DNA of 64,000 nucleotides from Campylobacteraceae bacterium (lineage in GTDB: Bacteria; Campylobacterota; Campylobacteria; Campylobacterales; BB28), in assembly GCA_016744535.1 (NCBI GenBank), contig JADGEE010000003.1, forward strand, positions 4,328 through 68,327, in the 5' to 3' direction. Positions within the stretch are counted from its first letter, which is position 1. The number at the start of each line of letters is the position of its first letter. The notes below the pieces were generated by a model. That model did not search any database and had not been told where the DNA came from. It saw only the letters and a list, made by a program, of their open reading frames with translations. This document shows positions 1 through 64,000 of this stretch, in pieces. The position numbers and the translations under genes are program-made.

Positions 1-456
1 AGTTATGAAAAAAGAAAAAAATTTTTACTTAATTTTGAACTTCAGAATGAAAAAACCCTAAAGTGGAATAGTGAGTATAGTATTAATATTCAAAAAATGG
101 ATAATCATCATAAAAAACTCTTTGAAGCGATAAATATTCTATTTAAAACTATCAATTTTGAAAATGAGATATTTGCCCAAAAAGATGCACTAAATTACTT
201 AATAAATTACCTTAAGTTTCATTTTAATATTGAAGAATCACTACTTACGATGTACAATTATTCAAAATATGAACTACACAGCAAAAATAATGATTTTTTT
301 TTAAAAGAGTTATTAAAAAAACAGAAAGATTTTGAAGATAAAAAAATCAAACTAAATGATGAATTTATAATTTTTATTATGAATTGGATTAATGAACATA
401 TATTAATAGATAGTAAAAAATATGGAGAATTTCTAAATAAAAAAGGTGTTTTTTAA
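1..456 (+). CDS. C-terminal hemerythrin-like domain of a larger protein (5' end outside window)
   Basis: The frame is open from nt 1, with no stop upstream of the listed ATG at 97. The translation ...KWNSEYSINIQKMDNHHKKLF / HFNIEE / NWINEHILIDSKKY fits the bacteriohemerythrin His/Glu/Asp four-helix pattern. This domain is usually C-terminal in signalling proteins. Confidence 0.7.
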   Translation, partial: SYEKRKKFLLNFELQNEKTLKWNSEYSINIQKMDNHHKKLFEAINILFKTINFENEIFAQKDALNYLINYLKFHFNIEESLLTMYNYSKYELHSKNNDFFLKELLKKQKDFEDKKIKLNDEFIIFIMNWINEHILIDSKKYGEFLNKKGVF

Positions 457-2165
457 AGATATTTTATAAGTGTAACTTCATTACCTTTAAAATTATAAAA
501 GACTCCATCACTTAAATTCTCACTCATTAAAATTCCTCTTCCATTATATTTTAGTGCTTTTTTGAAATTTAAATATTTAAATATTTCAGCTACATTAAAC
601 CCATCTCCCTCATCTACTATTCTAATTTGTAAACACTCTCTAGGAGTTGCTTTATGTTTGAGCACTTTTATCTCTATATTTTTATTTAAATTTTCTGGAA
701 TTTGACTATGGCTTTTTAAAAACTCATCATAACTATCTTTTTGTAATAATTTATCTTTTAATTCAAAATCAATTCCTAAATTACCGTGTTCGTAAGCATT
801 CATTACCAATTCATATAGTGCAAATGCTAAATTTTCTGCAATCATTAAATCTATCTCTAAATAATCAAAATACCCTCTTACATCTTGTAATATATTATCA
901 ATCTCTAAAGTTGAATTTTTACACTTAAAGACTCTTATATGAGTTAATTGAATAGGTAAAATATTTAAAAAAATAAAAGTTACATCATCTTCATATTTAT
1001 CTATTTTACTTTTTATTATACGAAGTAACTCTTTTTTTGATGAGCTGACTAAAAAATCTTTCTCCAAATCTTTTTCATATAGATAATTTTCTTTTGTTAA
1101 AGATTCATTTAAGCCATCACTATAAATTAAAATTTTTTTTAAATTATATACACTATACTCATCAATATTTTGAGATAGTAAAAAACTCATAATAGGAGTA
1201 TTATTAGGTTTTATTATTTCAACTTTTTCATCTAATGTGTGTATTAAAATAGGGGGCATTCCAAAATTTGCAATATAAAATTTAGAATTTTTATTATCAT
1301 AAAGCATAAAAAGAATAGCTACTAATTCATCATCTAATAGATGTCTTTTAATATAATTTTGATAATCACTTATAACTCTCTTAAAATTAAAATCACTATT
1401 CTCAAGAGACTTTTTTACAGAGTAATTAATAAATGAGATTGATTGAATTGATGTAACTGAAGCTGAAAGACCTTTACCCATAGCATCAACTAAACAAAAG
1501 AAACTAATTCCATCCCCAATATGAATTGACGCATAACTATCCCCACTTAAAATATCAAGAGGTTGAAAAAATGTCTCTATACATAAACTTTTAATTTTAA
1601 TATTGCACAAATCATCATTTATTATCTTTAACTGTTTATCAAAAGCATTTTGTTGTTGAACTGAGTGGTATCTCTCCTCATATTTTAAAAGTGCTATCTC
1701 TTTCGTTGTAGCTTCAATTAATGCCTCTTGAGTTTTTCTTAGCTCCGTTCTATCTCTAGCAACTCCAACAATTCCAAAAATCTCACCATTTTTTCTTTTT
1801 AAAGGAGAGTTACTTATTTCTAAATAGATATTTTCCCCATCATATCGTTTTAACCATTGACTATGGGTGTAAGTTTTATTATTTGTTAAAACTTTTTCAT
1901 CAAGTTTTGTTAATTTATCTGCATATATTAATTCAAATAGGTCAAAATTATCACTACCTATTACAAAATTTTTTGAAACTCCAAGAAAATTTGAAAAAGC
2001 CTTATTACAACCGATATATGTTAAATTATCTATACTTTTATAAAAGATTAAATCATCAGTTGCATTTATAACACTATTTAATAACTCTTGATTTACTTCT
2101 AATTGTGAATTTTTTTCTTTTAAAAAAAAGTTAAGTGAGGTAAGATTTTTTATAGATTCTTTCAA
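453..2165 (-). CDS. PAS - SpoIIE/PP2C phosphatase - RsbW-like HATPase (serine kinase) fusion protein
   Basis: The N-terminus is PAS-like (NATDDLIFYKS...GIVGVARDRTEL). The centre carries PP2C motifs (GDSYASIHIGD, FCLVDAMGKGLSASV, YSDGLNE, DDVTFIFL). The C-terminus carries ATPase motifs (ELVMNAYEHGN, RIVDEGDGFN, GRGILM). Confidence 0.8.
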   Translation of the reverse strand: MKESIKNLTSLNFFLKEKNSQLEVNQELLNSVINATDDLIFYKSIDNLTYIGCNKAFSNFLGVSKNFVIGSDNFDLFELIYADKLTKLDEKVLTNNKTYTHSQWLKRYDGENIYLEISNSPLKRKNGEIFGIVGVARDRTELRKTQEALIEATTKEIALLKYEERYHSVQQQNAFDKQLKIINDDLCNIKIKSLCIETFFQPLDILSGDSYASIHIGDGISFFCLVDAMGKGLSASVTSIQSISFINYSVKKSLENSDFNFKRVISDYQNYIKRHLLDDELVAILFMLYDNKNSKFYIANFGMPPILIHTLDEKVEIIKPNNTPIMSFLLSQNIDEYSVYNLKKILIYSDGLNESLTKENYLYEKDLEKDFLVSSSKKELLRIIKSKIDKYEDDVTFIFLNILPIQLTHIRVFKCKNSTLEIDNILQDVRGYFDYLEIDLMIAENLAFALYELVMNAYEHGNLGIDFELKDKLLQKDSYDEFLKSHSQIPENLNKNIEIKVLKHKATPRECLQIRIVDEGDGFNVAEIFKYLNFKKALKYNGRGILMSENLSDGVFYNFKGNEVTLIKYL

Positions 2166-2201
2166 TTTAAGTCCTAGATAAGAGTAAAAGAGAAAATTAA
2201 A

Positions 2202-3155
2202 TTATACTCCTGCTTCTTCTCTTCTTTGTAAATAATCCCATTTCTCATCTACATCTTTTTGCCATTGTTCAATTATATGCTCATTCCCTTTTTTAAACAA
2301 GTGTTTAAATCTACCTTGAGCACCAAGATAATCTCTAATAGGAATAATTTTCTTTGGTCTATATGTAATTGTTAATTTATTTCCATTTTCAATTTGATAT
2401 AGTGGAAAAGCTAACGAATCAGTAGCTAAATCACTCATTGAAATTGTTTTATCAATTGGAAACTTCCACTCTGTTGTACAAGCACTCATCGCATTAATAT
2501 AGACAGGACCCTCTGTATTAAATCCTTGTTGTACTTTTTTAACCATATCCTTCCAATGGTTTGGTGCAACTTGTGCAACAAAAGGTGCTCCGTGGGCTGC
2601 CATAATAGATAACATATCTTTTTTCATCATCTTTTCACCATAGCTTACTCTTCCAGCAGGTGAAGTTGTAGTTGATGCCCCGATTGGAGTTGAACTACTT
2701 CTCTGTCCGCCAGTATTTGCATAAACTTCGTTGTCAAGACAAACATACATCATATCGTGACCTCTTTCGAAACAACCACTAATCCATTGAAAACCTATAT
2801 CATAAGTAGCACCATCACCACCAAATGCTAAAAATTTTGGGTCTCTCCCTCCATCATTTGGAAGTCTATTTTTCTTTTTAAGAACTTTATACATAGCTTC
2901 TGCACCTGCTATTGCAGTTGAGCTATTTTCAAATCCAATGTGAATCCAAGAATTATCCCAAGCAGTATATGGATATTTAGCTGTACAAACTTCAAGACAT
3001 CCAGTTGACGCACTTATTACTAAATCACTCTCTGTTGCATTTAAAATTTCTCTTACAATAATTGAGTGAGCACAACCAGGGCATAAATCATTTGCACCCT
3101 CAAATCTCTCTGCTGAAGTTGAAAATTGTTTTAAATTTTTAATCTGTTTTGTCAT
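2202..3155 (-). CDS. porB: pyruvate:ferredoxin oxidoreductase beta (TPP-binding) subunit
   Basis: 317 aa with CPGCAHS and GGDGATYDIGF thiamine-PP motifs. It is the last gene of a gamma-delta-alpha-beta array. Confidence 0.9.
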   Translation of the reverse strand: MTKQIKNLKQFSTSAERFEGANDLCPGCAHSIIVREILNATESDLVISASTGCLEVCTAKYPYTAWDNSWIHIGFENSSTAIAGAEAMYKVLKKKNRLPNDGGRDPKFLAFGGDGATYDIGFQWISGCFERGHDMMYVCLDNEVYANTGGQRSSSTPIGASTTTSPAGRVSYGEKMMKKDMLSIMAAHGAPFVAQVAPNHWKDMVKKVQQGFNTEGPVYINAMSACTTEWKFPIDKTISMSDLATDSLAFPLYQIENGNKLTITYRPKKIIPIRDYLGAQGRFKHLFKKGNEHIIEQWQKDVDEKWDYLQRREEAGV

Positions 3156-3168
3156 AATCTAACCTTTC

Positions 3169-4386
3169 CTAGAAAAAAGAGAGTTTCGGGCCTCTAAGAC
3201 CTATAAACTGTTGAAGTGGATATTTAATTTCTCCAGCTTTTACACACTCGTTTAACTCGTTATATACTGTATTTATATCTTCTACTTTCATATCTCTTCC
3301 ACCTAAACCATAAATATAATTTAATATCATTGGTCTCTTTTGTGAGTGATACAATGCACCAGAAATTTCATTATAAAGCATTCCAAAAGCACCATTTGGT
3401 GAACTTCTATCAAGACAAGCTACTACTTTAACTGAACTTAATGCTTCTACAATTTCGGCATAAGGAAATGGTCTTAAAACTCTAAGTGCCACAACCCCAG
3501 CTTTAATGCCATTTTTTCTCATCTCTTTTGCACTAAGTCTAGCACTCTCAACTGTACTACCAAGTGCTACAATTGCAACATCAGCATCCTCAATATCATA
3601 TTTCTCAACTATATTATATTCTCTTCCTGTTGCCTCTTTAAATTCAGCAAAAGTCCTCTCTACAACTGACATAGAAGCCATTAGAGCATTATGTTGATTT
3701 GCTTTATGCTCAAAGTGCCAATCTTCTTCAGTTTGAATACCATAAGTTACAGGCTTTTTGAAATCAAGCATAGAGTTTACAGCTTTAAATTCACCAATAA
3801 AGTTATAAGCATCATCATCATTTAAAGGTTTAACATTTTGTGCTGTATGTGAAGTAATAAATCCATCTTGGTGAACCATTACAGGAAGTCTTACATCTAA
3901 ATCTTCTCCAACTTTAAATCCCATTAGAGTTAAATCATAAGCCTCTTGAGGATTGAATGAACATAAGTTAATCCAACCAGCATCTCTTCCTAAATACATA
4001 TCAGAGTGATCACCATTAACATTAAGTGGAGCCGCTAATGCTCTATTTACAACTGCTAATACAATTGGTAATCTCATTCCACTTGCTTGATAAAGAACTT
4101 CTACCATTAAAGCAAAACCTTGAGAACTTGTTGCAGTTGCAACTCTACCACCAGAAGCAGAAGCACCAACACAACCACTCATCGCAGCGTGTTCTGATTC
4201 AACCATAATAAACTCACCATCAATAAAGCCATCAGCCAAAAATTTAGAGTAATTTTGAACGATTGGAGTTGATGGAGTAATTGGATAAGCTGCTACTACA
4301 TCAACTTGTGCTTGTCTTAAAGCGTGGCTTGCAGCCATATTGCCATCCCAAACTTCAATAGTTTGTAAATCCATTTTTTCTGCCAT
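3169..4386 (-). CDS. porA: pyruvate:ferredoxin oxidoreductase alpha subunit
   Basis: 405 aa with N-terminal GNMAASHALRQAQVDVVAAYPITPST typical of 2-oxoacid:ferredoxin oxidoreductase alpha. Its start overlaps the porD stop by 1 nt. Confidence 0.9.
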   Translation of the reverse strand: MAEKMDLQTIEVWDGNMAASHALRQAQVDVVAAYPITPSTPIVQNYSKFLADGFIDGEFIMVESEHAAMSGCVGASASGGRVATATSSQGFALMVEVLYQASGMRLPIVLAVVNRALAAPLNVNGDHSDMYLGRDAGWINLCSFNPQEAYDLTLMGFKVGEDLDVRLPVMVHQDGFITSHTAQNVKPLNDDDAYNFIGEFKAVNSMLDFKKPVTYGIQTEEDWHFEHKANQHNALMASMSVVERTFAEFKEATGREYNIVEKYDIEDADVAIVALGSTVESARLSAKEMRKNGIKAGVVALRVLRPFPYAEIVEALSSVKVVACLDRSSPNGAFGMLYNEISGALYHSQKRPMILNYIYGLGGRDMKVEDINTVYNELNECVKAGEIKYPLQQFIGLRGPKLSFF

Positions 4387-4784
4387 TAACTATCCTTCTT
4401 TTTCTTATCTTCTTTTTCTGGCCATCCAGCTAATGCTTCTTTATCATCAACTCTCTCCATAAACATTAAAAGAGACTTTGGATTTGTTGGACAAACATCT
4501 GCACAAATTCCACAACCTTTACAGTGTTGATAATCAACTCCTACCATCTTTTTATCTCTTGAGATTATTGACATATCAGGACAGTAAATCCAGCAAAATT
4601 GACAATGAATACAGTGTTCATTATTATAAACAGGTTTATCAACTCTCCAATCAGCAACTGTATTTGTATGAGAGTTATTTTCCGAATATGGTCTGTTTTC
4701 TGGTTGGGTTTCTACAGTTTTATCAAACTCTTCTTTAAAAGAGAATACAACTCCGCCCATTTCAAAATTATTCCATCCATTCAT
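4386..4784 (-). CDS. porD: pyruvate:ferredoxin oxidoreductase delta (2x[4Fe-4S]) subunit
   Basis: 132 aa with two CxxCxxCxxxCP motifs (CIHCQFCWIYCP, CKGCGICADVCP). Confidence 0.9.
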   Translation of the reverse strand: MNGWNNFEMGGVVFSFKEEFDKTVETQPENRPYSENNSHTNTVADWRVDKPVYNNEHCIHCQFCWIYCPDMSIISRDKKMVGVDYQHCKGCGICADVCPTNPKSLLMFMERVDDKEALAGWPEKEDKKKKDS

Positions 4785-4794
4785 ACTAAATCCT

Positions 4795-5358
4795 TTATTT
4801 TACTTGGTCATATGCACGCTGGATTGCTTCCATATTTGCATCTATGATTTTTTGAGGAAATTTAATTAAAACTTTTTTCATTGCATCTTTAAAGTAATCA
4901 ATTTCAAACATACCATCAACTTTCATTAATGCTCCAAGCATAGGAGTATTTGGCATAGCTCTACCAATTGTATCTAATGAAATTTTGAAGCAATCTACTA
5001 CAAAAACATTTTCATCTTTACCTTGAAGTTTTGGAATATCTTCTATTAACTTCTCTTTGGAGAGATGAGTTGTAATAATATATTTTGTACTCTCTTTTGC
5101 ATTTGCTGTAATATCAGCTGTAAAAGCTAATCCTGGATCAATTACTAACACATAATCAGGTTTCATAAACTTTTCGTGAGTTAATATCTCATCATCATCA
5201 ACTCTATTATAAGCAGTCATAGCCGCCCCTCTTTTAGCTGAACCATAAAAGGCAAAAGCTTGAACCTCTTTGCCTGTGTGTGAAACTACATCAGCAAGAC
5301 CTTTTGCACCAGTTACGGCACCTTGTCCTGCACGAGAATGCCATCTAATCTCAAGCAT
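4795..5358 (-). CDS. porG: pyruvate:ferredoxin oxidoreductase gamma subunit
   Basis: MLEIRWHSRAGQGAVTGAKGLA is the usual gamma-subunit N-terminus. I prefer the internal ATG at 5358 over the track start at 5376. The gene order matches porCDAB of Helicobacter/Campylobacter. Confidence 0.85.
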   Translation of the reverse strand: MLEIRWHSRAGQGAVTGAKGLADVVSHTGKEVQAFAFYGSAKRGAAMTAYNRVDDDEILTHEKFMKPDYVLVIDPGLAFTADITANAKESTKYIITTHLSKEKLIEDIPKLQGKDENVFVVDCFKISLDTIGRAMPNTPMLGALMKVDGMFEIDYFKDAMKKVLIKFPQKIIDANMEAIQRAYDQVK

Positions 5359-5495
5359 AATTTCTCCTACTTTCATTTTACATTATTTGTCTGATAATTG
5401 TAGAGAAAGGCGTCTTAAATATAGCTTTTATATTTAAATATAATAGTGATAATTTACTATAAAAAGAGAAGAAAGAGTTTTACTAAATTTATATA

Positions 5496-7106
5496 TTAAT
5501 AATTAATCCAAAAGCCATAACCTCGCAAGATTTGATAAGGATTATTAACCCACTCTTTAGTTATATTATCATAAGCCCAAATGTTTGCATAATCGTTAGA
5601 ATTTAAACTTATATCAGCTCCACTTCCAACCAAATTCCAACCTCTGTTTAGGTTAGTTGAATTAAATTCATAACTATTATTTATATTATTATTTTTATCA
5701 AAATGAACATAAATATTAAAATCATAGTTAATCCACATTCCCTCATTTGGTTTTAAAATTTCAGGATTTTTAATCCAACTATTATTTTTAAATTTATAAG
5801 CTATATCTTTAGTCTTAAAAGTATTGCTAATATTTAATTCACTATTAATTGGTGAAGATATTAAAGACCAACCTTTAAAAAGATGTAAATACTTAGAGTT
5901 AGTGTTTTCAGTATATATTGCTGATAAAAAAGTTTGAGTATCACTATTTATGCTTGGCGGTAACTCATATTCAACATCTTTAATTAGCTCCTCTTGGATA
6001 CCATCTTTAATAACATTTGCACTACCTAAGCGTAATATTATTGTTCTTTTTCCATCAAAATATTGATTCTCTTCAAATTTTTGCCAATTACTACTCCCCA
6101 CTATTTCGATATTTTCACCCTCAATTACTGCTCTTTTTGATTTATCTATTATTTTGAAGTTATTACTTGTTTGAAAAATTGATTTTATACCATCATATAT
6201 ATTATTTGAGGATGTGCTTTTACTATTTTTAATAAGTCGCATCTCTCCACTATCAATTTTTTTAGGAAGTTCAAGTTTATAAGTTAAAATCTGTTTATTA
6301 TTAGTTATTTTTGCCGTAGTTATCAAATTTCCAGTAATTTCAGCACTCATTTCAACTTTTATATCTTTAACATTTGATTCCCCAATATTAGCCGAAACTT
6401 CACTAGATGAAACTACTCTACCACTATTATCTTGTCTGATTTGAGAACCCGTAGGAGTTTTTAAATCAACTTGAACTATCTTTTGAACTATAATTTTGAT
6501 ATTTCCCTCTGAATTTGCATTAACATTTACTTCTGCATTAATTTCACTATTTTCAACTTTAGAGGTAAAGCCACCATTATCATTAAGAGTTATTTTAACC
6601 TCATCTTCGGTCTCTAAAGTAGTTACTTGAGTATTTTCACTTTCATCTGTAACTTCAATAGTAGATTTAATATTTTTATTTTTATTATTCTCTTTTGGTA
6701 TCTCTATTTTTGATTGAGATTTTACACCATTATCTAAAATAAACTCTTTTGCTTGAACTGTTTGTAAACTCTCCTCATCAATAATCTCTTTTAAAATATC
6801 TTTAGAGAAACTAACTTCATATTTAGATTGTGGAGTCTCATTGCTATTTATATCATTTACATCATTAGAATCTAATGTTATTGTTGTGGGTGCTTGATAT
6901 GGCGTCGGCGTTGCTGTCGCTGTCGGTGTTACTGTTGTTGTTACTGGTACATTAAAGTGTGGAATTGATAAACTATATGGTAGAGTTGCATCAGTTGAGC
7001 TCTCACTTGGAATAAGTGTCAATTCTGTAGAACTAGGAGTTGCTAAAAGGCTAACTCCACTTAATAATAAAAATGCGGTTGTTATATTAATTTTTCTCAT
7101 CATCAA
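5496..7106 (-). CDS. secreted/surface protein with Thr/Pro linker and two C-terminal Trp-rich repeats
   Basis: It has a signal peptide (MMMRKINITTAFLLLSGVSLLA) and a TVTPTATATPTP linker. The C-terminus has KGWSLISSP...NSWIKNP...EGMWINY and RGWNLVGSG...KEWVNNP...YGFWINY. This is the same module as in the tails of the giant ORFs at 44294 and 49186. Confidence 0.7.
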   Translation of the reverse strand: MMMRKINITTAFLLLSGVSLLATPSSTELTLIPSESSTDATLPYSLSIPHFNVPVTTTVTPTATATPTPYQAPTTITLDSNDVNDINSNETPQSKYEVSFSKDILKEIIDEESLQTVQAKEFILDNGVKSQSKIEIPKENNKNKNIKSTIEVTDESENTQVTTLETEDEVKITLNDNGGFTSKVENSEINAEVNVNANSEGNIKIIVQKIVQVDLKTPTGSQIRQDNSGRVVSSSEVSANIGESNVKDIKVEMSAEITGNLITTAKITNNKQILTYKLELPKKIDSGEMRLIKNSKSTSSNNIYDGIKSIFQTSNNFKIIDKSKRAVIEGENIEIVGSSNWQKFEENQYFDGKRTIILRLGSANVIKDGIQEELIKDVEYELPPSINSDTQTFLSAIYTENTNSKYLHLFKGWSLISSPINSELNISNTFKTKDIAYKFKNNSWIKNPEILKPNEGMWINYDFNIYVHFDKNNNINNSYEFNSTNLNRGWNLVGSGADISLNSNDYANIWAYDNITKEWVNNPYQILRGYGFWINY

Positions 7107-7109
7107 TCC

Positions 7110-9748
7110 TTAATTACAAAAGTGTTTTAACCAAATTGCATCAAGTGAAGGGATAGTATCTACACTGTTCCAACTATCATCTGGTGAATTATAGTAGAAA
7201 GCTTTTGTATATCCACCAGTACAACTATCAGGCGTTATATTAGCTCTTCTTAAATCACTCCATTTTAATGGAACTTTTGTACTTACAAAATGCCATGTAT
7301 CTACCGCAAGAGATTTATAATATGCTAACTGTTCTGGTTTGCTTAATATATCATTTGTAGTGTCACTAGTTCCGCTCATCCAAACAGTATCAGATGTTGC
7401 CCCTGGACTTATCCAAAGTCCCATTTTTGGTGTTATAGTTGTTGGCTGTTTACTCCAGCTTGTACCATCAAAACTATAAACATTATTTACAGTTGATTGT
7501 ACATTATTTTTCATAGTAGCACCATTTACAGAGTAGCCGTTTTTAATAGAGACCATATTCCATTTATTTGGAGTAACTGAATAGATTTCAATATTTTCTA
7601 AATCATTTGAGCTATATCCACTACTTGCAAGTGACTTATCAATAGCTAACATAGTTAATACTTTAGGTTCAACTGAATAATTTTCATTATATAATAGTGA
7701 ATAATTTTCAACATTCATCACAAAATTATAAGCAATATCTGTTTCATAGTTATAACCATTTCCGATATGTGTCTCTAGTGTAGTAGAGCCGTGACAAGCT
7801 TCAAAATCTTCAAAAATATTTCCGCCAACTGACATAAAAAACGGATCTCTTGAAGTGTTAAAATCATTTAAACAATTACTTCCATTTCCATCTCTTGCTA
7901 TGTTTCCTGCGATAATAGAGTTTCCTATACTCACAAAAGCTTGTGCACCTTTTATTCCATCTACTGCTGTTTGTTTACTAAGATATATTCCACCTCCACC
8001 ACTTGTATTAGCTTCATTATTTATTATTTTTGAGTTGTAAATATCAATAACTGTTCTTGAATCTGAATCATCATTAACATCTGCATAGATAGCACCTCCA
8101 ATCTCTGCTCTATTTCCAACTAAAGTACTCTCAAAAATTTTTAAGTAATATTTAGCATCACTTCCATCATCATCAATCCTCACAACTCCTCCATAAGTTG
8201 CATTATTTTCCCTAAAAATAGAGTTATTTAATATTAAATGGTCATAAGCACCATAAGAGCCATCAGACATATATCCAACTCCACCACTGTCTCCTGCATA
8301 GTTCTTCACAAAAGTAGAATCATTTACAGTTATATAATTAGAACCATCATATTGGTCAAAGAAAAATACACCACCATCCTTAGTTGCATAATTCTCTTGA
8401 AAGTGAGAGTTATTTATAACTAAGTGTATATCTGAATAATCTGGTTCTAAGAAAAATACACCACCACCCTCACTTGAATCTGTATCATAATTGCCTGTGA
8501 AGTTTGAATCATTAATAATCATATTAATACCACCTCCATCTTCTTAAAGAAAAAATGCACCTCCACCACTTTCAGAGTGATTATCCGTAGCAATAACACG
8601 ATTTAAAATTATATTTACTGCACCATAATCAGAATATAAGTTTCCAATCCCTCCCTCATTAGCAGAATTTCCAGTAAAATTACAATCATTTAATATCAAA
8701 TCTGTAGCTGGTCCATCATTATCAACTTCAAATACTCCACCCTCAGAGCTTGTATTATTCTCTATAAAGCTACTATTTTCAGCTTTAAATCTCATTTTAC
8801 CATCACCATAGAGACGAAAAACTCCACCATCACTACCAGTACTATAATTTTTTATAAATTGTGTTTTATCTACATCTACAAAACAGTCTGAATCATCAGC
8901 ATAACATTTTAAGAAAGCACTATCAGAACTTGATTTATTCATATAAATATAACTATTATCAATTTTTGTAAATATACTTCCTGCGTCTGCCTGTAAATAA
9001 AATGCAGCACTACCACTAAGTACTTCGTTATTAGATATATTAGAATCTTTAATAGATACATATAAATCTCTTGCAACATCTGTATAAAAGATACTTCCAT
9101 GATCACCACTAATATTATTAGAAAATATTGAATTATCTATGTTAAGATAGTTATGCTTCCCAATATTTGAACTATCTTTAGCATAATTATACCCTCCACT
9201 TAAACCATCTAAATATATAACCCCGCCTTTATTATAATTAAGACTTTGAGTAGTATTGTTATCCATAAAGATAGAATTTGTTATATTAAGGTCAGCATCA
9301 TAAAGATATATAGCCCCACCTCTATCTGCTGAATTGTTAGAGATATTTGAATCACTAATAGTGATAACTGCGTTATATGCACTTATCGCACTACCATTTG
9401 ATTCTGTTGTATTTTGAGTTGCATTTCTAATAGAGATATTTGAAAATGTAACATTAGAATCAATTATACTAAATATATATTTAGTATAATTGATTCTAAT
9501 GTTACATCTGCTTGTGCTTGAACTATATCTGTTAAATGTGAACTACCTGCAAAAGTTAAATTTTTGCTAGTTACATTTACTTCCGTCGTTGTAATTGTCC
9601 CACTTATAGTTATTGTATCCCCACTACTTGCACTTGCTACTGCTCCGGCTAAATCATCTCCAGTAACTGTTATTGTTGCTGAATATAATAAATTTGCTGT
9701 TAGCAAACTTGAGAAAATTAAAACTTTTTTTAATGACAATCTTTTCAT
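7110..9748 (-). pseudogene. Pmp-like parallel beta-helix surface protein, disrupted (one frame break, one in-frame TAA)
   Basis: Track ORFs 9464..9802, 8544..9266 and 7110..8522 are pieces of one gene. The first piece has a signal peptide (MKRLSLKKVLIFSSLL), with AGGAG 7 nt upstream of the ATG at 9748. Repeated GG[AV][IF][FY] and N-x-x-F-x-x-N motifs run throughout. The 8544..9266 frame stays open upstream to about 9540. The stop at 8544..8546 is in frame with the ATG at 8522 (GGGAFFL*EDGGGINM). Confidence 0.7.
9446..9507. repeat. perfect 62-bp palindrome (31-bp arms, no spacer)
   Basis: Checked base by base. Positions i and 18953-i are complementary for every i from 9446 to 9476, and the match breaks at 9445/9508. 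The sequence is atgtaacattagaatcaattatactaaatat|atatttagtataattgattctaatgttacat. Confidence 0.95.
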
Positions 9749-9828
9749 ATACTTACTCCTAATTTTATTATATTTTAACATAATAACATTCATAAATAGC
9801 AATAATATAGCAAATAGTGAAATATTAA

Positions 9829-11454
9829 TTATTTTATTATCTCTTCTATTATCATTTCTCCGTATTCCATTTTAATAACTCTATCTGCTATATGAAAGTA
9901 GTGGTCATCGTGTGTAACTGCTATTATAGTTTTTCCTCTCTTTTTTAAATCTTTTAAAATAACTTCATAAAAGTATTTTCGAAATTGAGGGTCTTGGTCA
10001 GCTGCCCACTCATCAAATACATAAATATCTTTATTTTCCAAAATGGCTGTAATTAGTGCTAATCTCTTTTTTTGTCCAGTTGAGAGATTTAAATTAGTAA
10101 AAGCGTTATCTACAAACTTAGTTTTATTTAAAAGCCCCATCTCTTTTAATAACTCTTTCATTCTTTTATTATCAACTTCACTTAAGCCATAAAGTTTTTT
10201 AAAAAGATAAAAATCTGTTAAAATAATCGAAAAAAGTTCTCTATATTGTTGATAATTACTATTGTTTATATATTCATCATCCATTAAAATCACTCCATTA
10301 CTTGGATAATATAGACCTGTTAAGAGTTTAATAAGTGTAGATTTTCCACTTCCATTTCCTCCAACTACAAAAATCATTTCACCTTTTTTAATAGTTAAAT
10401 TAATTGGTTTTATATTAAATAGAGTTTTGCTTTCTCTATCTTTGTATTCAAATGAGACATCATTAAATTGAAGTTCATCAAAACCAACAGAAGATTCATT
10501 AACTTCAAAAGTTTTATCTTTAGAGTTATCTAATTTATCTTCTAAATCATATATATTTTTAGTTGCAATATTTGCTTTTGCAAATACTGGCAGAGATGAA
10601 ACTAACATCTCTAACGGGCCTATAATAAATAAAATAGCTGTTGTAATTTTAATTATTATTATGCTGTACATTGGAAACAAATGTGGTAGTAAAAAGATAA
10701 TAGAAGCTATTAACATATAGAAAAATACTTGTGAAAACATTAAGTCAGTTACAAATCTATTTCCTGTTTTTATTTTTAAGTTTTCAAGTTTATTTGAAAT
10801 TCCTACAAGTGAATTAAATAAATCATCACTTTTTTTACTATTAATTTTTAACTCTTTAAAACCGTGTAAAATACTATCTAATGAATCAAAAAACTCTCTC
10901 TCTGTATTTGAGCTTTCTTGAAGTTCTGCTGAAATTATTTTTAAGTGACTTAGATAAGTTAGGACTGCAATTGCAATTGAAACAAGTGTAATCATAAAAG
11001 CTATTTTAGATAGATAAAAGATATAAAGTAGCGAAAAGACTAACATAATAGCTGATTGTGAAGCATTTGTAATAATTGTAGCTGATTGTGAAATTAAATT
11101 TGTATCTTGAGTTAATCGTGTATAAATCAACGATGTGCCAATGTGTTCTAAATGATAAAGTTCACTCTTTCTAATTTTATCTGAAACTCTAACTTTTACA
11201 TTTTTCATAATATGTTCTATTAATTCAGTTGATTTTAGTAATGCAAATCTTTTTGCTATATAAAAAATCAAAAAAGCTATCATAAAGAGAACTAAAAATC
11301 TAAAATTAACATTTTCATTTGATGCCATCTCTGCTGCTACATTTATAATCCCTAATAAAACTGCATTTGCAATTCCTGAAATAATAGCCATAGCAAAAAT
11401 AACTCTCCATTTACTAATTTTTGATTCTTGAGTAAAAAAATTTAATAAAAACAC
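9829..11454 (-). CDS. fused TMD-NBD ABC exporter, cyclic-peptide (YojI/PvdE/SyrD-like) family
   Basis: It has about six N-terminal TM helices, Walker A GGNGSGKST and signature LSTGQKKR. The Walker B context IYVFDEWAADQDP is characteristic of that family. The GTG start overlaps the stop of the upstream hydrolase gene (TAGTG). Confidence 0.85.
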   Translation of the reverse strand: MFLLNFFTQESKISKWRVIFAMAIISGIANAVLLGIINVAAEMASNENVNFRFLVLFMIAFLIFYIAKRFALLKSTELIEHIMKNVKVRVSDKIRKSELYHLEHIGTSLIYTRLTQDTNLISQSATIITNASQSAIMLVFSLLYIFYLSKIAFMITLVSIAIAVLTYLSHLKIISAELQESSNTEREFFDSLDSILHGFKELKINSKKSDDLFNSLVGISNKLENLKIKTGNRFVTDLMFSQVFFYMLIASIIFLLPHLFPMYSIIIIKITTAILFIIGPLEMLVSSLPVFAKANIATKNIYDLEDKLDNSKDKTFEVNESSVGFDELQFNDVSFEYKDRESKTLFNIKPINLTIKKGEMIFVVGGNGSGKSTLIKLLTGLYYPSNGVILMDDEYINNSNYQQYRELFSIILTDFYLFKKLYGLSEVDNKRMKELLKEMGLLNKTKFVDNAFTNLNLSTGQKKRLALITAILENKDIYVFDEWAADQDPQFRKYFYEVILKDLKKRGKTIIAVTHDDHYFHIADRVIKMEYGEMIIEEIIK

Positions 11455-12620
11455 TATTTAGCTTCTATTAAATTTAAAATATCTTCTGTTAATAATTTAA
11501 GCGGATAAGGTTTTTTTGAATTAATAATTTTACTATTAAAACAAGTTGAAATAGAACTATTAGAATTAAATCCATACATAATAATACAATTATATCCATC
11601 AATAGAACCTAAATGAAAAAGTGCATTTAAATCCTCGTCATAACCTATTCCATAACCCATTTTAAAATATTTTGTTTTAATATATTTTGATGTATCTTTT
11701 ATATTTTTATTAAAAAACTCTTTTTTATATAACTTCCCTTCACCAATTATCTTAATCCAACTATTAAGTCCTTTTATATCTGTGATTAAATTACCTGTCG
11801 CCCAAATAAAAGATGGATGTAATTTACTTCTATCATCATATATAATATCATCACTTGAAAAATTTGTATTATAAATAGAATCATAATAATCCATTTGAAT
11901 ATAACCATTTGCTAAATTATCTATATTAAATTCATCTTTTTGTATATCTGAAATTATAAAATTATGTTTTCCTAAAGCTTTAGTTAATATTTTATCAACA
12001 TTATATTCCCAACTTTTACCTGTAATATTTTCTATAATTTTAGCTAAAAATAGATAGTTTGAATTTGAATATTTAAAGCCATCTTTGCCTTTTTCTAAAT
12101 CAACCATTTTAAATAATTCATTAATAGTAAACTTTTTAGTAGGGTTATAGATATATGCCTTAAACCATTTTTTGCTATTTGTTAAATTAAATAATCCACT
12201 TGTATGAGTTAAAAGTTCACTAATAGTAATTTCATTTAAATCATAATTAGACATATTTAAATCTAACACTTCGCTAACTTTAGTATCAAAATTTAATTTT
12301 TTTTGGGCAATTAAATTTAAAATTATATTTGCTGAAACAGTTTTTGTAATACTTCCAATTTTAAATTTATGATTAGAAGTCATATTCTCTTCACATTTAT
12401 TATAATCAATTCCATTTTTCATAGCTTTAGTGCTTAATTTTGCACAACCATAAGAGTATATATAATCACTATTATCTAAATTAATAGCAATAATCCCACC
12501 AGCAGATTCAAAGCCTTTAACTCTCTTCTCTAATAACATTTTAAACTCTGTCTCTAAAGTATTTGGAGTTTTAGCATAACTTATAATTGCTACTAATAAT
12601 AAAATAAAAACTTTTCTCAT
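11454..12620 (-). CDS. secreted beta-lactamase-fold serine hydrolase (class C / DD-peptidase-like)
   Basis: It has a signal peptide (MRKVFILLLVAIISYA), an SxxK motif (GSITKT) and a YxN motif (YSNSNY). Confidence 0.8.
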   Translation of the reverse strand: MRKVFILLLVAIISYAKTPNTLETEFKMLLEKRVKGFESAGGIIAINLDNSDYIYSYGCAKLSTKAMKNGIDYNKCEENMTSNHKFKIGSITKTVSANIILNLIAQKKLNFDTKVSEVLDLNMSNYDLNEITISELLTHTSGLFNLTNSKKWFKAYIYNPTKKFTINELFKMVDLEKGKDGFKYSNSNYLFLAKIIENITGKSWEYNVDKILTKALGKHNFIISDIQKDEFNIDNLANGYIQMDYYDSIYNTNFSSDDIIYDDRSKLHPSFIWATGNLITDIKGLNSWIKIIGEGKLYKKEFFNKNIKDTSKYIKTKYFKMGYGIGYDEDLNALFHLGSIDGYNCIIMYGFNSNSSISTCFNSKIINSKKPYPLKLLTEDILNLIEAK

Positions 12621-12704
12621 TAAAATTCCCTCAAATTATACAACTATTTTTCATATTTGTATTATAATATAATATCTAAATTATTAAAAAAAGGATTAAC
12701 TATA

Positions 12705-13241
12705 ATGCTAAAAAAAACAATATTATATTTATTAATTTTAAGTCTATCTATTCCAACACTACTCAATGCTTTTAATTCTGAAATTGATTTAAAAGCTGTA
12801 TTTATTGGAAGATTTTCAAAATTTGTAACTTGGCCTAATAAAGGTAGAGATAAATTTATAATTACAATTATAGACAATAACCCTTTTGATGATAAGTTAG
12901 ATAAATTATATGGAAATAAAAAAATTCACGATAAACCGGTTGAATTAAATTATGTAACTTCAATTAAAGATATAAAAAATATAAAAGATAGTAATATTGT
13001 ATTTATAACTATAAAAAATCAAAAAGATATTAAGAAAATTTTAAATTATGCAAAAGAGAACTCTATTTTGACAGTTAGTGACAATAAAGGGTTTGCACAA
13101 AGAGGTGGAATGATACAAATTAATTTTATAATGCGAAGGGTTCGATTTAAAATTAATAATGAAGCATCAAAAGAGGCAAATTTAAAAATAAGTTCATCAT
13201 TTCTAAATATTTCAGAAGTTATAAAAGGGGCTAAAAATTGA
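12705..13241 (+). CDS. YfiR-like periplasmic protein (DUF4154)
   Basis: LKAVFIGRFSKFVTWPN ... ILTVSDNKGFAQRGGMIQINF..RVRFKINNEASKEANLKISSSFL follows the DUF4154 pattern. The signal peptide starts at the MLKKTILYLL methionine (12705), not the track start at 12657. Confidence 0.75.
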   Translation: MLKKTILYLLILSLSIPTLLNAFNSEIDLKAVFIGRFSKFVTWPNKGRDKFIITIIDNNPFDDKLDKLYGNKKIHDKPVELNYVTSIKDIKNIKDSNIVFITIKNQKDIKKILNYAKENSILTVSDNKGFAQRGGMIQINFIMRRVRFKINNEASKEANLKISSSFLNISEVIKGAKN

Positions 13242-15631
13242 AAAATTTAAAGTTGCTATCAACTTTCTCTATTTTAGTTACAACAATATTAAGTGCAACT
13301 AGTGATGATTTATATAATAAAAGTTTAAATGAGTTATTAAATTTAGAGTTAGAACCAAATGTTGAAGTTGGCTCAAGAGATAAATCAAGGGCTTTAAATG
13401 ATAGTGCTGTTGCAATTGATGTCATAACTTCCAAAGAGATAGAAAAAACTGGTTATACTGAATTGACTAAAGTATTACAAAGATTTATCCCTAGTTTTAA
13501 CTATCCTAGAGTCTCTATTAGAGATGGAAGTGACCATCAAAGACCTTTTACATTAAGAGGTTTAAATCCAGACCAAATTTTAGTTTTAATAAATGGAAAA
13601 AGAGTCCATACAACTGCACTTATGCACGTAAATAACTCAATTGGAAGAGGCTCAAGTGGAGTTGATTTAAATACAATAGCATTACACTCAATTGATAGAG
13701 TTGAAATACTAAGAGATGGAGCAGCCGCACAATATGGCTCTGACGCAATTGCAGGGGTTATAAATATAATCTTAAAAGCTGATGGATATAAAAATCAATT
13801 TAGTTCTACAATTGGAGAGACAAAAGAGGGCGATGGTAGAGTATATCAAAGTGATCTATTTTATTCGATTCCATTAAAATATGATGGATTTTTAAATATT
13901 ACACTAGAGAGTAGAGATAGAAATCCTACAAATAGGGCTGGAGTTGATTCAAGAGTACAATATCCAAATGGAAATATTAAAAATAATTTAGAACCAAGTG
14001 TTAATATGAGGTATGGTGATTCTGATGCTAAAGATTTAATTTTAGTTTTAAATGCAGATATTCCACAAGAGAATGGAAATAGTTACTATATACACTCTCT
14101 TTTAAATAAAAGAGATAGCGAAGCTGGTGCATATAGAAGAAGGGCGGTAGATGATAGAAATAGTATTGAGATATATCCTGATGGATTTTTACCTCTAATT
14201 TCAACAAAAGTTCTTGATTACTCTTTGACTTTAGGTATGAATGGCTTTACAGAAAATAGTATTAAGTGGGATTTAAGTAACACAATTGGTTATAATGAAA
14301 TGGGATATTATTTAAGAGATTCTTTAAATAAATCTTTAGGCTTAGAATCTCCAACATCATTTTATAATGGAGAGTTAAACTATTTACAAAATAGTATAAA
14401 TTTAGATTTATCAAAGAAGTTTTCAAACTTTAATATCTCTGGTGGAACTGAAATTAGATATGAAAATTTTGGAATTGAAGCTGGAGATAGAGAATCTTAT
14501 ATTATAGGTAATGAGAATAGTATAGGTGGCTCACAAGGTTTTCCTGGATTTAGAGAAGAGAATGAAATTGATGAGAATAGACAAAATTATGCCTTATATT
14601 TAGATATTAATTATCAATTAACAAAAAAACTATCAATTAATGGTGCTTCAAGATATGAGTATTATACAGATTTTGGCTCAACTATTGATTCAAAAATTGC
14701 ACTACTTCATAAAACAGATAATGATTTATCACTTAGAGGCTCATTTAGTACTGGTTTTAGAGCTCCTTCACTTTCTCAAAACCATTTTAATGCAACCACA
14801 ACTGTGTTTACGGTAGATAATTTATATGAGACTGGAACATTTGGAGTAGATCACCCTTTGGCTAAAGCTTTAGGTGCAAAAGATTTAAAACCTGAAAAAT
14901 CAAAACATTTTACAACAGGTTTTATCTATCAGCCAAACTCAAATTTATCTTTTACACTTGACTATTTTTATACAAAAATAGATGATAGAATAATACTATC
15001 AGAGAATATTGACAGTGCAATTTCAGATGAAGTTCAAAATATTTTTGATACTTACAAAATAGGAAAAGCTAGGTTTTTTACAAATGCAATTTCAAGTAAA
15101 ACAGATGGATTTGATTTAAGAGCAAATTATAATTATACTTTAGAAAACAGTTCAAAATTAAATTTTGGTATTTGGTATAACTATACAAAAAATAGAATTT
15201 TAAGCATTAATAATCCTCCAGATATTCTTGGTGCTAAAGGAGATGATATAATTATCGGTTTTCCTGCGAGAGGAAGAATAGAAGATGGACAACCAAGTAG
15301 TAGTATGAAAATTTTAACAAATTATGAATTAAATAATTTAAATATAGCACTAAATTTAAATAGATATGGAACTTTTCAACACTTAGTTAGTGAAGAGTTT
15401 TATCAAAAATTTGGTGCAGAGTGGATTACTGATATAGACATATCTTATCAATTAAATGATAAATTCAATATTGCTATTGGTAGTCATAATTTATTTGATA
15501 TATATCCTGATAAATGGGAAGATAGTAAAAATGAGATTTTCGCAGGAGATTCAATTATACCATATTCACAATACTCACCATTTGGATTTAATGGAGCATT
15601 TTACTATTTTAGGCTCAAATATGAATTTTAA
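13238..15631 (+). CDS. TonB-dependent outer-membrane receptor
   Basis: It has plug motifs (DVITSKEIEKTG, LRGLNPDQILVLINGKRV, IDRVEILRDGAAAQYGSDAIAGVINI) and a C-terminal ...FYYFRLKYEF aromatic terminus. The start overlaps the yfiR-like stop by 4 nt. Confidence 0.9.
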   Translation: MKNLKLLSTFSILVTTILSATSDDLYNKSLNELLNLELEPNVEVGSRDKSRALNDSAVAIDVITSKEIEKTGYTELTKVLQRFIPSFNYPRVSIRDGSDHQRPFTLRGLNPDQILVLINGKRVHTTALMHVNNSIGRGSSGVDLNTIALHSIDRVEILRDGAAAQYGSDAIAGVINIILKADGYKNQFSSTIGETKEGDGRVYQSDLFYSIPLKYDGFLNITLESRDRNPTNRAGVDSRVQYPNGNIKNNLEPSVNMRYGDSDAKDLILVLNADIPQENGNSYYIHSLLNKRDSEAGAYRRRAVDDRNSIEIYPDGFLPLISTKVLDYSLTLGMNGFTENSIKWDLSNTIGYNEMGYYLRDSLNKSLGLESPTSFYNGELNYLQNSINLDLSKKFSNFNISGGTEIRYENFGIEAGDRESYIIGNENSIGGSQGFPGFREENEIDENRQNYALYLDINYQLTKKLSINGASRYEYYTDFGSTIDSKIALLHKTDNDLSLRGSFSTGFRAPSLSQNHFNATTTVFTVDNLYETGTFGVDHPLAKALGAKDLKPEKSKHFTTGFIYQPNSNLSFTLDYFYTKIDDRIILSENIDSAISDEVQNIFDTYKIGKARFFTNAISSKTDGFDLRANYNYTLENSSKLNFGIWYNYTKNRILSINNPPDILGAKGDDIIIGFPARGRIEDGQPSSSMKILTNYELNNLNIALNLNRYGTFQHLVSEEFYQKFGAEWITDIDISYQLNDKFNIAIGSHNLFDIYPDKWEDSKNEIFAGDSIIPYSQYSPFGFNGAFYYFRLKYEF

Positions 15632-17150
15632 CTCTTTCTCTATTCGTATAAAATTAATTTTGCTACTTAGTTTAAGTGCAGCTATTGCACTATTTATATC
15701 ATCTATTATATTTTTTTACTATACATATAATTTAGAAAAAAAGAGTTACATTGAATCTTTAACACAACTCTCTATGATAAGTAGTGAAAATATTAAACCA
15801 GCTATTATGTTTATGGATGAAGAGAGTGCTAATAAAATAATTGCTCCTTTTAAAATTAATGAAAATATTTTATCAGCTAAAGTTTATGATGAAAGTTTTA
15901 CACAATTTGCTTCATATACCTCTAATTCTTATAAATTAGATAGTAGTGATATAGAAATTATTCCTAACTATAAAGATAAATTTGTTAAAAATAAAGAAAT
16001 TATAAAAGTGATAAATTGGGATAGAGTTATTGTTTTAGTCCCTATTATTTTAGATAATCAATTTATTGGAATTTTTGAAGTTATCTCTAATACTAATTTA
16101 CTAAAAGAGAAGTTAATTAACTTAACAATTATTCAAACTATTATTATTATATTTACTCTAGTATTAATAATTTATCTATCCACAAAAGTAGAAAAAATAT
16201 TTACAGAACCTATGTTTAAATTAGTAGATATTATGAATTATATTTCAAAGAGTAAAAAATATGATACGAAAATTAATTTAAATAGATTTGATGAATTTAG
16301 AGATTTAAATGATGGATTTAACTCAATGATCAAAGAGATTAACACTAGAGATAAAGAGATGAAAGAGATGCACACTAAAGTTACAGATTCAATTGAGTAT
16401 GCGTCTTTAATCCAACACACTCTAATGCCTAAAAGTGAAGATTTTAAACACTATTTTAGAGATTTTTTTATTATATGGCAACCGAGAAATATAGTCGGTG
16501 GCGATATATATCTATTTGAAGAGTTACCAAATGATAAAGGATGTCTATTATTGGTAATTGATTGTACTGGTCACGGAGTGCCTGGTGCATTTGTGACTAT
16601 GCTTGTCAAAGCAATAGAGAGAGAAGTTGTATCTAAAATTATAAATAGTAATAATGAAGTAAATACTGCTGAAATTCTATCAATTTTTAATAAAAGTATA
16701 AAATATCTTTTAAAGCAAGATAGTAGAGAATCTATCTCAAATGCTGGATTTGATGGTGGAGTTTTATATTATAATAAAAAGAAAAATATAGTTAAATTCT
16801 CTGGTGCTAAAACTCCTCTATTTTTTATTCAAAATAATAAAATAAATATGATAAAAGGTTGTAGACACTCTATTGGATATAAACGCTCTGATGTAAATTA
16901 TAAGTTTCAAGAACATACTATCAATGTATCAAATGACACTTATATATATTTAACTACTGATGGCTATTTAGACCAAATAGGTGGAGAGAGAAATTATATA
17001 TTTGGAAAAAAGAGATTTCAAAAATTACTTCGAGAAAATTTTAAAAAACCATTTGATGCTCAAAAGAAAATTTTAAAAGATACATTAGCAGATTATAGTA
17101 CAGATAATTTACAAACTGATGATATTACCCTTTTAGGATTAAAAATTTAA
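15621..17150 (+). CDS. membrane sensor: periplasmic domain - HAMP - SpoIIE/PP2C phosphatase
   Basis: It has two TM segments flanking a ~160-aa loop and a HAMP-like segment (FTEPMFKLVDIMN...FDEFRDLNDGFNSMIKEIN). PP2C motifs are GGDIYLFEE, LLVIDCTGHGVPGAF, TTDGYLDQ and DDITLLGLKI. I chose the ATG at 15621 (MNFNSFSIRIKL...), which overlaps the receptor stop. The track start at 15456 lies inside the receptor gene. Confidence 0.8.
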   Translation: MNFNSFSIRIKLILLLSLSAAIALFISSIIFFYYTYNLEKKSYIESLTQLSMISSENIKPAIMFMDEESANKIIAPFKINENILSAKVYDESFTQFASYTSNSYKLDSSDIEIIPNYKDKFVKNKEIIKVINWDRVIVLVPIILDNQFIGIFEVISNTNLLKEKLINLTIIQTIIIIFTLVLIIYLSTKVEKIFTEPMFKLVDIMNYISKSKKYDTKINLNRFDEFRDLNDGFNSMIKEINTRDKEMKEMHTKVTDSIEYASLIQHTLMPKSEDFKHYFRDFFIIWQPRNIVGGDIYLFEELPNDKGCLLLVIDCTGHGVPGAFVTMLVKAIEREVVSKIINSNNEVNTAEILSIFNKSIKYLLKQDSRESISNAGFDGGVLYYNKKKNIVKFSGAKTPLFFIQNNKINMIKGCRHSIGYKRSDVNYKFQEHTINVSNDTYIYLTTDGYLDQIGGERNYIFGKKRFQKLLRENFKKPFDAQKKILKDTLADYSTDNLQTDDITLLGLKI

Positions 17151-17164
17151 TTCAAGGAGAAGAA

Positions 17165-18154
17165 GTGAATTATTATAAAATAGATGAAAAAAATAGAGTA
17201 GTGTGTCAATTGTGTCGCCACTATTGTGAATTAAAAGAGAAACAAGTTGGGATTTGCGGAGTTAATAAAAATGAAAATGGAAAATTTAAAAATTTAGTTT
17301 ATAATCATCCAAGTACAATTAATGTAGATCCTGTGGAGAAAAAACCACTCTATCACTTTTTACCCTCAACTACCTCTCTCTCTTTTGGAACAGTTGGGTG
17401 TAATTTTCAATGTCCATTTTGTCAAAATTGGAAAATTTCACAAGAGCATAATATCGATACAAATACAATAGTTACAAAAGAGCAAATGGTTGCACTTGCC
17501 CTAAAGTATGAGTGTAAATCAATTTCATATACTTACAACGAACCTACAATTTTTTACCCTTATGCAAAAGATGTTGGACTTTTAGCTAAAGAGTATAATT
17601 TAAAAAATATATTTGTCTCAAATGGGTTTGAATCTAAAGAAGTAATAGAGGATATGAGAGATTGGGTTGATGCTATTAATGTAGATTTAAAATCTTTTAA
17701 TAGTGAGTATTATAAAAAAATCTTAAAAGGGGGACTTGAAGAGTTAAAAGATTCTCTAAAATTAATGCTAAAGAATGGAATATGGGTTGAAATTACAACT
17801 TTAGTAATTGATGAAATAAATTCAAATCCAAAAGAGTTAGAGAAGATTGCAAAATTTATTGTAAACGAGTTAGGCTCACATATTCCTTGGCACTTAAGTG
17901 CATTTCACCCTGATTATAAAATGGATAAACACTCACCAACTAAATTAAAATCACTTACAGATGCTTATGAAATTGGTGTAAAAGCTGGTTTAAAATATAT
18001 CTATTTAGGAAATATTCCAGTTCCTAGCGAAACATATTGCCCAAAGTGTGAAGAGAGTTTAATTTTGAGAAAAAACTTTGATGTTATAAAAAATATTTTA
18101 AAAGATAGCAAATGTACAAAATGTGATACCAAAATAGAGGGAATTTGGGAATAA
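17165..18154 (+). CDS. amrS: AmmeMemoRadiSam-type radical SAM enzyme
   Basis: It has an N-terminal Cys cluster (CQLCRHYC...GICG), a radical SAM CNFQCPFCQNW motif and a C-terminal CPKC...CTKC. It has a GTG start with GGAGAAG upstream. Confidence 0.8.
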   Translation: MNYYKIDEKNRVVCQLCRHYCELKEKQVGICGVNKNENGKFKNLVYNHPSTINVDPVEKKPLYHFLPSTTSLSFGTVGCNFQCPFCQNWKISQEHNIDTNTIVTKEQMVALALKYECKSISYTYNEPTIFYPYAKDVGLLAKEYNLKNIFVSNGFESKEVIEDMRDWVDAINVDLKSFNSEYYKKILKGGLEELKDSLKLMLKNGIWVEITTLVIDEINSNPKELEKIAKFIVNELGSHIPWHLSAFHPDYKMDKHSPTKLKSLTDAYEIGVKAGLKYIYLGNIPVPSETYCPKCEESLILRKNFDVIKNILKDSKCTKCDTKIEGIWE

Positions 18155-18164
18155 TATATTTTAA

Positions 18165-19394
18165 TTATTGAGGAGTTCTCTGTTTGGTCAAAGTCAAAAT
18201 AATTGCACTTAAAACTAACTCATTTTTTTCAGAAATAGATTCTTGAGACTTTAATAATGCTCTTAATTTTTTCTTATCATCATAAAGCATCTCTTCAGCT
18301 AACTTTTTCTTATCTCTAAAAGTTTTAAGCTGATCTCTAACTACTGCTAACCTATCACTTGTCTCTTTTTTCTCTTTAAAAATACTCTCCTCTTCTCGCA
18401 TCATATTTTTTATATCTACTGAAACACTCTTAACTTCATTTTCGTTTGAATTTTGTTGAGATTTTAATTGAGTTAATTTATTTTGAGATTTTGCAATATT
18501 TTTTGATAAATTATCACTACCATTTACTAACTCTTCCCATCTATTTTCTAATTTTTCTCGTTCTGAATTTAACTCATCAACTTTAACGCTTAACTCATTT
18601 AAATCAATTTCTAACTTTTTAACATCTTTTTTCTTGCGTATAATTCCATCTTTATCTTTTTTATGTTGGATTATTACAGGTAGTACATTTGAATTATTCC
18701 ACTTTGATCCATTTTTATCACACATAATAGGTTTCAAATACTTCTTTTTATCTCTCTCATCAACTTCAACATCACCATCATAATAAGCTATAAATTTCAA
18801 AGCATTCTCATCTTTTTCAATTAATAGTTCAATTAAATATTCAGAGATTAAATTCATAATATTTGAAGTGTAATTTTTTAACACATAAGCTATATACAAC
18901 TCTATTGTTTCAGCATCTTCATCATCAAAATTATGTTTTATTACATCATAAACCCATTTTTTAATTAATTTTTGATAATTTTCCATAAAATAGACATTTG
19001 AAATTTTTGAAAAATCAAAATCATTTTTCATTAACTCTGATACAATATACTCTAGGGCTTTATTAATTGATTGAGTAGGGAATACTTTTTTAAATTGTTG
19101 TATCTTTTGAGTTGGAGTTAATTTTGGCTTTGGAGGAATAAATTTTTTAATTACAATTTTACTATTTGTAACCATTACTACATCTTTAGGATTTAATTTT
19201 AATCCTCTCTTAGATGCAATTTTAATCATATTTTTCTTTTTATCATCATCAATATCAGCTAAGAGATTGTTTAACTCTTCAAAAAAAGAGTTATCAATAG
19301 TTATTGTACTTTGTTTTATTGTAGATTGATTATTTTTGTAAAACTCTATAAATGTTGCTAATAAAGCTTTCATTAAGTCAGTATGAGAAGACAT
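18165..19394 (-). CDS. hypothetical Lys/Glu-rich coiled-coil protein
   Basis: It is a long ORF. The C-terminal ~170 aa have heptad-like charged repeats (LNELSVKVDELNSEREKLENRWEEL...). I recognise no family motif. The ATG at 19394 has AAGGA 6 nt upstream. Confidence 0.5.
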   Translation of the reverse strand: MSSHTDLMKALLATFIEFYKNNQSTIKQSTITIDNSFFEELNNLLADIDDDKKKNMIKIASKRGLKLNPKDVVMVTNSKIVIKKFIPPKPKLTPTQKIQQFKKVFPTQSINKALEYIVSELMKNDFDFSKISNVYFMENYQKLIKKWVYDVIKHNFDDEDAETIELYIAYVLKNYTSNIMNLISEYLIELLIEKDENALKFIAYYDGDVEVDERDKKKYLKPIMCDKNGSKWNNSNVLPVIIQHKKDKDGIIRKKKDVKKLEIDLNELSVKVDELNSEREKLENRWEELVNGSDNLSKNIAKSQNKLTQLKSQQNSNENEVKSVSVDIKNMMREEESIFKEKKETSDRLAVVRDQLKTFRDKKKLAEEMLYDDKKKLRALLKSQESISEKNELVLSAIILTLTKQRTPQ

Positions 19395-19479
19395 AGAATT
19401 CCTTTTCACTTTTATATAAACCTATTATACTAAAATTAATAAATTTAAAAATAAAATCAATAAATTTTTTAATTTTTGG

Positions 19480-20595
19480 TCAATCTTCGCAATAACTAGG
19501 AATACTAACAGTAACCACAGTTTGATTATTTTTACTCTCTAGTGATATCGTTCCTTTTAATGATTTTTCAATAATTATTTTAACAATATATAATCCAAGT
19601 CCAGTTCCATTCATATCTCTTTTAGTTGAAAAATATGGATTAAATATTTCACCTTTTATTTCATCTTTTATACCACCTGCGTTATCTTTAATTTCAATAG
19701 TTATATTTTTATCTACTGATATAATATTAATTTCAATTAATCTATTATTTTCAATATTATTAATAATAAAAGCCTCTTTTGCATTATTTAAAATCGCTAA
19801 TATTACTTGAATAAATTCTTGTTTTAAACCATAAACATATAAATTATCTTCAGATTCAAAATTTAATTTAATATTATAATCTAACATAGTGGCCTTTAAG
19901 AGTTCAGCAATATTTAAAAAAAGTTTTTTTATATCTAGTTTTGTATTAGGATTTTGTTTAAATGATGTAGTGAAAAAATTAATTGTACTTGATAGAGAAT
20001 TTATCGTATCTAATGATTTTGATATAACATTTTTTGCCTCTTTTACTTTTATATCTCCTAAATCTAAATCTAACTGATAGTTTTGGAGTAGTATAGCCAA
20101 TAGATTTAAAGGTTGTCTCCAATGATGTGCAATATCTTGTAAAATTTCACTTTTAGCAACTATTAAAGCATTATTTATAAGTATTTTATTTTTCTCTTCA
20201 ATCTCTTTTTTATGATTTATAACTAAAACATACTCTTTAATTTTATCTAATAATTTTATTGGTTCAATAGGTTTTTTTATATATGCATCAATTCCTATAT
20301 CTATCGCTTCCATTAAATAATCCTCTTGAGAATAAGCAGTAGTAATAATTATTTTTACTTCGTTTGAGATTTTTTTCATCTCTTTTGCCATATTTAATCC
20401 ATTAATGTTTGGCATATATAAATCTGTAATTACTATCTCTGGAGTATATTTTTTGTATAGTTTAAGCCCCTCTTTACCATCTTTTGCATAATGAAAGTTT
20501 AAAAATTTACTACCTATTCTTCTTTTAATCATTTCAGTTGTAAATTCATCATCCTCAACATATAAAATAGTAATAGAATTGAATAACTTATCCAT
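19480..20595 (-). CDS. hybrid response-regulator receiver / histidine kinase
   Basis: It has a REC domain (ILYVEDDEF...VITDLYMPNINGL...KPI), an H-box (DIAHHWRQPLN) and ATPase N/G boxes (NNAKEAF, DNAGGI, GTGLGLYIV). The ATG at 20595 follows AGGAG. Confidence 0.8.
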   Translation of the reverse strand: MDKLFNSITILYVEDDEFTTEMIKRRIGSKFLNFHYAKDGKEGLKLYKKYTPEIVITDLYMPNINGLNMAKEMKKISNEVKIIITTAYSQEDYLMEAIDIGIDAYIKKPIEPIKLLDKIKEYVLVINHKKEIEEKNKILINNALIVAKSEILQDIAHHWRQPLNLLAILLQNYQLDLDLGDIKVKEAKNVISKSLDTINSLSSTINFFTTSFKQNPNTKLDIKKLFLNIAELLKATMLDYNIKLNFESEDNLYVYGLKQEFIQVILAILNNAKEAFIINNIENNRLIEINIISVDKNITIEIKDNAGGIKDEIKGEIFNPYFSTKRDMNGTGLGLYIVKIIIEKSLKGTISLESKNNQTVVTVSIPSYCED

Positions 20596-20773
20596 AATAA
20601 CACTCCTATTTCTTAAATTCATAAATTTAATGGTTTTTATATTTTAGCAAATAAAAATGATATTTTTATGATATTTTTTAATTTAATAAAAAACATTATA
20701 AAATATAATCTATATATTTTAAATAATCTTTAACATTATTTAGTTAAAATCTTACCAAAAAGGATTTTTAAAG

Positions 20774-21112
20774 TTGAAAATAACAATAGATTGTGATTCT
20801 GTACTTTTGCAAAAAAGTTTAGAAATATTTTTAAAAGAGTTTAAAAGTACAGATAAAAATTGCGATTTTTTAATTTCAGATAAATTATTTAAAGTTAATA
20901 AACCTTTACTTTTTATCTCAAATAGTAGTAATCAATCTTATTTAAAAAAACCTTTTTCTAAATCTAAACTTTTAACTGCAATTGAAAAATTTTATAATGA
21001 GAATATTGTACATAAAAATAGCAATGATAATTTAAAAGTTCAAATTGAAGATATTACAAGAGAGTTTGTAGAGAAACTATTAATAACTATCAAGGGGCAT
21101 TATGAGAGATAA
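20774..21112 (+). CDS. hypothetical small protein (possibly a degenerate receiver-like fold)
   Basis: 112 aa with a TTG start. Its end overlaps rsmD by 11 nt. DFLISD...KPLLFIS...KKPFSKSKLLTAIEKF is weakly receiver-like. Confidence 0.4.
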   Translation: MKITIDCDSVLLQKSLEIFLKEFKSTDKNCDFLISDKLFKVNKPLLFISNSSNQSYLKKPFSKSKLLTAIEKFYNENIVHKNSNDNLKVQIEDITREFVEKLLITIKGHYER

Positions 21113-21716
21113 AAAAGGAAAACTAGTTACAAAAATAATAGCTGGGAAATTAAAAGGTAAAAATATAGAGTTGCCCTCACTCGAAGTTACTCGAAGTTCA
21201 AAAACTGTTTTAAGAGAATCTCTATTTAATACTCTTCAATTTGATATTATTGACACTACATTTGTAGAAGTTTTTGCAGGAAGTGGTTCTATTGGAATTG
21301 AAGCTATTAGTAGAGGTGCTAAAAGTATCTATTTTTTAGAGAAAGATACAGATTCTTTTAAAGTACTAAAAAATAATATTAAATCTTTAAATATTTTAAA
21401 TGCTAGAGCAATATTAGGTGATAGCTTTGAGAGGTTAAGCGAAGTTATCAGTGAGTTAAAAAGAGATAAAACAGAAGCTTATTTCTATTTTGACCCACCA
21501 TTTTCGTATAGAGATAGTATGAATGATATTTATGAAAAATCTTTAAAATTCATTAAAAGTATACCAATAGAAATTATAAAAGAAGTTATAATTGAGCATA
21601 TGAGTTTCCTTGATTTACCAAAAGAAATTGGTCAATTAGAGTTGAAAAAAAAGAAAAAATTTGGTAAAAGTTCAATTAGTTACTATATTTCAAAAAAGGG
21701 TTTAGATGCAAAATAA
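21102..21716 (+). CDS. rsmD: 16S rRNA (guanine966-N2)-methyltransferase
   Basis: Motifs are IIAGKLKGKNIELP, TRSSKTVLRESLFN, FAGSGSIGIEAISRGA and DPPF. Confidence 0.85.
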   Translation: MRDKKGKLVTKIIAGKLKGKNIELPSLEVTRSSKTVLRESLFNTLQFDIIDTTFVEVFAGSGSIGIEAISRGAKSIYFLEKDTDSFKVLKNNIKSLNILNARAILGDSFERLSEVISELKRDKTEAYFYFDPPFSYRDSMNDIYEKSLKFIKSIPIEIIKEVIIEHMSFLDLPKEIGQLELKKKKKFGKSSISYYISKKGLDAK

Positions 21717-22782
21717 AGTTTTAATAGATAGAGGTATAGCAATTTATAAAGTTAATGATAATATAGACCAACCAAGTGCAAAAAGATTTGTAAGTAGTGT
21801 AAATTTAAATTATAGTTTAGCAAAAAATATGAAAATAGAATCTGTTTTATTTTCTCTTAAAGATGTTAAAAAATGTAATGGTACTGGATTAAACGTATTA
21901 TATGAAAAGTTAAAGTTTATAGAGAATGATTTAAAAATAAAAGTTGGTTTTAGTGATTACTCTGAAGATGTTTTTAAGCTTTTAAAAACTATCACAAAAG
22001 GTGGAAGAGTTGGTCTTTTTGAGACAGAAGATACAATGTTATTTTTTTTAAATAAATTACACTTAGAAAAAGGTGATACAGTTGTACTATTTGAAAAGGA
22101 TAAAAGAGAAAGAGAAAAGATATTAGCTGAAATAATTAGTAGAGGATTTTTTGGTGTTGGACTAAGTAATTATGGAGTATATTTAAAAAAAATTAAACAA
22201 AAAAGTAGTTATTCAGTTGCTATGAAAAATATCTATTATCCATATTTTGGTGAAGATATTAAAGAATCTTTAGGAACTGAAAAAATAAAAGAGGCACATT
22301 TAGATGGAGCTAAAAAATTAACAAAAACTCTGGTTCAACAATTACCAATTTTTATAAACTCAACAATTGAAACTTTTGAATCAATGATTGATATTAAGGC
22401 TAAAAAAGAGAATTCTAAAATGTGTGTTTTTGATATAACTGATAACTCTTTAATGGCAAGTTATATCAACTTTGATGGTAAATTAGATGGGATTATTTTA
22501 CTACTCTTTCCTAAAACATTTGCACAAAAAGCTTATGATTCAATGTTTTTTGAAGAGACTGACGATGACGAAGAGTTAAAAGATGCTATGAAAGAGTTTG
22601 CAAATATTATCGGAGGTCGTGCAAAAGCTCTTTTAGAAGAAAAAGACCTTCACGTAAACATATCTCTGCCTAAGTCTTACTCTTCACTAAAAGAGATAAA
22701 ATCTTCAGTTGATAAAAAGCAGGGAGTTAAAGTAACTTTTTCACTAGGTGAGTATCCACTCTATTTCTTTTTAACTAGATAG
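21706..22782 (+). CDS. STAS-like domain fused to a CheX/CheC-type phosphatase domain
   Basis: The N-terminus has LKDVKKCNGTGLNVLYEKLKFIENDLKIKVGFSDYSEDVFKLLK, resembling the STAS D-S-S-G-L core. The C-terminus has DAMKEFANIIGGRAKALLEEKDLHVNISLP, which nearly fits the CheC/CheX D-x3-E-x2-N-x22-P site (here x21). Confidence 0.65.
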   Translation: MQNKVLIDRGIAIYKVNDNIDQPSAKRFVSSVNLNYSLAKNMKIESVLFSLKDVKKCNGTGLNVLYEKLKFIENDLKIKVGFSDYSEDVFKLLKTITKGGRVGLFETEDTMLFFLNKLHLEKGDTVVLFEKDKREREKILAEIISRGFFGVGLSNYGVYLKKIKQKSSYSVAMKNIYYPYFGEDIKESLGTEKIKEAHLDGAKKLTKTLVQQLPIFINSTIETFESMIDIKAKKENSKMCVFDITDNSLMASYINFDGKLDGIILLLFPKTFAQKAYDSMFFEETDDDEELKDAMKEFANIIGGRAKALLEEKDLHVNISLPKSYSSLKEIKSSVDKKQGVKVTFSLGEYPLYFFLTR

Positions 22783-22799
22783 ATACAAATAGAGTAAAA

Positions 22800-23225
22800 T
22801 CACTCTACTGCACCTTTCATAACTAATAGTCCCTCAAGTTTATTTAAGCCTTTAAATCTAGCTTGTTTTAAAGCTGTATTTCCCCATCTATTCTTAACAT
22901 TTATATCAGCACCTCTATTAATTAGATATTTTGCAACTTCAACTTGATTATTCCAAATAGCACACATAAGTGCTGATGCTCCACTTAAATCTATCGCATT
23001 TATATCGTAATTAATTGAAAGCATATGCTCAACTATATCTGTATGACCATAACAACTTGCCACATAAAGAGGTGTTCTGCCTTGAGCATCTCTAATATCA
23101 CCATTAGTTAAAGATTTAACTGTTGTTAAATCACCAGCCATCGCAGCATCAGAGAGTTGAGATTCACTAGCACTTAAGCTTGAAATTAATAATAAAATAA
23201 GAGAGTATAACTTAAAAATTTTCAC
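22800..23225 (-). CDS. secreted ankyrin-repeat protein
   Basis: It has a signal peptide (MKIFKLYSLILLLISSLSA). Three ankyrin units are GRTPLYVASCYGHTDIVEHML, GASALMCAIWNNQVEVAKYLINRGADIN and GNTALKQARFKG. Confidence 0.75.
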   Translation of the reverse strand: MKIFKLYSLILLLISSLSASESQLSDAAMAGDLTTVKSLTNGDIRDAQGRTPLYVASCYGHTDIVEHMLSINYDINAIDLSGASALMCAIWNNQVEVAKYLINRGADINVKNRWGNTALKQARFKGLNKLEGLLVMKGAVE

Positions 23226-23355
23226 ACTTTCTCCTTAAAGTTTTTAATAAATTAAAAGCTTTATTATATTTATTTGTAGTTAATAGTTAATTAAATTAAA
23301 CTTTTTCGTCACTATTCTTTGTTAAACTTTATTAAAAAAAGAGGAAAATTAAATA

Positions 23356-25365
23356 ATGATTGATTTAAAAGATTCAAAACTTTATATAAATAGAGAATTA
23401 TCTTGGCTTAAATTTAACACAAGAGTCTTTGAACAAGCGAAAAAAGAGAGTTCATACTTACTTGAAAGATTAAAATTTATAGCAATTTATGGGACTAATT
23501 TAGATGAGTTTTATATGATTAGAGTTGCTGGATTAAAAGAGTTATATAGAGAAAGAATTAGTGTTAGTGGAATTGATAAATTAACCCCATTTGAACAATT
23601 AAGCAAAATTAGAAGTTATTTAAAAGCTGAATTTATAGAAGTAGAAAAAACTTTCAAAGATATATTTTTTCAATTAGAAAAAAAGGGAATTGTCCTTAAA
23701 AAATTTAAAGAATTAGATAAAAAACTCCAAAATAGTGCTGAAAATTACTTTTTTGATAATATTTTTCCTGTAATTGTTCCAATTGCAATTGACGCAACAC
23801 ATCCATTTCCACACTTTAATAATTTAAGTTTTGGACTTGTTGTAAAGCTTAGAGATAACGAAAATATAAAATATGGATTAGTTAGAATCCCTAGAATTTT
23901 ACCTAGATTTATTGAAATTTCAAATGGAATTTATATTCCAATAGAGAGCCTAGTTGAACAATTTATTAGTGATATTTTTCCATCACATACACTTATAAGT
24001 TCCACTACATTTAGAGTTACTAGAAATGCAGATATGTTAATCGAAGAGGAGGAAGCTGATGATTTTATGGATATTTTAGAAAAAAGTTTAAGACTTAGAA
24101 GAAAGGGAAATTTTGTTAAACTTGATTTTGGAAAAAATAAAGATAAAGATTTATTAGAGTTTTTAAAAAAACATATTCATATCAACGAACAAGATATTTA
24201 TGAGTTTTCAATTCCTTTAAATTTGGGAACACTTTGGCAAATTGTTGGAAATAAAAAATTTACACACTTAACTCTTCCAAATGTCAAACCAAAAACACTA
24301 GCTCCGTTTAATACAAATCAACCTATTATGAATATAGTTTCCAAACAAGATGTAATGCTTTTTCACCCTTATGATAGTTTTGATCCTATTGTAACTTTTA
24401 TTGATGAAGCTTCAAAAGACTCTGATGTTTTAGCTATTAAAATGACACTTTACAGAGTTGGAGCAAATTCTCCAATTGTAAAATCACTTATTAACGCTTC
24501 ACTTGAAGGAAAACAAGTAACTGCTATGATTGAGCTTAAAGCTAGATTTGATGAAGAGAATAATTTAAATTGGGCAAAAGCGTTAGAAGAGGCTGGGGCT
24601 CACGTAATTTATGGAATTACAGGACTTAAAGTTCACGCAAAAGTTGCACTTGTAATTAAAAGGGATAAAGGCGGTGGTTTAAAACAATTTGTGCATCTAT
24701 CAACTGGAAATTATAATCCATCTACTGCTAAAATTTATACTGATATTTCACTCTTTTCAAGCAGAGATATATTAACAAAAGATGCAACAAAATTTTTTCA
24801 TCACTTAACGGGGTTTTTAAAAGGGACTAATTTAAATACTCTATTTGTGGCACCAACTCAAATAAAGCAGAATTTACTTAAATTAATTGAAGCTGAAACT
24901 AATAAAAAGAGTGATGGTGAAATTATTGCAAAAGCAAATGCACTTATTCATCCAGAGATAATACAAGCTCTATATCATGCAAGTATGGCAGGAGTTAAAA
25001 TTAATTTAATAATTAGAGGAATTTGTGCAATTAGACCAAATATAAAAGGAGTTAGTGAAAATATTAGAGTTATATCAATTATTGGAAAATATTTAGAACA
25101 CACAAGAATTTACTATTTTAAAAACTCAAATCCTAAAGTTTTTATTGCAAGTGCAGATTTAATGCCTAGAAATTTAGATAGAAGGGTTGAATTAATGACT
25201 CCAATTTTAGATGAAAATATTGCTAAAAGACTATATGAAATTTTAAAAATTCAAATAAATGATAATATTTTATCTTATGAGCTTTTAAATAATGGAGAGT
25301 ATGAAAAAATTGAAACTAAAAAAGGTGAAAAGTCAATTAATTCTCATCTATTAATGGAAAAATAA
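23356..25365 (+). CDS. ppk1: polyphosphate kinase 1
   Basis: 669 aa with N-terminal YINRELSWLKFNTRV and a PLD-like HxK motif (GLKVHAKVALV), giving the typical PPK1 layout. Confidence 0.95.
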   Translation: MIDLKDSKLYINRELSWLKFNTRVFEQAKKESSYLLERLKFIAIYGTNLDEFYMIRVAGLKELYRERISVSGIDKLTPFEQLSKIRSYLKAEFIEVEKTFKDIFFQLEKKGIVLKKFKELDKKLQNSAENYFFDNIFPVIVPIAIDATHPFPHFNNLSFGLVVKLRDNENIKYGLVRIPRILPRFIEISNGIYIPIESLVEQFISDIFPSHTLISSTTFRVTRNADMLIEEEEADDFMDILEKSLRLRRKGNFVKLDFGKNKDKDLLEFLKKHIHINEQDIYEFSIPLNLGTLWQIVGNKKFTHLTLPNVKPKTLAPFNTNQPIMNIVSKQDVMLFHPYDSFDPIVTFIDEASKDSDVLAIKMTLYRVGANSPIVKSLINASLEGKQVTAMIELKARFDEENNLNWAKALEEAGAHVIYGITGLKVHAKVALVIKRDKGGGLKQFVHLSTGNYNPSTAKIYTDISLFSSRDILTKDATKFFHHLTGFLKGTNLNTLFVAPTQIKQNLLKLIEAETNKKSDGEIIAKANALIHPEIIQALYHASMAGVKINLIIRGICAIRPNIKGVSENIRVISIIGKYLEHTRIYYFKNSNPKVFIASADLMPRNLDRRVELMTPILDENIAKRLYEILKIQINDNILSYELLNNGEYEKIETKKGEKSINSHLLMEK

Positions 25366-25375
25366 AAAAATAATA

Positions 25376-25717
25376 TTATGATTTTTTTACATATTTAGGA
25401 GTAACTTTTATAGCTCCTATTCCTTTTATTTTACAATCTATATTATGCTCATCTGAACTCTCTACTAATCTAATATTTTTAATTTTAGTACCCACTTTTA
25501 CAACAGATGAGCTTCCTTTTACTTTTAAATCTTTTATAACAGTCACATCATCACCACTTCTTAAAATATTTCCATTTGAATCTTTTACTGTAAACTCTTT
25601 TTCATCTTTTGATTCCTCTTGTGACCACTCGTGTGCACACTCTGGACATATATATAAACTCATGTCTTCATAAGTATAATTACTATTACATTTGGGGCAA
25701 TTTGGTAAATTTTTCAT
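25376..25717 (-). CDS. phnA: PhnA/YjdM zinc-ribbon protein
   Basis: It has CPKC...CPEC at the N-terminus and a C-terminal [24 protein letters not shown]...HNIDCKI pattern. Confidence 0.85.
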
Positions 25718-25725
25718 TTATATCC

Positions 25726-27735
25726 TTATTGTATATAATTAACAAGTGATAAGCTATTCACTTTTGAAATAGAAGACATCATTGCTTGATAATTCAAGGT
25801 TAATTGCTGTAATCTAAGAGAGGTCTCTGCAACATCACTATCAAGAACTTCACTTTGCAAAGTTTTAGCATTTACAATCATAGTCTCTTGTCTCTCAATT
25901 GAGTATTGCAATGCTCTACTTTGAGCTCCAACTGTTGTGTGTACTTTTTCAACGTGCTTCATTAAATGATCAATCGAACTAATAGAGTTCTGAATACCCA
26001 TATTTCTACCAGCTAGTGGATCATCTCCATCAGCTCTATATAACATTAAATCAACAGCTTCAATGGCTTCGTCTAATTGAGCAAAAAAGTTTGAGGATGG
26101 CTCATCTAGCGTCAAGGCATTATTTGCATTAAAAATTAGAGTAGAATTTAGATTCGTTCCAAAATTATCTGTTGTGCTATCATAAAGTGAGAAATCCATA
26201 GCAGTATTATTTGAATTTGTTAAATCTCTAATAGTTATTTTACCCTTCTCATCTAAATATACATCCACATTTTTTCTAGCTTCTGTGATATTATCTTCAC
26301 CACTTACAGCTTTTGCAATTTCATTTAATAGTTGTTGATATGTAACTTCATTTATATCACCATTTGGAGTATCTCCTGTCAATCCATTTAAATTAATTGT
26401 ACCATTTATAGCACCACCATTTATATTTTTTCCACTATATGCAAAAGCTGTACTCTTGCCATTTAAATCTCCTGCAACTTCAGAAATTTTTGTTTTAGTT
26501 GTAGCAAATGCATTATCACTTATTGTAACTTGAGATACATTTGATTTAAGATATGAATCCTCTTTTACAAATAGAGTCTTGTCGTAATTAACTCCTAGAG
26601 TATCTTTAGTTCCATCTAAACTTAAAGCATCACTACCACTTTTAATGAAACTTGTAATTACTACACCATTATAGTTTTTCAGACTTCCACCACTACTATC
26701 AATGGCATCCTCTACACTTAAACCATTTAATTGTTCAATATTATTTGCATCAGCACCGCCACCACCACTTAAATCAGTTGCAGCCACCATATGAAAATCT
26801 ATTAAATTTCTACCATTTGTTTTATCTGTAATCTCTATCTCTCCCCACTCATTAAGATTTACATCCACAAGAGTATTTGTAGCGGTATTTCCATAAACCT
26901 CTTCAATTTTTTGTGTTAAATCATCAACTGTATCAGTTGGTTTAATATTAAATTTCTCTTTAAATCTAGTACCGTCAGTCTTAGTTCCTCTTAAATAAAA
27001 AGTTGTATCTGATTGATTATCGTCTATTTGGTCATTATCCCCTACTAAATCTCTAATAGTATCATTTCCCTTAATAAATACTTCTTCAGAAAGATTATTT
27101 GGATCATCAAGTCCGTCCATAGTTCTAGGATAAAGTTCAGTTAAGTTGTAATGTTTTGTATTAGTTGAAATTTTTCTCTTAAAATCTATGTCATTTCCAA
27201 ATAGTAGAGTCTCTCCGTCTAAATTATAAGGAAGTTCAACTTGTGAACCAACTTTTGCATTTAAACTTTCAGCATTCCCATTATAACTTCCATCACTATT
27301 TACTGGCTTTCTTGAAATTGCAGAACCTGAAAATATAAATTTTCCATTAATAGAGGTATTGGATAAATTAAGAAGATGATCTTTTATCGTTTTTAAATCT
27401 TTAACTAACGCTTCATTACTCTCATTTGATTGAATATTATTTCCAGCTGTTAAGAGTTTTGTTTTAAATGTTTCTAAATTTTTTGTAAATTCATTTAATA
27501 CTGAATCTGTATTGTCCGAAAACATTTTTGCTTTATTACTAATATCTTTCGTTTGAGAAAAAGTAGTAACTTCATACTCAAGTCTTAAAGTATCAATAAA
27601 AACAGATGTGTCTTCGTGTCCAAACTGAATTTTTTTTCCACTAGATTGTTCATTGAAAATTTTATTAAAACCTTGCTGAATATTTGAATTATTTACTGAA
27701 AATCTATCGTATGATGCATTAAATGATACTCTCAT
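25726..27735 (-). CDS. flgL: flagellar hook-associated protein 3
   Basis: It has flagellin-like terminal helices (MRVSFNASYDRF...; ...LQQLTLNYQAMMSSISKVNSLSLVNYIQ) around a long variable centre. The ATG at 27735 follows AAAGGAGAAGCG. The track TTG start at 27777 is unlikely. Confidence 0.8.
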   Translation of the reverse strand: MRVSFNASYDRFSVNNSNIQQGFNKIFNEQSSGKKIQFGHEDTSVFIDTLRLEYEVTTFSQTKDISNKAKMFSDNTDSVLNEFTKNLETFKTKLLTAGNNIQSNESNEALVKDLKTIKDHLLNLSNTSINGKFIFSGSAISRKPVNSDGSYNGNAESLNAKVGSQVELPYNLDGETLLFGNDIDFKRKISTNTKHYNLTELYPRTMDGLDDPNNLSEEVFIKGNDTIRDLVGDNDQIDDNQSDTTFYLRGTKTDGTRFKEKFNIKPTDTVDDLTQKIEEVYGNTATNTLVDVNLNEWGEIEITDKTNGRNLIDFHMVAATDLSGGGGADANNIEQLNGLSVEDAIDSSGGSLKNYNGVVITSFIKSGSDALSLDGTKDTLGVNYDKTLFVKEDSYLKSNVSQVTISDNAFATTKTKISEVAGDLNGKSTAFAYSGKNINGGAINGTINLNGLTGDTPNGDINEVTYQQLLNEIAKAVSGEDNITEARKNVDVYLDEKGKITIRDLTNSNNTAMDFSLYDSTTDNFGTNLNSTLIFNANNALTLDEPSSNFFAQLDEAIEAVDLMLYRADGDDPLAGRNMGIQNSISSIDHLMKHVEKVHTTVGAQSRALQYSIERQETMIVNAKTLQSEVLDSDVAETSLRLQQLTLNYQAMMSSISKVNSLSLVNYIQ

Positions 27736-27777
27736 CGCTTCTCCTTTAATAATAAGCAATCTTTTATTATTTAACAA

Positions 27778-27791
27778 GCAAAAAGCTCTCC
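27778..27791 (-). promoter_or_regulatory. possible sigma54 promoter upstream of flgL
   Basis: The minus strand reads aaGGagagctttTTGCtt. It has GG-N10-GC spacing and a -12 box like those of the two stronger sigma54 sites in this window. The -24 box is poor (GGAGAG against GGAACA). Confidence 0.3.
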
Positions 27792-27925
27792 TTTTTTGAT
27801 AAATTCAATAAAATTTAAAAAAAATAAGCAAATCCCCTATAAATTGGCTATTTTTTAAAAAAAGAATTGAATTTTTTGAAAAAAGAGTGTAGAATTTAAT
27901 TATATTTTTTAACAAGGATAAAATA

Positions 27926-28216
27926 ATGAAAAAATCTGAATTTGTAGATATTGTTGCAGAAAAAAGTAACCTAACAAAAAAAGATGCAAAAGTTGCCGTA
28001 GATTCAGTATTAGAAGCTGTTACTGAAACACTTCAAAGTGGAGACAGTGTAAACTTTATAGGTTTTGGTACATTTTCAACTGCAATAAGAGCAGCAAGAG
28101 ATACAAAAGTTCCTGGAACTGATAGAATAGTTCATATCAAAGAGACTAGAGTTACAAAATTTAAAGTTGGTAAACAATTAAAAGAAGCTGTTGCAAATAG
28201 AGAAGCTACTAAATAA
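27926..28216 (+). CDS. hup: HU-family DNA-binding protein
   Basis: 96 aa with MKKSEFVDIVAEKSNLTKKDAKVAVDSVLEAV...FIGFGTF...RNPKT-like arm. Confidence 0.9.
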   Translation: MKKSEFVDIVAEKSNLTKKDAKVAVDSVLEAVTETLQSGDSVNFIGFGTFSTAIRAARDTKVPGTDRIVHIKETRVTKFKVGKQLKEAVANREATK

Positions 28217-28220
28217 ATAA

Positions 28221-28243
28221 AAAGAGAGTTTTTTACTCTCTTT
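28221..28243 (+). terminator. hup rho-independent terminator
   Basis: It forms the hairpin aaagagagt-ttttt-actctcttt, followed by attt. Confidence 0.55.
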
Positions 28244-28247
28244 ATTT

Positions 28248-28332
28248 GCCAAAGTGGTGGAATGGTAGACACGCTAGACTCAAAATCTGGTGAGCTTTGC
28301 TCGTAGGGGTTCAAGTCCCCTCTTTGGTACCA
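28248..28332 (+). tRNA. tRNA-Leu (anticodon CAA)
   Basis: The acceptor stem is gccaaag/ctttggt, the D-loop is gtggaatggtag and the anticodon arm is ctaga-ctCAAaa-tctgg. It has a long variable arm, a T-arm ggggttcaagtcccc and an encoded CCA. Confidence 0.9.
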
Positions 28333-28443
28333 TTAATACTTATTATTATCTACAAATTAATTAAATTTTTCAACTTTTTCAACTTTAAGAAAAAATCCTA
28401 TTTTTTAAGTATAATTACATAAAAAAATAAGCAAGGTGCTTAA

Positions 28444-29733
28444 ATGAGAGTTTTAATTTTTATATTTTTTATTCAAGGGGTTTTAATGAGTGCAGTTGTA
28501 GAGAGTATTAAAGTTAGTGGAGTTGATATTCCAATAATTTTTGAACAAGAGAATAGTTTACCAATTGCAAATATGCAAATTGTTTTTCAAAATAGTGGTG
28601 CTATAAATGATGGAAATATAAGTGGTTTAGCACAAATGAGTTCAAAAATATTAAATGAGGGAACAAAAAAAGATGGTTCAATTGGATTTGCTAAAAAGCT
28701 TGAAGCAAAAGCAATTTCACTATCTGCTAGTGCAGGGGTTGAAACTTTTGTATTAGAAGTTCACTCACTAAAAAGTGAATTTGAGAGTGCTGTTAGCTTT
28801 TTAAAAGAACTTTTACTAGATCCAAATTTAAGTGAAGACGCTTTTAGTAAAATTCAAAATATGACAATTGGTAATTTAATGAGAAAAGAGAGTGATTATG
28901 ACTATATTGCAAATATTAATTTAAAAGATAAATTATTTAAAGACACTCTCATTCAAAAGCCATCATCTGGAACAATTAAGAGCATAAAATCTATGAAACT
29001 AAATGATATAAAAAAGTTTTTAAATAAGCATTTAATTAAAGAGTGTGTTATTGTTGTAGTTGGTGGAGATTTGAATTTAAGTGAAGCTAAAAATTATGCA
29101 AAAACTATTTTAAATGTTTTAGATAGTGGAGAACCTAAAAAATTAACTACAAATTTAAAAATTTCAGATAAAAAAGAGTTTATTAAAGTAATAAAAGAGG
29201 ATACTAAACAAGCTTATGTATATTTTGGAGCTCCATTTTCTATTAACACAAAAGATAGTGACACTTATAAAGCAAAAGTTTCAGCTTTCATCTTAGGTAG
29301 TAGTGGATTTGGTAGTAGAATGATGGAAGAGATTAGAGTTAAGCGAGGTTTAGCTTATTCTGCTTATTCAAGAACTAACATAAATAAGAGCCATAGTTAT
29401 TTTAGTGGTCATCTACAAACTAAATTAGAGAGTCAAGATGAAGCTATAAAAGTTGTAAGAGAATTAATAAAAGAGTTTGTAAAAGATGGAGTTACAAAAA
29501 AAGAGTTAGAGAGTGCTAAAAAGTTTCTACTAGGAAGTGAACCACTTAGAAATGAGACTCTCTCTCAAAGATTATCAAAAACATTTCAAGAGTTTTATAG
29601 AGGTTTAAAAATTGGTTATTCTAAAGATGAATTAGATAAAATTTCACAATTAGAGTTAAATGATTTAAATAAATTTATTAAAGAACATAAAGAGATAAAT
29701 GATTTAACTTTTGTTGTTGTTACTAATAAATAA
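28444..29733 (+). CDS. M16 (pitrilysin) family protein, probably non-catalytic
   Basis: It has the M16 two-domain layout. The zinc motif position reads GLAQMSSKILNEGT instead of HxxEH...GT. Confidence 0.75.
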   Translation: MRVLIFIFFIQGVLMSAVVESIKVSGVDIPIIFEQENSLPIANMQIVFQNSGAINDGNISGLAQMSSKILNEGTKKDGSIGFAKKLEAKAISLSASAGVETFVLEVHSLKSEFESAVSFLKELLLDPNLSEDAFSKIQNMTIGNLMRKESDYDYIANINLKDKLFKDTLIQKPSSGTIKSIKSMKLNDIKKFLNKHLIKECVIVVVGGDLNLSEAKNYAKTILNVLDSGEPKKLTTNLKISDKKEFIKVIKEDTKQAYVYFGAPFSINTKDSDTYKAKVSAFILGSSGFGSRMMEEIRVKRGLAYSAYSRTNINKSHSYFSGHLQTKLESQDEAIKVVRELIKEFVKDGVTKKELESAKKFLLGSEPLRNETLSQRLSKTFQEFYRGLKIGYSKDELDKISQLELNDLNKFIKEHKEINDLTFVVVTNK

Positions 29734-29764
29734 GAATTTATATTTATAAAAAATTGGAGGCTAA

Positions 29765-30709
29765 ATGTTTAATAAAATTGAAACTATAAGAGATGAAGTT
29801 AAAAAAGTTGTTATTGGACAAGATGATATGGTTGATGGACTTTTAATAGGTCTTTTATGTGATGGACATATACTATTAGAGGGTGTCCCTGGACTTGCAA
29901 AAACAACAACTGTAAATGCGTTAGGAAAAACTTTAGGGCTTAATTTTAAGAGAGTTCAGTTCACACCTGATTTACTTCCAAGCGATATTATTGGAGCTGA
30001 AATTTATGACCCTAAAAATAATGAATTTAGAATTAAGCAAGGTCCTATTTTTACAAATTTACTCTTAGCTGATGAGATAAACAGAGCTCCTGCTAAAGTT
30101 CAATCTGCCCTACTTGAAGTTATGCAAGAGAGACAAGTTACAATAGGGGATGAAAGTTTTAGAATTGATTTACCATTTCTAGTTATGGCTACTCAAAATC
30201 CAGTAGAACAAGAAGGTGCTTATAACTTACCTGAAGCACAATTAGATAGATTTATGTTAAAAGTTGTGGTTGGTTATAATACAAAAGAGGAGGAGTTAGA
30301 GATTGCAAATAGAGTTGCAAATGACTCTTTTGAGACGATAAATCAAGTTATAACAAAAGATGAGCTTTTAAAATTAAAAAATGAAGTTAAAAAAGTTCAT
30401 ATGGATAAAGAGGTTGAGCGATATATTATTGATTTGATATTTGCTACTAGAGAGCCTGAAAATTATGGGCTTGATATTAAAAAGTATATTCAATTTGGAG
30501 CAAGTCCTAGAGCATCAATTAATTTAACAAAAGTAGCAAAAGCAGTAGCATACTTAAGAGGAAAAGATTTTGTTTCACCCGTAGATGTAGCTTTTATTGC
30601 AAAATCAGTTTTAAGACATAGAATAATTTTAAGTTATGAAGCAGAAGCCGAGGGAATTACTGCTGATTGGATAGTGGAGAGAGTTTTAGAAAAAGTGGAT
30701 ATTCCATAA
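29765..30709 (+). CDS. moxR: MoxR-family AAA+ ATPase
   Basis: Motifs are GHILLEGVPGLAKTT, LLADEINRAPAKVQSALLEVMQERQVT and ATQNPVEQEGAYNLPEAQLDRF. Confidence 0.9.
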   Translation: MFNKIETIRDEVKKVVIGQDDMVDGLLIGLLCDGHILLEGVPGLAKTTTVNALGKTLGLNFKRVQFTPDLLPSDIIGAEIYDPKNNEFRIKQGPIFTNLLLADEINRAPAKVQSALLEVMQERQVTIGDESFRIDLPFLVMATQNPVEQEGAYNLPEAQLDRFMLKVVVGYNTKEEELEIANRVANDSFETINQVITKDELLKLKNEVKKVHMDKEVERYIIDLIFATREPENYGLDIKKYIQFGASPRASINLTKVAKAVAYLRGKDFVSPVDVAFIAKSVLRHRIILSYEAEAEGITADWIVERVLEKVDIP

Positions 30710-30722
30710 CAAAGGATTTCAC

Positions 30723-31556
30723 TTGAGTAATCAATTAAAACAAATATTAATTAAAACAAAACGACAAGTATTTAGTGAAATAAGTGGAAATAATGCTTCT
30801 ATTTTTAAAGGTGAAGGTTACGATTTTATCGAGCTTCGTGAGTATCAAATTGGAGATGATGTTAAAAAGATAGATTGGATTATTAGTGCCAAACTTCAAA
30901 AACCATTTGTTAAAATTTTTCGTGAAGAGCGAGAGTTAAATGTTGTAGTTGCTTCAATGTTAAATGGAAGTGTTCATTTTGGTACAAAAAAATTTAAACA
31001 AGAGTTAATAGGTGAAATATCAGCTATTATTGGCTACTCTGCAATTAAAAATTCGGATCTATTTAGCTCATTCATATTTGCTGATAAATTACACTCTTTT
31101 ATAAAACCTACAAAAAAGCTTTTTGGTATTCACAAAATGACAGAAGAGATTTTAAATTTTAATCCATTAGAAAAAGTAGCAAATTATGAAGAGTTAAAAA
31201 ATCATCTATTAAAGAGAGTTAAAAGAAAATCTTTAGTTTTTATAGTTTCAGATTTTTTTGGAGATATCGATTTTAAACTTTTAAATAAAAAACACGAAAT
31301 AGTAGCAATCATAATAAGAGATAGATTAGAAGAAAACCCACCTAATTTAGGTTTTTTAAGTCTGATTGACCCAGAGAGTAGTACAATTTTAGAGGGTGAT
31401 TTAAATCCAAATACAACTAAAAAGTATAGAGAAGCTATTATTGAAAATGATAAAAAACTCTATAATCATTTTAAAAAAAATGGGGTTAAATTTACTAAAA
31501 TTTATACTGATGAAGAACCATTTATAAAATTGCTTAAACTTTTTGGAACTAAATAA
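30723..31556 (+). CDS. DUF58-domain protein (MoxR partner)
   Basis: GEGYDFIELREYQIGDDVKKIDW is the DUF58 signature. It lies 13 nt after moxR. Confidence 0.8.
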   Translation: MSNQLKQILIKTKRQVFSEISGNNASIFKGEGYDFIELREYQIGDDVKKIDWIISAKLQKPFVKIFREERELNVVVASMLNGSVHFGTKKFKQELIGEISAIIGYSAIKNSDLFSSFIFADKLHSFIKPTKKLFGIHKMTEEILNFNPLEKVANYEELKNHLLKRVKRKSLVFIVSDFFGDIDFKLLNKKHEIVAIIIRDRLEENPPNLGFLSLIDPESSTILEGDLNPNTTKKYREAIIENDKKLYNHFKKNGVKFTKIYTDEEPFIKLLKLFGTK

Positions 31557-31574
31557 AAATTAAACACAAAAGGA

Positions 31575-31991
31575 ATGGATATGAAAAAGTTAATTTTATT
31601 TTTTATTATAACGCTAACTCTATTTGCAAATAATAACAATATAGAGTGGTTGAGTTTAAATGATGCTTTAAAAAAAGTTAAAGGTCAAAATAAGTTAATA
31701 GCTGTATATATGTATAGTCCATACTGTACATATTGTAAAAAAATGAATAAAAATGCCCTAAAAGATGAGAAAGTTATTAATACTCTTAATAAATACTATT
31801 ATACTGTTAAAATTGATGGTATAAATGATGAGTATCCAAAATCTTTAAAAACTAGAGTCTCTCCTACATTTTTCTTTTTAGATTCTAATGGAGAGAAAGT
31901 TGGTAGAATTATAGGTTATAGAGACCAACATCAATTTCTATTTCAATTAACTAGATTTAGAATGGAGTCTTTGAAAAACGAAGGAAATTAA
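31575..31991 (+). CDS. periplasmic thioredoxin-fold protein
   Basis: It has a signal peptide, a CxxC motif (SPYCTYCKKM) and a VSPTFFFLD cis-Pro region. Confidence 0.65.
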   Translation: MDMKKLILFFIITLTLFANNNNIEWLSLNDALKKVKGQNKLIAVYMYSPYCTYCKKMNKNALKDEKVINTLNKYYYTVKIDGINDEYPKSLKTRVSPTFFFLDSNGEKVGRIIGYRDQHQFLFQLTRFRMESLKNEGN

Positions 31992-31995
31992 GAGT

Positions 31996-32802
31996 TTGAT
32001 AATTAAAAAAGCTTTGGAAAAGGCTCAAAAAAAATTAAGTAAAGCTAGTGAAAAGCCAATAAATGAATCACAGATCCTACTATCATATCTGCTACAAAAA
32101 GATAAAATTTATCTTTTTGCTAATGATGATTTAGAGTTAGAAAAAAATATTTTAGATAAATTTTTTGAATTTATAAAGAGACGAGAAAATTACGAACCAA
32201 TAGAGTATATTATAAATAGAGTCAGCTTTTACTCAAATGAGTTTTTTGTGGATAATAGAGTTTTAATCCCAAGACCTGAAACTGAACTTTTAATAGATGA
32301 AGTTTTAAAATTAAAAGATATAACGAAAGTTGTTGAAATTGGTGTTGGAAGTGGCATTATCTCAATTATGTTAAAAAAATTAAAAGAAAATTTTGAAATT
32401 ACAGCTGGAGATGTATCAAAGAAAGCTATTGAAGTCGCTAAAATAAATGCAAAAAAACATAATGTTGATATAAAATTTATCCACTCAAATTTACTTGATA
32501 ATATAGATAAAAAATTTGATTTAATTATTTCAAATCCGCCATATATTTCAAATAAATTTAAATTAGAAAAAAATTTAGACTATGAACCACAAAATGCACT
32601 TTTTGGTGGAGTTAATGGGGATGAAATTTTAAGAGATATTATAGATTTAGCAGTTAATAGAGAAATTAAATATTTAATTTGTGAAATGGGATATGACCAA
32701 AAAGATAAAATTTTAGAGTATATTAAAAAATATACAATTAAAAACATAAAATTTTATAAAGATTTAGCTAGATTTGATAGAGGATTTATTATTAAGTTTT
32801 AA
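31996..32802 (+). CDS. prmC: peptide chain release factor N5-glutamine methyltransferase
   Basis: It has a SAM motif (VEIGVGSG) and NPPY (ISNPPYIS). Confidence 0.85.
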   Translation: MIIKKALEKAQKKLSKASEKPINESQILLSYLLQKDKIYLFANDDLELEKNILDKFFEFIKRRENYEPIEYIINRVSFYSNEFFVDNRVLIPRPETELLIDEVLKLKDITKVVEIGVGSGIISIMLKKLKENFEITAGDVSKKAIEVAKINAKKHNVDIKFIHSNLLDNIDKKFDLIISNPPYISNKFKLEKNLDYEPQNALFGGVNGDEILRDIIDLAVNREIKYLICEMGYDQKDKILEYIKKYTIKNIKFYKDLARFDRGFIIKF

Positions 32803-32838
32803 AAAATTAATAAAAATAAAAAAAGAAAAAAAAGGTAT

Positions 32839-32860
32839 AAGAGTAGCTAAGACTACTCTT
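32839..32860. terminator. hairpin terminator between prmC and the first flagellin
   Basis: It forms the hairpin aagagtag-ctaaga-ctactctt. On the minus strand it is followed by a long T-rich run. It overlaps the flagellin stop codon. Confidence 0.5.
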
Positions 32861-34346
32861 ACTGAAGTAATTTTAATACATTTTGTTGAACTTGATTTGC
32901 TTGAGACATAGCATAACTTCCAGATTGAGCTAAAATATTATTCTTTTGGAAATTTGCAGATTCACTTGCAAAATCAACATCTCTAATATTAGATTCACTA
33001 GCTTTTACATTTACTTGTGTAACAGAAATATTATTAACGGTTACATTTAATTGGTTTTGAACAGAACCTAAATCACTTCTAAGACTATCTAATTGTTTAA
33101 TAGCAGCATCAGCAATACTCATAACACTCATAGCACCCGCCATAGTAGTAACACCTGCACCAAGTGTACCAATATTAGAAGCATTTGTATTTTCAAAAGC
33201 ACCCATTGCGTCAGCTGTAGCACTATCAATTGTACCTTTTACAGAACCTAAATTTAAAATAGTTTCATTAACACCATTAGCAGTATCAAATCCACCTAAT
33301 GCAGTATCAGATGTTACAGCAATATCTTTACCTCCAGATTTTGTTAAAGTAAGTCTTCCATAACTCTCTTCAGTAGATGTAGCAAATCCAGCTACTGTAT
33401 CAATACCAGTACCACTAATAGTTATACCTCTACCATCTGTACTTCTTAAATTTAAGTTTCCTCTCTCATCAGTATAAGCTTCAACTCCTGTTAAATCTTT
33501 TACACTATTAATAGCATTTACTAATTTTCCATCAGAATCATTTGCTGCAACACCAGAGATTGACCCTACATCAACTCCATTAATATTAATGCTTGTTAAA
33601 TCTCCTGCTACAACTGAAGAAACTGATGTATTTACATTTGTCCAAGAAGCTTTAACTCCACCTAATCTATCAGAGTTTTTATTAATGGTTTCAGCTAAAG
33701 TTCCAATACCTGTTCCGACACTTGTTGAAATTACAACACTTTCTAATGAAACATCATTTTGTCCATCAACTGCACTAAAAGTTAAAGTTGATGTAACCCC
33801 ACCTGAAATAACATCTGAAGTTTCAAATCTAACATCTCCAACTTTAGCTGAATGAGTTGAACCAATACTTGCCTTTATAGTCTCATTTGAATAAGCACCA
33901 ACTTGAAATTTTTTATTAGTAAAACTTCCAGATAGTAAACTTTGTCCATTAAAAGTTGTAGTATTTGAAATATTATCAAGCTGTTCTAAAAGTCTTGTAA
34001 TATCAGCTTGAAGTGCTTTTCTTGTATCAGTAGTTTGCCCATCTTGAGCAGATTGTGTAGCCTTAGTTTTGATAGTATCAAGAATTTTAACTTGCTCATC
34101 CATCGCTTTATCAGCAATTTGAATAATACCTATTCCATCATTAGCATTTTTAATTGCTTGTCCAAGGGAATTTGCTTGATTTCTCAAACTATCAGCAATT
34201 GCCATACCTGACGCATCATCAGCAGCTTTATTAATTCTAAGCCCACTACTTAACTTCTCTAAAGAACCCGAAAGTGACTTATTTGTCAAAAGACCTTGTG
34301 AATGTGCATTCATTGCCGCAATATTTGTATTAACTCTAAAACTCAT
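32859..34346 (-). CDS. flagellin (most divergent of three paralogues)
   Basis: 495 aa with a conserved N-terminus ([15 protein letters not shown]...[19 protein letters not shown]) and C-terminus (...[23 protein letters not shown]...VLKLLQ). Confidence 0.95.
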
Positions 34347-34402
34347 TTTTAACTCCTTACAAAATTTTTATGGTATCCATACCTTTTATAAAGAATAAAA
34401 AA

Positions 34403-34417
34403 GCAATAAGTGTTCCA
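34403..34417 (-). promoter_or_regulatory. sigma54 promoter of flagellin 32859..34346
   Basis: The minus strand reads tTGGAACacttaTTGCttt. It has exact GG-N10-GC spacing, about 57 nt upstream of the ATG. Confidence 0.7.
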
Positions 34418-34480
34418 AATATTATAGAAGTGGGGAGAAAAAAGTAAGAAAAGAAAAAAGAAAATATTTAAATTAATTAT

Positions 34481-35971
34481 TTATTGTAGCAATCTCTGTA
34501 CATTTTGTTGTAACTGATTTGCTTGAGATAAGGCATAACTTCCAGCTTGTGCTAAGATATTAAATTTTTGGAAACTAGCAGATTCACTTGCAAAATCAAC
34601 ATCTCTAATTTGAGATTCAGCAGCAGCTACATTAACTTGAGTAACTGAAATATTATTTACAGTTGTGTTAAATTGATTTTGAGTTGAACCTAAACCACTT
34701 CTAATTTGGTCAAGTTGCTTAATAGCAGCATCTGCAATATCCATCATACCCATAGCTCCAGCCATAGTTGTAACACCAGCTCCAAGTGGACCAGCATTTG
34801 CCACATTTGCATTTTCAAAAGCACCCATTGCATCAGCTGTAGCACTTGCAATTTGACCTTTCATAGCACCTAAATTTACAATTTCTTCACTAGCTCCACC
34901 ACCAGTAGCACTAAATCCACCTAAAACAGTATCAGCTGTTACAGTAATATCTTTACCACCAGATTTTGTTAAAGTTAATCTTCCATAACTCTCTTTAGAA
35001 GCTACATCAAATCCAGCTACTGTATCAACTCCAGTTCCACTAATGCTTATACCTCTACCATCTAAACTTCTTAAGCTTAAATTTCCTCTCTCATCAGTAT
35101 AAGCTTCAACACCAGTTTGATCTTTTACTGTATTAATAGCATTAACTAAAGTACCATCAGAGTCATTTGCAGCAACACCGGAAATTGTCCCAACATTAAT
35201 TCCATTAATAGCAACATCTGTAAGATCGCCAGCTCCAACTGAAGAGACTGATGTAGTTACATTTGTCCAAGAAGCTTTAACTCCACCTAATCTATCAGAG
35301 TTTTTATTAATTGTATCAGCTAATGCCCCAAGCCCTGTTCCAACACTAGTAGAAATTATAACACTCTCTAATGAAACATCATTTTGTCCATCAACTGCAC
35401 TAAAAGTTAAAGTTGAATTAACAGCTGTTGAAATTACGGTTGAAGTTTCAAATCTAACATCCCCAACTTTAGATGAGTGAGTTGAATTAACACTCATACC
35501 AATTGATTGATTTGAGTAAGCACCAACTTGAAATTTTTTATTAGTATAACTACCACTTAAAAGACTTTGTCCATTAAAACTAGTTGATGTAGCAATTCCA
35601 TCAAGTGCGCCTAAAAGTTTAGTAACATCAGCTTGAAGTGCTTTTCTTGTATCAGTAGTTTGTCCATCTTGAGCAGCTTGAGTAGCTTTAGTTTTAATAG
35701 TATCAAGAATCTTAACTTGTTCATCAATTGCTTTATCAGCAATTTGAATAATTCCAATTCCATCATTAGCATTTTTAATAGCTTGACCTAATGAATTTCC
35801 CTGACTTCTTAAACTATCAGCAATTGCCATACCTGAAGCATCATCAGATGCTTTATTAATTCTAAGACCACTACTTAATCTCTCTAATGATTGACCAAGT
35901 GCCTTAGAGTTCATATTTGATTGAACCTGTGCATTTAACGAGTTCATATTCGTGTTTATTCTAAAAGACAT
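34481..35971 (-). CDS. flagellin
   Basis: 496 aa and near-identical to the 36145..37635 product across most of its length. Confidence 0.95.
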   Translation of the reverse strand: MSFRINTNMNSLNAQVQSNMNSKALGQSLERLSSGLRINKASDDASGMAIADSLRSQGNSLGQAIKNANDGIGIIQIADKAIDEQVKILDTIKTKATQAAQDGQTTDTRKALQADVTKLLGALDGIATSTSFNGQSLLSGSYTNKKFQVGAYSNQSIGMSVNSTHSSKVGDVRFETSTVISTAVNSTLTFSAVDGQNDVSLESVIISTSVGTGLGALADTINKNSDRLGGVKASWTNVTTSVSSVGAGDLTDVAINGINVGTISGVAANDSDGTLVNAINTVKDQTGVEAYTDERGNLSLRSLDGRGISISGTGVDTVAGFDVASKESYGRLTLTKSGGKDITVTADTVLGGFSATGGGASEEIVNLGAMKGQIASATADAMGAFENANVANAGPLGAGVTTMAGAMGMMDIADAAIKQLDQIRSGLGSTQNQFNTTVNNISVTQVNVAAAESQIRDVDFASESASFQKFNILAQAGSYALSQANQLQQNVQRLLQ

Positions 35972-35995
35972 AATTAAACCTCCATTTTTATTTTT

Positions 35996-36015
35996 ATGAA
36001 ACTTCCTTGTCTCAT
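35996..36015 (-). promoter_or_regulatory. 5'-UTR hairpin presenting AAGGAA (candidate CsrA site)
   Basis: The minus-strand RNA is AUGAGAC-AAGGAA-GUUUCAU, a 7-bp stem with one G-U pair. It lies upstream of the GGAGG Shine-Dalgarno sequence. Confidence 0.45.
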
Positions 36016-36101
36016 ACTTCTATTCTACAATAGAAAAACTTAAATAAATAATAATAAAAGATGAAATATTTAAAATTAATTTAATAAAATTGTTTAATAA
36101 A

Positions 36102-36130
36102 GCAAAAAAAGAAGAGAAAATACTCTTCTT
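36102..36130 (-). terminator. rho-independent terminator of flagellin 36145..37635
   Basis: On the minus strand it forms the hairpin aagaagag-tatttt-ctcttctt, followed by a T run. Confidence 0.65.
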
Positions 36131-36144
36131 TTATTTTGTAAATA

Positions 36145-37635
36145 TTATTGAAGTAATGATTGAACTTGTTGTTGTAATTGATTTGCTTGAGATAATGCAT
36201 AACTTCCTGCTTGAGATAAAATATTATTCTTCTGAAAATTAGCAGATTCACTTGCAAAATCAACATCTCTAATTTGAGATTCAGCTGCATTTACATTAAC
36301 TTGAGTAACTGAAATATTATTTACAGTTGTATTAAACTGGTTTTGAGTTGAACCTAAAGAACTTCTAATTTGGTCAAGTTGTTTAATAGCAGCATCTGCT
36401 ATATCCATCATTGCCATTGCACCACCCATAGTTGTAACTCCAGAACCAAGCGAACCAACATTTGCAACATTTGCGTTTTCAAAAGCACCCATTGCATCAG
36501 CTGTAGCACTTGCAATTGCACCTTTCATAGCACCTAAATTTACAATTTCTTCACTAGCTCCACCACCAGTAGCACTAAATCCACCTAAAACAGTATCAGC
36601 TGTTACAGTAATATCTTTACCACCAGATTTTGTTAAAGTTAATCTTCCATAACTCTCTTTAGAAGCTACATCAAATCCAGCTACTGTATTAACTCCTGTT
36701 CCACTAATACTTATACCTCTACCATCTAAACTTCTTAAGCTTAAATTACCTCTCTCATCAGTATAAGCTTCAACACCAGTTTGATCTTTTACTGCATTAA
36801 TAGCATTAACTAAAGTACCATCAGAATCATTTGCAGCAACACCGGAAATTGTCCCAACATTAATCCCATTAATAGAGACATCTGTAAGATCACCAGATGC
36901 AACTGAAGAGACTGATGTAGTTACATTTGTCCAAGAAGCTTTAACTCCACCTAATCTATCAGAGTTTTTATTAATTGTATCAGCTAATACGCCTAGCCCT
37001 GTTCCAACGCTAGTAGAAATTATAACACTCTCTAATGAAACATCATTTTGTCCATCAACTGCACTAAAAGTTAAAGTTGAATTAACAGCTGTTGAAATTA
37101 CAGTCGAAGTTTCAAATCTAACATCACCAACTTTAGATGAGTGAGTTGAATTAACACTCATAGCAATTGTTTGATTTGAATAAGCACCAACTTGAAACTG
37201 TTTATTAGTATAACTACCATTTAATAAGCTCTGTCCATTAAAACTAGTAGATGTAGCAATCCCATCAAGTGCACCTAATAATTTAGTAATATCAGCTTGA
37301 AGAGCTTTTCTTGTATCAGTAGTTTGTCCATCTTGAGCAGCTTGAGTAGCTTTAGTTTTAATAGTATCAAGAATTTTAACTTGTTCATCAATTGCTTTAT
37401 CAGCAATTTGAATAATCCCAATTCCATCATTAGCATTTTTAATAGCTTGACCTAATGAGTTTCCTTGATTTCTTAAACTATCAGCAATCGCCATTCCTGA
37501 AGCATCATCTGCTGCTTTATTAATTCTAAGACCACTACTTAATTTCTCAAGAGAAGCACCCAATGCTTTACTCGTATTATTACTTTGAACCTGTGCATTC
37601 AATGAATTCACATTTGTGTTTATTCTAAATCCCAT
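36145..37635 (-). CDS. flagellin
   Basis: 496 aa, [15 protein letters not shown]...QVQSLLQ, with GGAGG 7 nt upstream of the start. Confidence 0.95.
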
Positions 37636-37668
37636 ATCAAACCTCCATATTTTATTTTAAATTAAACT

Positions 37669-37684
37669 GTAACTTCCTTGTTAC
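37669..37684 (-). promoter_or_regulatory. 5'-UTR hairpin presenting AAGGAA (candidate CsrA site)
   Basis: The minus-strand RNA is GUAAC-AAGGAA-GUUAC. It lies between the sigma28 -10 box and the Shine-Dalgarno sequence. Confidence 0.45.
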
Positions 37685-37693
37685 TTAGACTCT

Positions 37694-37720
37694 AAATCGG
37701 CTCAAAAAAAAAAATATTTA
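37694..37720 (-). promoter_or_regulatory. sigma28 promoter of flagellin 36145..37635
   Basis: The minus strand reads TAAA-N15-GCCGATTT (consensus TAAA-N15-GCCGATAA). The spacer contains a T11 run. Confidence 0.7.
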
Positions 37721-37777
37721 GTAAATTTGTAAATTTTATGTTAGAATTTTGAAAAAAAATTTTAAAGAGGGTTAATA

Positions 37778-39970
37778 TTGAAAAATTTAATAATTGTTGA
37801 ATCCCCAACAAAAGCAAAAACTATTAAAAATTTTTTAGATAAAAATTATGAAGTTATTGCAAGTAAAGGTCATATTAGAGATTTACCAAAAAGCAGTTTT
37901 GGAATAAAATTTGAAAATGATATTTTTATTCCAGAATATAGAGTAAGTAGAGATTACTCTAAAATTTTAAAAGAGATAAAAACACTAGCTAAAAAAGCTG
38001 AAACTATCTATATCGCAACTGATGAAGATAGAGAGGGTGAAGCGATAGGTTTTCATATTGCTCACGCAATTGGAAAAAATCCTGAAGATTTACCTAGAAT
38101 TACTTTTCACGAAATTACTAAAAGTGCAATTTTACACTCACTTGAAAATCCTAAAAAATTAGATTTAGATAAAGTAAATGCACAACAAGCTAGAAGATTA
38201 CTTGATAGAATAGTAGGGTATAAGTTAAGCCCTTTATTATCTAGTAAAATTCAAAGAGGACTAAGTGCTGGAAGAGTTCAAAGTGCAACTTTAAAATTAA
38301 TTGTTAATAGAGATAAAGAGATTACAGATTTTAAACCTGTAACATATTTTAAAATTTTTGCTAAATTAAAAGAGAATGAGTTTAATTTAGCTGAATTTAA
38401 AAATAAGAAACTAGATAAATTAAGTATTAAAACAAAAGAGGAAGCTGATGAAATTTTACAAACTTTAAAAGTAGAAGAGTTTAAAGTTCAAAAAATTGAT
38501 ATAAAAGATAGAAAGACAAAAACTTCACCACCATTTATGACATCAACCCTACAACAAACTTCATCAAATACTCTCGGTTTTTCATCTAAAAAGACAATGG
38601 TTTTAGCTCAAATTTTATATGAGGGATTAAAGACTGATGAGGGACAAATGGGGCTTATCACTTATATGAGAACTGATTCATTATCTATTTCAAAAGAGGC
38701 AATAGAAGCATCAAGAGAGTATATAAAAGATAATTTCGATACAAAATATCTACCTAAAAAGGCTAAAATATACACTTCAAAATCAAAATCAGCACAAGAA
38801 GCTCACGAAGCAATTAGACCAACAAGGGTTGATTTTACACCTGAAATTGCAAAACAATATTTAAAAGATGATGAATTAAAACTATATAAATTAATTTATA
38901 ATAGATTCTTAGCTTCACAGATGGAAGATGCTATTTTTGAATCTCAAAGTATTTTGGTATCATCAGAGAATGGAATATTTAAAATAAATGGTAGAAAATT
39001 AAAATTTGATGGTTTCTATAAAGTTTATGGAGATATAGATAGAGATAAACTTCTGCCTGAACTTAAAGTTAATGAAGTTATAATTTTTGATGAAATTAAT
39101 TCAAGTAAACACCAAACAGAGCCACCACCAAGATTTTCTGAAGCATCTTTAATTAAAATGCTTGAATCACTAGGTATAGGAAGACCATCAACTTACGCCC
39201 CGACAATATCTATTTTACAATCAAGAGGTTATGTTGAAAGTGAAAAAAAACAACTTCACTCAACTGAAATTGCCCAAAAAGTGATAACTCTTTTAAGCAA
39301 ATACTTTAATGAAATAGTTAATAGCTCATTTACAGCAAATTTAGAAGAAAAACTTGATGAAATTGCAGAAGCAAATAAAAATTGGCAAGATGTTTTAAGA
39401 GAATTTTATGCACCATTTATGGAAAAAGTTGAGGATGGTAAAAAAAATATTCCAAGTCAAAAAGTTATAATTCCTATTGGAGAAAAGTGTCCAGATTGTG
39501 AAGAAGAATTAGTTAAAAGAAAAGGTAGATTTGGAGAGTTTATCTCTTGTAGTTCATATCCAAAGTGTAAATATACAAGAGCTATTGCAGAAGATGGTAA
39601 AGTTACTACAACAGATGAAAAGTGTGATAAGTGTGGTGCTGATATGGTTGTTAAAAGAGGTAGAAATGGCGAATTTTTAGCTTGTAGCTCTTATCCTGAT
39701 TGTAAAAGTACCAAACCATTAAAAGCACCTCCTGTACTTGAAGGCATTAACTGTCCTGATTGTGGAGGAGATATAATAGAGCGAAGTTCACGCAGAGGTA
39801 AATTTTTTGGATGTGCAAAATATCCTGATTGTAAATTTATATCAAAATTTGCACCAATTGACCCAAATATCAAAAAGTGTGCTGAGTGTGGATATAGTGT
39901 AGCTCAAAGAACTTATAGAAATAAAGAGGTTTATGAGTGTATTAAGTGTAAACATAGAGAAGATGTGTAA
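37778..39970 (+). CDS. topA: DNA topoisomerase I
   Basis: It has a Toprim domain (LIIVESPTKAKTI, DEDREGE), an active-site Tyr context (GLITYMRTDS) and four C-terminal CxxC...CxxC zinc ribbons. It has a TTG start. Confidence 0.95.
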   Translation: MKNLIIVESPTKAKTIKNFLDKNYEVIASKGHIRDLPKSSFGIKFENDIFIPEYRVSRDYSKILKEIKTLAKKAETIYIATDEDREGEAIGFHIAHAIGKNPEDLPRITFHEITKSAILHSLENPKKLDLDKVNAQQARRLLDRIVGYKLSPLLSSKIQRGLSAGRVQSATLKLIVNRDKEITDFKPVTYFKIFAKLKENEFNLAEFKNKKLDKLSIKTKEEADEILQTLKVEEFKVQKIDIKDRKTKTSPPFMTSTLQQTSSNTLGFSSKKTMVLAQILYEGLKTDEGQMGLITYMRTDSLSISKEAIEASREYIKDNFDTKYLPKKAKIYTSKSKSAQEAHEAIRPTRVDFTPEIAKQYLKDDELKLYKLIYNRFLASQMEDAIFESQSILVSSENGIFKINGRKLKFDGFYKVYGDIDRDKLLPELKVNEVIIFDEINSSKHQTEPPPRFSEASLIKMLESLGIGRPSTYAPTISILQSRGYVESEKKQLHSTEIAQKVITLLSKYFNEIVNSSFTANLEEKLDEIAEANKNWQDVLREFYAPFMEKVEDGKKNIPSQKVIIPIGEKCPDCEEELVKRKGRFGEFISCSSYPKCKYTRAIAEDGKVTTTDEKCDKCGADMVVKRGRNGEFLACSSYPDCKSTKPLKAPPVLEGINCPDCGGDIIERSSRRGKFFGCAKYPDCKFISKFAPIDPNIKKCAECGYSVAQRTYRNKEVYECIKCKHREDV

Positions 39971-40001
39971 CTCTCTATGTTTTTATTAAAAGGATAAAAT
40001 T

Positions 40002-41105
40002 ATGCAAGAGTTAAAATATAATTTAGAAGAGTTACAAAAAAAAGCTAAAGAGAGAACAGTTAAAACTCAAAATATTGAATATTCACCTGAAATGTTATTA
40101 AAAAGGGTAGATAATGGTGAAATAAAAATCAATCCTGAATATCAAAGAAGGCATAGATGGACTCCTGAAATATCATCTCGTTTAATAGAGAGTTTGATTT
40201 TAAATATTCCTATTCCTTTAATCTATTTGTCACAAGATATTGATATAGATGAAGAGACAAAAGAGGGAATAGCACGATATTCAATAATAGATGGACAACA
40301 AAGAGTTACAGCAATTATTAATTTTTTTAAAAATGAGTATCCCCTAACAAGTTTAGAGGTATTAAAAGAGTTAGAGGGAAATTATTTCAAAGATTTACCA
40401 CCATTTTTAGTAAGAAGATTAGAAGATAGGAGTATAAAATTTTTAAGAGTAGATTCAACTGCTGATTCCAAAGTTAAATATGATATTTTTGAGAGATTAA
40501 ACTCTGGTTCAGTTCACTTAGAACCACAAGAGTTAAGAAATTCTATATATAGAGGAAAATTTAATGATTTAATTAAAGAGTTATCAGTAGATGAAAATTT
40601 TAGAAAATTACTACAAATTGATTCAAATGAGCATAAAAAAGTAAAAAAGATGGAGGATGTAGAGTTAGTTTTAAGATTTTTTGCTTTAAGTAACAATGAT
40701 GGTTATAAAAATGTAAAGCAAGGAATTGTACATTTTTTATCTGAAGCTATGAAAAATTTTAATAAATTAAATAATGAAGAGTTAGAAGAGTTAAAAGATA
40801 AATTTAAAAAAGTAATGGAAGTTATACTTAAATTTTTTGATGACAAAGCATTTGCTAAATATAATGCAAGGAAAATAACACCTTTTAATACATCTGTTTA
40901 TGATGCACTTTCTATTGCTGTGGCAAAAGAAGTTGATTTAGATAATCCAAATATACCAAAAGAAAAAATAGAAAAGTTTAAAGACCTTTTTAAAAATGAT
41001 GAAGATAATAAATTTTTTATTTCTATAGATAATAATACTACTGATAGTCAAAAAATTATATATATAATAGATAGAGTGAGAAAGATATTATCAAATGGAA
41101 ACTAA
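40002..41105 (+). CDS. DUF262 (ParB/Srx-like) domain protein
   Basis: Motifs are PEYQRRHRW, IIDGQQRVTAI and FERLNSGSVHLEPQELRN. I see no DUF1524 His-Me nuclease half. Confidence 0.85.
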   Translation: MQELKYNLEELQKKAKERTVKTQNIEYSPEMLLKRVDNGEIKINPEYQRRHRWTPEISSRLIESLILNIPIPLIYLSQDIDIDEETKEGIARYSIIDGQQRVTAIINFFKNEYPLTSLEVLKELEGNYFKDLPPFLVRRLEDRSIKFLRVDSTADSKVKYDIFERLNSGSVHLEPQELRNSIYRGKFNDLIKELSVDENFRKLLQIDSNEHKKVKKMEDVELVLRFFALSNNDGYKNVKQGIVHFLSEAMKNFNKLNNEELEELKDKFKKVMEVILKFFDDKAFAKYNARKITPFNTSVYDALSIAVAKEVDLDNPNIPKEKIEKFKDLFKNDEDNKFFISIDNNTTDSQKIIYIIDRVRKILSNGN

Positions 41106-41895
41106 TTTATATGAATTAGTAAATACTTTAAATAATAGACAAAAAGAGATAGAAATATTAATTGAAGAGATTAAAATTCATCAAAATAATTTACAAAAAG
41201 AGGATTTATATAACTCTTTATGTAGAAGTACAACAATTTTAATTGTTTCTCATTTAGAGGGCTTTATGAAAGATTTGGCAAAAGCAATTATTGATGATAT
41301 AAATGAAAACTTAGACTTTCAAAATATAAATAACAATTTAAAAAAAGTTTTTTGTAAGAAGTTTTTAGGTGAGAAAAAACATGAAAGCGATAAAGAGTAT
41401 ATTGAACGCCAAAATGAGTTAATTAGTACTTTTAATAATTTAGATACAAAACTTACAAAAGAGCCTTTTTTATTTAAAGATAATAAAAATCCAAAATCTG
41501 ATGTTATTAATAAAATTTGTAATAATTTTGGAGTTAGAAATATATTTTCTCATTTAAAAAATTCTAAATTAGATATAGTTTTTGAAGATGATACACAAGA
41601 AATAAGTAATTTATTAGATGAATTATTAGAGTATATTTTAAATCAATTAAGAGTTTATCCTTTTAATTTGAATATTGAGATATTTGATTTGACTCAAAAA
41701 ACTATGCTAAAAGATGAAAAAACACCATTGGAAGAGTTTTTAGAAGAGTTATTAACTAAAAGACACAGTATTGTTCATGGTAATTCAATTAATAATGAAG
41801 AAATACCTGAAAGTTTAATTAGATACAAAAATAAATCATTAATATTACAATATGGAATTATAATAGTTATGATAAACAAGATTTTTACAAGGTAA
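41095..41895 (+). CDS. HEPN-like putative RNase (RiboL-PSP / MAE_28990-like)
   Basis: It has a C-terminal Rx4H motif (LLTKRHSIVHGNS) and an N-terminal SHLEGFMKDL helix. It overlaps the DUF262 gene by 11 nt. Confidence 0.65.
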   Translation: METNLYELVNTLNNRQKEIEILIEEIKIHQNNLQKEDLYNSLCRSTTILIVSHLEGFMKDLAKAIIDDINENLDFQNINNNLKKVFCKKFLGEKKHESDKEYIERQNELISTFNNLDTKLTKEPFLFKDNKNPKSDVINKICNNFGVRNIFSHLKNSKLDIVFEDDTQEISNLLDELLEYILNQLRVYPFNLNIEIFDLTQKTMLKDEKTPLEEFLEELLTKRHSIVHGNSINNEEIPESLIRYKNKSLILQYGIIIVMINKIFTR

Positions 41896-41899
41896 TAAT

Positions 41900-42418
41900 T
41901 TGAAAATAGGACTACTTTCAGATACACATAAAAAAATAGGTCGAGCTAAAAAAGTAATTGATTTATTGATTGAAAAAGAGGTTGATTATTTAATTCACGC
42001 AGGTGATATTGGTAAATTAGAAATTTTAGAATTTTTAAGAGATAGTAATATTTCTTATGTTGCAGTAATAGGGAATAATGACTATCATTTAGTTGATTAT
42101 TCTCATAAATTTAATTTAGTGAGAGAACCACACTATTTTAAATTAAAAGATTTAAAATTTAAATTGATGCATCATCCATTCTATTTAACTCCTGATGTTG
42201 ATGTTGTAGTTTATGGACATACTCATTTTAGTGAATTTGATTTAAAAAATGATACTCTATTTCTAAATGCAGGGGAAGTTTGTGCAAGAGATACAGGAAA
42301 AAGTGAATTTATGATTTTAGAAATTTTAGAGGATAAATATATAATTGATTACTATAATAGAATTATTAAAAGTAAAAATTGGAATATAAAAAGAATAGAA
42401 TATAAAAAAAACTTATAA
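41900..42418 (+). CDS. yfcE: YfcE/MJ0936-family metallophosphoesterase
   Basis: Motifs are MKIGLLSDTH, IHAGDIG, GNNDY and YGHTH. It has a TTG start. Confidence 0.8.
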   Translation: MKIGLLSDTHKKIGRAKKVIDLLIEKEVDYLIHAGDIGKLEILEFLRDSNISYVAVIGNNDYHLVDYSHKFNLVREPHYFKLKDLKFKLMHHPFYLTPDVDVVVYGHTHFSEFDLKNDTLFLNAGEVCARDTGKSEFMILEILEDKYIIDYYNRIIKSKNWNIKRIEYKKNL

Positions 42419-42420
42419 AT

Positions 42421-43497
42421 TTAATATATTAAACTATCTCTTACATCTTCATAAACTTTTGAATTTATCTCAATTTCATATTTTGAATTTTTTATAATTT
42501 TATCTAAAACTATAATAGCAGATAAATCATAAGCTAAGTTTGTAATTTTTTCTCTTATTTTCAGTTCTTCTTTAAAAGTTAATGGATTAAAAATCAACTC
42601 TTTTGTATTTTTATAATTTTTATTAGCTAATTTGTTAAGTGTATTAATATCAATTAATTTAACCTCATCTCTATTTAAATAGTAAATATTATTTATTTTA
42701 AACTCTACTTTTCCTTTTGTAATATTTTTTCTAATTTTTGAATAAGCCAAAATATAAGAATTAATTACTATTTTATTTACAATAACTTTTGCACTTAAGA
42801 GTCTATAATTTAAAAATCTATTTTTTACTATATTAAAATCTATTTTATTCTCTTCAAGTTCGATAACTTTTTTATATAACTCTATTCTATCTTCAATTGA
42901 TTCAGGCAATATTTGTCTATTTATAGATGAAAACAACTCATCAGCTAACTTATTTTGAATCTCTCTTTGTTTAGTAAGTCCAAAGATACAACCACAATAA
43001 TTTTGTTTATATAACTTATCTTGTTTAGCTAATTCAAATTGTTTTTGTGTTCCTCCACCACTTCTATAATCTACAAAAATAAATTCTCTATCGTAATTTT
43101 TACAAACTTTATCACCAGCATTTTTTAATTGCTCAAATGATTTTTTAGGGCTTGTAAGTAGTGTTGTTGTAACTCTTTTAATATTTAATTCTTTTGCTTT
43201 TTTTACACTAACTTCAAGTCTATCATCAAAGCAGATATTACATCTTTTTCCCTTTTCTGGTTCATCTTCAAAGCCTTTAATTTGCTCTAACCAATGAGTA
43301 TAATTATACTCACCCTCGATTAATTTAACTCCCAATTTTTTACAACTCCGCTTTACATCTAAAAGTCTTAATTTATACTCACTATAAGGGTGAATATTAG
43401 GATCATAAAAAAAAGCTATTAACTCTTCATCAAAATCATTTTTTAATCTTTGCAAAAAGTAATGAGAATCAACGCTACAACAGATATGAATTAACAT
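42421..43497 (-). CDS. queH: epoxyqueuosine reductase QueH (DUF208) with ~170-aa C-terminal extension
   Basis: The N-terminal ~185 aa carry the DUF208 Cys motifs (HICCSVDS, KRCNICF, NYCGCIFG). I do not recognise the remainder. Confidence 0.75.
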   Translation of the reverse strand: MLIHICCSVDSHYFLQRLKNDFDEELIAFFYDPNIHPYSEYKLRLLDVKRSCKKLGVKLIEGEYNYTHWLEQIKGFEDEPEKGKRCNICFDDRLEVSVKKAKELNIKRVTTTLLTSPKKSFEQLKNAGDKVCKNYDREFIFVDYRSGGGTQKQFELAKQDKLYKQNYCGCIFGLTKQREIQNKLADELFSSINRQILPESIEDRIELYKKVIELEENKIDFNIVKNRFLNYRLLSAKVIVNKIVINSYILAYSKIRKNITKGKVEFKINNIYYLNRDEVKLIDINTLNKLANKNYKNTKELIFNPLTFKEELKIREKITNLAYDLSAIIVLDKIIKNSKYEIEINSKVYEDVRDSLIY

Positions 43498-44160
43498 CTA
43501 TTTATACTCTATTCTATCTTTAATTTCAGCTTTTTCAAAGCCTTTTAATCGCAATCTACAACTATCGCAAACTCCACACGCTTTATCTTCTGATTGATAA
43601 CAACTCCAAGTTAATTCAAGTGCTACATTTAACTCTATTGACTTTTTTACAATATCCTCTTTTTTTAACTCAATTAAAGGAGTTTTTATTTTTATTTTTT
43701 TATCTATAGCTGTTCCTAAATTTATACTTCTTTCATAAGAATTTATAAACTCTTTTGTACAATCTGGATAACCACTACTATCTTCTTCTACAACTCCTAT
43801 AAAAATAGCTTCTGCCTCAAATCGCTCTGCAATTGAACCTGCAATTGATAAAAAAACACCATTTCTAAATGGTACATAAGTAATTGGAACTCCATCTTCT
43901 AATCCACCTATTGGAATTTCTATATTAGAATCAGTTAAAGCTGAACCACCTATCTGTTTTAAAAAATCTAAATCTAACTCTATCTCTTTTATTGCACCAA
44001 TTTTTAGAGATATCTCTCTAAAAGCCTTTAATTCTCTCTTTTGTGTTCGTTGTCCATAATTGAAATGTAAAGTTATTATTTCAAACCCATCTTTTTTTGC
44101 AATATAACTCGCTAGTGTACTATCCATCCCACCGCTTAAAATACAAATTGCTCTTTTCAA
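43498..44160 (-). CDS. queC: 7-cyano-7-deazaguanine synthase
   Basis: It has a PP-loop (ILSGGMDST) and a C-terminal zinc site ([10 protein letters not shown]). Confidence 0.9.
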
Positions 44161-44293
44161 ATTTATCCTTTTATTAACTACAAAAGAAATTATATATTAA
44201 ACTAATTTTTAATAGACTTAGTAATTATTTTATATAATAAAACGATATAATAAATAGGATTTATATTTTATTCAAAAGAGGAGAATAAAAGAT

Positions 44294-47200
44294 ATGGGAA
44301 ATATATTAAAAATAATTTTTAATTTTTGGATTTTAAATATTAGTTTACTCGGTGCCACCTATGAGATAGGAAGTGGTACATCTTATCAGGCTTCAGAAAC
44401 TCATCAGTTTTTACCTGGAACTTTTACAAACGCAAAAGTTCAAATTTTATTAACTGCTTCTGAATTATCAACAGCTGGTTTTTCAGGAGATATTAATGCT
44501 ATAGAGTGGTATGTTGAAACAGATAATACACCTACTGATGTTGTATATGATATATATATAGGACATATAATAAGTACAACTTTGCCAGATAATGCACTAT
44601 TTGATACAACATCGTTAAGTTTATTTGGAAATCAATTAGTTGATGTAGGAAGTTTCACAGGATGGCACGGCTCAAACTTAACTACTAATTTCACTTGGAA
44701 TGGAACAAGCAATATATTAATTCAAATTTGTAGAACAGGAAATTCAAATGGTGACAGTGATAATATAGCCTATTTTGCTGATGGTGGTATACAAATGATT
44801 ACAGGTTATTCTAACTCTTGTAGTGATACTACTGGAACTTATTCAAATACATTTAGACCTTTTTTAAGAATTTCTTCTACTCCACTAATTACAGACACAA
44901 CTCCTCCAACAGTAACAAGTATATTACCAAGTGGCTCACCAACTGCAAGTGACACAAGTGTAACTTTTACAGCTTCATTTAGTGAAGATGTAATAAATAT
45001 AGATACAAGTGATTTTGAATTAACAACAACAGGAACTGCAACTGGAAATATAGTTTCGACTTCAGTTTCTAGTGGAACTAGTGTTGATATTGTGGTTAAT
45101 ACTATTAGTGGAGTAGGCAATATTCGTTTAGATTTAGTAACAAGCCATAACTTAACTGATAGTGCTTCAAATGCTTTAAGTGGAGGATATAATAGTGGAA
45201 CTGTACATAGTGTAGATTTTAAACCAATATCCCCAAGCGATTTAGTAATAACGGCAATAAATGATACACAGATGAGTATAGATTGGGTTGATAATTCAAA
45301 TAATGAAGATAATTTTATACTATATAGCTCTACTAATGGGATTGATTATGAACTAAATGAAACTTTAGCCTCTGATACTATAACTAAATTAATGATGGAT
45401 TTAACTCCAAATACTATTTATTATTTTCAAATTGGTGCGATTAATAGTTATGGAGAAAATAATTCAAGCATTGAAAATAATTCAACATTTGCAACTCAAC
45501 CTATAGTACCAATCAATATTGGTGGCAATAGCAATTCAAATCAAATAGAATTAAATTGGAATGATAGTTCAACTATTGAAACAGGTTTTAAAATTTATAC
45601 CTCTACTGATGGAACTAATTATTCTTTAAATACAACAGTTGGTGCAAATACTACAAATGAAATAATAACAGGTTTGAGTGCAGATACAACATATTACTTT
45701 AAAATAAATTCATATATTCATATTAATTTACTTCTTACTAATTTTGATATAGTAATTAATACTCAAACAGTAACTATAAAAACAAATGACCCAGCTAATT
45801 TTACAGCATTTACAAATTTAAATAAAAATGAAGATTTTAGTGAATTTAATTTACGTATAATAGACTTAACAGACAATGACAGTGATAATTTAGTATTAAG
45901 CGTAGAAAACAATGATAGTTCACTTTTAAACATCACTAGAAGTTGGAATGCTAATTTAACATCAACAGAGTATAATTCTCAAGATTTTAATATCACTTTT
46001 ACATCAATAGCAAATACTTATGGAGTGGCAGAAATTAATGTAAGTAGTTATGACGGAAAAGATTATATAGATAATATATTTCAAATAGTTGTAAATGCCG
46101 TAAATGATATACCAATAATTACTTCAATTACAAACATATATAAAGATATAAATTTTAGTGAATTTAATATAAGTATAAATATTGATGATGTAGACACAAA
46201 TGAGTTAAATATAACAGTAGATGTAAACGATACAAGTTTAATTGATATGAATCAAACTTGGGATAATAATTTAAGTTATGAAGAATATCACTTACAAGAG
46301 TTAAATTTAACTGTAAAATCAAAATCAAATATAGAAGGAGTTGTAAGATTTACAATTTCAGCAGAAGATAATCAATTAAAACCAATTACAACATTTGATT
46401 TAAATATAAGTGCATATAATTATGCTTTAGAAGATTTAAATGCAATATCAATACCATTAACAACAATAGACAATATAGATTTATCTAGTATAGGAGCTAT
46501 AAATTCAAGTAATATAAGTTGGATTTCTAATAATACTGAAGTGCTAAATAGTAGTGGAGTTGTAAACAGGCAAATTAATAATGATGTAATTATAACCCTT
46601 ACAGCAACTTTAAATTTAATTAATACAACACTTACAAAAAACTTTGATATAACGGTAATTAGAATACCATATACTCCACCTCCCTATGTAGAATCAGAGT
46701 CAGAATCAGTTGTTGAAGAAATAACAACTGATAGTTTTAGTGAAGATAGTGGAGTAACACTTGAAATTAGCGAAGATGGAAGTACAAATTTTAATGTAAC
46801 TAGCGTAAGTGAAAGTGGTGAAGTAGTTGAAACACAAACAGAACTTCCATCAGGAACAGAAATTAGTATAAATGAAGCAGGAGAAATTGAGCAAAGTTTT
46901 GTAAGTGAAGATGGAACAGAAATAAAATTAACAACATCACAAACAGGAAAAGTAACACTAAAAGTAACAACAGCAAATGGAGAAGAGGTGAGCTTTGAAG
47001 CCCCAGCTGGGACGAAACTAAAAATAGCGGAAGATGGAAGTTCAAAACAAGATTACTCCACAAAAGATTCAAAAACAGAATTAAAAATAAGTGCAACTGG
47101 AGAGAGTGAATTAAATTTAAAATCAGAAGATGGAAACAAAGTAGAGTTAAAAAGCGAATTAGCTGGAAAAACGGAGTTAAAAGAGAGTGGAGGCTTTAAA

Positions 47201-49153
47201 CAGAGTTTTGAAACTGGAGATAATAAAATATCAATTGAGGGTTCTAAACAAGCAAACTCACAAGCGGTTATAGAGTTACCAAATTTAAAATTAACACTAA
47301 CACCTCCTAAAAATGGAAAAGTATCCGTTAAAAAAGATGGAAGTGTATCAATAGCAAATGACACAATAACTTCAATTGGAACAGTGAAAAGTGAAATGAG
47401 GGTAAATCCAGATACAGGAGATGCTTCAGTAGAGGTTAATATTCAAAGTAATCAAAGAGGAGTAGTCCCTAAAAAAATATTTTATTCAACTAGAAAAGAT
47501 ATATCAAATATAAAATTAGAAGTGATTTTAGATGAGCGAAAAGCTAAATCAAGAGCATTTAATAGCTCAAAAAGTAAAACAGGAAAAATAAAAGCAGTTT
47601 TTTCAACAAGAAAAAGCTTTAATTTTAAGGAAAATATATCAAGGGAAGTTAGTAATAGCTCATTAGGAGTTACACCTTTGAGTGATGCAGAGTTTGAAGA
47701 AAATTTATATTTTGATAATTCACAAGAGTTGAAATTGAAATCAGGAAGTGCAAATATAAAAGGATTTTTTAGCACTAGAGGAAGTTTTTCAAATAAGAGA
47801 AAAACCACAAATACGGATTTGATTAATAATAGAGATTTTAGTATGAAATCAAATAGTGCTATTATGAGTGAAAATAATATTATAGCAACTCTAAATGAGG
47901 GTAATTTAAAAACTGATTTACAAGCAAATTCAAATGGTGATTTAAACATTAATATCACTAATTTTACAAATACAAAAAGAGGTTTAAAAACAACAGCGAA
48001 AAAACTATTTTATTCAGTTAGAAAAGATTTTTCAAATGTGAAAGTAGAAATTATAGAAAATTCAAATCAAAGAGGATTTAAATCACCTAAAATTAAAACA
48101 CTTTTTTCAACAAGAGAAAGCTTTAATTTTAAATCCTCAAATTTAAGAACAGTAGATGAAATAGAGATAATTCCAGTAGATGAAAACACAACATTTACTG
48201 AAAATATATTAGAAGATGGAAGTAGATATATAGAGTTAATTTCAGGTACAGCTAGTATTAATAGTGAAACTATGATTTTAAATAAAAGTTATGAACTTCC
48301 TGCACTAGAATTAATTGAAGTGGTAGAAGATTTAATTATAAATCAAGAGGTAAAATTAGAGTTACAAAAAGAGTGGAATTTAATTTCAACTCCAATATCA
48401 GAAGATATTAGTGATAAATTTATATTTCAAGATTATGATTTAATTTGGAATTTTAAAGATAATAATTGGGTTAAGAATCCAAGCATTTTATATTATGAAG
48501 ATGGATATTGGATAAAAACAGATAGCGAAAATAATATAACTTTTAAAGGTAGTAGTTATACTCCTAACTTAAAAAGAGTTGTTTCAACTTGGGCATTAGT
48601 TGGAACTGGAACAGAAATTAATGATATAAATAATTTAATAAGTGAAGAAAAAATTAAAGAAATTTATCAATTTAAAGATAATAAATGGTTAAAGTCAAAT
48701 GATATTAATTCACTAAATATTGGTGATGGTTTTTGGATAAAAAAGATACCAGCAGATTTTATATTTAATATCAAAGAGGGTTGGAATTTACTATCACTTC
48801 CAACAAAAGAGATAATTTCAAATATGTCTATTTTTGGTGACTATGAAGAGATATTAATTTATGATAATAAAGAGTGGATTAAAAATCCAAACCAAATAAA
48901 GCCAATGCAGGGGTTTTGGATAAACTCTAATGAAAACATATCACTTGCTTTTTACGGAGAGGGATATAATATTGATATCAACTCTTTAAGTATTGGTTGG
49001 TCGCTTGTGGGCGGAAATATTAATTTTGAAAATTTAAAATTTTCTGAAATTAAATCAATATTACTATTTAAAAATGATAAATGGACTACGGTTGATTCTT
49101 TTAAAAATATTGATTTAATTAAAAAAGCTGATGGTTTTTGGATTTTAAAATAA
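44294..49153 (+). CDS. giant surface protein (Ig-like, 2x FN3, NDxP cadherin/tandem-95-like repeats, shared tail)
   Basis: 1619 aa with an N-terminal hydrophobic leader. It has an Ig-like segment (TDTTPPTVTSILP...) and two FN3 units (...TIYYFQIGAINSYG; ...TTYYFKINSY). It also has VNAVNDIPIITSI repeats and a bacterial Ig unit (ISWISNNTEVLNSSGVV...LTATL). From YVESESES onward it matches the tail of the next ORF. Confidence 0.85.
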   Translation: MGNILKIIFNFWILNISLLGATYEIGSGTSYQASETHQFLPGTFTNAKVQILLTASELSTAGFSGDINAIEWYVETDNTPTDVVYDIYIGHIISTTLPDNALFDTTSLSLFGNQLVDVGSFTGWHGSNLTTNFTWNGTSNILIQICRTGNSNGDSDNIAYFADGGIQMITGYSNSCSDTTGTYSNTFRPFLRISSTPLITDTTPPTVTSILPSGSPTASDTSVTFTASFSEDVINIDTSDFELTTTGTATGNIVSTSVSSGTSVDIVVNTISGVGNIRLDLVTSHNLTDSASNALSGGYNSGTVHSVDFKPISPSDLVITAINDTQMSIDWVDNSNNEDNFILYSSTNGIDYELNETLASDTITKLMMDLTPNTIYYFQIGAINSYGENNSSIENNSTFATQPIVPINIGGNSNSNQIELNWNDSSTIETGFKIYTSTDGTNYSLNTTVGANTTNEIITGLSADTTYYFKINSYIHINLLLTNFDIVINTQTVTIKTNDPANFTAFTNLNKNEDFSEFNLRIIDLTDNDSDNLVLSVENNDSSLLNITRSWNANLTSTEYNSQDFNITFTSIANTYGVAEINVSSYDGKDYIDNIFQIVVNAVNDIPIITSITNIYKDINFSEFNISINIDDVDTNELNITVDVNDTSLIDMNQTWDNNLSYEEYHLQELNLTVKSKSNIEGVVRFTISAEDNQLKPITTFDLNISAYNYALEDLNAISIPLTTIDNIDLSSIGAINSSNISWISNNTEVLNSSGVVNRQINNDVIITLTATLNLINTTLTKNFDITVIRIPYTPPPYVESESESVVEEITTDSFSEDSGVTLEISEDGSTNFNVTSVSESGEVVETQTELPSGTEISINEAGEIEQSFVSEDGTEIKLTTSQTGKVTLKVTTANGEEVSFEAPAGTKLKIAEDGSSKQDYSTKDSKTELKISATGESELNLKSEDGNKVELKSELAGKTELKESGGFKQSFETGDNKISIEGSKQANSQAVIELPNLKLTLTPPKNGKVSVKKDGSVSIANDTITSIGTVKSEMRVNPDTGDASVEVNIQSNQRGVVPKKIFYSTRKDISNIKLEVILDERKAKSRAFNSSKSKTGKIKAVFSTRKSFNFKENISREVSNSSLGVTPLSDAEFEENLYFDNSQELKLKSGSANIKGFFSTRGSFSNKRKTTNTDLINNRDFSMKSNSAIMSENNIIATLNEGNLKTDLQANSNGDLNINITNFTNTKRGLKTTAKKLFYSVRKDFSNVKVEIIENSNQRGFKSPKIKTLFSTRESFNFKSSNLRTVDEIEIIPVDENTTFTENILEDGSRYIELISGTASINSETMILNKSYELPALELIEVVEDLIINQEVKLELQKEWNLISTPISEDISDKFIFQDYDLIWNFKDNNWVKNPSILYYEDGYWIKTDSENNITFKGSSYTPNLKRVVSTWALVGTGTEINDINNLISEEKIKEIYQFKDNKWLKSNDINSLNIGDGFWIKKIPADFIFNIKEGWNLLSLPTKEIISNMSIFGDYEEILIYDNKEWIKNPNQIKPMQGFWINSNENISLAFYGEGYNIDINSLSIGWSLVGGNINFENLKFSEIKSILLFKNDKWTTVDSFKNIDLIKKADGFWILK

Positions 49154-49168
49154 AATAAATTTAAATAA
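46682..49168 (+). repeat. copy 1 of a 2,487-bp direct repeat
   Basis: It aligns to 53707..56193 at an offset of 7,025 bp. The encoded proteins are identical except for A/S (G49127 against T56152). The antisense ORF translations are also identical. The repeat runs 15 nt past the stop codon. Confidence 0.9.
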
Positions 49169-49185
49169 TAGATAAGGATGTAAAA

Positions 49186-52100
49186 ATGAAAAATATATTT
49201 TTAAAAATTATAGTATTAATTCTATTTTTTTTAGTAACTTTTGTAAATGCAGATATAAATATATCTCAAAAAGCCCACGCTGGAGTAATGCAATTTAATG
49301 GAACAAGTTATATTATAGCTTCAGAACCAAATTTAACAACATATAATACATTTACTTCTGAAGCTTGGTTTCAACCAAGTTATATGTTAGATGGAACTAA
49401 TTATGATTTAGTTAGAGTAGATGATCAATTAATTAGAATTTCTTATTCTGGAGGATCATATTATTTACTTGTTGGTATCGGCTCTGGTTTAGGATATGAA
49501 GAGTTTACTACAGATATTTCATCAATTTTTGAAATAAATAATTGGAATCATGTAACTATGACTTATGATGGTGATTTTATTAGAGGATATATAAACGGTG
49601 AAGAAGTTATAAATTCTAATAAAACTAATGATGGAAACTTAATAAATGGAGATAATGATAATAACTTAACCATAGGAATCTCTACAACCACAACATATGG
49701 ATATGTAAATCTGTTTAAAGGTTTAATGGATGAAGTTAGAGTTTGGAATATAGCTAGAAGCTCAACAGAAATTAATTCAACAATGAATAAACAATTAGAT
49801 GGAAATGAGAGTGGATTAGTAGCATATTATAATTTTGATGAAGTTGTTGGAAATATTGTAATAGATATTGCTAATAGTGATTATAATGGAACAATTGAAG
49901 GAAATGGCACAAGACTTAATTTTTTAGGAGATGGTCTTAATTTTGATGGAGATGATGATTATGTAAATATTAATGATGATAATTCTACAAATACTCATTT
50001 ATATGCTTTAGATGGAAATATTACACTTAGTAGTTGGATTAAAATAGATGGACTTCATAGTACAACTTATTCAGAAGTTATAAGTAGATATGGAACTAGC
50101 AATGGATATATTTTAAGAGTAAAGAATAGTAGTGGTATTATCCAAATGGTAAATAAAAATGCAGATACAGAACATAATATATCTAGTACAAAAGCTATTA
50201 CCGATAATCTATGGCACTATATAGTAGCCACTTATGATGGGAGTTACCAAAGATTATACATTGATGGGATTGAAAATAATTCTACTTATGTTGGTGCTAA
50301 CGCCATTGGTGCTTCTGCTGGTACATTAACTTTTGGTGCTACAAGCACATTAGTTAGTGAATTAAAAGGAAATATAGCAGAAACTTCAATTTGGAATAGA
50401 GCTTTAAGTGAGAGAGAAATTAATAAGTATATGTATATTTCATTAGATGGAAATGAGAGTGGATTATTAGGTTACTGGTCACTAAATGAAGGCGATGGTA
50501 ATATAACTTATGATAGAAGTTCTTATGCTAATGAAGGAAATATAAGTGGTGCAGAGTGGAACACCACAGCCCCAATAATTTATGGAAATAATTTATATAC
50601 GCAAGGATTATCTACTAAAATAGTTAAATTAAATGTAGAAAATAATATAACAGAAGCAATACTAGCTGACCCTTTAACTCCTGCAAATGGAAGTGTAGAT
50701 TTTAACTCTTCATTTGCTACATATAGTTATATTCCAACTGATTATATAGATGATACTTTTATAATTAATGCAAATGATACTTCAACAGAAGCAAATTTAA
50801 CCATTAATATTAAAAAAAGAAATATGTATGGTCTAATAGATACAAATGAATCAGTAAATTTTGGATTAACTGATGTAGCTGTTACAAAAACTTTGACTAT
50901 TAATAATTTAAATTTAGGTGATTTAATAATAGATAATGTCTATCTTACAAATAGTTTTAATTCAACTTTTGAAATAGTTAATAATTGTAGCACTGCTTTA
51001 TCAGCAAATACAAGTTGTGATATTAATATAACTTACACTCCTCAAATAAATGATTTTAGAGCAACTACATTACAAATAGAATCAAATGATGCTTTTGATT
51101 CTAATAAAAATATTATGATTTATGGTTATGGACAGGGTTTTGGAGAGATAAAAGGAAATGCTAACCACTCCTTAGCAGTTAAAAGAGACAATACTCTTTG
51201 GGCTTGGGGAAATAATTTAGAAGGACAACTTGGAGATGGAACTAATACAGATAGCAATACACCTATTCAAATATTAACAGATGTAATATCAGTAGATGGA
51301 TATGACCATACTCTAGCACTTAAAAAAGATGGAACTCTTTGGGCTTGGGGAAATAACACTTACGGACAACTTGGAGATGAAAATGATACAAATTTAAATA
51401 CACCAACTCAAATATCATTAAATAATATAGTAAAATTGGAAACTGGTGGTAATCACAGTATGGTATTAGATAGTAATGGAAAAGTTTGGAGTTGGGGATA
51501 TAATGCAAATGGAGAACTTGGAGATGGAAATAATACAGATTTAAATATACCAACTAAAATATCTTCATTAACAGATATAGTTTCAATTTCAGCAGGTGGC
51601 AATCATAATTTAGCCCTAAAAAATGATGGTAGTGTATGGAGTTGGGGAAAAAATCATAAGGGGCAATTAGGAGATAATTCAATTGTAAATAATTCTACAC
51701 CAACTAAAATATCCTCACTAAGTAATATAATTTATATATCTGCTGGAAATGCTCATAATTTTGCAATAAAAAATGATGGAACGATTTGGGGATGGGGATA
51801 TAATGGAGTTGGAGCATTAGGTGACGGAACTAATACAGATAGATATGCACCAACTCAAATCACTTCATTAACTGATATCTTATTCATTGAGAGTGGAGGT
51901 GACCATACTTTAGCGTTAGATAGTAATAACATTCTTTGGAGTTCAGGATATAATGTATCAGGGCAACTTGGTGACGGAAATAATACAGATAAAAATACCT
52001 TTACTCAAATATCTTCACTAAGTGATATAAAGATAGTAATTGGAGGAGATAAAGATACTTTAGCAGTAGATAATAATGGAAGTGTCTGGAGTTTTGGGGA

Positions 52101-55100
52101 TAACACTTATGGACAATTAGGAGATGAAACTATTATAAATAAAAATACTCCAACTGATATAAATTTTAATTTATATACAACGAATATACAATTTAATTTA
52201 ACAAATATAAATTTAAGTGAACATAATATTACTTCTATTAAAATTTATGGAGTTGATGATAATAGTGAAGAGTTTAATTTAACAAACTTAATAGATGGTG
52301 ATAATAATTTTACGACTTTAATTTATAATTTTGATAATAATTACTCAATTGAATTAAATGTTAGTGTTAATACAATTGAGACTAATTGGTATTATAATTT
52401 TAATGACGGACTATTATATCCTGATAATAATTTAAGTGATGAGTTTAAAAATCAGTTAAATATTACAAATAATCTGTTTTTAATTGATACTAATTCAATA
52501 AATTGGAATATTCCAAATATAATATATACTGGAGAAGAGTATACATTAACAAAAGATATTATTCATAATAATAATTTAACAATTGAAGCAAATGCTACAC
52601 TTTATACAGATGATTATAATTTAACGATAGATGGTGATTTAATTTTATATGGAAGCATAATTAGTAGTTCTAATATTACAGTAAAAGGAGATACCTATAT
52701 ATGGTTAGGAGAATCTGCTAACTCATCAATTAATGATGAATTAATACTAAATGGAGATTTAACTTTTTCATCAGTAACTGGAGATAGTAGATTTTATCAA
52801 CCTTTTATTAATAAACTTAGTTTAAATAGTAGTAGTTCTCAAAATATTTATATGGATAGTATTTCTTGGCAATATTATTTTAACTCAATAGAGTTAAATA
52901 ATACTAATGAAGTAAATTTTTATCTTAATAATTATAATGGAATAGATGTAAGTGGAAGTTTTACACAAAATTCAACTCCAATAAATATTTATAGCAATGG
53001 AACTTTAATATCTACAACTCCTAGTTTTGAATATTTTTATTTTTATGATACCGAAAATTATCAATTTAATACAGTCCCTTATATCGAAACATTATTTATT
53101 GATAATACGCAAATAATAGATTTTAATTTTACTGCAAATAATATTGTTATGTCTTATAATTATGATATAAATTCAACAGGAGAGATAAGTTCAACTCCGC
53201 CAGATATAACTAATTTAATAACAGCAGAATCCACTTATAATACTTTAAAATATTTTATTGATGTAACATCAGATAGTGGTTATGATTTAAATTTAATAAC
53301 TTTACCAAATTATAATATATATTATATAAGTTTTAATAATTTAAAAGGTGAAATAAAAAATTTAACATCAACACTAAGTGGTGTATCTTTTTATAATACA
53401 AATGAGATAAATATATCAAATTCAAATTTTACTTTGGAATATATGAATATTGATTCTTATTCAAAAATAAATTTAATTGATTCGGATATTAATATAAATA
53501 GTTCACTATATGTATATGATTCAAACATTAGTTTAACAAATTCTGATTTATTTACAAATTATCTGTCTATGAGTGGTGAATCAAATTATACAAAAGATAG
53601 TACAAGTTCATTTAGTTTTATAAATTCAGATACAAGTTTAATATCAGATATTATTGAAAGTTCACCAACACCTACACCTACAGCAACTTCAAGTGTAAAT
53701 GTAACCCCCTATGTAGAATCAGAGTCAGAATCAGTTGTTGAAGAAATAACAACTGATAGTTTTAGTGAAGATAGTGGAGTAACACTTGAAATTAGCGAAG
53801 ATGGAAGTACAAATTTTAATGTAACTAGCGTAAGTGAAAGTGGTGAAGTAGTTGAAACACAAACAGAACTTCCATCAGGAACAGAAATTAGTATAAATGA
53901 AGCAGGAGAAATTGAGCAAAGTTTTGTAAGTGAAGATGGAACAGAAATAAAATTAACAACATCACAAACAGGAAAAGTAACACTAAAAGTAACAACAGCA
54001 AATGGAGAAGAGGTGAGCTTTGAAGCCCCAGCTGGGACGAAACTAAAAATAGCGGAAGATGGAAGTTCAAAACAAGATTACTCCACAAAAGATTCAAAAA
54101 CAGAATTAAAAATAAGTGCAACTGGAGAGAGTGAATTAAATTTAAAATCAGAAGATGGAAACAAAGTAGAGTTAAAAAGCGAATTAGCTGGAAAAACGGA
54201 GTTAAAAGAGAGTGGAGGCTTTAAACAGAGTTTTGAAACTGGAGATAATAAAATATCAATTGAGGGTTCTAAACAAGCAAACTCACAAGCGGTTATAGAG
54301 TTACCAAATTTAAAATTAACACTAACACCTCCTAAAAATGGAAAAGTATCCGTTAAAAAAGATGGAAGTGTATCAATAGCAAATGACACAATAACTTCAA
54401 TTGGAACAGTGAAAAGTGAAATGAGGGTAAATCCAGATACAGGAGATGCTTCAGTAGAGGTTAATATTCAAAGTAATCAAAGAGGAGTAGTCCCTAAAAA
54501 AATATTTTATTCAACTAGAAAAGATATATCAAATATAAAATTAGAAGTGATTTTAGATGAGCGAAAAGCTAAATCAAGAGCATTTAATAGCTCAAAAAGT
54601 AAAACAGGAAAAATAAAAGCAGTTTTTTCAACAAGAAAAAGCTTTAATTTTAAGGAAAATATATCAAGGGAAGTTAGTAATAGCTCATTAGGAGTTACAC
54701 CTTTGAGTGATGCAGAGTTTGAAGAAAATTTATATTTTGATAATTCACAAGAGTTGAAATTGAAATCAGGAAGTGCAAATATAAAAGGATTTTTTAGCAC
54801 TAGAGGAAGTTTTTCAAATAAGAGAAAAACCACAAATACGGATTTGATTAATAATAGAGATTTTAGTATGAAATCAAATAGTGCTATTATGAGTGAAAAT
54901 AATATTATAGCAACTCTAAATGAGGGTAATTTAAAAACTGATTTACAAGCAAATTCAAATGGTGATTTAAACATTAATATCACTAATTTTACAAATACAA
55001 AAAGAGGTTTAAAAACAACAGCGAAAAAACTATTTTATTCAGTTAGAAAAGATTTTTCAAATGTGAAAGTAGAAATTATAGAAAATTCAAATCAAAGAGG

Positions 55101-56178
55101 ATTTAAATCACCTAAAATTAAAACACTTTTTTCAACAAGAGAAAGCTTTAATTTTAAATCCTCAAATTTAAGAACAGTAGATGAAATAGAGATAATTCCA
55201 GTAGATGAAAACACAACATTTACTGAAAATATATTAGAAGATGGAAGTAGATATATAGAGTTAATTTCAGGTACAGCTAGTATTAATAGTGAAACTATGA
55301 TTTTAAATAAAAGTTATGAACTTCCTGCACTAGAATTAATTGAAGTGGTAGAAGATTTAATTATAAATCAAGAGGTAAAATTAGAGTTACAAAAAGAGTG
55401 GAATTTAATTTCAACTCCAATATCAGAAGATATTAGTGATAAATTTATATTTCAAGATTATGATTTAATTTGGAATTTTAAAGATAATAATTGGGTTAAG
55501 AATCCAAGCATTTTATATTATGAAGATGGATATTGGATAAAAACAGATAGCGAAAATAATATAACTTTTAAAGGTAGTAGTTATACTCCTAACTTAAAAA
55601 GAGTTGTTTCAACTTGGGCATTAGTTGGAACTGGAACAGAAATTAATGATATAAATAATTTAATAAGTGAAGAAAAAATTAAAGAAATTTATCAATTTAA
55701 AGATAATAAATGGTTAAAGTCAAATGATATTAATTCACTAAATATTGGTGATGGTTTTTGGATAAAAAAGATACCAGCAGATTTTATATTTAATATCAAA
55801 GAGGGTTGGAATTTACTATCACTTCCAACAAAAGAGATAATTTCAAATATGTCTATTTTTGGTGACTATGAAGAGATATTAATTTATGATAATAAAGAGT
55901 GGATTAAAAATCCAAACCAAATAAAGCCAATGCAGGGGTTTTGGATAAACTCTAATGAAAACATATCACTTGCTTTTTACGGAGAGGGATATAATATTGA
56001 TATCAACTCTTTAAGTATTGGTTGGTCGCTTGTGGGCGGAAATATTAATTTTGAAAATTTAAAATTTTCTGAAATTAAATCAATATTACTATTTAAAAAT
56101 GATAAATGGACTACGGTTGATTCTTTTAAAAATATTGATTTAATTAAAAAATCTGATGGTTTTTGGATTTTAAAATAA
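49186..56178 (+). CDS. giant surface protein (2x LamG, 7-blade RCC1 propeller, Asn-rich region, shared tail)
   Basis: 2330 aa with a signal peptide. It has two LamG/ConA-like units (...GLMDEVRVWNIARS; ...GNIAETSIWNRALS) and seven RCC1 repeats ([WG]G.N..G[QEA]LGD). Its tail matches that of the preceding ORF. Confidence 0.85.
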   Translation: MKNIFLKIIVLILFFLVTFVNADINISQKAHAGVMQFNGTSYIIASEPNLTTYNTFTSEAWFQPSYMLDGTNYDLVRVDDQLIRISYSGGSYYLLVGIGSGLGYEEFTTDISSIFEINNWNHVTMTYDGDFIRGYINGEEVINSNKTNDGNLINGDNDNNLTIGISTTTTYGYVNLFKGLMDEVRVWNIARSSTEINSTMNKQLDGNESGLVAYYNFDEVVGNIVIDIANSDYNGTIEGNGTRLNFLGDGLNFDGDDDYVNINDDNSTNTHLYALDGNITLSSWIKIDGLHSTTYSEVISRYGTSNGYILRVKNSSGIIQMVNKNADTEHNISSTKAITDNLWHYIVATYDGSYQRLYIDGIENNSTYVGANAIGASAGTLTFGATSTLVSELKGNIAETSIWNRALSEREINKYMYISLDGNESGLLGYWSLNEGDGNITYDRSSYANEGNISGAEWNTTAPIIYGNNLYTQGLSTKIVKLNVENNITEAILADPLTPANGSVDFNSSFATYSYIPTDYIDDTFIINANDTSTEANLTINIKKRNMYGLIDTNESVNFGLTDVAVTKTLTINNLNLGDLIIDNVYLTNSFNSTFEIVNNCSTALSANTSCDINITYTPQINDFRATTLQIESNDAFDSNKNIMIYGYGQGFGEIKGNANHSLAVKRDNTLWAWGNNLEGQLGDGTNTDSNTPIQILTDVISVDGYDHTLALKKDGTLWAWGNNTYGQLGDENDTNLNTPTQISLNNIVKLETGGNHSMVLDSNGKVWSWGYNANGELGDGNNTDLNIPTKISSLTDIVSISAGGNHNLALKNDGSVWSWGKNHKGQLGDNSIVNNSTPTKISSLSNIIYISAGNAHNFAIKNDGTIWGWGYNGVGALGDGTNTDRYAPTQITSLTDILFIESGGDHTLALDSNNILWSSGYNVSGQLGDGNNTDKNTFTQISSLSDIKIVIGGDKDTLAVDNNGSVWSFGDNTYGQLGDETIINKNTPTDINFNLYTTNIQFNLTNINLSEHNITSIKIYGVDDNSEEFNLTNLIDGDNNFTTLIYNFDNNYSIELNVSVNTIETNWYYNFNDGLLYPDNNLSDEFKNQLNITNNLFLIDTNSINWNIPNIIYTGEEYTLTKDIIHNNNLTIEANATLYTDDYNLTIDGDLILYGSIISSSNITVKGDTYIWLGESANSSINDELILNGDLTFSSVTGDSRFYQPFINKLSLNSSSSQNIYMDSISWQYYFNSIELNNTNEVNFYLNNYNGIDVSGSFTQNSTPINIYSNGTLISTTPSFEYFYFYDTENYQFNTVPYIETLFIDNTQIIDFNFTANNIVMSYNYDINSTGEISSTPPDITNLITAESTYNTLKYFIDVTSDSGYDLNLITLPNYNIYYISFNNLKGEIKNLTSTLSGVSFYNTNEINISNSNFTLEYMNIDSYSKINLIDSDININSSLYVYDSNISLTNSDLFTNYLSMSGESNYTKDSTSSFSFINSDTSLISDIIESSPTPTPTATSSVNVTPYVESESESVVEEITTDSFSEDSGVTLEISEDGSTNFNVTSVSESGEVVETQTELPSGTEISINEAGEIEQSFVSEDGTEIKLTTSQTGKVTLKVTTANGEEVSFEAPAGTKLKIAEDGSSKQDYSTKDSKTELKISATGESELNLKSEDGNKVELKSELAGKTELKESGGFKQSFETGDNKISIEGSKQANSQAVIELPNLKLTLTPPKNGKVSVKKDGSVSIANDTITSIGTVKSEMRVNPDTGDASVEVNIQSNQRGVVPKKIFYSTRKDISNIKLEVILDERKAKSRAFNSSKSKTGKIKAVFSTRKSFNFKENISREVSNSSLGVTPLSDAEFEENLYFDNSQELKLKSGSANIKGFFSTRGSFSNKRKTTNTDLINNRDFSMKSNSAIMSENNIIATLNEGNLKTDLQANSNGDLNINITNFTNTKRGLKTTAKKLFYSVRKDFSNVKVEIIENSNQRGFKSPKIKTLFSTRESFNFKSSNLRTVDEIEIIPVDENTTFTENILEDGSRYIELISGTASINSETMILNKSYELPALELIEVVEDLIINQEVKLELQKEWNLISTPISEDISDKFIFQDYDLIWNFKDNNWVKNPSILYYEDGYWIKTDSENNITFKGSSYTPNLKRVVSTWALVGTGTEINDINNLISEEKIKEIYQFKDNKWLKSNDINSLNIGDGFWIKKIPADFIFNIKEGWNLLSLPTKEIISNMSIFGDYEEILIYDNKEWIKNPNQIKPMQGFWINSNENISLAFYGEGYNIDINSLSIGWSLVGGNINFENLKFSEIKSILLFKNDKWTTVDSFKNIDLIKKSDGFWILK
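51140..52160 (+). other. seven RCC1-like beta-propeller blades inside the 2330-aa ORF
   Basis: The motifs EGQLGDG, YGQLGDE, NGELGDG, KGQLGDN, VGALGDG, SGQLGDG and YGQLGDE recur at ~50-aa spacing. Each is preceded by a [LV]W[AS]WG-like motif. Confidence 0.8.
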
Positions 56179-56193
56179 AATAAATTTAAATAA
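53707..56193 (+). repeat. copy 2 of a 2,487-bp direct repeat
   Basis: See copy 1. The left boundary is ccctatgtagaatc and the right boundary is ...taaaataaatttaaataa. Confidence 0.9.
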
Positions 56194-56211
56194 ATTGTAA
56201 AAAGGTTATTA

Positions 56212-58401
56212 ATGAAAAGATTTTTTGTTACTTTATTTAGTTCTATTATGATAGTAATGCTGATGCTTGGTGCGTACATATATCTACCTTTATATTTTGA
56301 AACTTTTGATAATAAGATAAGAGATACATATTTTGTAGTTAGAGGTGAGAGACCTACAAGTGAAGATATTATAATAGTTGATATTGATGAGAAAAGTTTA
56401 GCTGAATTAGGACAATGGCCTTGGGAGAGAGTTAAAGTTGCACAAGTAATAGAAAATTTAACTGAAGCTGGAGTTGGAATCATTGGATTTGATATTGTTT
56501 TTGCTGAAGCTGATAATAGTTCTCCTAAAAAAGTGGCTGATTTTATTGGTCTTGATTTAGAACAAGTGCCTGAGATGAACATTGATTATGATGAAATTTT
56601 AGCTGAAAGTGTTGCTAATACTCCAACAATTTTAGGTTATATTTTTGATATAGCTCAAAATAATACTAAAAATGAAGATATATTTATAAATCTTCCTGCA
56701 ATTTATATTGAAAAAAACTTAATGAGTGACACTATGATTAATCCAACTCGAGCAATTTTAAATGTAGATGTACTTCAAGATGCAAGTTACTCAACTGGTT
56801 ATTTTAATGCTCAACCTGACGGAGATGGTGTTGTTAGAAGTGTTCCTCTACTTATGAAATTTAATGATGATATCTATCCTGCATTATCATTTGAAATGGT
56901 TAGAATTTTATTAGATGAATCTAAAGTTATTATTAATCATAATGAAATTGGAGTTGAGAGTATAGAGATGGGTGAAAAAATTATTCCAGTTGATAGATAC
57001 TCAAGACTTTTAATTAATTATAAAGGACCTGGAAAAAGTTATAAATATCTATCTATGAGTGATATTTATAATAAAAATTTTGAGCCTAAAGATGTTGAGG
57101 GGAAATTCGTATTAATTGGAACATCAGCACAAGGTCTTTTGGATTTAAGAACTACTCCATTTGATAGTGTTTATCCAGGTGTTGAAGTTCACGCAACTGC
57201 AATTGATAATATATTAAATGGAGATTTTATATCACGACCTAATTGGGCAGAAGAGGTAGATATGTTCTCTATTATAGGAATTGGTATAATTCTTGCAATT
57301 CTACTTTCAATTGCTTCACCTGTTTGGATGTTTATTATAGCTTCAATTTCCGTTATAGGAATTGTAGGGGCTAACTACTATCTATTTGTAGAAGAGGGTT
57401 ATATTATAAATATTATTTTTCCTATTTTAACAGCAATATCTGTAATTTTTATATCTAATATTATTAGTTACTTTTTAGAATCAAAACAGAAAGAGATGAT
57501 TAAAGGTAAATTTGCATCTAAAGTCTCACCTGCTGTTATGGAAGACTTAATTAAACAAGGTAATACAGATGTATTTGAAGGCAATGAACGAGATGTTACA
57601 GTCTTTTTCTCTGATGTTAGAGGATTTACAAATATCTCTGAAGCTATGAAAGAAGGAGCTAAAACACCAGGTGAGGGAGCTAAGAATTTAATTAATTTTT
57701 TAAATGAATATATGGATCCTATGACAGAAATTATTATAGATGAAGAGGGAACTATTGATAAATTTATAGGTGATGCTATTATGGCTTATTGGAATGCTCC
57801 AAATGATGTTAAAAATCATCCAGATAAAGCCCTATCAGCTGCTATTAGACAAATTGAAGGATTAATACCTTTAAATAAAAGCTTAAGTGCTAAAAATAAA
57901 CCATTTATTGATATTGGAATTGGTCTCAATACTGGTCCAGTTGTTGTTGGAGAGATGGGTTCAAAAGGGCGTTCTGATTATACAGTTATTGGAGATGCTA
58001 TTAATTTAGGAGCTAGGCTTGAATCTCTTTGTAAAGGTTATGGAGCTAGGATAATAATTTCAGAATATATGAAAGTTCTACTTAAAAAAGAGTATATTAT
58101 TAGAGATTTAGATTTAGTTAAAGTAAAAGGTAAATCTGAACCTGTTGAAATTTTTGAAGTTTATGGATTTGGATATGCGGAGGGAAGACTTAAAGAAGAG
58201 TTAGATAAATTCAATAAAGCAGTTCACTTATATAGAAATTCAAACTTTAAAGAAGCTTTAGAGATTTTTAGTAATATTAATACTTGGGAAGATAAAGCTA
58301 ATAAGAAAATTTATGATACTTATATCTTTAGATGTGAGCATTATATAAGTGAGCCTCCAACTGATTTTGATGGTGTTTGGACTCATACTACTAAGGGATA
58401 A
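56212..58401 (+). CDS. CHASE2-sensor class III adenylate/guanylate cyclase
   Basis: It has an N-terminal TM helix plus a CHASE2 domain (IIIVDIDEKSLAELGQWPWER) and three or four TM helices. Cyclase motifs are VTVFFSDVRGFTNISE, FIGDAIMAYWNAP and GDAINLGARLESL. It ends in a TPR-like tail. Confidence 0.85.
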   Translation: MKRFFVTLFSSIMIVMLMLGAYIYLPLYFETFDNKIRDTYFVVRGERPTSEDIIIVDIDEKSLAELGQWPWERVKVAQVIENLTEAGVGIIGFDIVFAEADNSSPKKVADFIGLDLEQVPEMNIDYDEILAESVANTPTILGYIFDIAQNNTKNEDIFINLPAIYIEKNLMSDTMINPTRAILNVDVLQDASYSTGYFNAQPDGDGVVRSVPLLMKFNDDIYPALSFEMVRILLDESKVIINHNEIGVESIEMGEKIIPVDRYSRLLINYKGPGKSYKYLSMSDIYNKNFEPKDVEGKFVLIGTSAQGLLDLRTTPFDSVYPGVEVHATAIDNILNGDFISRPNWAEEVDMFSIIGIGIILAILLSIASPVWMFIIASISVIGIVGANYYLFVEEGYIINIIFPILTAISVIFISNIISYFLESKQKEMIKGKFASKVSPAVMEDLIKQGNTDVFEGNERDVTVFFSDVRGFTNISEAMKEGAKTPGEGAKNLINFLNEYMDPMTEIIIDEEGTIDKFIGDAIMAYWNAPNDVKNHPDKALSAAIRQIEGLIPLNKSLSAKNKPFIDIGIGLNTGPVVVGEMGSKGRSDYTVIGDAINLGARLESLCKGYGARIIISEYMKVLLKKEYIIRDLDLVKVKGKSEPVEIFEVYGFGYAEGRLKEELDKFNKAVHLYRNSNFKEALEIFSNINTWEDKANKKIYDTYIFRCEHYISEPPTDFDGVWTHTTKG

Positions 58402-58450
58402 AATTTAAATTTTTCTCTCTAACTAGCCATAACTACGCACTTTTTTTTAA

Positions 58451-58466
58451 TGGAACATTTATTGCT
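58451..58466 (+). promoter_or_regulatory. sigma54 promoter of flgF-flgG
   Basis: It reads TGGAACatttaTTGCtt with exact GG-N10-GC spacing, 38 nt upstream of the ATG at 58503. Confidence 0.7.
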
Positions 58467-58502
58467 TTATACTGTTTTAATAAATTCCTATAAAGGAAAT
58501 AG

Positions 58503-59333
58503 ATGCAAACAGGGTTTTATGATGCAGCTGGGGGTATGGTTGCACAATTTAATAGGTTAAATGTAATTTCAAATAATTTAGCCAATATGAATACCAACGC
58601 TTTTAAACGAGATGATGTAATAGTTGGTGATTTTGTTAGAATGTTAAAAGAGGCTCGTGATGATTTACCAATCGATAATCATACAAAAGATGGTTCTAAA
58701 TTTTTAAATAGGTCAATAACAAAGACTCCGCACATTACAGAAGGTTTTACAGATTTTCAGTTAGGAGGTTTTGCTAAAACTGATAACTCGTTAGATTTTG
58801 CCTTAAATAAAGAGAATTTGTTCTTTTTAGTTTTAACACCTAGTGGAGTTAAACTTACAAAAGATGGAAGTTTTAATATTGATGATGAGGGTAGAGTTGT
58901 AACTAAAGATGGTTTTCCTATATTATCAAATGAATATGCAAATGGTGCTAAAGCTGAAGATAGTTTTATTGAAGTACCTTCTAACACTACAATCACTGCT
59001 GATAAAGATGGGGTTTTACACTCTGTTGATACAAATGGCAATACCGTTCCAATGTATAGATTTTATTTAGGAAAAGTTGAAAATATAAACTCTTTAGAAA
59101 AAGAGGGAAATAACTCTTATAGACTAGATAGAATGAGTGATTTGCAAATGGTAGAAAATAGTGGTGGATTACTTCAAGGTTATGTGGAAAAAAGTAATAT
59201 AAATCCTGTTTTAGAAATGACATCTCTAATCGAAACACAAAGACTTGTAGAGATGCAACAAAAAGTTATGAAAACGCATATGGATGACCTTAACAGTGAT
59301 GCTATTAATAAACTTGCTAAAAGTAAAAGTTAA
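58503..59333 (+). CDS. flgF: flagellar basal-body rod protein FlgF (FlgG2-like)
   Basis: It has a rod-protein N-terminus (FYDAAGGMVAQFNRLNVISNNLANMNTNAFKRD) and a conserved C-terminus (GYVEKSNINPVLEMTSLI). Confidence 0.8.
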   Translation: MQTGFYDAAGGMVAQFNRLNVISNNLANMNTNAFKRDDVIVGDFVRMLKEARDDLPIDNHTKDGSKFLNRSITKTPHITEGFTDFQLGGFAKTDNSLDFALNKENLFFLVLTPSGVKLTKDGSFNIDDEGRVVTKDGFPILSNEYANGAKAEDSFIEVPSNTTITADKDGVLHSVDTNGNTVPMYRFYLGKVENINSLEKEGNNSYRLDRMSDLQMVENSGGLLQGYVEKSNINPVLEMTSLIETQRLVEMQQKVMKTHMDDLNSDAINKLAKSKS

Positions 59334-59343
59334 AGGATAAGCG

Positions 59344-60132
59344 ATGATTAGAGCATTATATTCAGCATCAACGGGTATGAAAGCCCAACAATTAAATATA
59401 GATACAATTTCAAATAATATCTCAAATGTAAATACAATTGGCTATAAAAAACAAAGAGCAGAGTTTGCCACTCTTATGAGTCAAGTTATGGAATATGCTG
59501 GAACTCCTACAAGTGCTACAACAATTTCACCAACAGGAATTGAAGTTGGGCTTGGAGTTCGAACAACAGCAGTTAAAAAAGTATTTACAGAAGGAGCTTT
59601 AAAAGAGACTAGCAACTCTCTTGATATAGCAATTACAGGTAAAGGCTTTTTTCAAATAGAGTTACCAGATGGTACTATATCTTATAGTAGAGATGGAGCT
59701 TTTAAACTTGATAATAATGGAGATGTTGTAAATTCAGATGGCTATAGACTAATTCCTCAAATTACAGTTCCTGAAGATACAACTGAAATTGCGATTTCTC
59801 CAGATGGAACAGTTTCAGTAATCCAACAAGGACAAGCAGTTGCTAATCAAATTGGAAATATAGAGACTACAAACTTTGTAAATCCAGCAGGACTTCACTC
59901 ACTTGGAAATAACTTATATGTTGAAACTCAAGCTAGTGGAAATCCTATCATTGGTCAACCTGGGCTTGATGGATTAGGTGAACTTAGACAAAATTTTATT
60001 GAGATGAGTAATGTCCAACTTGTTGAAGAGATGACGGATTTAATTATGGGACAGCGTGCTTATGAGGCTGGTTCTAAAGCAATCAAAACAAGTGATGAGA
60101 TGCTTCAAACTGTAAATCAACTTAAGAGATAG
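59344..60132 (+). CDS. flgG: flagellar distal rod protein FlgG
   Basis: It has MIRALYSASTGMKAQQLNIDTISNNISNVNTIGYKK at the N-terminus and a C-terminal FIEMSNVQLVEEMTDLIMGQRAYEA. Confidence 0.9.
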   Translation: MIRALYSASTGMKAQQLNIDTISNNISNVNTIGYKKQRAEFATLMSQVMEYAGTPTSATTISPTGIEVGLGVRTTAVKKVFTEGALKETSNSLDIAITGKGFFQIELPDGTISYSRDGAFKLDNNGDVVNSDGYRLIPQITVPEDTTEIAISPDGTVSVIQQGQAVANQIGNIETTNFVNPAGLHSLGNNLYVETQASGNPIIGQPGLDGLGELRQNFIEMSNVQLVEEMTDLIMGQRAYEAGSKAIKTSDEMLQTVNQLKR

Positions 60133-60142
60133 GTAGATTAAA

Positions 60143-60490
60143 TTAATATTTTTTTAATACTTTTCTCTCTATAAAATTTCTACATCTCGTAGGTTCAGTC
60201 ATAACTATTTTCCAATTACACTCAATATCTATAACACCTTTTTTATAACTTATTTTATTTGCAAATTCAAAAAACTCAATTCCAACTTTTGGAGATATAA
60301 ATTCACCTTCTCCATAATAAAACATATATCCTAATATATAATTTGCTTTTGAATCTAATTTTCTAGCTTCATTTAAAAGAATTTTTTTTGCACCTTCGTA
60401 CTCTTTTTCTTTAAATAAATCTATCGCTCTATCTACTTCATCTCCAAATAAATTTAAAGAGAAAAATATTAATAAAATTAATTTTTTCAA
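60143..60490 (-). CDS. small secreted protein, possibly Sel1/TPR-like
   Basis: It has a signal peptide, and KEYEGAKKILLNEARKLDSKANYILGYMFYYGEG resembles one Sel1 repeat. Confidence 0.45.
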   Translation of the reverse strand: MKKLILLIFFSLNLFGDEVDRAIDLFKEKEYEGAKKILLNEARKLDSKANYILGYMFYYGEGEFISPKVGIEFFEFANKISYKKGVIDIECNWKIVMTEPTRCRNFIERKVLKKY

Positions 60491-61008
60491 AATTCACTCT
60501 TGAATTTTTCAATTTTAGGTTTAATCACCATTTGACAATAACCCTCATTTGGATTTAAATTAAAATAGTTCTGATGATACTCTTCAGCTTTAAAAAACTC
60601 TTTAAGTGGAGATATTTCAGTAATAATTTTATCACTATAAATTTTTTTTGATTCTAAATTATTTTTACTTTTTAGTGCAATATCTTTCTGTTTTTCATTG
60701 TGATAAAAAATTACTGAACGGTATTGAGTACCAACATCAGCACCTTGTCTATTTAAAGTAGTTGGATCGTGGATACTCCAAAATATATCAAGAATTCTAC
60801 TAAAAGAGATAATTTCAGAATTAAAGTTAATTTGAATTACTTCAGCGTGTTCACTTAATCCTGTGCAAATTTCTCTATATGTTGGATTTGGAGTTTTTCC
60901 ACCAGAGTAACCTGAATATACACTCTCTACTCCCTTAACTTCTCTAAAAATTGTCTCTATGCACCAAAAGCACCCACCACCAATTGTTGCAATTTCAGAT
61001 TTACTCAC
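60487..61008 (-). CDS. msrA: peptide-methionine (S)-S-oxide reductase
   Basis: Motifs are GGGCFWCIE, GYSGGKTPNPTYREICTG and HAEVIQI. Confidence 0.9.
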   Translation of the reverse strand: MSKSEIATIGGGCFWCIETIFREVKGVESVYSGYSGGKTPNPTYREICTGLSEHAEVIQINFNSEIISFSRILDIFWSIHDPTTLNRQGADVGTQYRSVIFYHNEKQKDIALKSKNNLESKKIYSDKIITEISPLKEFFKAEEYHQNYFNLNPNEGYCQMVIKPKIEKFKSEF

Positions 61009-61196
61009 TGCTGTCTCGCTTTTTTCATAAACTCACTAACTGCTCCCATATTTTGATTACTAAACCCTTTTTTGCTCTTACCTTTTTGATTTAAAATAAT
61101 CAAACTTAAAACTAATATTATTAATATTGATACAATAGCTCCAGATAAAACTCCAAATAGACTCATTTTTAAACCATTATCTTCTTCAGTTCTCAT
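61005..61196 (-). CDS. small single-TM membrane protein
   Basis: 63 aa with one hydrophobic helix (LFGVLSGAIVSILIILVLSLIIL). Its stop overlaps the msrA start by 4 nt. Confidence 0.4.
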   Translation of the reverse strand: MRTEEDNGLKMSLFGVLSGAIVSILIILVLSLIILNQKGKSKKGFSNQNMGAVSEFMKKARQQ

Positions 61197-61204
61197 AATT
61201 TTCC

Positions 61205-63097
61205 TTAAAACTCTTTATGAGTAAGTGCCTTTCTATTAGAAATATTACTAGGTGTAGTATTTTCCAAATCAAGCCCCACAATTTTACCAACTTCGATAAC
61301 ACTATCCATCATAGAAATTGCTTGTGCATTTAACTGCTCTGCAGCTGCAGCGGCCTCTTCACTTACTGCTGCATTTTGTTGAGTGACCTCATCAATTTGA
61401 CCCATTGATGAGGCAATTTGGTTCATTCCTTCAGATTGTTCGTTTGCTGAAATTGAAATTTCACCAATTAAATGAGATGTTTTTTTAATTTTATTAACTA
61501 TCTCTTTAAAAACCTCATTTGTCTGGGTTGCCATCTCATTTCCAGATTTTACTTGTTCAATTGAATCTTCAATAATATTCGCTGTCTCTTTTGCTGCATT
61601 TGCTGAACGACTTGCTAAGCTTTTAACCTCTTCTGCAACTACTGCAAATCCTAATCCGTGTTCACCTGCCCTAGCAGCTTCAACAGCTGCATTTAATGCA
61701 AGTAAATTTGTTTGAAATGCAATTTCATCAATTGTTTTAATAATTTTTGCAATTTTATCTGAAGATTCACTAATTCCACTCATCTTTTTCATTAATGCTT
61801 CTATTTTTTCATTTCCTCTACTTGCAGATTCACTTGCATCTTTTGATAAAGTATCTGCTTCTTTTGAATTTTGTGCATTTTGATTATTAATTGCTGTTGA
61901 TTGCTCAACTGTGGCACTAACCTCCTCAACACTACTAGCTTGTTCAGTTGCACCCTCTGCTAATGAAGTTGCTGAAGATGAAATTTCAGTTGAAGCTGAA
62001 ACAATTTGAGTATTTCCATCTGATATAACTTGAACTGCATTGATAATTGGTTTTGATATAAAATTTGCAAATAAAAATGCAACTGAAATAATTATTATTA
62101 AAAATACTATACCCATAATAATTGCTGTATTTCTAAGTTTGTAGAGTGGTTCTAACATCTCATCTACATCAATTTCTAAAATTAAAGCCCATTGTTCTCC
62201 AAAAAAATCTATTGTTGTATAACTCACATAACCGTAATTTCCAAGATATGTATAAGCTTTTTTAGTTGCAATTTCACCAGAAAATATACTTCTTGCTAAA
62301 TTAGTTTTAATAGCATTTTCTGGATGTTCAAAAGAGTTTTGTATCGTATGAGTACTACTTCTTCTACTGTCTGAACGCATTAAACCATCTTCACCAAAAA
62401 TAATTATTTCACCAGTTTCTCCCAGTCCTTGTTTTGTTGTTGCAATAGAGTTAATTTTACTAGAATCTAACATTATAACAACTACACCTTTTATCTGATT
62501 TTTATCTTTGATTGGAGAACCATAAAACATTACTGGTGCTCCTAATGGTTCATACATTTTCATATCTACAAAAACACTACTTCCTGTTTGAATAACTTTT
62601 CTCCAAACTTCACCCAAAGCACTATTTCGTAAATCTCCTGTACTAACATTTTCCCCTAAATCAGAATATTTTTCAAAAGAGTACATGATATGTCCATGTG
62701 GTTTACATAACATATAAATATTTTTCACCCCATCTGTATTATCTATTACATCTTTGTAATATTTGTTATATTCTAAATAAGTGTTTTTAACATTTTCTTT
62801 ATCTGTAATATTATATTTACCATCCTCTTTTACACCATAATATTTATGATGCTCCACAAGTTCATCTATCATATCTAGTAATATTTTTCTCTTTGTAAAT
62901 GCTTTTAAATTATTATCTATTGAGATAGAATAATTTTGTAAAGTCTCTTTTTTTAAATCTCTAATTGTCTCTATTTTATCTTTAATTTCACTCTCTAATG
63001 AGTTACTTGAGGAGATGTAAGAAGTAATCCCCATTACTGCAAATGGAATTAAACCCACTAAAAATAGGATTATTATCAACTGTTTTTTTAAAGTCAT
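61205..63097 (-). CDS. methyl-accepting chemotaxis protein with Cache-type periplasmic sensor
   Basis: It has a conserved signalling hairpin ([37 protein letters not shown]) and two TM segments around a ~300-aa sensor. The ATG at 63097 follows AAGGAGG. Confidence 0.9.
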
Positions 63098-63160
63098 TTT
63101 AATGTAACCTCCTTTTATATTATTTTTCAAATATATTATACTAAAAATTATAAAAAAATA

Positions 63161-63988
63161 TTATAATATTTTATGAAGTTTTCCAGCCTCTTCCATAGAT
63201 TTATGAACTTTATCCCACTCCTCTTCTTGAATAACATTTTTTATTTTTGAAAGTTCTTTCTCAAAAAGTTCAATTGATTGAAGTAAAAATTCTTTATTTT
63301 GTTTAAAAATATCTGTCCACATATCAGGATTACTCTTTGCAATCCTACTCATATCTCTAAATCCACCAGCAGCTAATGCTAAAATACTCTTGGAGTCTTC
63401 TTGTGAAAGAACCGTATTTGCTAAAGCATAGCTTATAGCGTGAGGTAAATGGCTAATAAAAGCTGCGTGAATGTCGTGAGAGTGTGAATCCATTTTGATT
63501 ATTTTCATTCCAATTTTTTCAAATAAATCAATTGATAAATTTTTCTGTCTATCTCCGACACTCTCTAAGTCACATAAAACTACAATTTTATCTATATATA
63601 GTCCCTCAACTGAAGCACTTGGACCAAATTTTTCAGTTCCTGTCATAGGGTGTGCTGGAATTAAATTTTTTTTAATCTCTTTTGGACAACTATTTACAAT
63701 TTTTTCTTTAGTACTTCCTAAATCTATTATTGTCATATCATTTTTTATATCTTTTAAATTTTCTAAAATTTTTATAATTCCATCAACAGGAACTGCTAAG
63801 AATAGAACATCAACTTTTTTTAATTCCTTAAAATCTACTATCTCATCTACTAAATTTAACTCTATTGCCTCTTTTTGATGTCCTATATTATGGTCGTGTC
63901 CTAGAATTTTATCAAAATATTTAATCTCTTTTAATGCAAGTCCAAGCGAACCACCCATTAAGCCTAAACCTATAATTCCAGCTACCAT
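63161..63988 (-). CDS. tyrA: prephenate dehydrogenase
   Basis: It has an N-terminal GxGxxG motif (IIGLGLMGGS) and AHPMTGTE and HDIHAAFISHLPH motifs. Confidence 0.85.
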   Translation of the reverse strand: MVAGIIGLGLMGGSLGLALKEIKYFDKILGHDHNIGHQKEAIELNLVDEIVDFKELKKVDVLFLAVPVDGIIKILENLKDIKNDMTIIDLGSTKEKIVNSCPKEIKKNLIPAHPMTGTEKFGPSASVEGLYIDKIVVLCDLESVGDRQKNLSIDLFEKIGMKIIKMDSHSHDIHAAFISHLPHAISYALANTVLSQEDSKSILALAAGGFRDMSRIAKSNPDMWTDIFKQNKEFLLQSIELFEKELSKIKNVIQEEEWDKVHKSMEEAGKLHKIL

Positions 63989-64000
63989 TAAAAACCTTTT

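Follow-up and report, generated by a model that had tools for sequence, protein, structure and literature searches.

A DUF262–HEPN gene pair inserted between topA and yfcE as a probable two-gene defence module

Layout of the gene pair and its two proteins

The window, a stretch of 64,000 nucleotides from a Campylobacteraceae bacterium (contig JADGEE010000003.1), contains two co-oriented genes, here called ORF1 and ORF2, which encode a DUF262 protein and a HEPN protein, respectively (Table 1). They are flanked by topA on one side and by the genes for a YfcE-family phosphodiesterase (TIGR00040, 1.1e-22) and QueH on the other. Direct reading of the sequence places the ATG of ORF2 11 nt inside ORF1, and this overlap of 11 nt suggests that the translation of the two genes is coupled. 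The stop codon of ORF2 is followed, after 4 nt (TAAT), by the TTG start codon of yfcE at 41900. The 31-nt spacer between topA and ORF1 is too short to hold a promoter of the pair's own, and a promoter/terminator scan found no terminator on the + strand in it. In the same scan, promoter-like sites did not exceed the expectation from shuffled sequence, and at 27% GC such scans are uninformative.

Table 1. Positions of the gene pair and of its conserved motifs in the window. A2 is an alignment of 24 ORF1-family (DUF262) sequences and A3 an alignment of 56 HEPN partner sequences (ORF2 and 55 relatives).
Feature	Position	Strand	Remarks
topA stop codon TAA	39968-39970	+	read directly from the sequence
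Spacer, topA stop to ORF1 start	39971..40001	+	31 nt, with AAGGA ribosome-binding site
ORF1, DUF262 protein, 367 aa	40002-41105	+	ATG at 40002, TAA at 41103-41105
DUF262 motif I, QRxxxW (Q48-W53)	40143..40160	+	Q48, R49 and W53 invariant in A2
DUF262 motif II, DGQQR (D97-R101)	40290..40304	+	5/5 residues invariant in A2
DUF262 motif III, FxxxN (F163-N167)	40488..40502	+	F163, E164, L166 and N167 invariant in A2
ORF2, HEPN protein, 266 aa	41095-41895	+	ATG at 41095, TAA at 41893-41895
SHLEGF helix segment (S52-F57)	41248..41265	+	E55 invariant and G56 near-invariant in A3; H53, E55 and G56 invariant in alignment A1
EPFLF..NKNP....FG segment (~F125-G146)	41467..41535	+	F125, N130, N132 and G146 near-invariant in A3
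Rx4H motif (R223-H228, in KRHSIVHG)	41761..41778	+	R223 invariant; H224, H228 and G229 near-invariant in A3

ORF1 matches PF03235 (DUF262) over residues 35-183 with an E value of 5.3e-27, and carries the motifs PEYQRRHRW (45-53), DGQQR (97-101), FERLNSG (163-169) and ELRN (177-180), the first of which contains the QRxxxW motif as defined for DUF262 (PMC12065111). Two PADLOC models match it over nearly its whole length: NsnA (PDLC03877; E 3.9e-83, residues 13-364), which scores the higher, and PD-T4-2_A (PDLC04027; E 4.9e-46, residues 32-362, profile positions 43-360 of 363). The latter is matched by 24/24 members of the ORF1 family, and weaker PADLOC matches across the family are to HEC-05/06 and SspE. 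When the AF2 model of ORF1 is compared with the PDB, the top fold matches are BrxU (7p9m/7p9k, probability 1.0), followed by ParB CTPases. The architecture of ORF1 is of NsnA type, a ParB-fold DUF262 NTPase domain followed by a C-terminal helical domain, which in NsnA has been named ParBDB (PMC12065111). The DGQQR motif is predicted to be the centre of NTP binding and hydrolysis; in HEC-06, a GmrSD-like system, defence is lost upon Q/R mutation of the motif (bioRxiv 10.1101/2024.01.29.577857). Profile searches detected no DUF1524 (PF07510) in ORF1, ORF2 or the neighbouring genes. There are 4182 homologues of ORF1, and the best 120 of these 4182, found across phyla, are 52-81% identical to it, all except one lying at 52-63%.

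ORF2 exceeds the Pfam gathering scores, used here as cut-offs, of both PF18735 (E 1.4e-17, 64.7 bits against 28.4) and PF18737 (E 6.2e-12, 46.6 bits against 26.8), and contains the motifs SHLEGF (52-57) and KRHSIVHG (222-229). It is a RiboL-PSP/MAE_28990-clade HEPN protein, all-helical as modelled, and is proposed to be the RNase effector. An AF2 model predicted from an 11-sequence alignment is all-alpha (pLDDT 91, pTM 0.90), and its sole probable fold match, at rank 2 in BFVD, is to an MAE_28990-like HEPN protein from a phage (probability 0.98, TM 0.55, but E 0.23). Since a Foldseek search of the model against the PDB returned no significant match, only noise, the assignment of the HEPN fold rests on the HMMs together with this one BFVD match. 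No PDB match was obtained in sequence-profile searches with either family alignment, and no PIN domain was detected in ORF2 by profile search.

The ORF2 family is a large and sharply bounded subfamily, with 281 representative clusters at E<=1e-3, and its member nearest to ORF2 is only ~42-45% identical. In 73/75 full-length HEPN partners the Rx4H motif lies within the last 90 residues. The conserved EPFL..NKNP..FG segment sits in ~85 extra residues that are missing from HEPN partners of ~170-180 aa; accordingly, the profile aligns this segment to a 237-aa partner from A. baumannii, but not to the 180-182-aa partners from E. coli.

The initial annotation had described ORF1 as a DUF262 protein that lacks DUF1524 and ORF2 as a HEPN protein of the RiboL-PSP/MAE_28990 clade with an Rx4H motif. 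Both descriptions hold, the first by the PF03235 match and the lack of a DUF1524 match, the second by PF18735 and PF18737 and the conservation of R223 and H228. The HMM comparison that it had suggested, with PF03235 and PF18735-like HEPN families, gave matches for both proteins, and its coordinates, 11-nt overlap and spacers of 31 and 4 nt all agree with the sequence. Every motif that it quoted is found in ORF1 and ORF2 at the residues given, and these motifs are not there by chance, since ORF1 matches PF03235 and ORF2 exceeds the gathering scores of both PF18735 and PF18737.

Insertion at the topA–yfcE junction and the wider family

Among 80 related Campylobacterota topA loci, yfcE follows topA directly in ~50, and the pair is present in none. 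The adjacency of topA and yfcE is the common state and the pair is an accessory insertion, as anticipated by the initial annotation, which had proposed that direct adjacency in relatives would reveal presence/absence polymorphism. Base composition gives no sign of a recent transfer, the GC3 of the pair (0.13) being like that of host genes, with 0.09-0.12 in the neighbouring genes. A scan of 43 of the window's 47 ORFs of >=100 aa, all but ORF1, ORF2 and two giant ORFs, gave no clear indication of a defence island in the surroundings. HepT/MNT toxin-antitoxin pairs occupy the same topA–yfcE junction in two other Campylobacterota genomes.

Homologues of ORF1 and ORF2 occur in unrelated contexts across many phyla, and DUF262 partners number thousands, from Cyanobacteria to Bacillota. 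A survey covered 92 loci, drawn from genomes and metagenomes as well as from plasmids and viral contigs. In every locus with enough downstream DNA (~85 unrelated loci of the 92), a HEPN homologue lies directly 3' of the DUF262 gene, and the two genes mostly overlap by 1-4 nt. Pairwise identity in one partner tracks that in the other (r = 0.86), around means of 57% for DUF262 and 34% for HEPN. The two genes are, in other words, strictly paired and diverge together. One locus (L006) seemed to combine a broken DUF262 gene with an intact HEPN neighbour, which would have spoken against a toxin-antitoxin role, but the break is a scaffold gap of N's and the case was rejected.

The family is also represented on pC9_001, a conjugative plasmid of K. 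aerogenes, and on 7 IMG/VR contigs, and integrases adjoin some of the family loci. Restriction-modification, Gabija and DRT genes abound in the flanks of these loci: 148 flanking ORFs match 429 PADLOC models, versus 19 for 148 control ORFs, and the matches include GajB (9e-137), MTase_II (7e-150), REase_II (4e-89) and DRT (3e-116).

A proposed sensor–effector module and its alternatives

The pair is probably a horizontally acquired, self-contained module of two genes, directed against phages or other mobile elements, with the architecture of PD-T4-2, in which the DUF262 protein is the sensor and the HEPN protein the effector. The reading as a defence module, which the initial annotation had already put forward, follows from the full-length similarity of ORF1 to NsnA and PD-T4-2_A, from the defence-rich neighbourhoods of relatives and from the presence of the family on plasmids and viral contigs. 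The division into sensor and effector, which the initial annotation had also sketched, agrees with what has been proposed for related DUF262 systems (PMC12065111).

We infer the physical interaction between ORF1 and ORF2, the trigger, the RNA substrate and the abortive outcome of infection as follows. The pair, lying within the ancestral topA–yfcE transcription unit, is probably transcribed by read-through from topA, and the 11-nt overlap would ensure that the HEPN RNase is made in stoichiometric amounts with ORF1. ORF1, the C-terminal helical domain of which is of a DNA-binding type, would most likely bind invading DNA or some hallmark of phage DNA, e.g. modified bases, and its binding and hydrolysis of NTP would be the switch. 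ORF2 would be held inactive by ORF1 until ORF1 is triggered; the RNase would then cut tRNA or mRNA, so that translation stops and the infection aborts.

Consider, as one alternative, that the pair is a toxin-antitoxin addiction module, where the HEPN protein is the toxin and the DUF262 protein a proteic antitoxin, and where the genes are kept by post-segregational killing rather than by the sensing of phages. Such a module would account for the compact, overlapping operon, the strict co-inheritance of the partners and their occurrence on plasmids, and the HepT/MNT pairs at the same junction provide a parallel. A typical antitoxin evolves fast, however, while ORF1 is an enzyme of 367 aa whose NTPase motifs are invariant, and its family is conserved at 57% mean identity against 34% for the partner. 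Family loci are, moreover, neighboured by defence genes, and the validated relative PD-T4-2 protects against phage (PMC9519451). The addiction module is for these reasons an unlikely explanation, although the roles in addiction and in abortive infection are compatible with each other.

Equally improbable is a modification-dependent restriction of DNA, akin to Type IV, where DUF262 detects modifications on the DNA of phages, as it does in GmrSD, BrxU and SspE, and where the partner supplies or recruits DNA cleavage and thereby gives direct immunity. It would fit with BrxU as the best structural match of ORF1, with the weaker HEC-05/06 and SspE matches across the family, and with the selection of PD-T4-2 on T4, the DNA of which is glucosyl-hydroxymethylated (PMC9519451). 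The profile searches found neither DUF1524 nor any other DNase domain, however, and the partner has the HEPN Rx4H motif, while the HEPN enzymes that have been characterised are RNases (PMC3710099; bioRxiv 10.64898/2026.02.22.705581). Finally, a housekeeping role tied to topA and chromosome handling, e.g. that of a ParB-like partition or topology factor in a core operon, is suggested by the ParB fold of ORF1 and by probable co-transcription with topA, which ends 31 nt upstream with no terminator in between, but is very hard to maintain when the pair is missing from all 80 related topA loci, when homologues lie in unrelated contexts in many phyla, and when even the nearest HEPN homologue is so divergent.

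Comparison with known systems

The closest precedent for the defence module proposed here is PD-T4-2 ('DUF262, HEPN'), which protects E. coli against T4, as was also demonstrated by its deletion in the native strain ECOR65 (Vassallo et al. 2022, PMC9519451). This makes outdated one statement of the initial annotation, that the pairing of DUF262 with a RiboL-PSP HEPN protein had been predicted purely by computation. Both PD-T4-2 and the present pair are two-gene operons, in which an adjacent and co-oriented gene for a PF18735/PF18737 HEPN protein follows that of a ~360-aa DUF262 protein without DUF1524. When PD-T4-2 is compared through profile models and published assignments, the two components behave differently. 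ORF1 matches the PD-T4-2_A model of PADLOC-DB v2 over its full length, while ORF2 has no match to PD-T4-2_B at E<=1, and the PD-T4-2_B model matches 0/56 members of the HEPN family (ORF2 and 55 relatives). The model itself is functional, the HEPN partner from E. coli NRG 857C matching it weakly (2e-4). It has 168 positions, for a HEPN protein of ~170 aa, whereas ORF2 has 266 aa and its family ~265 aa, including the extra conserved EPFL..NKNP..FG segment. When the long-HEPN profile is aligned by hhalign with a short E. coli HEPN partner, only the Rx4H region (RHxxAH motif) is aligned. HHpred places PD-T4-2B in PF18735 at 97.8% (supplement of PMC9519451), and the putative homology of ORF2 with it rests on this shared Pfam membership, without a direct match.

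A search for PD-T4-2 (ECOR65 contig QOYX01000002, 338334-339873; RCO39066.1), with tblastn against plasmids and with blastn against genomes of E. coli, returned only related pairs, namely one on the IncX1 plasmid p94EC-4 (365 + 180 aa) and one in a prophage of NRG 857C (387 + 182 aa). Neither surpasses the pair in the window in its scores on the PD-T4-2 models. PADLOC v2 would not call the pair in the window, since only its A component is recognised, and best as NsnA of Menshen. The architecture of the pair is of an already validated kind of defence, credible but not new, so that a single further instance adds little, while its subfamily is a variant distinct from PD-T4-2.

Menshen (NsnABC; Millman et al. 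2022; Li et al. 2025, PMC12065111) shares with the pair the build of its NsnA, ParB-DUF262 plus ParBDB, and the NsnA proteins of true Menshen loci, carried by plasmids of C. jejuni and K. pneumoniae, have 31-32% identity with ORF1. In these loci NsnA is directly followed by a DUF3696/AAA ATPase, whereas ORF1 is followed by the HEPN gene and then by yfcE, and the NsnB transducer (ABC-ATPase/DUF3696) is absent. The pair also lacks a third gene, which in Menshen encodes NsnC, an inactive PIN domain with an effector or toxin domain. Its partners diverge together as a unit, while the effectors of Menshen are reported to be shuffled. A logic of sensor plus RNase has been proposed for Menshen, as it is here for the pair.

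With GmrSD, BrxU and SspE, ORF1 has in common the DUF262 NTPase with its QRxxxW, DGQQR and FxxxN motifs, but these systems have a DUF1524 His-Me nuclease, in place of which the pair has a separate HEPN effector. The proposed logic is exemplified by DARNA/PD-T7-3, a HEPN tRNA anticodon nuclease that is turned on by a DNA signal (bioRxiv 10.64898/2026.02.22.705581): a non-catalytic part senses DNA, the HEPN Rx4H nuclease cuts tRNA, and the infection aborts. It is, however, a single polypeptide with a Pds5-like ssDNA-binding sensor and no DUF262, and is an analogue in mechanism rather than a relative of the pair. PD-lambda-5, another validated ParB/HEPN system, consists of a ParB/HEPN fusion and a methyltransferase, whereas the present domains are on separate proteins with no DNA methyltransferase gene beside them and no match to PADLOC PD-Lambda-5. 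HepT-MNT pairs are, like the present one, small HEPN Rx4H modules, and the topA–yfcE junction of Campylobacterota has taken up such HEPN-type modules repeatedly; the HEPN protein of HepT-MNT pairs is assigned to another Pfam family, PF01934, and its partner is an MNT nucleotidyltransferase instead of a DUF262 protein.

With its conserved sensor and fast-evolving effector, strictly co-inherited, the family offers a clean minimal system for the control of an RNase by a ParB-fold NTPase. It is conceivable, though rather doubtful, that the catalogues have missed in the long-HEPN subfamily (~265 aa, with the EPFL..NKNP..FG insert) a defence system of its own, where an NsnA-type ParB/DUF262 NTPase controls the HEPN RNase without an ATPase transducer in between. 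One conserved DNA sensor would then have been wired to alternative effectors: to a HEPN protein alone in the present pair, to NsnB-NsnC in Menshen and to DUF1524 in GmrSD.

Gene order at the topA-yfcE junction

The DUF262 gene (ORF1) and the HEPN gene (ORF2) follow topA in the order listed below. Reading of the junction DNA confirmed the 31-nt and 4-nt spacers and the 11-nt overlap of the initial annotation, and each motif quoted there was found in the ORF where it had been placed. The 31-nt spacer, from the topA stop to the ATG of ORF1, contains an AAGGA ribosome-binding site, the ATG of ORF2 lies 11 nt inside ORF1, and 4 nt separate the end of ORF2 from the TTG start downstream. Since the cassette lies only 31 nt downstream of topA and a scan of this spacer found no terminator, the two probably share transcription.

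Features of the window at and around the DUF262-HEPN pair
Feature	Position	Strand or place	Length (aa)	Remarks
Flagellin	32859-34346	-	495-496	tandem paralogue
Flagellin	34481-35971	-	495-496	tandem paralogue
Flagellin	36145-37635	-	495-496	tandem paralogue
topA	37778-39970	upstream of ORF1		ORF list; TAA stop at 39968-39970
ORF1 (DUF262)	40002-41105	+	367	ORF list and DNA reading; ATG start
ORF2 (HEPN)	41095-41895	+	266	ORF list and DNA reading; ATG start
YfcE-family phosphodiesterase	41900-42418	downstream of ORF2	172	TTG start; TIGR00040 1.1e-22, PF12850 1.1e-25
QueH homologue	42421-43497	-	358	PF02677 6.7e-60; QueH domain in residues 1-174 only, C-terminal extension of ~180 aa matching no assigned family
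Giant ORF	44294-49153	+	1619	repeated Thr/Ser/Asn-rich segments; probably a surface protein
Giant ORF	49186-56178	+	2330	adjacent to the preceding ORF

To find how relatives are arranged, as the initial annotation had proposed, one genome per species was searched with the TopA of the window, which gave 80 Campylobacterota loci with TopA identities of at best 77% and mostly 55-68%. In about 50 of the 80, tblastn places yfcE directly after topA, the gap being usually 0-100 nt; flaA often lies upstream, as it does in the window. With the window proteins as queries, tblastn detects neither ORF1 nor ORF2 homologues in any of the 80. It follows that flaA-topA-yfcE is the ancestral order, into which the pair was inserted between topA and yfcE. 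In two Campylobacterota MAGs the same junction holds a toxin-antitoxin pair of a HepT-like HEPN and an MNT nucleotidyltransferase (L035, 8136-8886; L073, 2069-2729); the junction therefore repeatedly takes small cassettes, and seems to be a small hotspot of the HEPN type.

The pair has a GC3 of 0.13, similar to that of neighbouring genes, and the GC content of ORF2 is the lowest among the long ORFs of the window; base composition gives no date for the insertion event.

Widened topA-yfcE gaps, of 210-510 nt, occur at three loci (L019, L032, L056). The nearest TopA relative (77%; DZAY01000047.1) is a sulfidic-cave MAG named Helicobacter cetorum, a label that looks doubtful; its ORF translations downstream of topA read as aroQ-, aminopeptidase-, folK-, flhF- and flhG-like genes, not yfcE. 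Of the three window flagellins, the two closest to topA share 94% identity, and each of them is 79% identical to the third.

The two proteins and their joint inheritance

A Pfam search with ORF1 returned PF03235 (GmrSD_N/DUF262; E 5.3e-27) and no DUF1524, and near-full-length matches were obtained to the PADLOC models of NsnA, the DUF262 sensor of Menshen (3.9e-83), and of PD-T4-2_A (4.9e-46). The three motifs that define DUF262, QRxxxW, DGQQR and FxxxN (PMC12065111), show no variation among 24 aligned homologues. With the AlphaFold2 model (pLDDT 78), the top PDB fold match is the GmrSD-family enzyme BrxU (probability 1.0), followed by ParB CTPases. A word-seeded search with ORF1 found 4182 homologues; the best 120 of these are 52-81% identical to it, and the named organisms among them belong to Cyanobacteria, Bacillota, Bacteroidota, Verrucomicrobia and Planctomycetes.

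ORF2 scores 64.7 bits against PF18735 (RiboL-PSP HEPN; cut-off 28.4) and 46.6 bits against PF18737 (MAE_28990-like HEPN; cut-off 26.8), and R223 is conserved in all of 56 homologues, H224, H228 and G229 in nearly all. Its AlphaFold2 model is all-helical (pLDDT 91, pTM 0.90). Because Foldseek found no significant match to this model in the PDB, and in BFVD a single probable one (0.98, TM 0.55), a phage protein annotated as MAE_28990-like HEPN, the predicted HEPN identity is founded on the HMMs and the motif. The word-seeded search reached no more than 11 proteins for ORF2, the closest sharing about 42-45% identity with it; an exhaustive profile search with the ORF2 family gave 281 representative clusters at E≤1e-3, of which 123 reach E≤1e-30, mostly 255-280 aa in length.

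DUF262 precedes HEPN in all contexts viewed for individual homologues. When loci were collected with the ORF1 profile (80 metagenomic, 7 on viral contigs) and the gene downstream of DUF262 was scored with the ORF2-family HMM, a HEPN homologue was present in all loci with enough downstream sequence, in most cases with an overlap of 1 or 4 nt. Over 2775 locus pairs, identity averages 57% between the DUF262 proteins and 34% between the HEPN proteins, with a correlation of r = 0.86 between the two values. The two genes are inherited as one unit, in which the HEPN protein changes far more rapidly than its DUF262 partner. At one locus (L006:4127-5249) the DUF262 gene appeared split into two ORFs beside an intact HEPN gene; the apparent split is due to a gap of ten N's in the scaffold and does not mark a pseudogene.

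Proposed defence function and its alternatives

The module is present on a conjugative K. aerogenes plasmid, and integrases adjoin it at some family loci. In the flanks of family loci, 148 ORFs gave hits to 429 PADLOC models (cut-off E≤1e-5), against 19 for 148 topA-flanking ORFs of control loci; the test is crude and redundant models inflate the count of 429, but the contrast with the control is still large. Strong flank matches include Gabija GajB, Type II methyltransferase, Type II restriction enzyme and DRT. In the window itself, no clear defence island surrounds the pair among the 43 other ORFs scanned. One of these 43 matches PADLOC PycC (Pycsar cyclase) models, up to 1e-28, and could be either a plain nucleotide cyclase or a component of a Pycsar-like system.

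The feature is real, and the initial annotation was right to see in it a candidate for defence. Beside the observed domains, motifs, coupling, mobility and context of the pair stands a best-supported reading in three steps, drawn from homology. The DUF262/ParBDB protein would sense a DNA feature of the invader, with NTP binding and hydrolysis as the switch, a mode of action demonstrated for SspE and suggested for GmrSD, BrxU and NsnA. It would then release or activate the HEPN RNase, and this would cleave RNA, so that translation stops and the infection aborts. DARNA (PD-T7-3) is a characterised case where a DNA signal activates a HEPN anticodon nuclease (bioRxiv 10.64898/2026.02.22.705581).

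The likeness of ORF1 to BrxU would also fit a DNA-directed, Type IV-like restriction system, but the pair has no DNase domain and this alternative is unlikely. It is likewise improbable that the pair is a pure addiction (toxin-antitoxin) module, for which so large and highly conserved an enzymatic 'antitoxin' is a poor fit. A housekeeping function, against which the distribution of the pair argues, can practically be set aside.

Relation to PD-T4-2 and Menshen

The DUF262-HEPN association was predicted in 2013, and the kind is already known and validated. The view that no experiment had characterised the pairing is therefore outdated: PD-T4-2, isolated from E. coli ECOR65 by Vassallo et al. 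2022 and described as 'DUF262, HEPN', shields K-12 from T4, and ECOR65 becomes more sensitive once it is deleted (PMC9519451). HHpred assigns its component B to PF18735 (97.8%) and PF18737, and the same screen gave PD-lambda-5, 'ParB/HEPN, methyltransferase' (PMC9519451). PD-T4-2 is counted among DUF262 systems by a review and a 2025 Menshen study (PMC12065111), and a February 2026 preprint gives it by name only (bioRxiv 10.64898/2026.02.22.705581); no paper on its mechanism was found in the literature.

ORF1 passes the PADLOC model for component A of PD-T4-2, but ORF2 fails that for component B, as do all 56 ORF2-family members. Shorter PF18735 partners are found on E. coli IncX1 plasmids (DUF262 365 aa, HEPN 180 aa) and in the E. 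coli NRG 857C prophage (387 and 182 aa), and an intermediate one on an A. baumannii ATCC 17978 plasmid (376 and 237 aa). The long-HEPN profile aligns with the 237-aa protein in the hlEGf helix and the FL..K.P..G.K.IF segment, and with the 180-aa proteins in the RHxxAH region only, so that the long form has, judged by these alignments, about 85 additional residues, including the near-invariant F125, N130, N132 and G146. The pair of the window is a representative of this widespread long-HEPN variant, which PADLOC v2 would miss or half-annotate as NsnA.

On IncX1 plasmids, p94EC-4 (NZ_CP047580.1 21371-23011) among them, the short-HEPN pair directly follows the replication initiator gene. Its neighbours there include H-NS and a type IA topoisomerase encoded by the plasmid; the resemblance to the window, where the pair adjoins topA, is probably a coincidence. 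Copies at 95-100% identity occur in 12 complete E. coli genomes. The NRG 857C pair (NC_017634.1 1208536-1210252) splits the capsid region of a remnant lambdoid prophage, has chromosomal matches in about 30 complete E. coli genomes, and its HEPN matches PD-T4-2_B weakly (2e-4).

ORF1 shares 56-58% identity with long-HEPN-linked DUF262 proteins, 32% with the HEPN-linked DUF262 protein of Acinetobacter, 24-28% with the E. coli short-HEPN-linked ones, and 31-32% with NsnA of true Menshen loci, which consist of DUF262, a DUF3696/AAA ATPase and a hypothetical protein. The sensor family thus branches to a similar extent towards HEPN-linked and Menshen-linked forms, and looks like one conserved sensor that is combined with differing effector modules.

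Follow-up and report, generated by a model that had tools for sequence, protein, structure and literature searches.

Two adjacent genes for giant, putatively Sec-exported proteins, A and B, carry different heads on a common 823-aa tail, and recent non-reciprocal recombination has probably made the two tails alike. The genes lie in a 64,000-nt window, the whole stretch of Campylobacteraceae contig JADGEE010000003.1 that was analyzed (Table 1). The event would have been a gene conversion of the entire tail or a replacement of the 3' part of one gene by that of its neighbor, with the tract ending where homology ends: at the boundary between the P/T linker and the acidic linker upstream, and 15 nt past the stop codon downstream.

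Table 1. Features of the A/B locus and other members of the tail family in the window; coordinates are those of the window, with the second tail copy in parentheses.
Feature	Position	Strand	Description
Third tail-family gene	5496..7106	-	536 aa; without Pfam match
Pmp-like GGxF-repeat protein gene	7110..8522	-	Weak, diverged W-rich unit near the C-terminus
Gene A	44294..49153	+	ORF, 1,619 aa; fn3/aBig_2 head, then common tail
Repeat copy 1	46682..49168	+	823-codon tail, stop codon and 15 nt beyond
Acidic Ser/Glu linker	46682..46753 (53707-53778)	+	Tail residues 1-24
Beta-meander "stalk" (predicted)	46754..47461 (53779-54486)	+	Tail residues ~25-260
Basic "STR" module 1	47471..47761 (54496-54786)	+	Tail residues 264-360
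Basic "STR" module 2 (pre-terminal module)	47996..48262 (55021-55287)	+	Tail residues 439-527
W-rich terminal unit 1	48350..48751 (55375-55776)	+	Tail residues 557-690
W-rich terminal unit 2	48752..49150 (55777-56175)	+	Tail residues 691-823; ends ...DGFWILK-stop
Gene B	49186..56178	+	ORF, 2,330 aa; LamG/RCC1 head, then common tail
Repeat copy 2	53707..56193	+	Offset +7,025 from copy 1
Sole mismatch	G49127 vs T56152	+	First base of codon: GCT Ala vs TCT Ser
CHASE2 sensor and class III nucleotide cyclase gene	56212..58401	+	33 nt after gene B

The tails are encoded by direct repeats of 2,487 nt that are identical at 2,486 positions; base-by-base comparison and self-BLASTN return the same coordinates for this near-perfect repeat, and the same offset of 7,025, as a first-pass annotation made from the sequence alone. 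That annotation put the common tail at 820 aa and let identity run 15 nt past the stop; the tail measures 823 aa, with one residue differing (Ala/Ser), and identity indeed continues through the TAA stop (49151-49153) and 15 nt more, after which two different ribosome-binding-site/ATG contexts follow. Upstream, identity ends abruptly as well: from 46681 back the sequences are unrelated, except for a CC run. The full nucleotide alignment, in which the annotation said that many silent differences would refute it, finds 1 mismatch in 2,487 nt, within a repeat whose interior identity is partly by construction (see below); 42 nt separate the mismatch from the 3' edge, which places unique sequence less than one assembly k-mer (k=99) away. 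Chance cannot produce such identity. Among the other paralogs in the window, three flagellin genes come closest, with 82-92% identity by self-BLASTN, which also reveals a 62-bp perfect palindrome elsewhere in the contig that interrupts a gene. A 54-nt match at 41458 (family D5, 72% identity) was rejected as chance.

The upstream parts of the two genes had been described as unrelated, and they are: the best head-versus-head BLASTP match has an E of 1.1. The product of gene A, which begins with MGNILKIIFNFWILNISLLGA, comprises a signal-peptide-like N-terminus, an unknown N-domain, two fn3 domains, ~106-aa repeats, aBig_2 and the tail; Pfam places fn3 at residues 313-392 (two copies in all) and aBig_2 at 726-789. 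Of the earlier description of this head as Ig/FN3/cadherin-like, the two fn3 domains and aBig_2 are recovered by Pfam, but a cadherin is detected only in an A-like relative (P0009), not in A. The head of the gene B product, which begins with MKNIFLKIIVLILFFLVTFVNA, contains a signal peptide, two Laminin_G_3 domains, a choice-of-anchor-D/ASH-like Ig domain and an RCC1 propeller (Pfam, NCBIfam), in keeping with its first description as a LamG/RCC1 head; N-x-T-rich modules and then a P/T linker lie between the propeller and the tail. Both N-termini are hydrophobic and signal-like, and from these we infer export; here and below, signal peptides were judged by eye.

How much of the identity between the tails belongs to the organism, and how much to the assembler? 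The source is an uncultured bacterium of a marine bone biofilm, and the sequence is a metaSPAdes co-assembly (k up to 99) of four biofilm samples from 2x150-bp reads with inserts of ~300 bp (PMC7883544). Because no read or read pair spans 2.5 kb, the assembler traverses one collapsed node twice, and identity in the interior arises by construction; since that identity is not independently observed in a short-read assembly, 1 mismatch in 2,487 nt is unusable as a divergence measure. The first-pass caution that assemblers can collapse or mis-join such a region proves central for 2x150-bp metaSPAdes data and a repeat far longer than the inserts. The only retained mismatch stands exactly where the copies remain separable in a k=99 graph. 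In two public assemblies the order is A-tail-B-tail, and across the locus they do not differ at any base; among the flagellin paralogs they conflict at 36 sites, and each of the 36 alternative bases is that of the other paralog, so paralog variants do get swapped or collapsed in this dataset.

In the strong form of an assembly error, the A-tail-B-tail-cyclase path would be a mis-join of strain variants, with no single genome carrying two full tails. A short-read co-assembly of four samples, a repeat that greatly exceeds the insert size, demonstrated swaps at the flagellin genes and a gene-breaking palindrome that resembles an assembly scar all lend it some weight, but the graph around head B argues the other way. 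Head B is bordered by tail on both sides: upstream of its start codon lie the tail end with the G variant and then a unique 17-nt spacer, and downstream it enters the tail start; any genome with B thus has a tail on both its sides. Furthermore, the locus is the same, base for base, in a single-sample assembly (L012) and in the co-assembly, and an independent Logan contig (run SRR11072026, PRJNA606180) has its first base exactly 30 nt (k-1) inside the repeat 3' end and continues into the cyclase gene, a break that marks both right-hand flanks as real. With distinct flanks on all four sides of the two copies, a mis-joined path is very improbable; the two tail copies are real, and the interior sequence of each is a reconstruction from short-read assembly.

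A milder concern is that the copies are real but that bulge removal merged differences in their interior, so that the event is older than it looks. The position of the only kept mismatch, within k of a unique flank, and the collapse and swapping of flagellin paralogs are compatible with this concern. Against it, the phasable edges (the first and last ~127 nt) hold 1 difference in 254 nt, which limits uniform divergence to less than ~1.9% (Poisson, 95%), and the assemblies disagree at 36 of ~110 sites that distinguish fla2 from fla3 as opposed to 0 of 2,487 tail positions, which leaves, very roughly, fewer than ~8 hidden tail differences. These indirect bounds suggest a tail identity of at least 98-99.6%, and we regard an overstated identity as rather unlikely.

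If both copies exist, why are they so alike? The pattern resembles concerted evolution: 2,486 of 2,487 nt are identical in the tails as against unrelated heads, and identity within the genome exceeds that to the only close relative, a 632-bp contig (L009, in ERZ25073493) that matches each copy at ~85% across the last ~500 nt, a stretch in which the two copies themselves differ by 1 base. The next relatives are 48% identical at the protein level. The segment may have been present in both kinds of gene beforehand: in other lineages, A-like and B-like heads are each followed by a diverged tail. Scans of genome contigs and metagenome contigs for a tandem A-B pair in relatives gave one locus each and no such pair. 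An A-like head 43% identical to head A is followed by a tail of ~29% identity (P0009), and a B-like RCC1 head, 42% identical to gene B over the RCC1 region and downstream modules, by a tail of ~28-32% identity with a single terminal unit (P0011). Conversion or tail transfer is favored because A-type and B-type head-plus-tail genes thus exist separately elsewhere, with strongly diverged tails. The first-pass annotation, which proposed very recent duplication or ongoing conversion, was right about the kind of process, but the relatives point to conversion or transfer between tail-carrying genes rather than to simple duplication. Gene A is the more likely donor: its aBig_2-to-tail junction is kept in P0007 (locus L007), so the tail of A looks native to A, and this one conserved junction, together with the number of terminal units, suggests an A-to-B direction.

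Alternatively, the tail of A, from the linker to 15 nt past the stop, could have been duplicated downstream and joined to a LamG/RCC1 head, which would make B a young chimera; such a fusion could have come about if a circle from another strain, carrying head B and a tail, entered the tail by Campbell-type integration. Identity that stops abruptly at both edges without a gradient of decaying similarity, edges that match module borders, and the many times that heads have been shuffled onto tails in this family are all in line with this scenario, as are the two terminal units of B, which resemble A-type tails, whereas B-like P0011 has one. Yet the scenario requires at least two events, and a tail-less head B is not needed when B-like head-plus-tail genes exist elsewhere. 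In the present data its outcome is the same as that of whole-tail conversion; we consider a duplication followed by fusion unlikely, but it deserves real weight beside the conversion or transfer that we prefer.

Whatever their origin, the 2.5-kb direct repeats would allow homologous recombination to delete or amplify the 7,025-bp unit formed by a tail and head B; RecA-mediated deletion and amplification between repeats of this kind are expected on general grounds. Could the repeats be dedicated recombination sites, as in a shufflon or a phase-variation cassette that switches heads by program? Direct repeats border head B, and a perfect 11-bp hairpin (46705-46732; DNA fold z = -4.0) sits in the acidic linker of each repeat copy, 24 nt in from the 5' edge. 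However, there is no recombinase, invertase or integrase gene among the scanned neighbors, the repeats, at 2.5 kb and in direct orientation, are unlike short inverted sites, and conserved partner genes are absent from the other tail loci. Programmed switching is hardly credible.

The tail itself is an old, autonomous, so far unnamed module outside current Pfam, NCBIfam and PDB coverage. An exhaustive HMMER search collects 294 cluster representatives at E<1e-3, attached to many unrelated heads or standing alone; this exhaustive search is needed to see the family because word-index searches are nearly blind for such a low-complexity, AT-biased protein, finding P0001 only with the whole tail and P0080 only with the terminal 270 aa. 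P0002 bears the full tail behind a third kind of head (48% identity), and in P0008 and P0013 the tail alone follows a signal peptide. The W-rich unit is nearly always at the extreme C-terminus, with ~12% of matches N-terminal, and its distant relatives include archaeal proteins and a Bacteroidota protein (P0205) that also carries a separate, real T9SS CTD. Homogenization is not general in the family: the tails of P0007 and P0009, from one metagenome, are only 49% identical, and the third tail gene in the window, with no more than ~29% identity to the A/B tail, has thus escaped homogenization. No sequence match to the tail was found in Pfam, NCBIfam or the PDB, where profile searches gave only noise at E>0.04, and when 34 members of the family were compared with Pfam at E<=1, no Pfam family was common to them.

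Within the tail, the acidic linker is followed by a region predicted to consist of ~6-residue strands and 5-residue turns. Its AF2 model, built from a two-sequence alignment, has a pLDDT of 70-86, and its Foldseek matches in the PDB include single-layer sheets of OspA (E ~5e-4, probability ~0.9, low TM-score); with an extended, OspA-like beta-meander predicted for the first ~240 tail residues, the label "stalk" is reasonable. The two STR modules that follow are an internal duplication (42% identity, E 5e-19). Module 1 contains, in order, YSTRKD..K.E.I, K.K..FSTR.SF.FK and ..P...FEEN.YF...L.L.SG.A.I; its region coincides with a 54-nt DNA repeat family (D4), and the STR motifs are kept in relatives. 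The W-rich units, each ~130 aa, are 30% identical to each other (E 3e-20), and the first displays the motifs GWNLxSxP ... W.F...W..NP ... G.GFWIK. The terminal 334 aa, which take in the end of STR module 2, are modeled by AF2 with a pLDDT of 93 as small strand-and-helix units. A Foldseek search of the PDB with this model returned nothing at E<1e-3, the best matches being cupins and vicilins (TM ~0.15). The match in BFVD, a marine-phage "putative hemin binding protein" (E 2e-4, TMq 0.33), is not strong enough to identify the fold.

The pair is bordered by queC and the CHASE2 cyclase gene. No terminator-like sites were found between A, B and the cyclase gene, and these genes, all on the same strand, are therefore probably co-transcribed. 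The cyclase gene is not conserved beside tail genes at the other loci examined, and no conserved secretion or anchoring partner of tail genes was found across six loci; a FecR gene paired with a weak TPR/SlipAM-like gene, two genes upstream of the tail gene at one locus (L002), is a one-off. The third tail-family product in the window has a signal peptide, a P/T linker, a beta-meander, a pre-terminal module and one W-rich unit. The window has a GC content of 27.6% and encodes a four-subunit POR and multiple flagellins with Flagellin_IN; together with the MAG families given in PMC7883544, these features point to Campylobacterota, possibly to Arcobacteraceae.

What might such proteins do? A and B would be giant extracellular or surface proteins whose heads bind different ligands, fn3/Ig-like in A and LamG lectin-like with an RCC1 propeller in B, both mounted on one 823-aa cassette that would run from a flexible acidic linker through a rigid, OspA-like single-layer stalk and a pair of basic amphipathic STR beta modules to two tandem W-rich domains. 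Judged by its position and the variety of its partner domains, the terminal W-rich domain most likely binds something, possibly the cell's own envelope, which would retain the protein, or an external polymer. The existence of archaeal relatives and of P0205, with its separate T9SS sorting domain, favors a binding module over a sorting signal. The first-pass picture of a variable head on a constant stalk and anchor therefore holds in part: the constant cassette behind many heads stands and the stalk is reasonable on the model, but the anchor is conjectural, given the occurrence of the W-rich unit in archaea and beside a T9SS domain, its N-terminal position in ~12% of matches and the lack of conserved anchoring machinery next to tail genes.

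Candidate export systems were considered and rejected. For a T9SS C-terminal sorting domain, there is no Pfam or NCBIfam match to PF18962/TIGR04183-type models, and P0205 carries the W-rich unit plus a real CTD. For a type V autotransporter, there is no Pfam match (PF03797 or similar), the terminal 334 aa are not a barrel, and the proteins end in ...FWILK, not in an aromatic residue. A T1SS RTX/LapA-like giant adhesin is at odds with signal-like N-termini, the lack of RTX matches and the neighbors, queC and the cyclase gene. As for Slam/T11SS cargo, the window has no DUF560 (SlipAM) translocator gene, and among the other loci only L002 has a weak SlipAM-like one.

A bolder view would make the tail an undescribed, self-sufficient surface-display cassette, in which a single-layer beta-ribbon stalk and the basic STR modules lead up to W-rich domains that bind the cell's own envelope, and which serves Campylobacterota as a general head presenter, and the A/B locus a working head-exchange site, at which tail recombination would delete, amplify or replace the LamG/RCC1 head within the bone-biofilm population; we hold this view to be decidedly doubtful. 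Should the tails prove identical on single molecules, the locus would show cleanly, in nature, how giant surface proteins exchange modular heads and evolve in concert. If real, a ready-made 7-kb deletion/amplification switch could alter what a sulfur-cycling biofilm cell sticks to, and the substrate of the source community is bone, rich in collagen and glycoproteins. The tail also marks a domain family of ~300 representatives, with distant archaeal and Bacteroidota relatives, that Pfam, NCBIfam and the PDB leave uncovered; this and its confidently predicted fold make it a reasonable target for annotation and structural work. Finally, the locus carries a warning: an assembler can manufacture "near-perfect" paralog identity in short-read MAGs, as flagellin genes 10 kb away show.

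Parallels to known systems are several. Giant1-5 of Apilactobacillus kunkeei are reported to be consecutive genes for giant extracellular proteins (PMC12863079). A and B are likewise adjacent genes for very large modular surface proteins but belong to another phylum and differ in envelope type and domains. The first ~240 tail residues recall Borrelia OspA, with a predicted long antiparallel meander whose best PDB matches include native and engineered extended OspA; nevertheless, the match is weak (E ~5e-4), the pLDDT moderate (70-86), and sequence homology absent.

At the other end of the tail, C-terminal sorting and anchoring domains such as the Listeria GW modules and SLH domains occur on unrelated secreted proteins. 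The W-rich unit resembles these and the T9SS CTD (PF18962) in being a compact, beta-rich C-terminal domain behind many unrelated heads with a conserved terminal motif, G-x-G-F-W-[IV]-K; it matches none of them in sequence or fold, and ~12% of the family carry the unit N-terminally.

For the homogenization itself, flagellins are one yardstick. Campylobacter flaA and flaB are tandem flagellin paralogs, and these genes and the flagellins in the window (an internal yardstick of 82-92%) are, like A and B, tandem, co-oriented paralogs under homogenization; however, flagellins are homologous over their full length, whereas A and B have only the tail in common. A further parallel comes from the same phylum: Pride and Blaser reportedly described, in 2002, gene conversion and concerted evolution in Hop-family adhesin paralogs of Helicobacter pylori. 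In these paralogs (babA/babB/babC and sabA/sabB), gene conversion drives concerted evolution of the common segments (PMC4552749; PMC3444412): the ligand-binding parts are divergent, the C-terminal part is kept near-identical within a genome by intragenomic non-reciprocal recombination, and the outcome is chimeric genes and variation in the expressed head. What the Bab and Sab proteins have in common is an outer-membrane beta-barrel at the C-terminus, and their genes occupy dispersed loci, whereas A and B share a soluble-looking 2.5-kb cassette without a barrel signature and stand in tandem, and for A and B conversion is proposed from one genome. Seen in this company, the sharing of a tail by A and B is ordinary copy-and-paste between surface-protein genes.

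Two consecutive genes, A and B, carry unrelated heads on a common 823-aa C-terminal tail. A base-by-base comparison of 46682-49168 (copy 1) with 53707-56193 (copy 2; offset 7,025) finds a sole difference, G49127 versus T56152, a first codon position change from Ala to Ser; the BLASTN of the window against itself called for by the first-pass annotation recovers this pair as by far the strongest, and a repeat finder seeds the 2.5-kb repeat at the identical start position. The repeat spans the last 823 codons of both ORFs, the TAA stop and 15 bases more, and its edges are abrupt on both sides: upstream, the Pro/Thr-rich linker differs between A and B; downstream lie two distinct ribosome-binding-site plus ATG contexts, those of gene B and of the next gene. 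Head A (Pfam: two fn3 domains and aBig_2) has no BLASTP similarity to head B (two Laminin_G_3 domains, a full RCC1 propeller and, from NCBIfam, a choice-of-anchor-D-like Ig domain). The base comparison, BLASTP and Pfam confirm every detail of that annotation's two-copy, one-mismatch repeat with unrelated heads. Within coding sequence, 24 nt in from each copy's 5' edge, is a perfect hairpin of 11-bp stem and 6-nt loop (46705-46732 and 53730-53757; DNA fold -8.2 kcal/mol, z = -4.0 versus shuffles); stalling or template switching there is conceivable, as is coincidence.

Tail-family and flagellin genes of the window
Feature	Position	Strand	Description
Gene A	44294-49153	+	ORF, 1,619 aa
Gene B	49186-56178	+	ORF, 2,330 aa
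Third family member	5496-7106	-	536 aa, 29% identical to A/B tail, no Pfam matches
Fourth, weak family member	7110-8522	-	weak C-terminal W-rich unit
Three tandem flagellin genes	32859-37635	-	82-92% nt identity

Are there two copies, and are they as alike as they appear? Searches with queC (upstream) and the cyclase gene (downstream) show the same DNA in the single-sample ENA scaffold BORC21-1_SAMN14087007_METAG-scaffold_189 and in Logan contigs of run SRR11072026. The BioSample is a cow-bone biofilm from 69 m in Byfjorden (Borchert et al. 2021; PMC7883544); HiSeq4000 reads of 2x150 bp, with inserts of ~300 bp, went into a metaSPAdes assembly (k = 21-99), and nothing in the dataset spans 2.5 kb. 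Three observations count for two copies: (i) a Logan contig starts exactly 30 nt (k-1, k = 31) inside copy 2's 3' end and runs on into the cyclase gene, the signature of a true graph branch at the repeat edge; (ii) head B has tail sequence on either side; and (iii) the single-sample scaffold agrees exactly with the window contig across both genes. The interior identity is open to doubt: in a de Bruijn graph the copies collapse into a single node that the assembler traverses twice, and the sole retained mismatch is 42 nt away from sequence that is unique, close enough for paths to be separated at k = 99. The short-read data thus lend the headline near-perfect identity no independent support.

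The flagellin genes provide a yardstick. Between the window contig and the single-sample scaffold there are 36 mismatches, confined to fla2 (35026-35235) and fla3 (36989-37303), and at 36 of 36 the other assembly's base is that of the other paralog. Either the assembler phased the paralogs wrongly or the population holds real conversion variants; whichever the cause, differences between paralogs are not stable in this dataset. Short reads, the collapsed node and these paralog differences bear out the earlier concern that assemblers can collapse or mis-join here. Disagreement between the assemblies at 36 of ~110 flagellin paralog sites, set against 0 of 2,487 in the tail, points to a rough bound of fewer than about eight hidden tail differences; the phasable edges (1 difference in 254 bases) set another rough bound, divergence below ~1.9% if uniform. 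Because of these two bounds, near-identity of the tails is likely, the exact figure not being a measurement. Elsewhere, 25726-27777 (minus) encodes a 683-aa protein whose ends match Flagellin_N and Flagellin_C only weakly and whose long central part has no match; it may be hook-associated or atypical flagellin-like.

The tail itself has no match in Pfam, NCBIfam or PDB sequences. Word-indexed searches are nearly blind to it; exhaustive HMMER of 1.84 billion representatives was needed, and yields 294 proteins at E<1e-3. The tail is present in full in a small group. P0001/P0002, a single locus in two sulfidic-cave MAGs (48% identical), has a third kind of head. In P0007 and P0009 the tail stands behind A-like heads: that of P0009 shares 43% identity with the head of gene A, and P0007 has the same aBig_2-to-tail junction. 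P0008 and P0013 are a signal peptide plus tail and nothing more. P0011, also in this group, has a B-like head, its RCC1 and N-x-T modules matching B's at 42% identity, and a ~28-32% identical tail that has a single terminal unit. Most other matches share just the last part: first a pre-terminal module (..ITP...FEE..YFDG.R.I.L.SG.A.I..), then a single W-rich unit of ~130 aa (GWNLxSxP ... W.Y...W..NP ... G.GFW[IV]K[KR]), which lies at the extreme C-terminus or close to it. The heads of these proteins, read by eye, are highly diverse (subtilisin-like, streptopain-like, LamG, RCC1, PKD-like, nuclease-like). The window tail has two W-rich units, 30% identical to each other, and upstream of them two basic "STR" modules (42% identical, E 5e-19; DNA family D4). 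A profile search finds distant W-rich relatives in Bathyarchaeia, Magnetomoraceae and Bacteroidota, and the unit looks like a widespread extracellular domain absent from Pfam; four relatives (P0205, P0187, P0201, P0178) carry the motif GWNLxSLP ... G.GYW[IV].

The window's third family member comprises a signal peptide, a P/T linker, a beta-meander, the pre-terminal module and one W-rich unit. The fourth forms part of a Pmp-like protein of GGxF repeats, headed by a signal peptide, that seems to be split into three ORFs (9464-9802, 8544-9266 and 7110-8522, minus); inside it lies a 62-bp perfect palindrome (9446-9507), possibly a scar of the assembly or the breakpoint of an inversion. At the sulfidic-cave locus (L002 854-9877), a weak TPR/SlipAM-like outer-membrane-type gene, a 670-aa FecR-domain gene and an 85-aa ORF precede the tail gene, an arrangement found at no other tail locus examined.

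What might the tail do? AlphaFold2 models its last 334 residues with a mean pLDDT of 93 (34-sequence alignment), and Foldseek finds no PDB match to this model at E<1e-3: the cassette represents an unannotated family whose fold is confidently predicted but unmatched. The whole-tail model is poor overall, with a regular beta-meander at residues ~25-260 (pLDDT 70-86); its best PDB matches include native and engineered OspA single-layer sheets (E ~5e-4). The meander and the OspA matches make the stalk in the proposed "constant stalk and anchor" a fair reading of the models. The anchor is not established, because the W-rich unit is near the N-terminus in ~12% of family members, relatives include archaeal proteins and one in which the unit precedes a genuine T9SS type A sorting domain, and six neighbourhoods hold no conserved secretion or anchoring gene beside the tail gene. 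By the features tested, the tail and its genes fit none of T9SS CTD, autotransporter, RTX adhesin or Slam cargo.

How did the tails become so alike? In other lineages A-type and B-type heads are each borne on their own strongly diverged tails, and therefore both head-tail combinations are much older than the identity seen here. To judge from their sequences, other tail genes are not homogenised: the P0007 and P0009 tails, from one metagenome, are 49% identical, and the window's third tail gene stands at 29%. A closer relative's 632-bp contig (L009) is ~85% identical to both copies, which differ there at one base. On the simplest reading, one recent and non-reciprocal event would be responsible: gene conversion across the whole tail, or exchange of the 3' part of one gene for a copy of its neighbour's, along a tract reaching the limits of homology. 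A fresh tail duplication joined to a head-B cassette, a less likely route, would leave the same product. Of the first-pass proposal of recent duplication or ongoing conversion, the relatives' diverged tails favour a recent non-reciprocal event, and the exact identity figure falls away. For such an event, A may be the likelier donor, on weak evidence, because the aBig_2-to-tail junction is kept in a relative and the tail has two units, as in A-type tails, versus one in the B-like relative. A programmed switch was rejected: no recombinase lies among the scanned neighbours, and the two copies have the same orientation. RecA generally acts well on direct repeats as long as these (2.5 kb), and deletion between them would join head A's tail to the cyclase gene. 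In L009 (1-632, ~85% nt), the tail's closest relative, TAA stands in frame where the window has GAA (Glu); another signal-peptide gene begins 17 nt past the tail's stop, which hints that tail genes also precede other exported-protein genes in that lineage.

A, B and the CHASE2/class III cyclase gene are consecutive on one strand; because of this, the 32-33-nt gaps and the lack of terminator-like sites between them, they probably form one transcript. The cyclase gene was not found beside tail genes elsewhere. The window (27.6% GC) also encodes a four-subunit pyruvate:ferredoxin oxidoreductase and several flagellins with the Flagellin_IN motif, and its organism is taken to belong to the Campylobacterota. 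At 40002-41895, between topA and a metallophosphoesterase gene, a GmrSD_N-domain gene and an overlapping HEPN (RiboL-PSP / MAE_28990-type) gene are a candidate two-gene defence module. At 12657-17150, YfiR/HmsC-like, TonB-dependent receptor and CHASE8-SpoIIE phosphatase genes follow one another; as listed, the receptor ORF (13238-15631) overlaps the phosphatase ORF (15456-17150) by ~175 nt. The abundant Campylobacterales MAGs of the bone-biofilm study are Thiovulaceae, Sulfurovaceae and Arcobacteraceae (PMC7883544).

Among known systems, the Helicobacter pylori bab/sab adhesin paralogs offer a parallel: gene conversion keeps their common segments alike (PMC4552749, PMC3444412). The A/B tails would be kept alike in the same way; where bab/sab share a membrane barrel, the tandem genes A and B share a long stalk-plus-domain cassette that looks soluble. 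With tandem flagellin genes the likeness lies in the homogenisation of paralogs. The A/B locus makes a neat example of heads being exchanged on a cassette that stays constant.

Follow-up and report, generated by a model that had tools for sequence, protein, structure and literature searches.

Carbohydrate-binding modules (CBMs) and small repeat lectins, such as the two-repeat Trp-rich lectin RSL, are one class with which a Trp-rich module of secreted proteins can be compared, and the Trp enrichment of CBMs and lectins is linked to sugar stacking. The PPC domain (PF04151) is a small beta domain that is found at the C-terminus of secreted bacterial and archaeal proteins, often peptidases, in one or two copies, and it is thought to be removed after secretion. 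In surface proteins of Firmicutes, the WxL domain (PF13731) is described as serving attachment to peptidoglycan (PMC9772566, PMC10599100). Large WxL proteins are described as having two Trp-x-Leu motifs ~68 residues apart, and the domain as belonging to Firmicutes in >91% of cases and as occurring in clusters with DUF916 (PMC9772566).

Here, we compare these systems with Trp-rich repeats of ~55-70 aa encoded in a 64,000-nt stretch of DNA (the window). In translation, the repeats form the C-termini of ORFs A, B, C and D only (Table 1), with four copies each at the ends of A and B and two each at the ends of C and D; these are the places where a first-pass annotation of this DNA had put them. 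The motif [GKTE]W[NSAH][LMF][IV][SG] matched 10 times when the window's ORFs from all six frames were scanned, 10/10 within ORFs A-D, vs 0.06 expected from residue shuffles, and the composite repeat pattern had 0 occurrences across 200 shuffles. The Trp content is 4.9% in the C-terminal 265 aa of ORF A and 0.66% in the remainder (~7-fold enrichment), and a profile made from the known copies found no further copies in any frame of the window. The 12 copies that the first-pass annotation counted are all present, but only 8 are independent, because the tails of A and B are near-identical and their eight copies count as four. The module is also present outside the source genome, in the homologue P0001 found by protein search and in the representatives found by profile search (below). 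Hence, homologues in other genomes give independent support that the repeats are real.

A direct repeat of 2,472 nt, whose two copies differ by one mismatch, gives ORFs A and B the same 3' ends, and the two proteins have 823 aa in common. Upstream of its module, ORF C has weak homology to the pre-module part of A and B. Hence, the passengers, which had been called unrelated, are largely different, with A, B and C as exceptions. A choice-of-anchor-D-like stretch in ORF B is below the cutoff. The beta-helix gene of ORF D is broken, in agreement with the earlier reading: its start with the signal peptide (9464-9802) and a beta-helix-like middle piece (8544-9266), the repeats of which resemble those of ORF D, are separate ORFs on the minus strand. 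This break at the D junction (upstream gene, 21-nt gap, 470-aa ORF) recurs in two other assemblies.

Table 1. Positions in the window of the four ORFs, their modules and associated features.
Feature	Position	Strand	Description
ORF C	5496..7106	-	536 aa; signal peptide; one module
ORF C module, repeats a + b	5499..5888	-	
ORF D	7110..8522	-	470 aa; last piece of disrupted beta-helix (PMP-repeat-like) gene; without own signal peptide
ORF D module, repeats a + b	7113..7583	-	most divergent copy
Upstream pieces of broken D gene	8544..9802	-	
ORF A	44294..49153	+	1,619 aa; Sec-type signal peptide; fn3 and aBig_2; 560-aa region common with B; two C-terminal modules
Direct repeat of 2,472 nt, copy 1	46682..49153	+	3' end of A
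ORF A four-repeat end	48356-49150	+	aa 1355-1619
ORF A module 1	48356..48769	+	repeat a 48356-48568, repeat b 48569-48769; sequence used for modelling
ORF A module 2	48770..49150	+	repeat a 48770-48985, repeat b 48986-49150; end is one codon 5' of stop
ORF B	49186..56178	+	2,330 aa; signal peptide; two LamG-like domains; RCC1 propeller; shared 823-aa tail; two modules
Direct repeat of 2,472 nt, copy 2	53707..56178	+	3' end of B
ORF B modules 1 and 2	55381..55794 and 55795..56175	+	copy of A modules; one amino-acid difference

The four ORFs carry no recognised secretion or sorting signal at their C-termini. We found no match to the T9SS sorting domain (PF18962 / TIGR04183) and no RTX repeats in A, B, C or D, and no match to an autotransporter or outer-membrane barrel family in the window ORFs. 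A tail of the LPXTG or PEP-CTERM type (motif, hydrophobic helix, basic tail) is absent from the translations, and no NCBIfam sorting-signal model matched. Hence, the Pfam-A and NCBIfam scans of the ORFs bear out the absence of RTX, LPXTG, PEP-CTERM, T9SS and autotransporter signatures that had been noted from the letters. The C-termini of the window ORFs (...GFWILK, ...GFWINY, ...LKHFCN) were scored as having no terminal aromatic residue, and, unlike substrates of the RTX/type I route, A, B, C and the start of the D gene have N-terminal signal peptides. After the ABC protein encoded nearby (9829-11454) comes a gene of the beta-lactamase family and not one for a membrane-fusion protein. The first-pass annotation had suggested testing for a co-occurring secretion or attachment gene; none adjoins ORFs A-D, no cohesin-like or other partner family was seen in the window, and no partner gene within 6 kb of the homologues recurs across phyla, where the neighbour search gave mainly lineage-specific synteny and antisense ORFs.

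The repeats are of two types that alternate a-b, and one a-b pair is the unit, a domain of ~130 aa. Type a reads 'GWNLIS.P ... W.KNP ... G.GFWI' and is followed by a ~20-aa 'F.G..Y' linker, and type b reads 'GW.LVGTG ... W..NP ... GDGFWIKK'. The two halves of the domain are homologous (hhalign 99.2%, E 1e-19), which indicates an internal duplication of a beta unit of ~60 residues. AlphaFold2, a check that the first-pass annotation had suggested, was run on module 1 of ORF A with a 45-sequence alignment and gave a very confident model (pLDDT 96.4, pTM 0.89) of a compact 138-aa domain that is all-beta, with strands of 4-8 residues in like order in both halves. An autonomous extracellular domain, in which a pair of Trp-rich beta units are homologous to each other, best explains the repeats.

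In the alignment, Trp is invariant or almost invariant at six positions, and this, with the ~7-fold enrichment of a kind linked to sugar stacking in CBMs and lectins, favours a binding role. Conservation is strongest at WNL, NP and G-x-G-F-W, which are apparent core and turn residues, and it may be that the Trp residues are just buried. The module alignment shows no evident cluster of conserved polar residues, and this, together with the structural look of the conserved residues, speaks against a binding role. With a median pI of 5.2, the module lacks the basic character of many non-covalent wall anchors, which also speaks against binding, and we dropped the idea of a charge-based anchor.

Searches of family and structure libraries gave no relative of the module. 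No Pfam-A or NCBIfam model covers it in any of the ~130 members scanned, which took in the four window proteins, 68 full-length homologues, 45 isolated modules and 9-10 normal-GC members. DUF1737 matched weakly in 7/45 (best E 0.016, ~13-30 residues), far below threshold, and was discarded as motif noise; the Pfam profiles for choline-binding, GW, SLH, LysM and SH3b domains matched neither the window proteins nor the 45 + 68 + 10 homologues. A profile search of PDB sequences found no relative, and Foldseek with both models found nothing significant in the PDB. Against BFVD, Foldseek gave one borderline match, an uncultured-marine-phage protein labelled 'hemin binding'. We rejected a propeller-blade or RSL-like lectin fold, given that Kelch matches were single and insignificant and Foldseek shows no propeller. 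Cultured phages and plasmids (tblastn) and IMG/VR (motif scan) held no copies of the module, and a phage receptor-binding protein with the module was found neither in cultured phages nor in IMG/VR, which counts against a binding role. Searching the literature, both for the motif strings and by topic, brought up nothing relevant to the module. Hence, the module matches no family or solved-structure library searched and is an unannotated domain, as the first reading of the sequence had thought possible.

An exhaustive profile search found 3,332 cluster representatives at E<=1e-3, which shows how widely the module is spread among bacteria and archaea that have not been cultured. Its carriers include Campylobacterota, the FCB group, Desulfobacterota, PVC, CPR (including a Saccharibacteria MAG) and archaea. 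The genome scan for taxa was seeded with two exact motifs, so this taxon list is a biased sample, and word-indexed protein search is insensitive for a low-complexity, AT-rich module family such as this one. The occurrence of the module in archaea, CPR and diderm bacteria argues against dependence on one envelope-specific machine.

Among the best 150 of the 3,332 representatives, the module is C-terminal in 130 and N-terminal or internal in 20. Hence, contrary to the earlier claim, the module is not confined to the extreme C-terminus, and a sorting or translocation role, which had been drawn from that position, does not follow; internal copies in other genomes are the very outcome that the first-pass annotation had named as fatal to its idea. 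In the FCB group, a Por_Secre_tail T9SS sorting domain follows the module at a distance of 55-185 aa in 6/6 proteins scanned (one from a MAG each of Zixibacteria, Chlorobiaceae, Ignavibacteria and Latescibacteria, and two from Bacteroidota MAGs), with the sorting domain weakly scored in 2/6. At ~30 Campylobacterales loci, the module directly follows the signal peptide, 5' of a Beta_propel domain, and the repeats of this family are in b-a order.

Proteins carry one or two modules, with passengers that include PKD, Lcl_C, CAP, RCC1, LamG, beta-propellers and beta-helices as well as C13, S8, C10, M28 and trypsin peptidases. Proteases, beta-helices and PKD domains as passengers point to general display or assembly modules more than to carbohydrate-active enzymes, and in this respect they tell against binding. 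By a crude test, 98 of 134 Met-initiated matches have a hydrophobic N-terminus. At least one complete protein, P0072, consists of a signal peptide and the module alone, and P0109 resembles it but is cut at its C-terminal end. Module genes often stand in tandem with different passengers, as in A-B and C-D of the window and at loci L023, L040, L048, L051, L053, L057 and L070.

We infer, with a probability of roughly 0.45, that the module is a non-catalytic binding or tethering module on many different secreted proteins and not a secretion or sorting signal. The protein would cross the inner membrane via Sec with its N-terminal signal peptide and, where there is an outer membrane, would cross it by a separate route, which in the FCB group would be the T9SS acting through its own C-terminal sorting domain. 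Outside the cell, the module, which is present once or twice and in most cases ends the mature protein, would hold its passenger (protease, beta-helix, LamG, RCC1, PKD or others) on a ligand. The most likely candidates for this ligand are glycans or matrix polymers, either on the surface or in the biofilm of the producer itself or belonging to a substrate, and the module may act as a non-covalent anchor.

A dockerin-like assembly or oligomerisation module, which would bind itself or a scaffold protein and gather secreted proteins into one surface complex, seems unlikely to us. Several carriers per genome with unrelated passengers, often in tandem, are what such a module would lead one to expect, as is at least one complete stand-alone protein (P0072). 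Conservation that falls mainly on structural residues suits a co-evolving protein-protein interface, and an interaction between proteins would explain carriers with very different envelopes; however, no partner emerged as a gene shared across phyla in the 6-kb neighbourhoods or as a cohesin-like or other family in the window. It is distinctly unlikely, in our judgement, that the module is a ligand-free structural or folding extension (a C-terminal cap, spacer or intramolecular chaperone, perhaps removed after secretion). Its terminal bias and its frequent S8, C13, C10, M28 and trypsin passengers resemble the PPC domain, and its conserved residues look structural, but it also stands at the mature N-terminus and on its own in P0072, most passengers are not peptidases, and a cap would not readily account for the two tandem modules found in A and in B.

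In its strong form, the earlier idea makes the module a novel C-terminal signal that a dedicated machine reads for sorting, translocation or covalent anchoring; this form is very improbable and already looks refuted on present evidence. In its favor are the extreme C-terminal position on signal-peptide proteins in the window, which extends to the C-terminal majority of the best 150 representatives, and the lack of a known sorting signal in the four ORFs. However, its placement varies, with internal and N-terminal copies in other genomes, and archaea and CPR carry it too, both of which tell against a signal for sorting or translocation. In addition, FCB proteins have a genuine T9SS sorting domain after the module, dedicated machinery is not adjacent, and the module is a soluble beta domain of 130 aa whose strands are short, with neither a transmembrane segment nor a terminal aromatic residue.

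If the binding and tethering reading is true, thousands of 'hypothetical' secreted proteins of uncultured sediment, cave and groundwater microbes share an unannotated handle that would decide the extracellular destination of the proteins bearing it. The carriers include Campylobacterota, in which such proteins have no recognised anchoring signal, and the identity of the ligand would show how carriers attach enzymes and adhesins to a surface or matrix. Defining the family would bring an immediate gain in annotation, since one could then read off where the domain begins and ends, that the protein is extracellular, and how passenger and module are arranged. With a confident model and no solved analogue, the module is a reasonable target for structure determination, and a small tag for display could be made of it. 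A bolder proposal, which we regard as rather improbable, is that the module is the common handle of an undescribed cross-domain display or assembly system of diderm bacteria, CPR and archaea, with a fold outside the PDB, tethering dozens of secreted proteins per genome to one conserved partner (either a scaffold protein or a polymer that is ubiquitous at the surface or in the matrix), analogous to dockerin-cohesin or WxL display.

Compared with known systems, the module is like the T9SS sorting domain in being a C-terminal beta domain common to secreted proteins with unrelated passengers; however, the two are separate domains, which occur side by side in single FCB proteins, the T9SS domain coming last, and the module is also found in lineages, including archaea, in which a T9SS is not known. 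The likeness to WxL is one of motif and architecture: in the module, 72 residues separate W7-N-L9 from W79-x-L81, close to the WxL spacing though a resemblance at the motif level only, and both domains are C-terminal on large multi-domain surface proteins, mostly antiparallel beta, and also found as small domain-only proteins. In contrast, PF13731 matched neither the window proteins (E<=1) nor the 45 modules (E<=10) nor the 10 normal-GC members (E<=5), the flanks (Asp W1-8, Arg W1-6, GTxAG) are absent, with a module consensus of 'xxxLxLxxGWNL' before the first motif, and the module has an internal duplication of a kind not described for WxL in the accounts drawn on here. The module also belongs to diderm bacteria, CPR and archaea and does not stand in a WxL-type gene cluster, which has a small WxL protein and DUF916: there is no DUF916 or similar domain in the window and no conserved neighbour near the homologues.

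The module shares with the PPC domain its small size, beta structure, C-terminal position, presence in bacteria and archaea, one or two copies and frequent peptidase passengers; it differs in that it is internally duplicated and Trp-rich, also N-terminal and in at least one case stand-alone, and PF04151 matched none of the window proteins, homologues, isolated modules and normal-GC members. From CBMs and lectins, it differs in having no sequence or fold match to a solved member (PDB profile search, Foldseek) and in that its passengers are mostly not carbohydrate-active enzymes. Like them, however, it is an autonomous Trp-rich beta module on varied secreted proteins, at either end and in one to several copies; its internal repeats could give more than one putative binding site, and, as with CBMs of Bacteroidota-type proteins, it is found just before the T9SS sorting domain. 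By analogy, this pattern of positions suggests an accessory binding module of the CBM or PPC type, and not a signal.

Trp-rich repeats close four ORFs of the window (A to D; see the table), exactly at the positions reported in the first-pass annotation. Its first motif has 10 matches in the six-frame ORFs of the window, all 10 in A-D, where residue shuffles give a chance expectation of 0.06, and the composite motif pattern occurred in none of 200 shuffles. Trp content is 4.9% over the 265 C-terminal residues of A and 0.66% over its remainder. A profile of the known copies found no further copy in the window. We found that two repeat types alternate and that the true unit is the pair: type a ('GWNLIS.P ... 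IW.Y ... W.KNP ... G.GFWI'), followed by a ~20-residue 'F.G..Y' linker, and type b ('GW.LVGTG ... W..NP ... GDGFWIKK'). There are two such pairs (modules) each in A and B and one each in C and D. Since the last 2,472 nt of A and B are identical except for one base, there are eight independent copies, not the 12 counted previously.

Positions of the module-bearing ORFs and of other features in the window
Feature	Position	Strand	Details
ORF A	44294-49153	+	1,619 aa
ORF B	49186-56178	+	2,330 aa
ORF C	5496-7106	-	536 aa
ORF D	7110-8522	-	470 aa
Start of the D gene, with signal peptide	9464-9802	-	separate 112-aa ORF
Beta-helix-like middle piece of the D gene	8544-9266	-	separate ORF
Whole beta-helix (PMP-repeat-like) gene	7110-9802	-	the three ORFs ending in D
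Direct repeat, end of A	46682-49153		2,472 nt, one mismatch
Direct repeat, end of B	53707-56178		2,472 nt, one mismatch
A/B region homologous to C	46694-48355
C region homologous to A/B	5889-7103	-
Flagellin and flagellin-like genes	32859-37635 and 25726-27777	-
GmrSD-N-domain gene, then HEPN gene	40002-41895
CHASE2 sensor-cyclase gene	56212-58401	+	directly downstream of B
MoxR (AAA_3) and DUF58 genes	29765-31556

Scans with Pfam-A and NCBIfam left the module uncovered in the window proteins, in 68 full-length homologues, and in nine to ten members of normal GC content from other phyla; they also left 45 isolated modules uncovered, even at a cut-off of E ≤ 10. All PDB sequences were searched with a profile, which gave no match, and a search of the literature by motif and topic turned up nothing on the module. 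Archaeal relatives, where named in databases, are nearly all 'hypothetical protein' or carry passenger-domain names, and their precomputed Pfam matches fall on passengers only. With five sequences AlphaFold2 reached a moderate pLDDT of 76; with 45 it reached 96.4 (pTM 0.89; all five models >95). Foldseek with the 45-sequence model found no match in the PDB (best E 0.11, TM 0.23) and one borderline match among predicted viral structures (E 3.8e-3, TMq 0.57), an uncultured-marine-phage protein labelled 'hemin binding' that may carry the same module. The module is thus unannotated in all libraries searched, with a confidently predicted fold that lacks a solved analogue, which bears out the proposal of a new domain. 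Neither by profile nor by direct reading is it a T9SS sorting domain, autotransporter barrel, RTX substrate, sortase/exosortase signal, wall-binding repeat, or PPC domain.

We compared the two halves of the 45-sequence alignment as profiles and found 99.2% probability (E 1e-19); hence, the module arose by internal duplication. The predicted structure is all-beta, with each half having a strand, a short helix, and three strands in the same order. Since these strands span 4-8 residues, the model is that of a compact soluble domain, not a membrane barrel.

When 1.84 billion representatives were searched exhaustively with a profile, 3,332 proteins had the module at E ≤ 1e-3; of these, 287 reached E ≤ 1e-10 and 18 reached E ≤ 1e-30. 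A further scan, which took one genome for each species, confirmed the module at 109 loci (L-numbers); because two exact motifs served as its seeds, its lineages are a biased sample. They include Campylobacterota (Sulfurovum, Sulfurospirillum, Thiovulum), FCB-side groups (Ignavibacteria, Chlorobiaceae, Bacteroidota, Zixibacteria, Latescibacterota), Desulfobacteraceae and Syntrophales, Lentisphaerae/Victivallales and Planctomycetota, one Saccharibacteria bin, and archaea (Methanomethylicota, Methanosarcinales). The window is AT-rich (G+C ~23-34%); normal-GC members keep the same motifs ('GWNLISLPV ... G.GYWVK'), which rules out a composition artefact. All 80 of the 109 loci that were listed (L005-L084) come from uncultured, metagenome-assembled bins, with no cultured isolate among them, and this may be why the family escaped curation. 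Cultured phages and plasmids yielded no copy, and neither did IMG/VR when scanned for the same motifs. The nearest relatives of the module-bearing proteins of the window are in Campylobacterota bins, and two of the same proteins were found again in metagenome assembly ERZ28566751 and run SRR11072026. This kinship and the gene content suggest that the window is chromosomal DNA of an uncultured Campylobacterota bacterium.

Among the best 150 representatives, the module lies within 15 residues of the C-terminus in 130 and is N-terminal or internal in 20. Hence, it is not always the extreme C-terminus, and the internal occurrence in other genomes that the first-pass annotation had named beforehand as counting against its idea does exist. 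In Campylobacterota, Desulfobacterota, Lentisphaerae, the Saccharibacteria bin, and most archaeal cases, the module is at or near the C-terminal end; the 9-13-residue tails after it look like one further strand. In FCB-group proteins, 55-270 residues follow it, and Por_Secre_tail, the T9SS sorting domain, stands at the very end of all six scanned (weak score in two). In these six (L022, L025, L023 at 7081-9105, L016, L044, L058), 55-185 residues separate the two domains, with no Pfam match between them; a further domain without annotation may lie in the longer of these gaps. In ~30 Campylobacterales loci, the signal peptide is followed directly by the module with its repeats in b-a order (L014, L020, L026, L027, L029, L034-L037, L039, L042, L047, L052, L054-L056, L062, L065, L066, L068, L069, L071, L072, L074-L076, L078, L079) and then by a Beta_propel domain (PF09826; Pfam-confirmed in L027 and L065), which makes a conserved Campylobacterales protein of ~820-950 aa. 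At least one homologue, P0072, is a complete protein of signal peptide and module only; P0109 resembles it but is truncated C-terminally, and most other short matches are gene fragments.

In the window, A, B, and C open with typical Sec signal peptides, as read from their translations, and D has none of its own because its gene is broken into three ORFs. The same junction break (upstream gene, 21-nt gap, 470-aa ORF) recurs in two further assemblies, one ENA and one Logan, of the same sample series, so it is more likely genuine than an assembly error. Through the direct repeat, the 3' thirds of the neighbouring giant genes A and B are identical, which speaks for a recent duplication or for gene conversion; mis-assembly is possible at such a site in a metagenome assembly. 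The passengers, described earlier as unrelated, are not so for A and B, which have 823 residues in common, nor for C, whose pre-module region is weakly homologous to theirs (BLASTP E 6e-7) and includes the common segment 'FEEN.YFDG...L..GSAN'. Since the stretch just before the module is also conserved among close Campylobacterota homologues, the conserved C-terminal unit in this lineage may be longer than the module alone.

No secretion or attachment machine was seen beside A/B or C/D. QueC and QueH lie upstream of A, the CHASE2 gene (fused to an adenylate/guanylate cyclase domain) and flagellar rod genes downstream of B, and pyruvate:ferredoxin oxidoreductase subunit genes beside C; beyond D are an ABC protein and then a beta-lactamase-family gene, with no membrane-fusion protein there. 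Across the 80 loci, leaving aside antisense ORFs and lineage synteny, no neighbour within 6 kb was common to two or more phyla. Hence, the suggested co-occurrence with a dedicated secretion or attachment gene was not found within this range. Module-bearing genes do recur side by side, two or three at a time and with different passengers (A-B and C-D here; L023, L040, L048, L051, L053, L057, and L070 elsewhere).

The window also has a TonB-dependent receptor gene, chemotaxis genes, three tandem flagellin paralogues of 495-496 aa, and, apart from these, a flagellin-like gene of 683 aa. The GmrSD-N gene and that of a RiboL-PSP/MAE_28990-type HEPN protein, which lie between topA and the queuosine genes, look like a small defence pair. 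In another Campylobacterota bin (L001, 10986-16989), the gene of the module protein P0001 adjoins NfeD/S49, two VWA-domain genes, and BatD; these and the MoxR/DUF58 genes of the window are probably a coincidence.

CBM, PPC, and WxL domains are non-catalytic accessory binding modules. The module behaves like them, since it has an autonomous fold, occurs in one or two copies per protein with varied passengers, is usually the last and sometimes the first domain of the mature protein, occasionally stands alone, and in FCB proteins sits before the T9SS sorting domain. We infer that it would be a non-catalytic binding or tethering domain on secreted proteins, its ligand probably a glycan or matrix polymer (probability about 0.45), since the ~seven-fold Trp enrichment and the Trp residues invariant or nearly so at six positions would suit stacking on sugars.

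Two points weaken this binding reading: the conserved residues look structural, and with a median pI of 5.2 the module is not basic. A dockerin-like module for protein-protein assembly is an unlikely alternative to a glycan or polymer binder, and a ligand-less structural or folding extension, possibly cleaved, is quite improbable. Very doubtful is a dedicated sorting signal, the strong form of the earlier idea: because the module is placed at either end and coexists with a genuine sorting domain that follows it, it does not itself appear to be a C-terminal sorting or translocation signal. From the proposed anchor or secretion domain there remains a real, unannotated module, a mobile extracellular one that is probably for binding. 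It is worth defining as a new domain family and taking up as a structural target; new domains without an assigned function are no rarity.

The nearest analogue is the WxL domain of Firmicutes. Its profile does not match the module and its flanking signature is absent, so the module is not a member of that family; moreover, WxL is not known to be internally duplicated, as the module is. WxL is nearly restricted to Bacilli, where it clusters with DUF916. According to PMC9772566, on which the comparison with WxL as a binding module also draws, large WxL proteins have two WxL motifs ~68 residues apart. The module likewise has two such motifs, 72 residues apart, and it has in common with WxL a C-terminal position, a beta-rich structure, and large and small forms. 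Hence, by analogy, it may function in the manner of a WxL domain.
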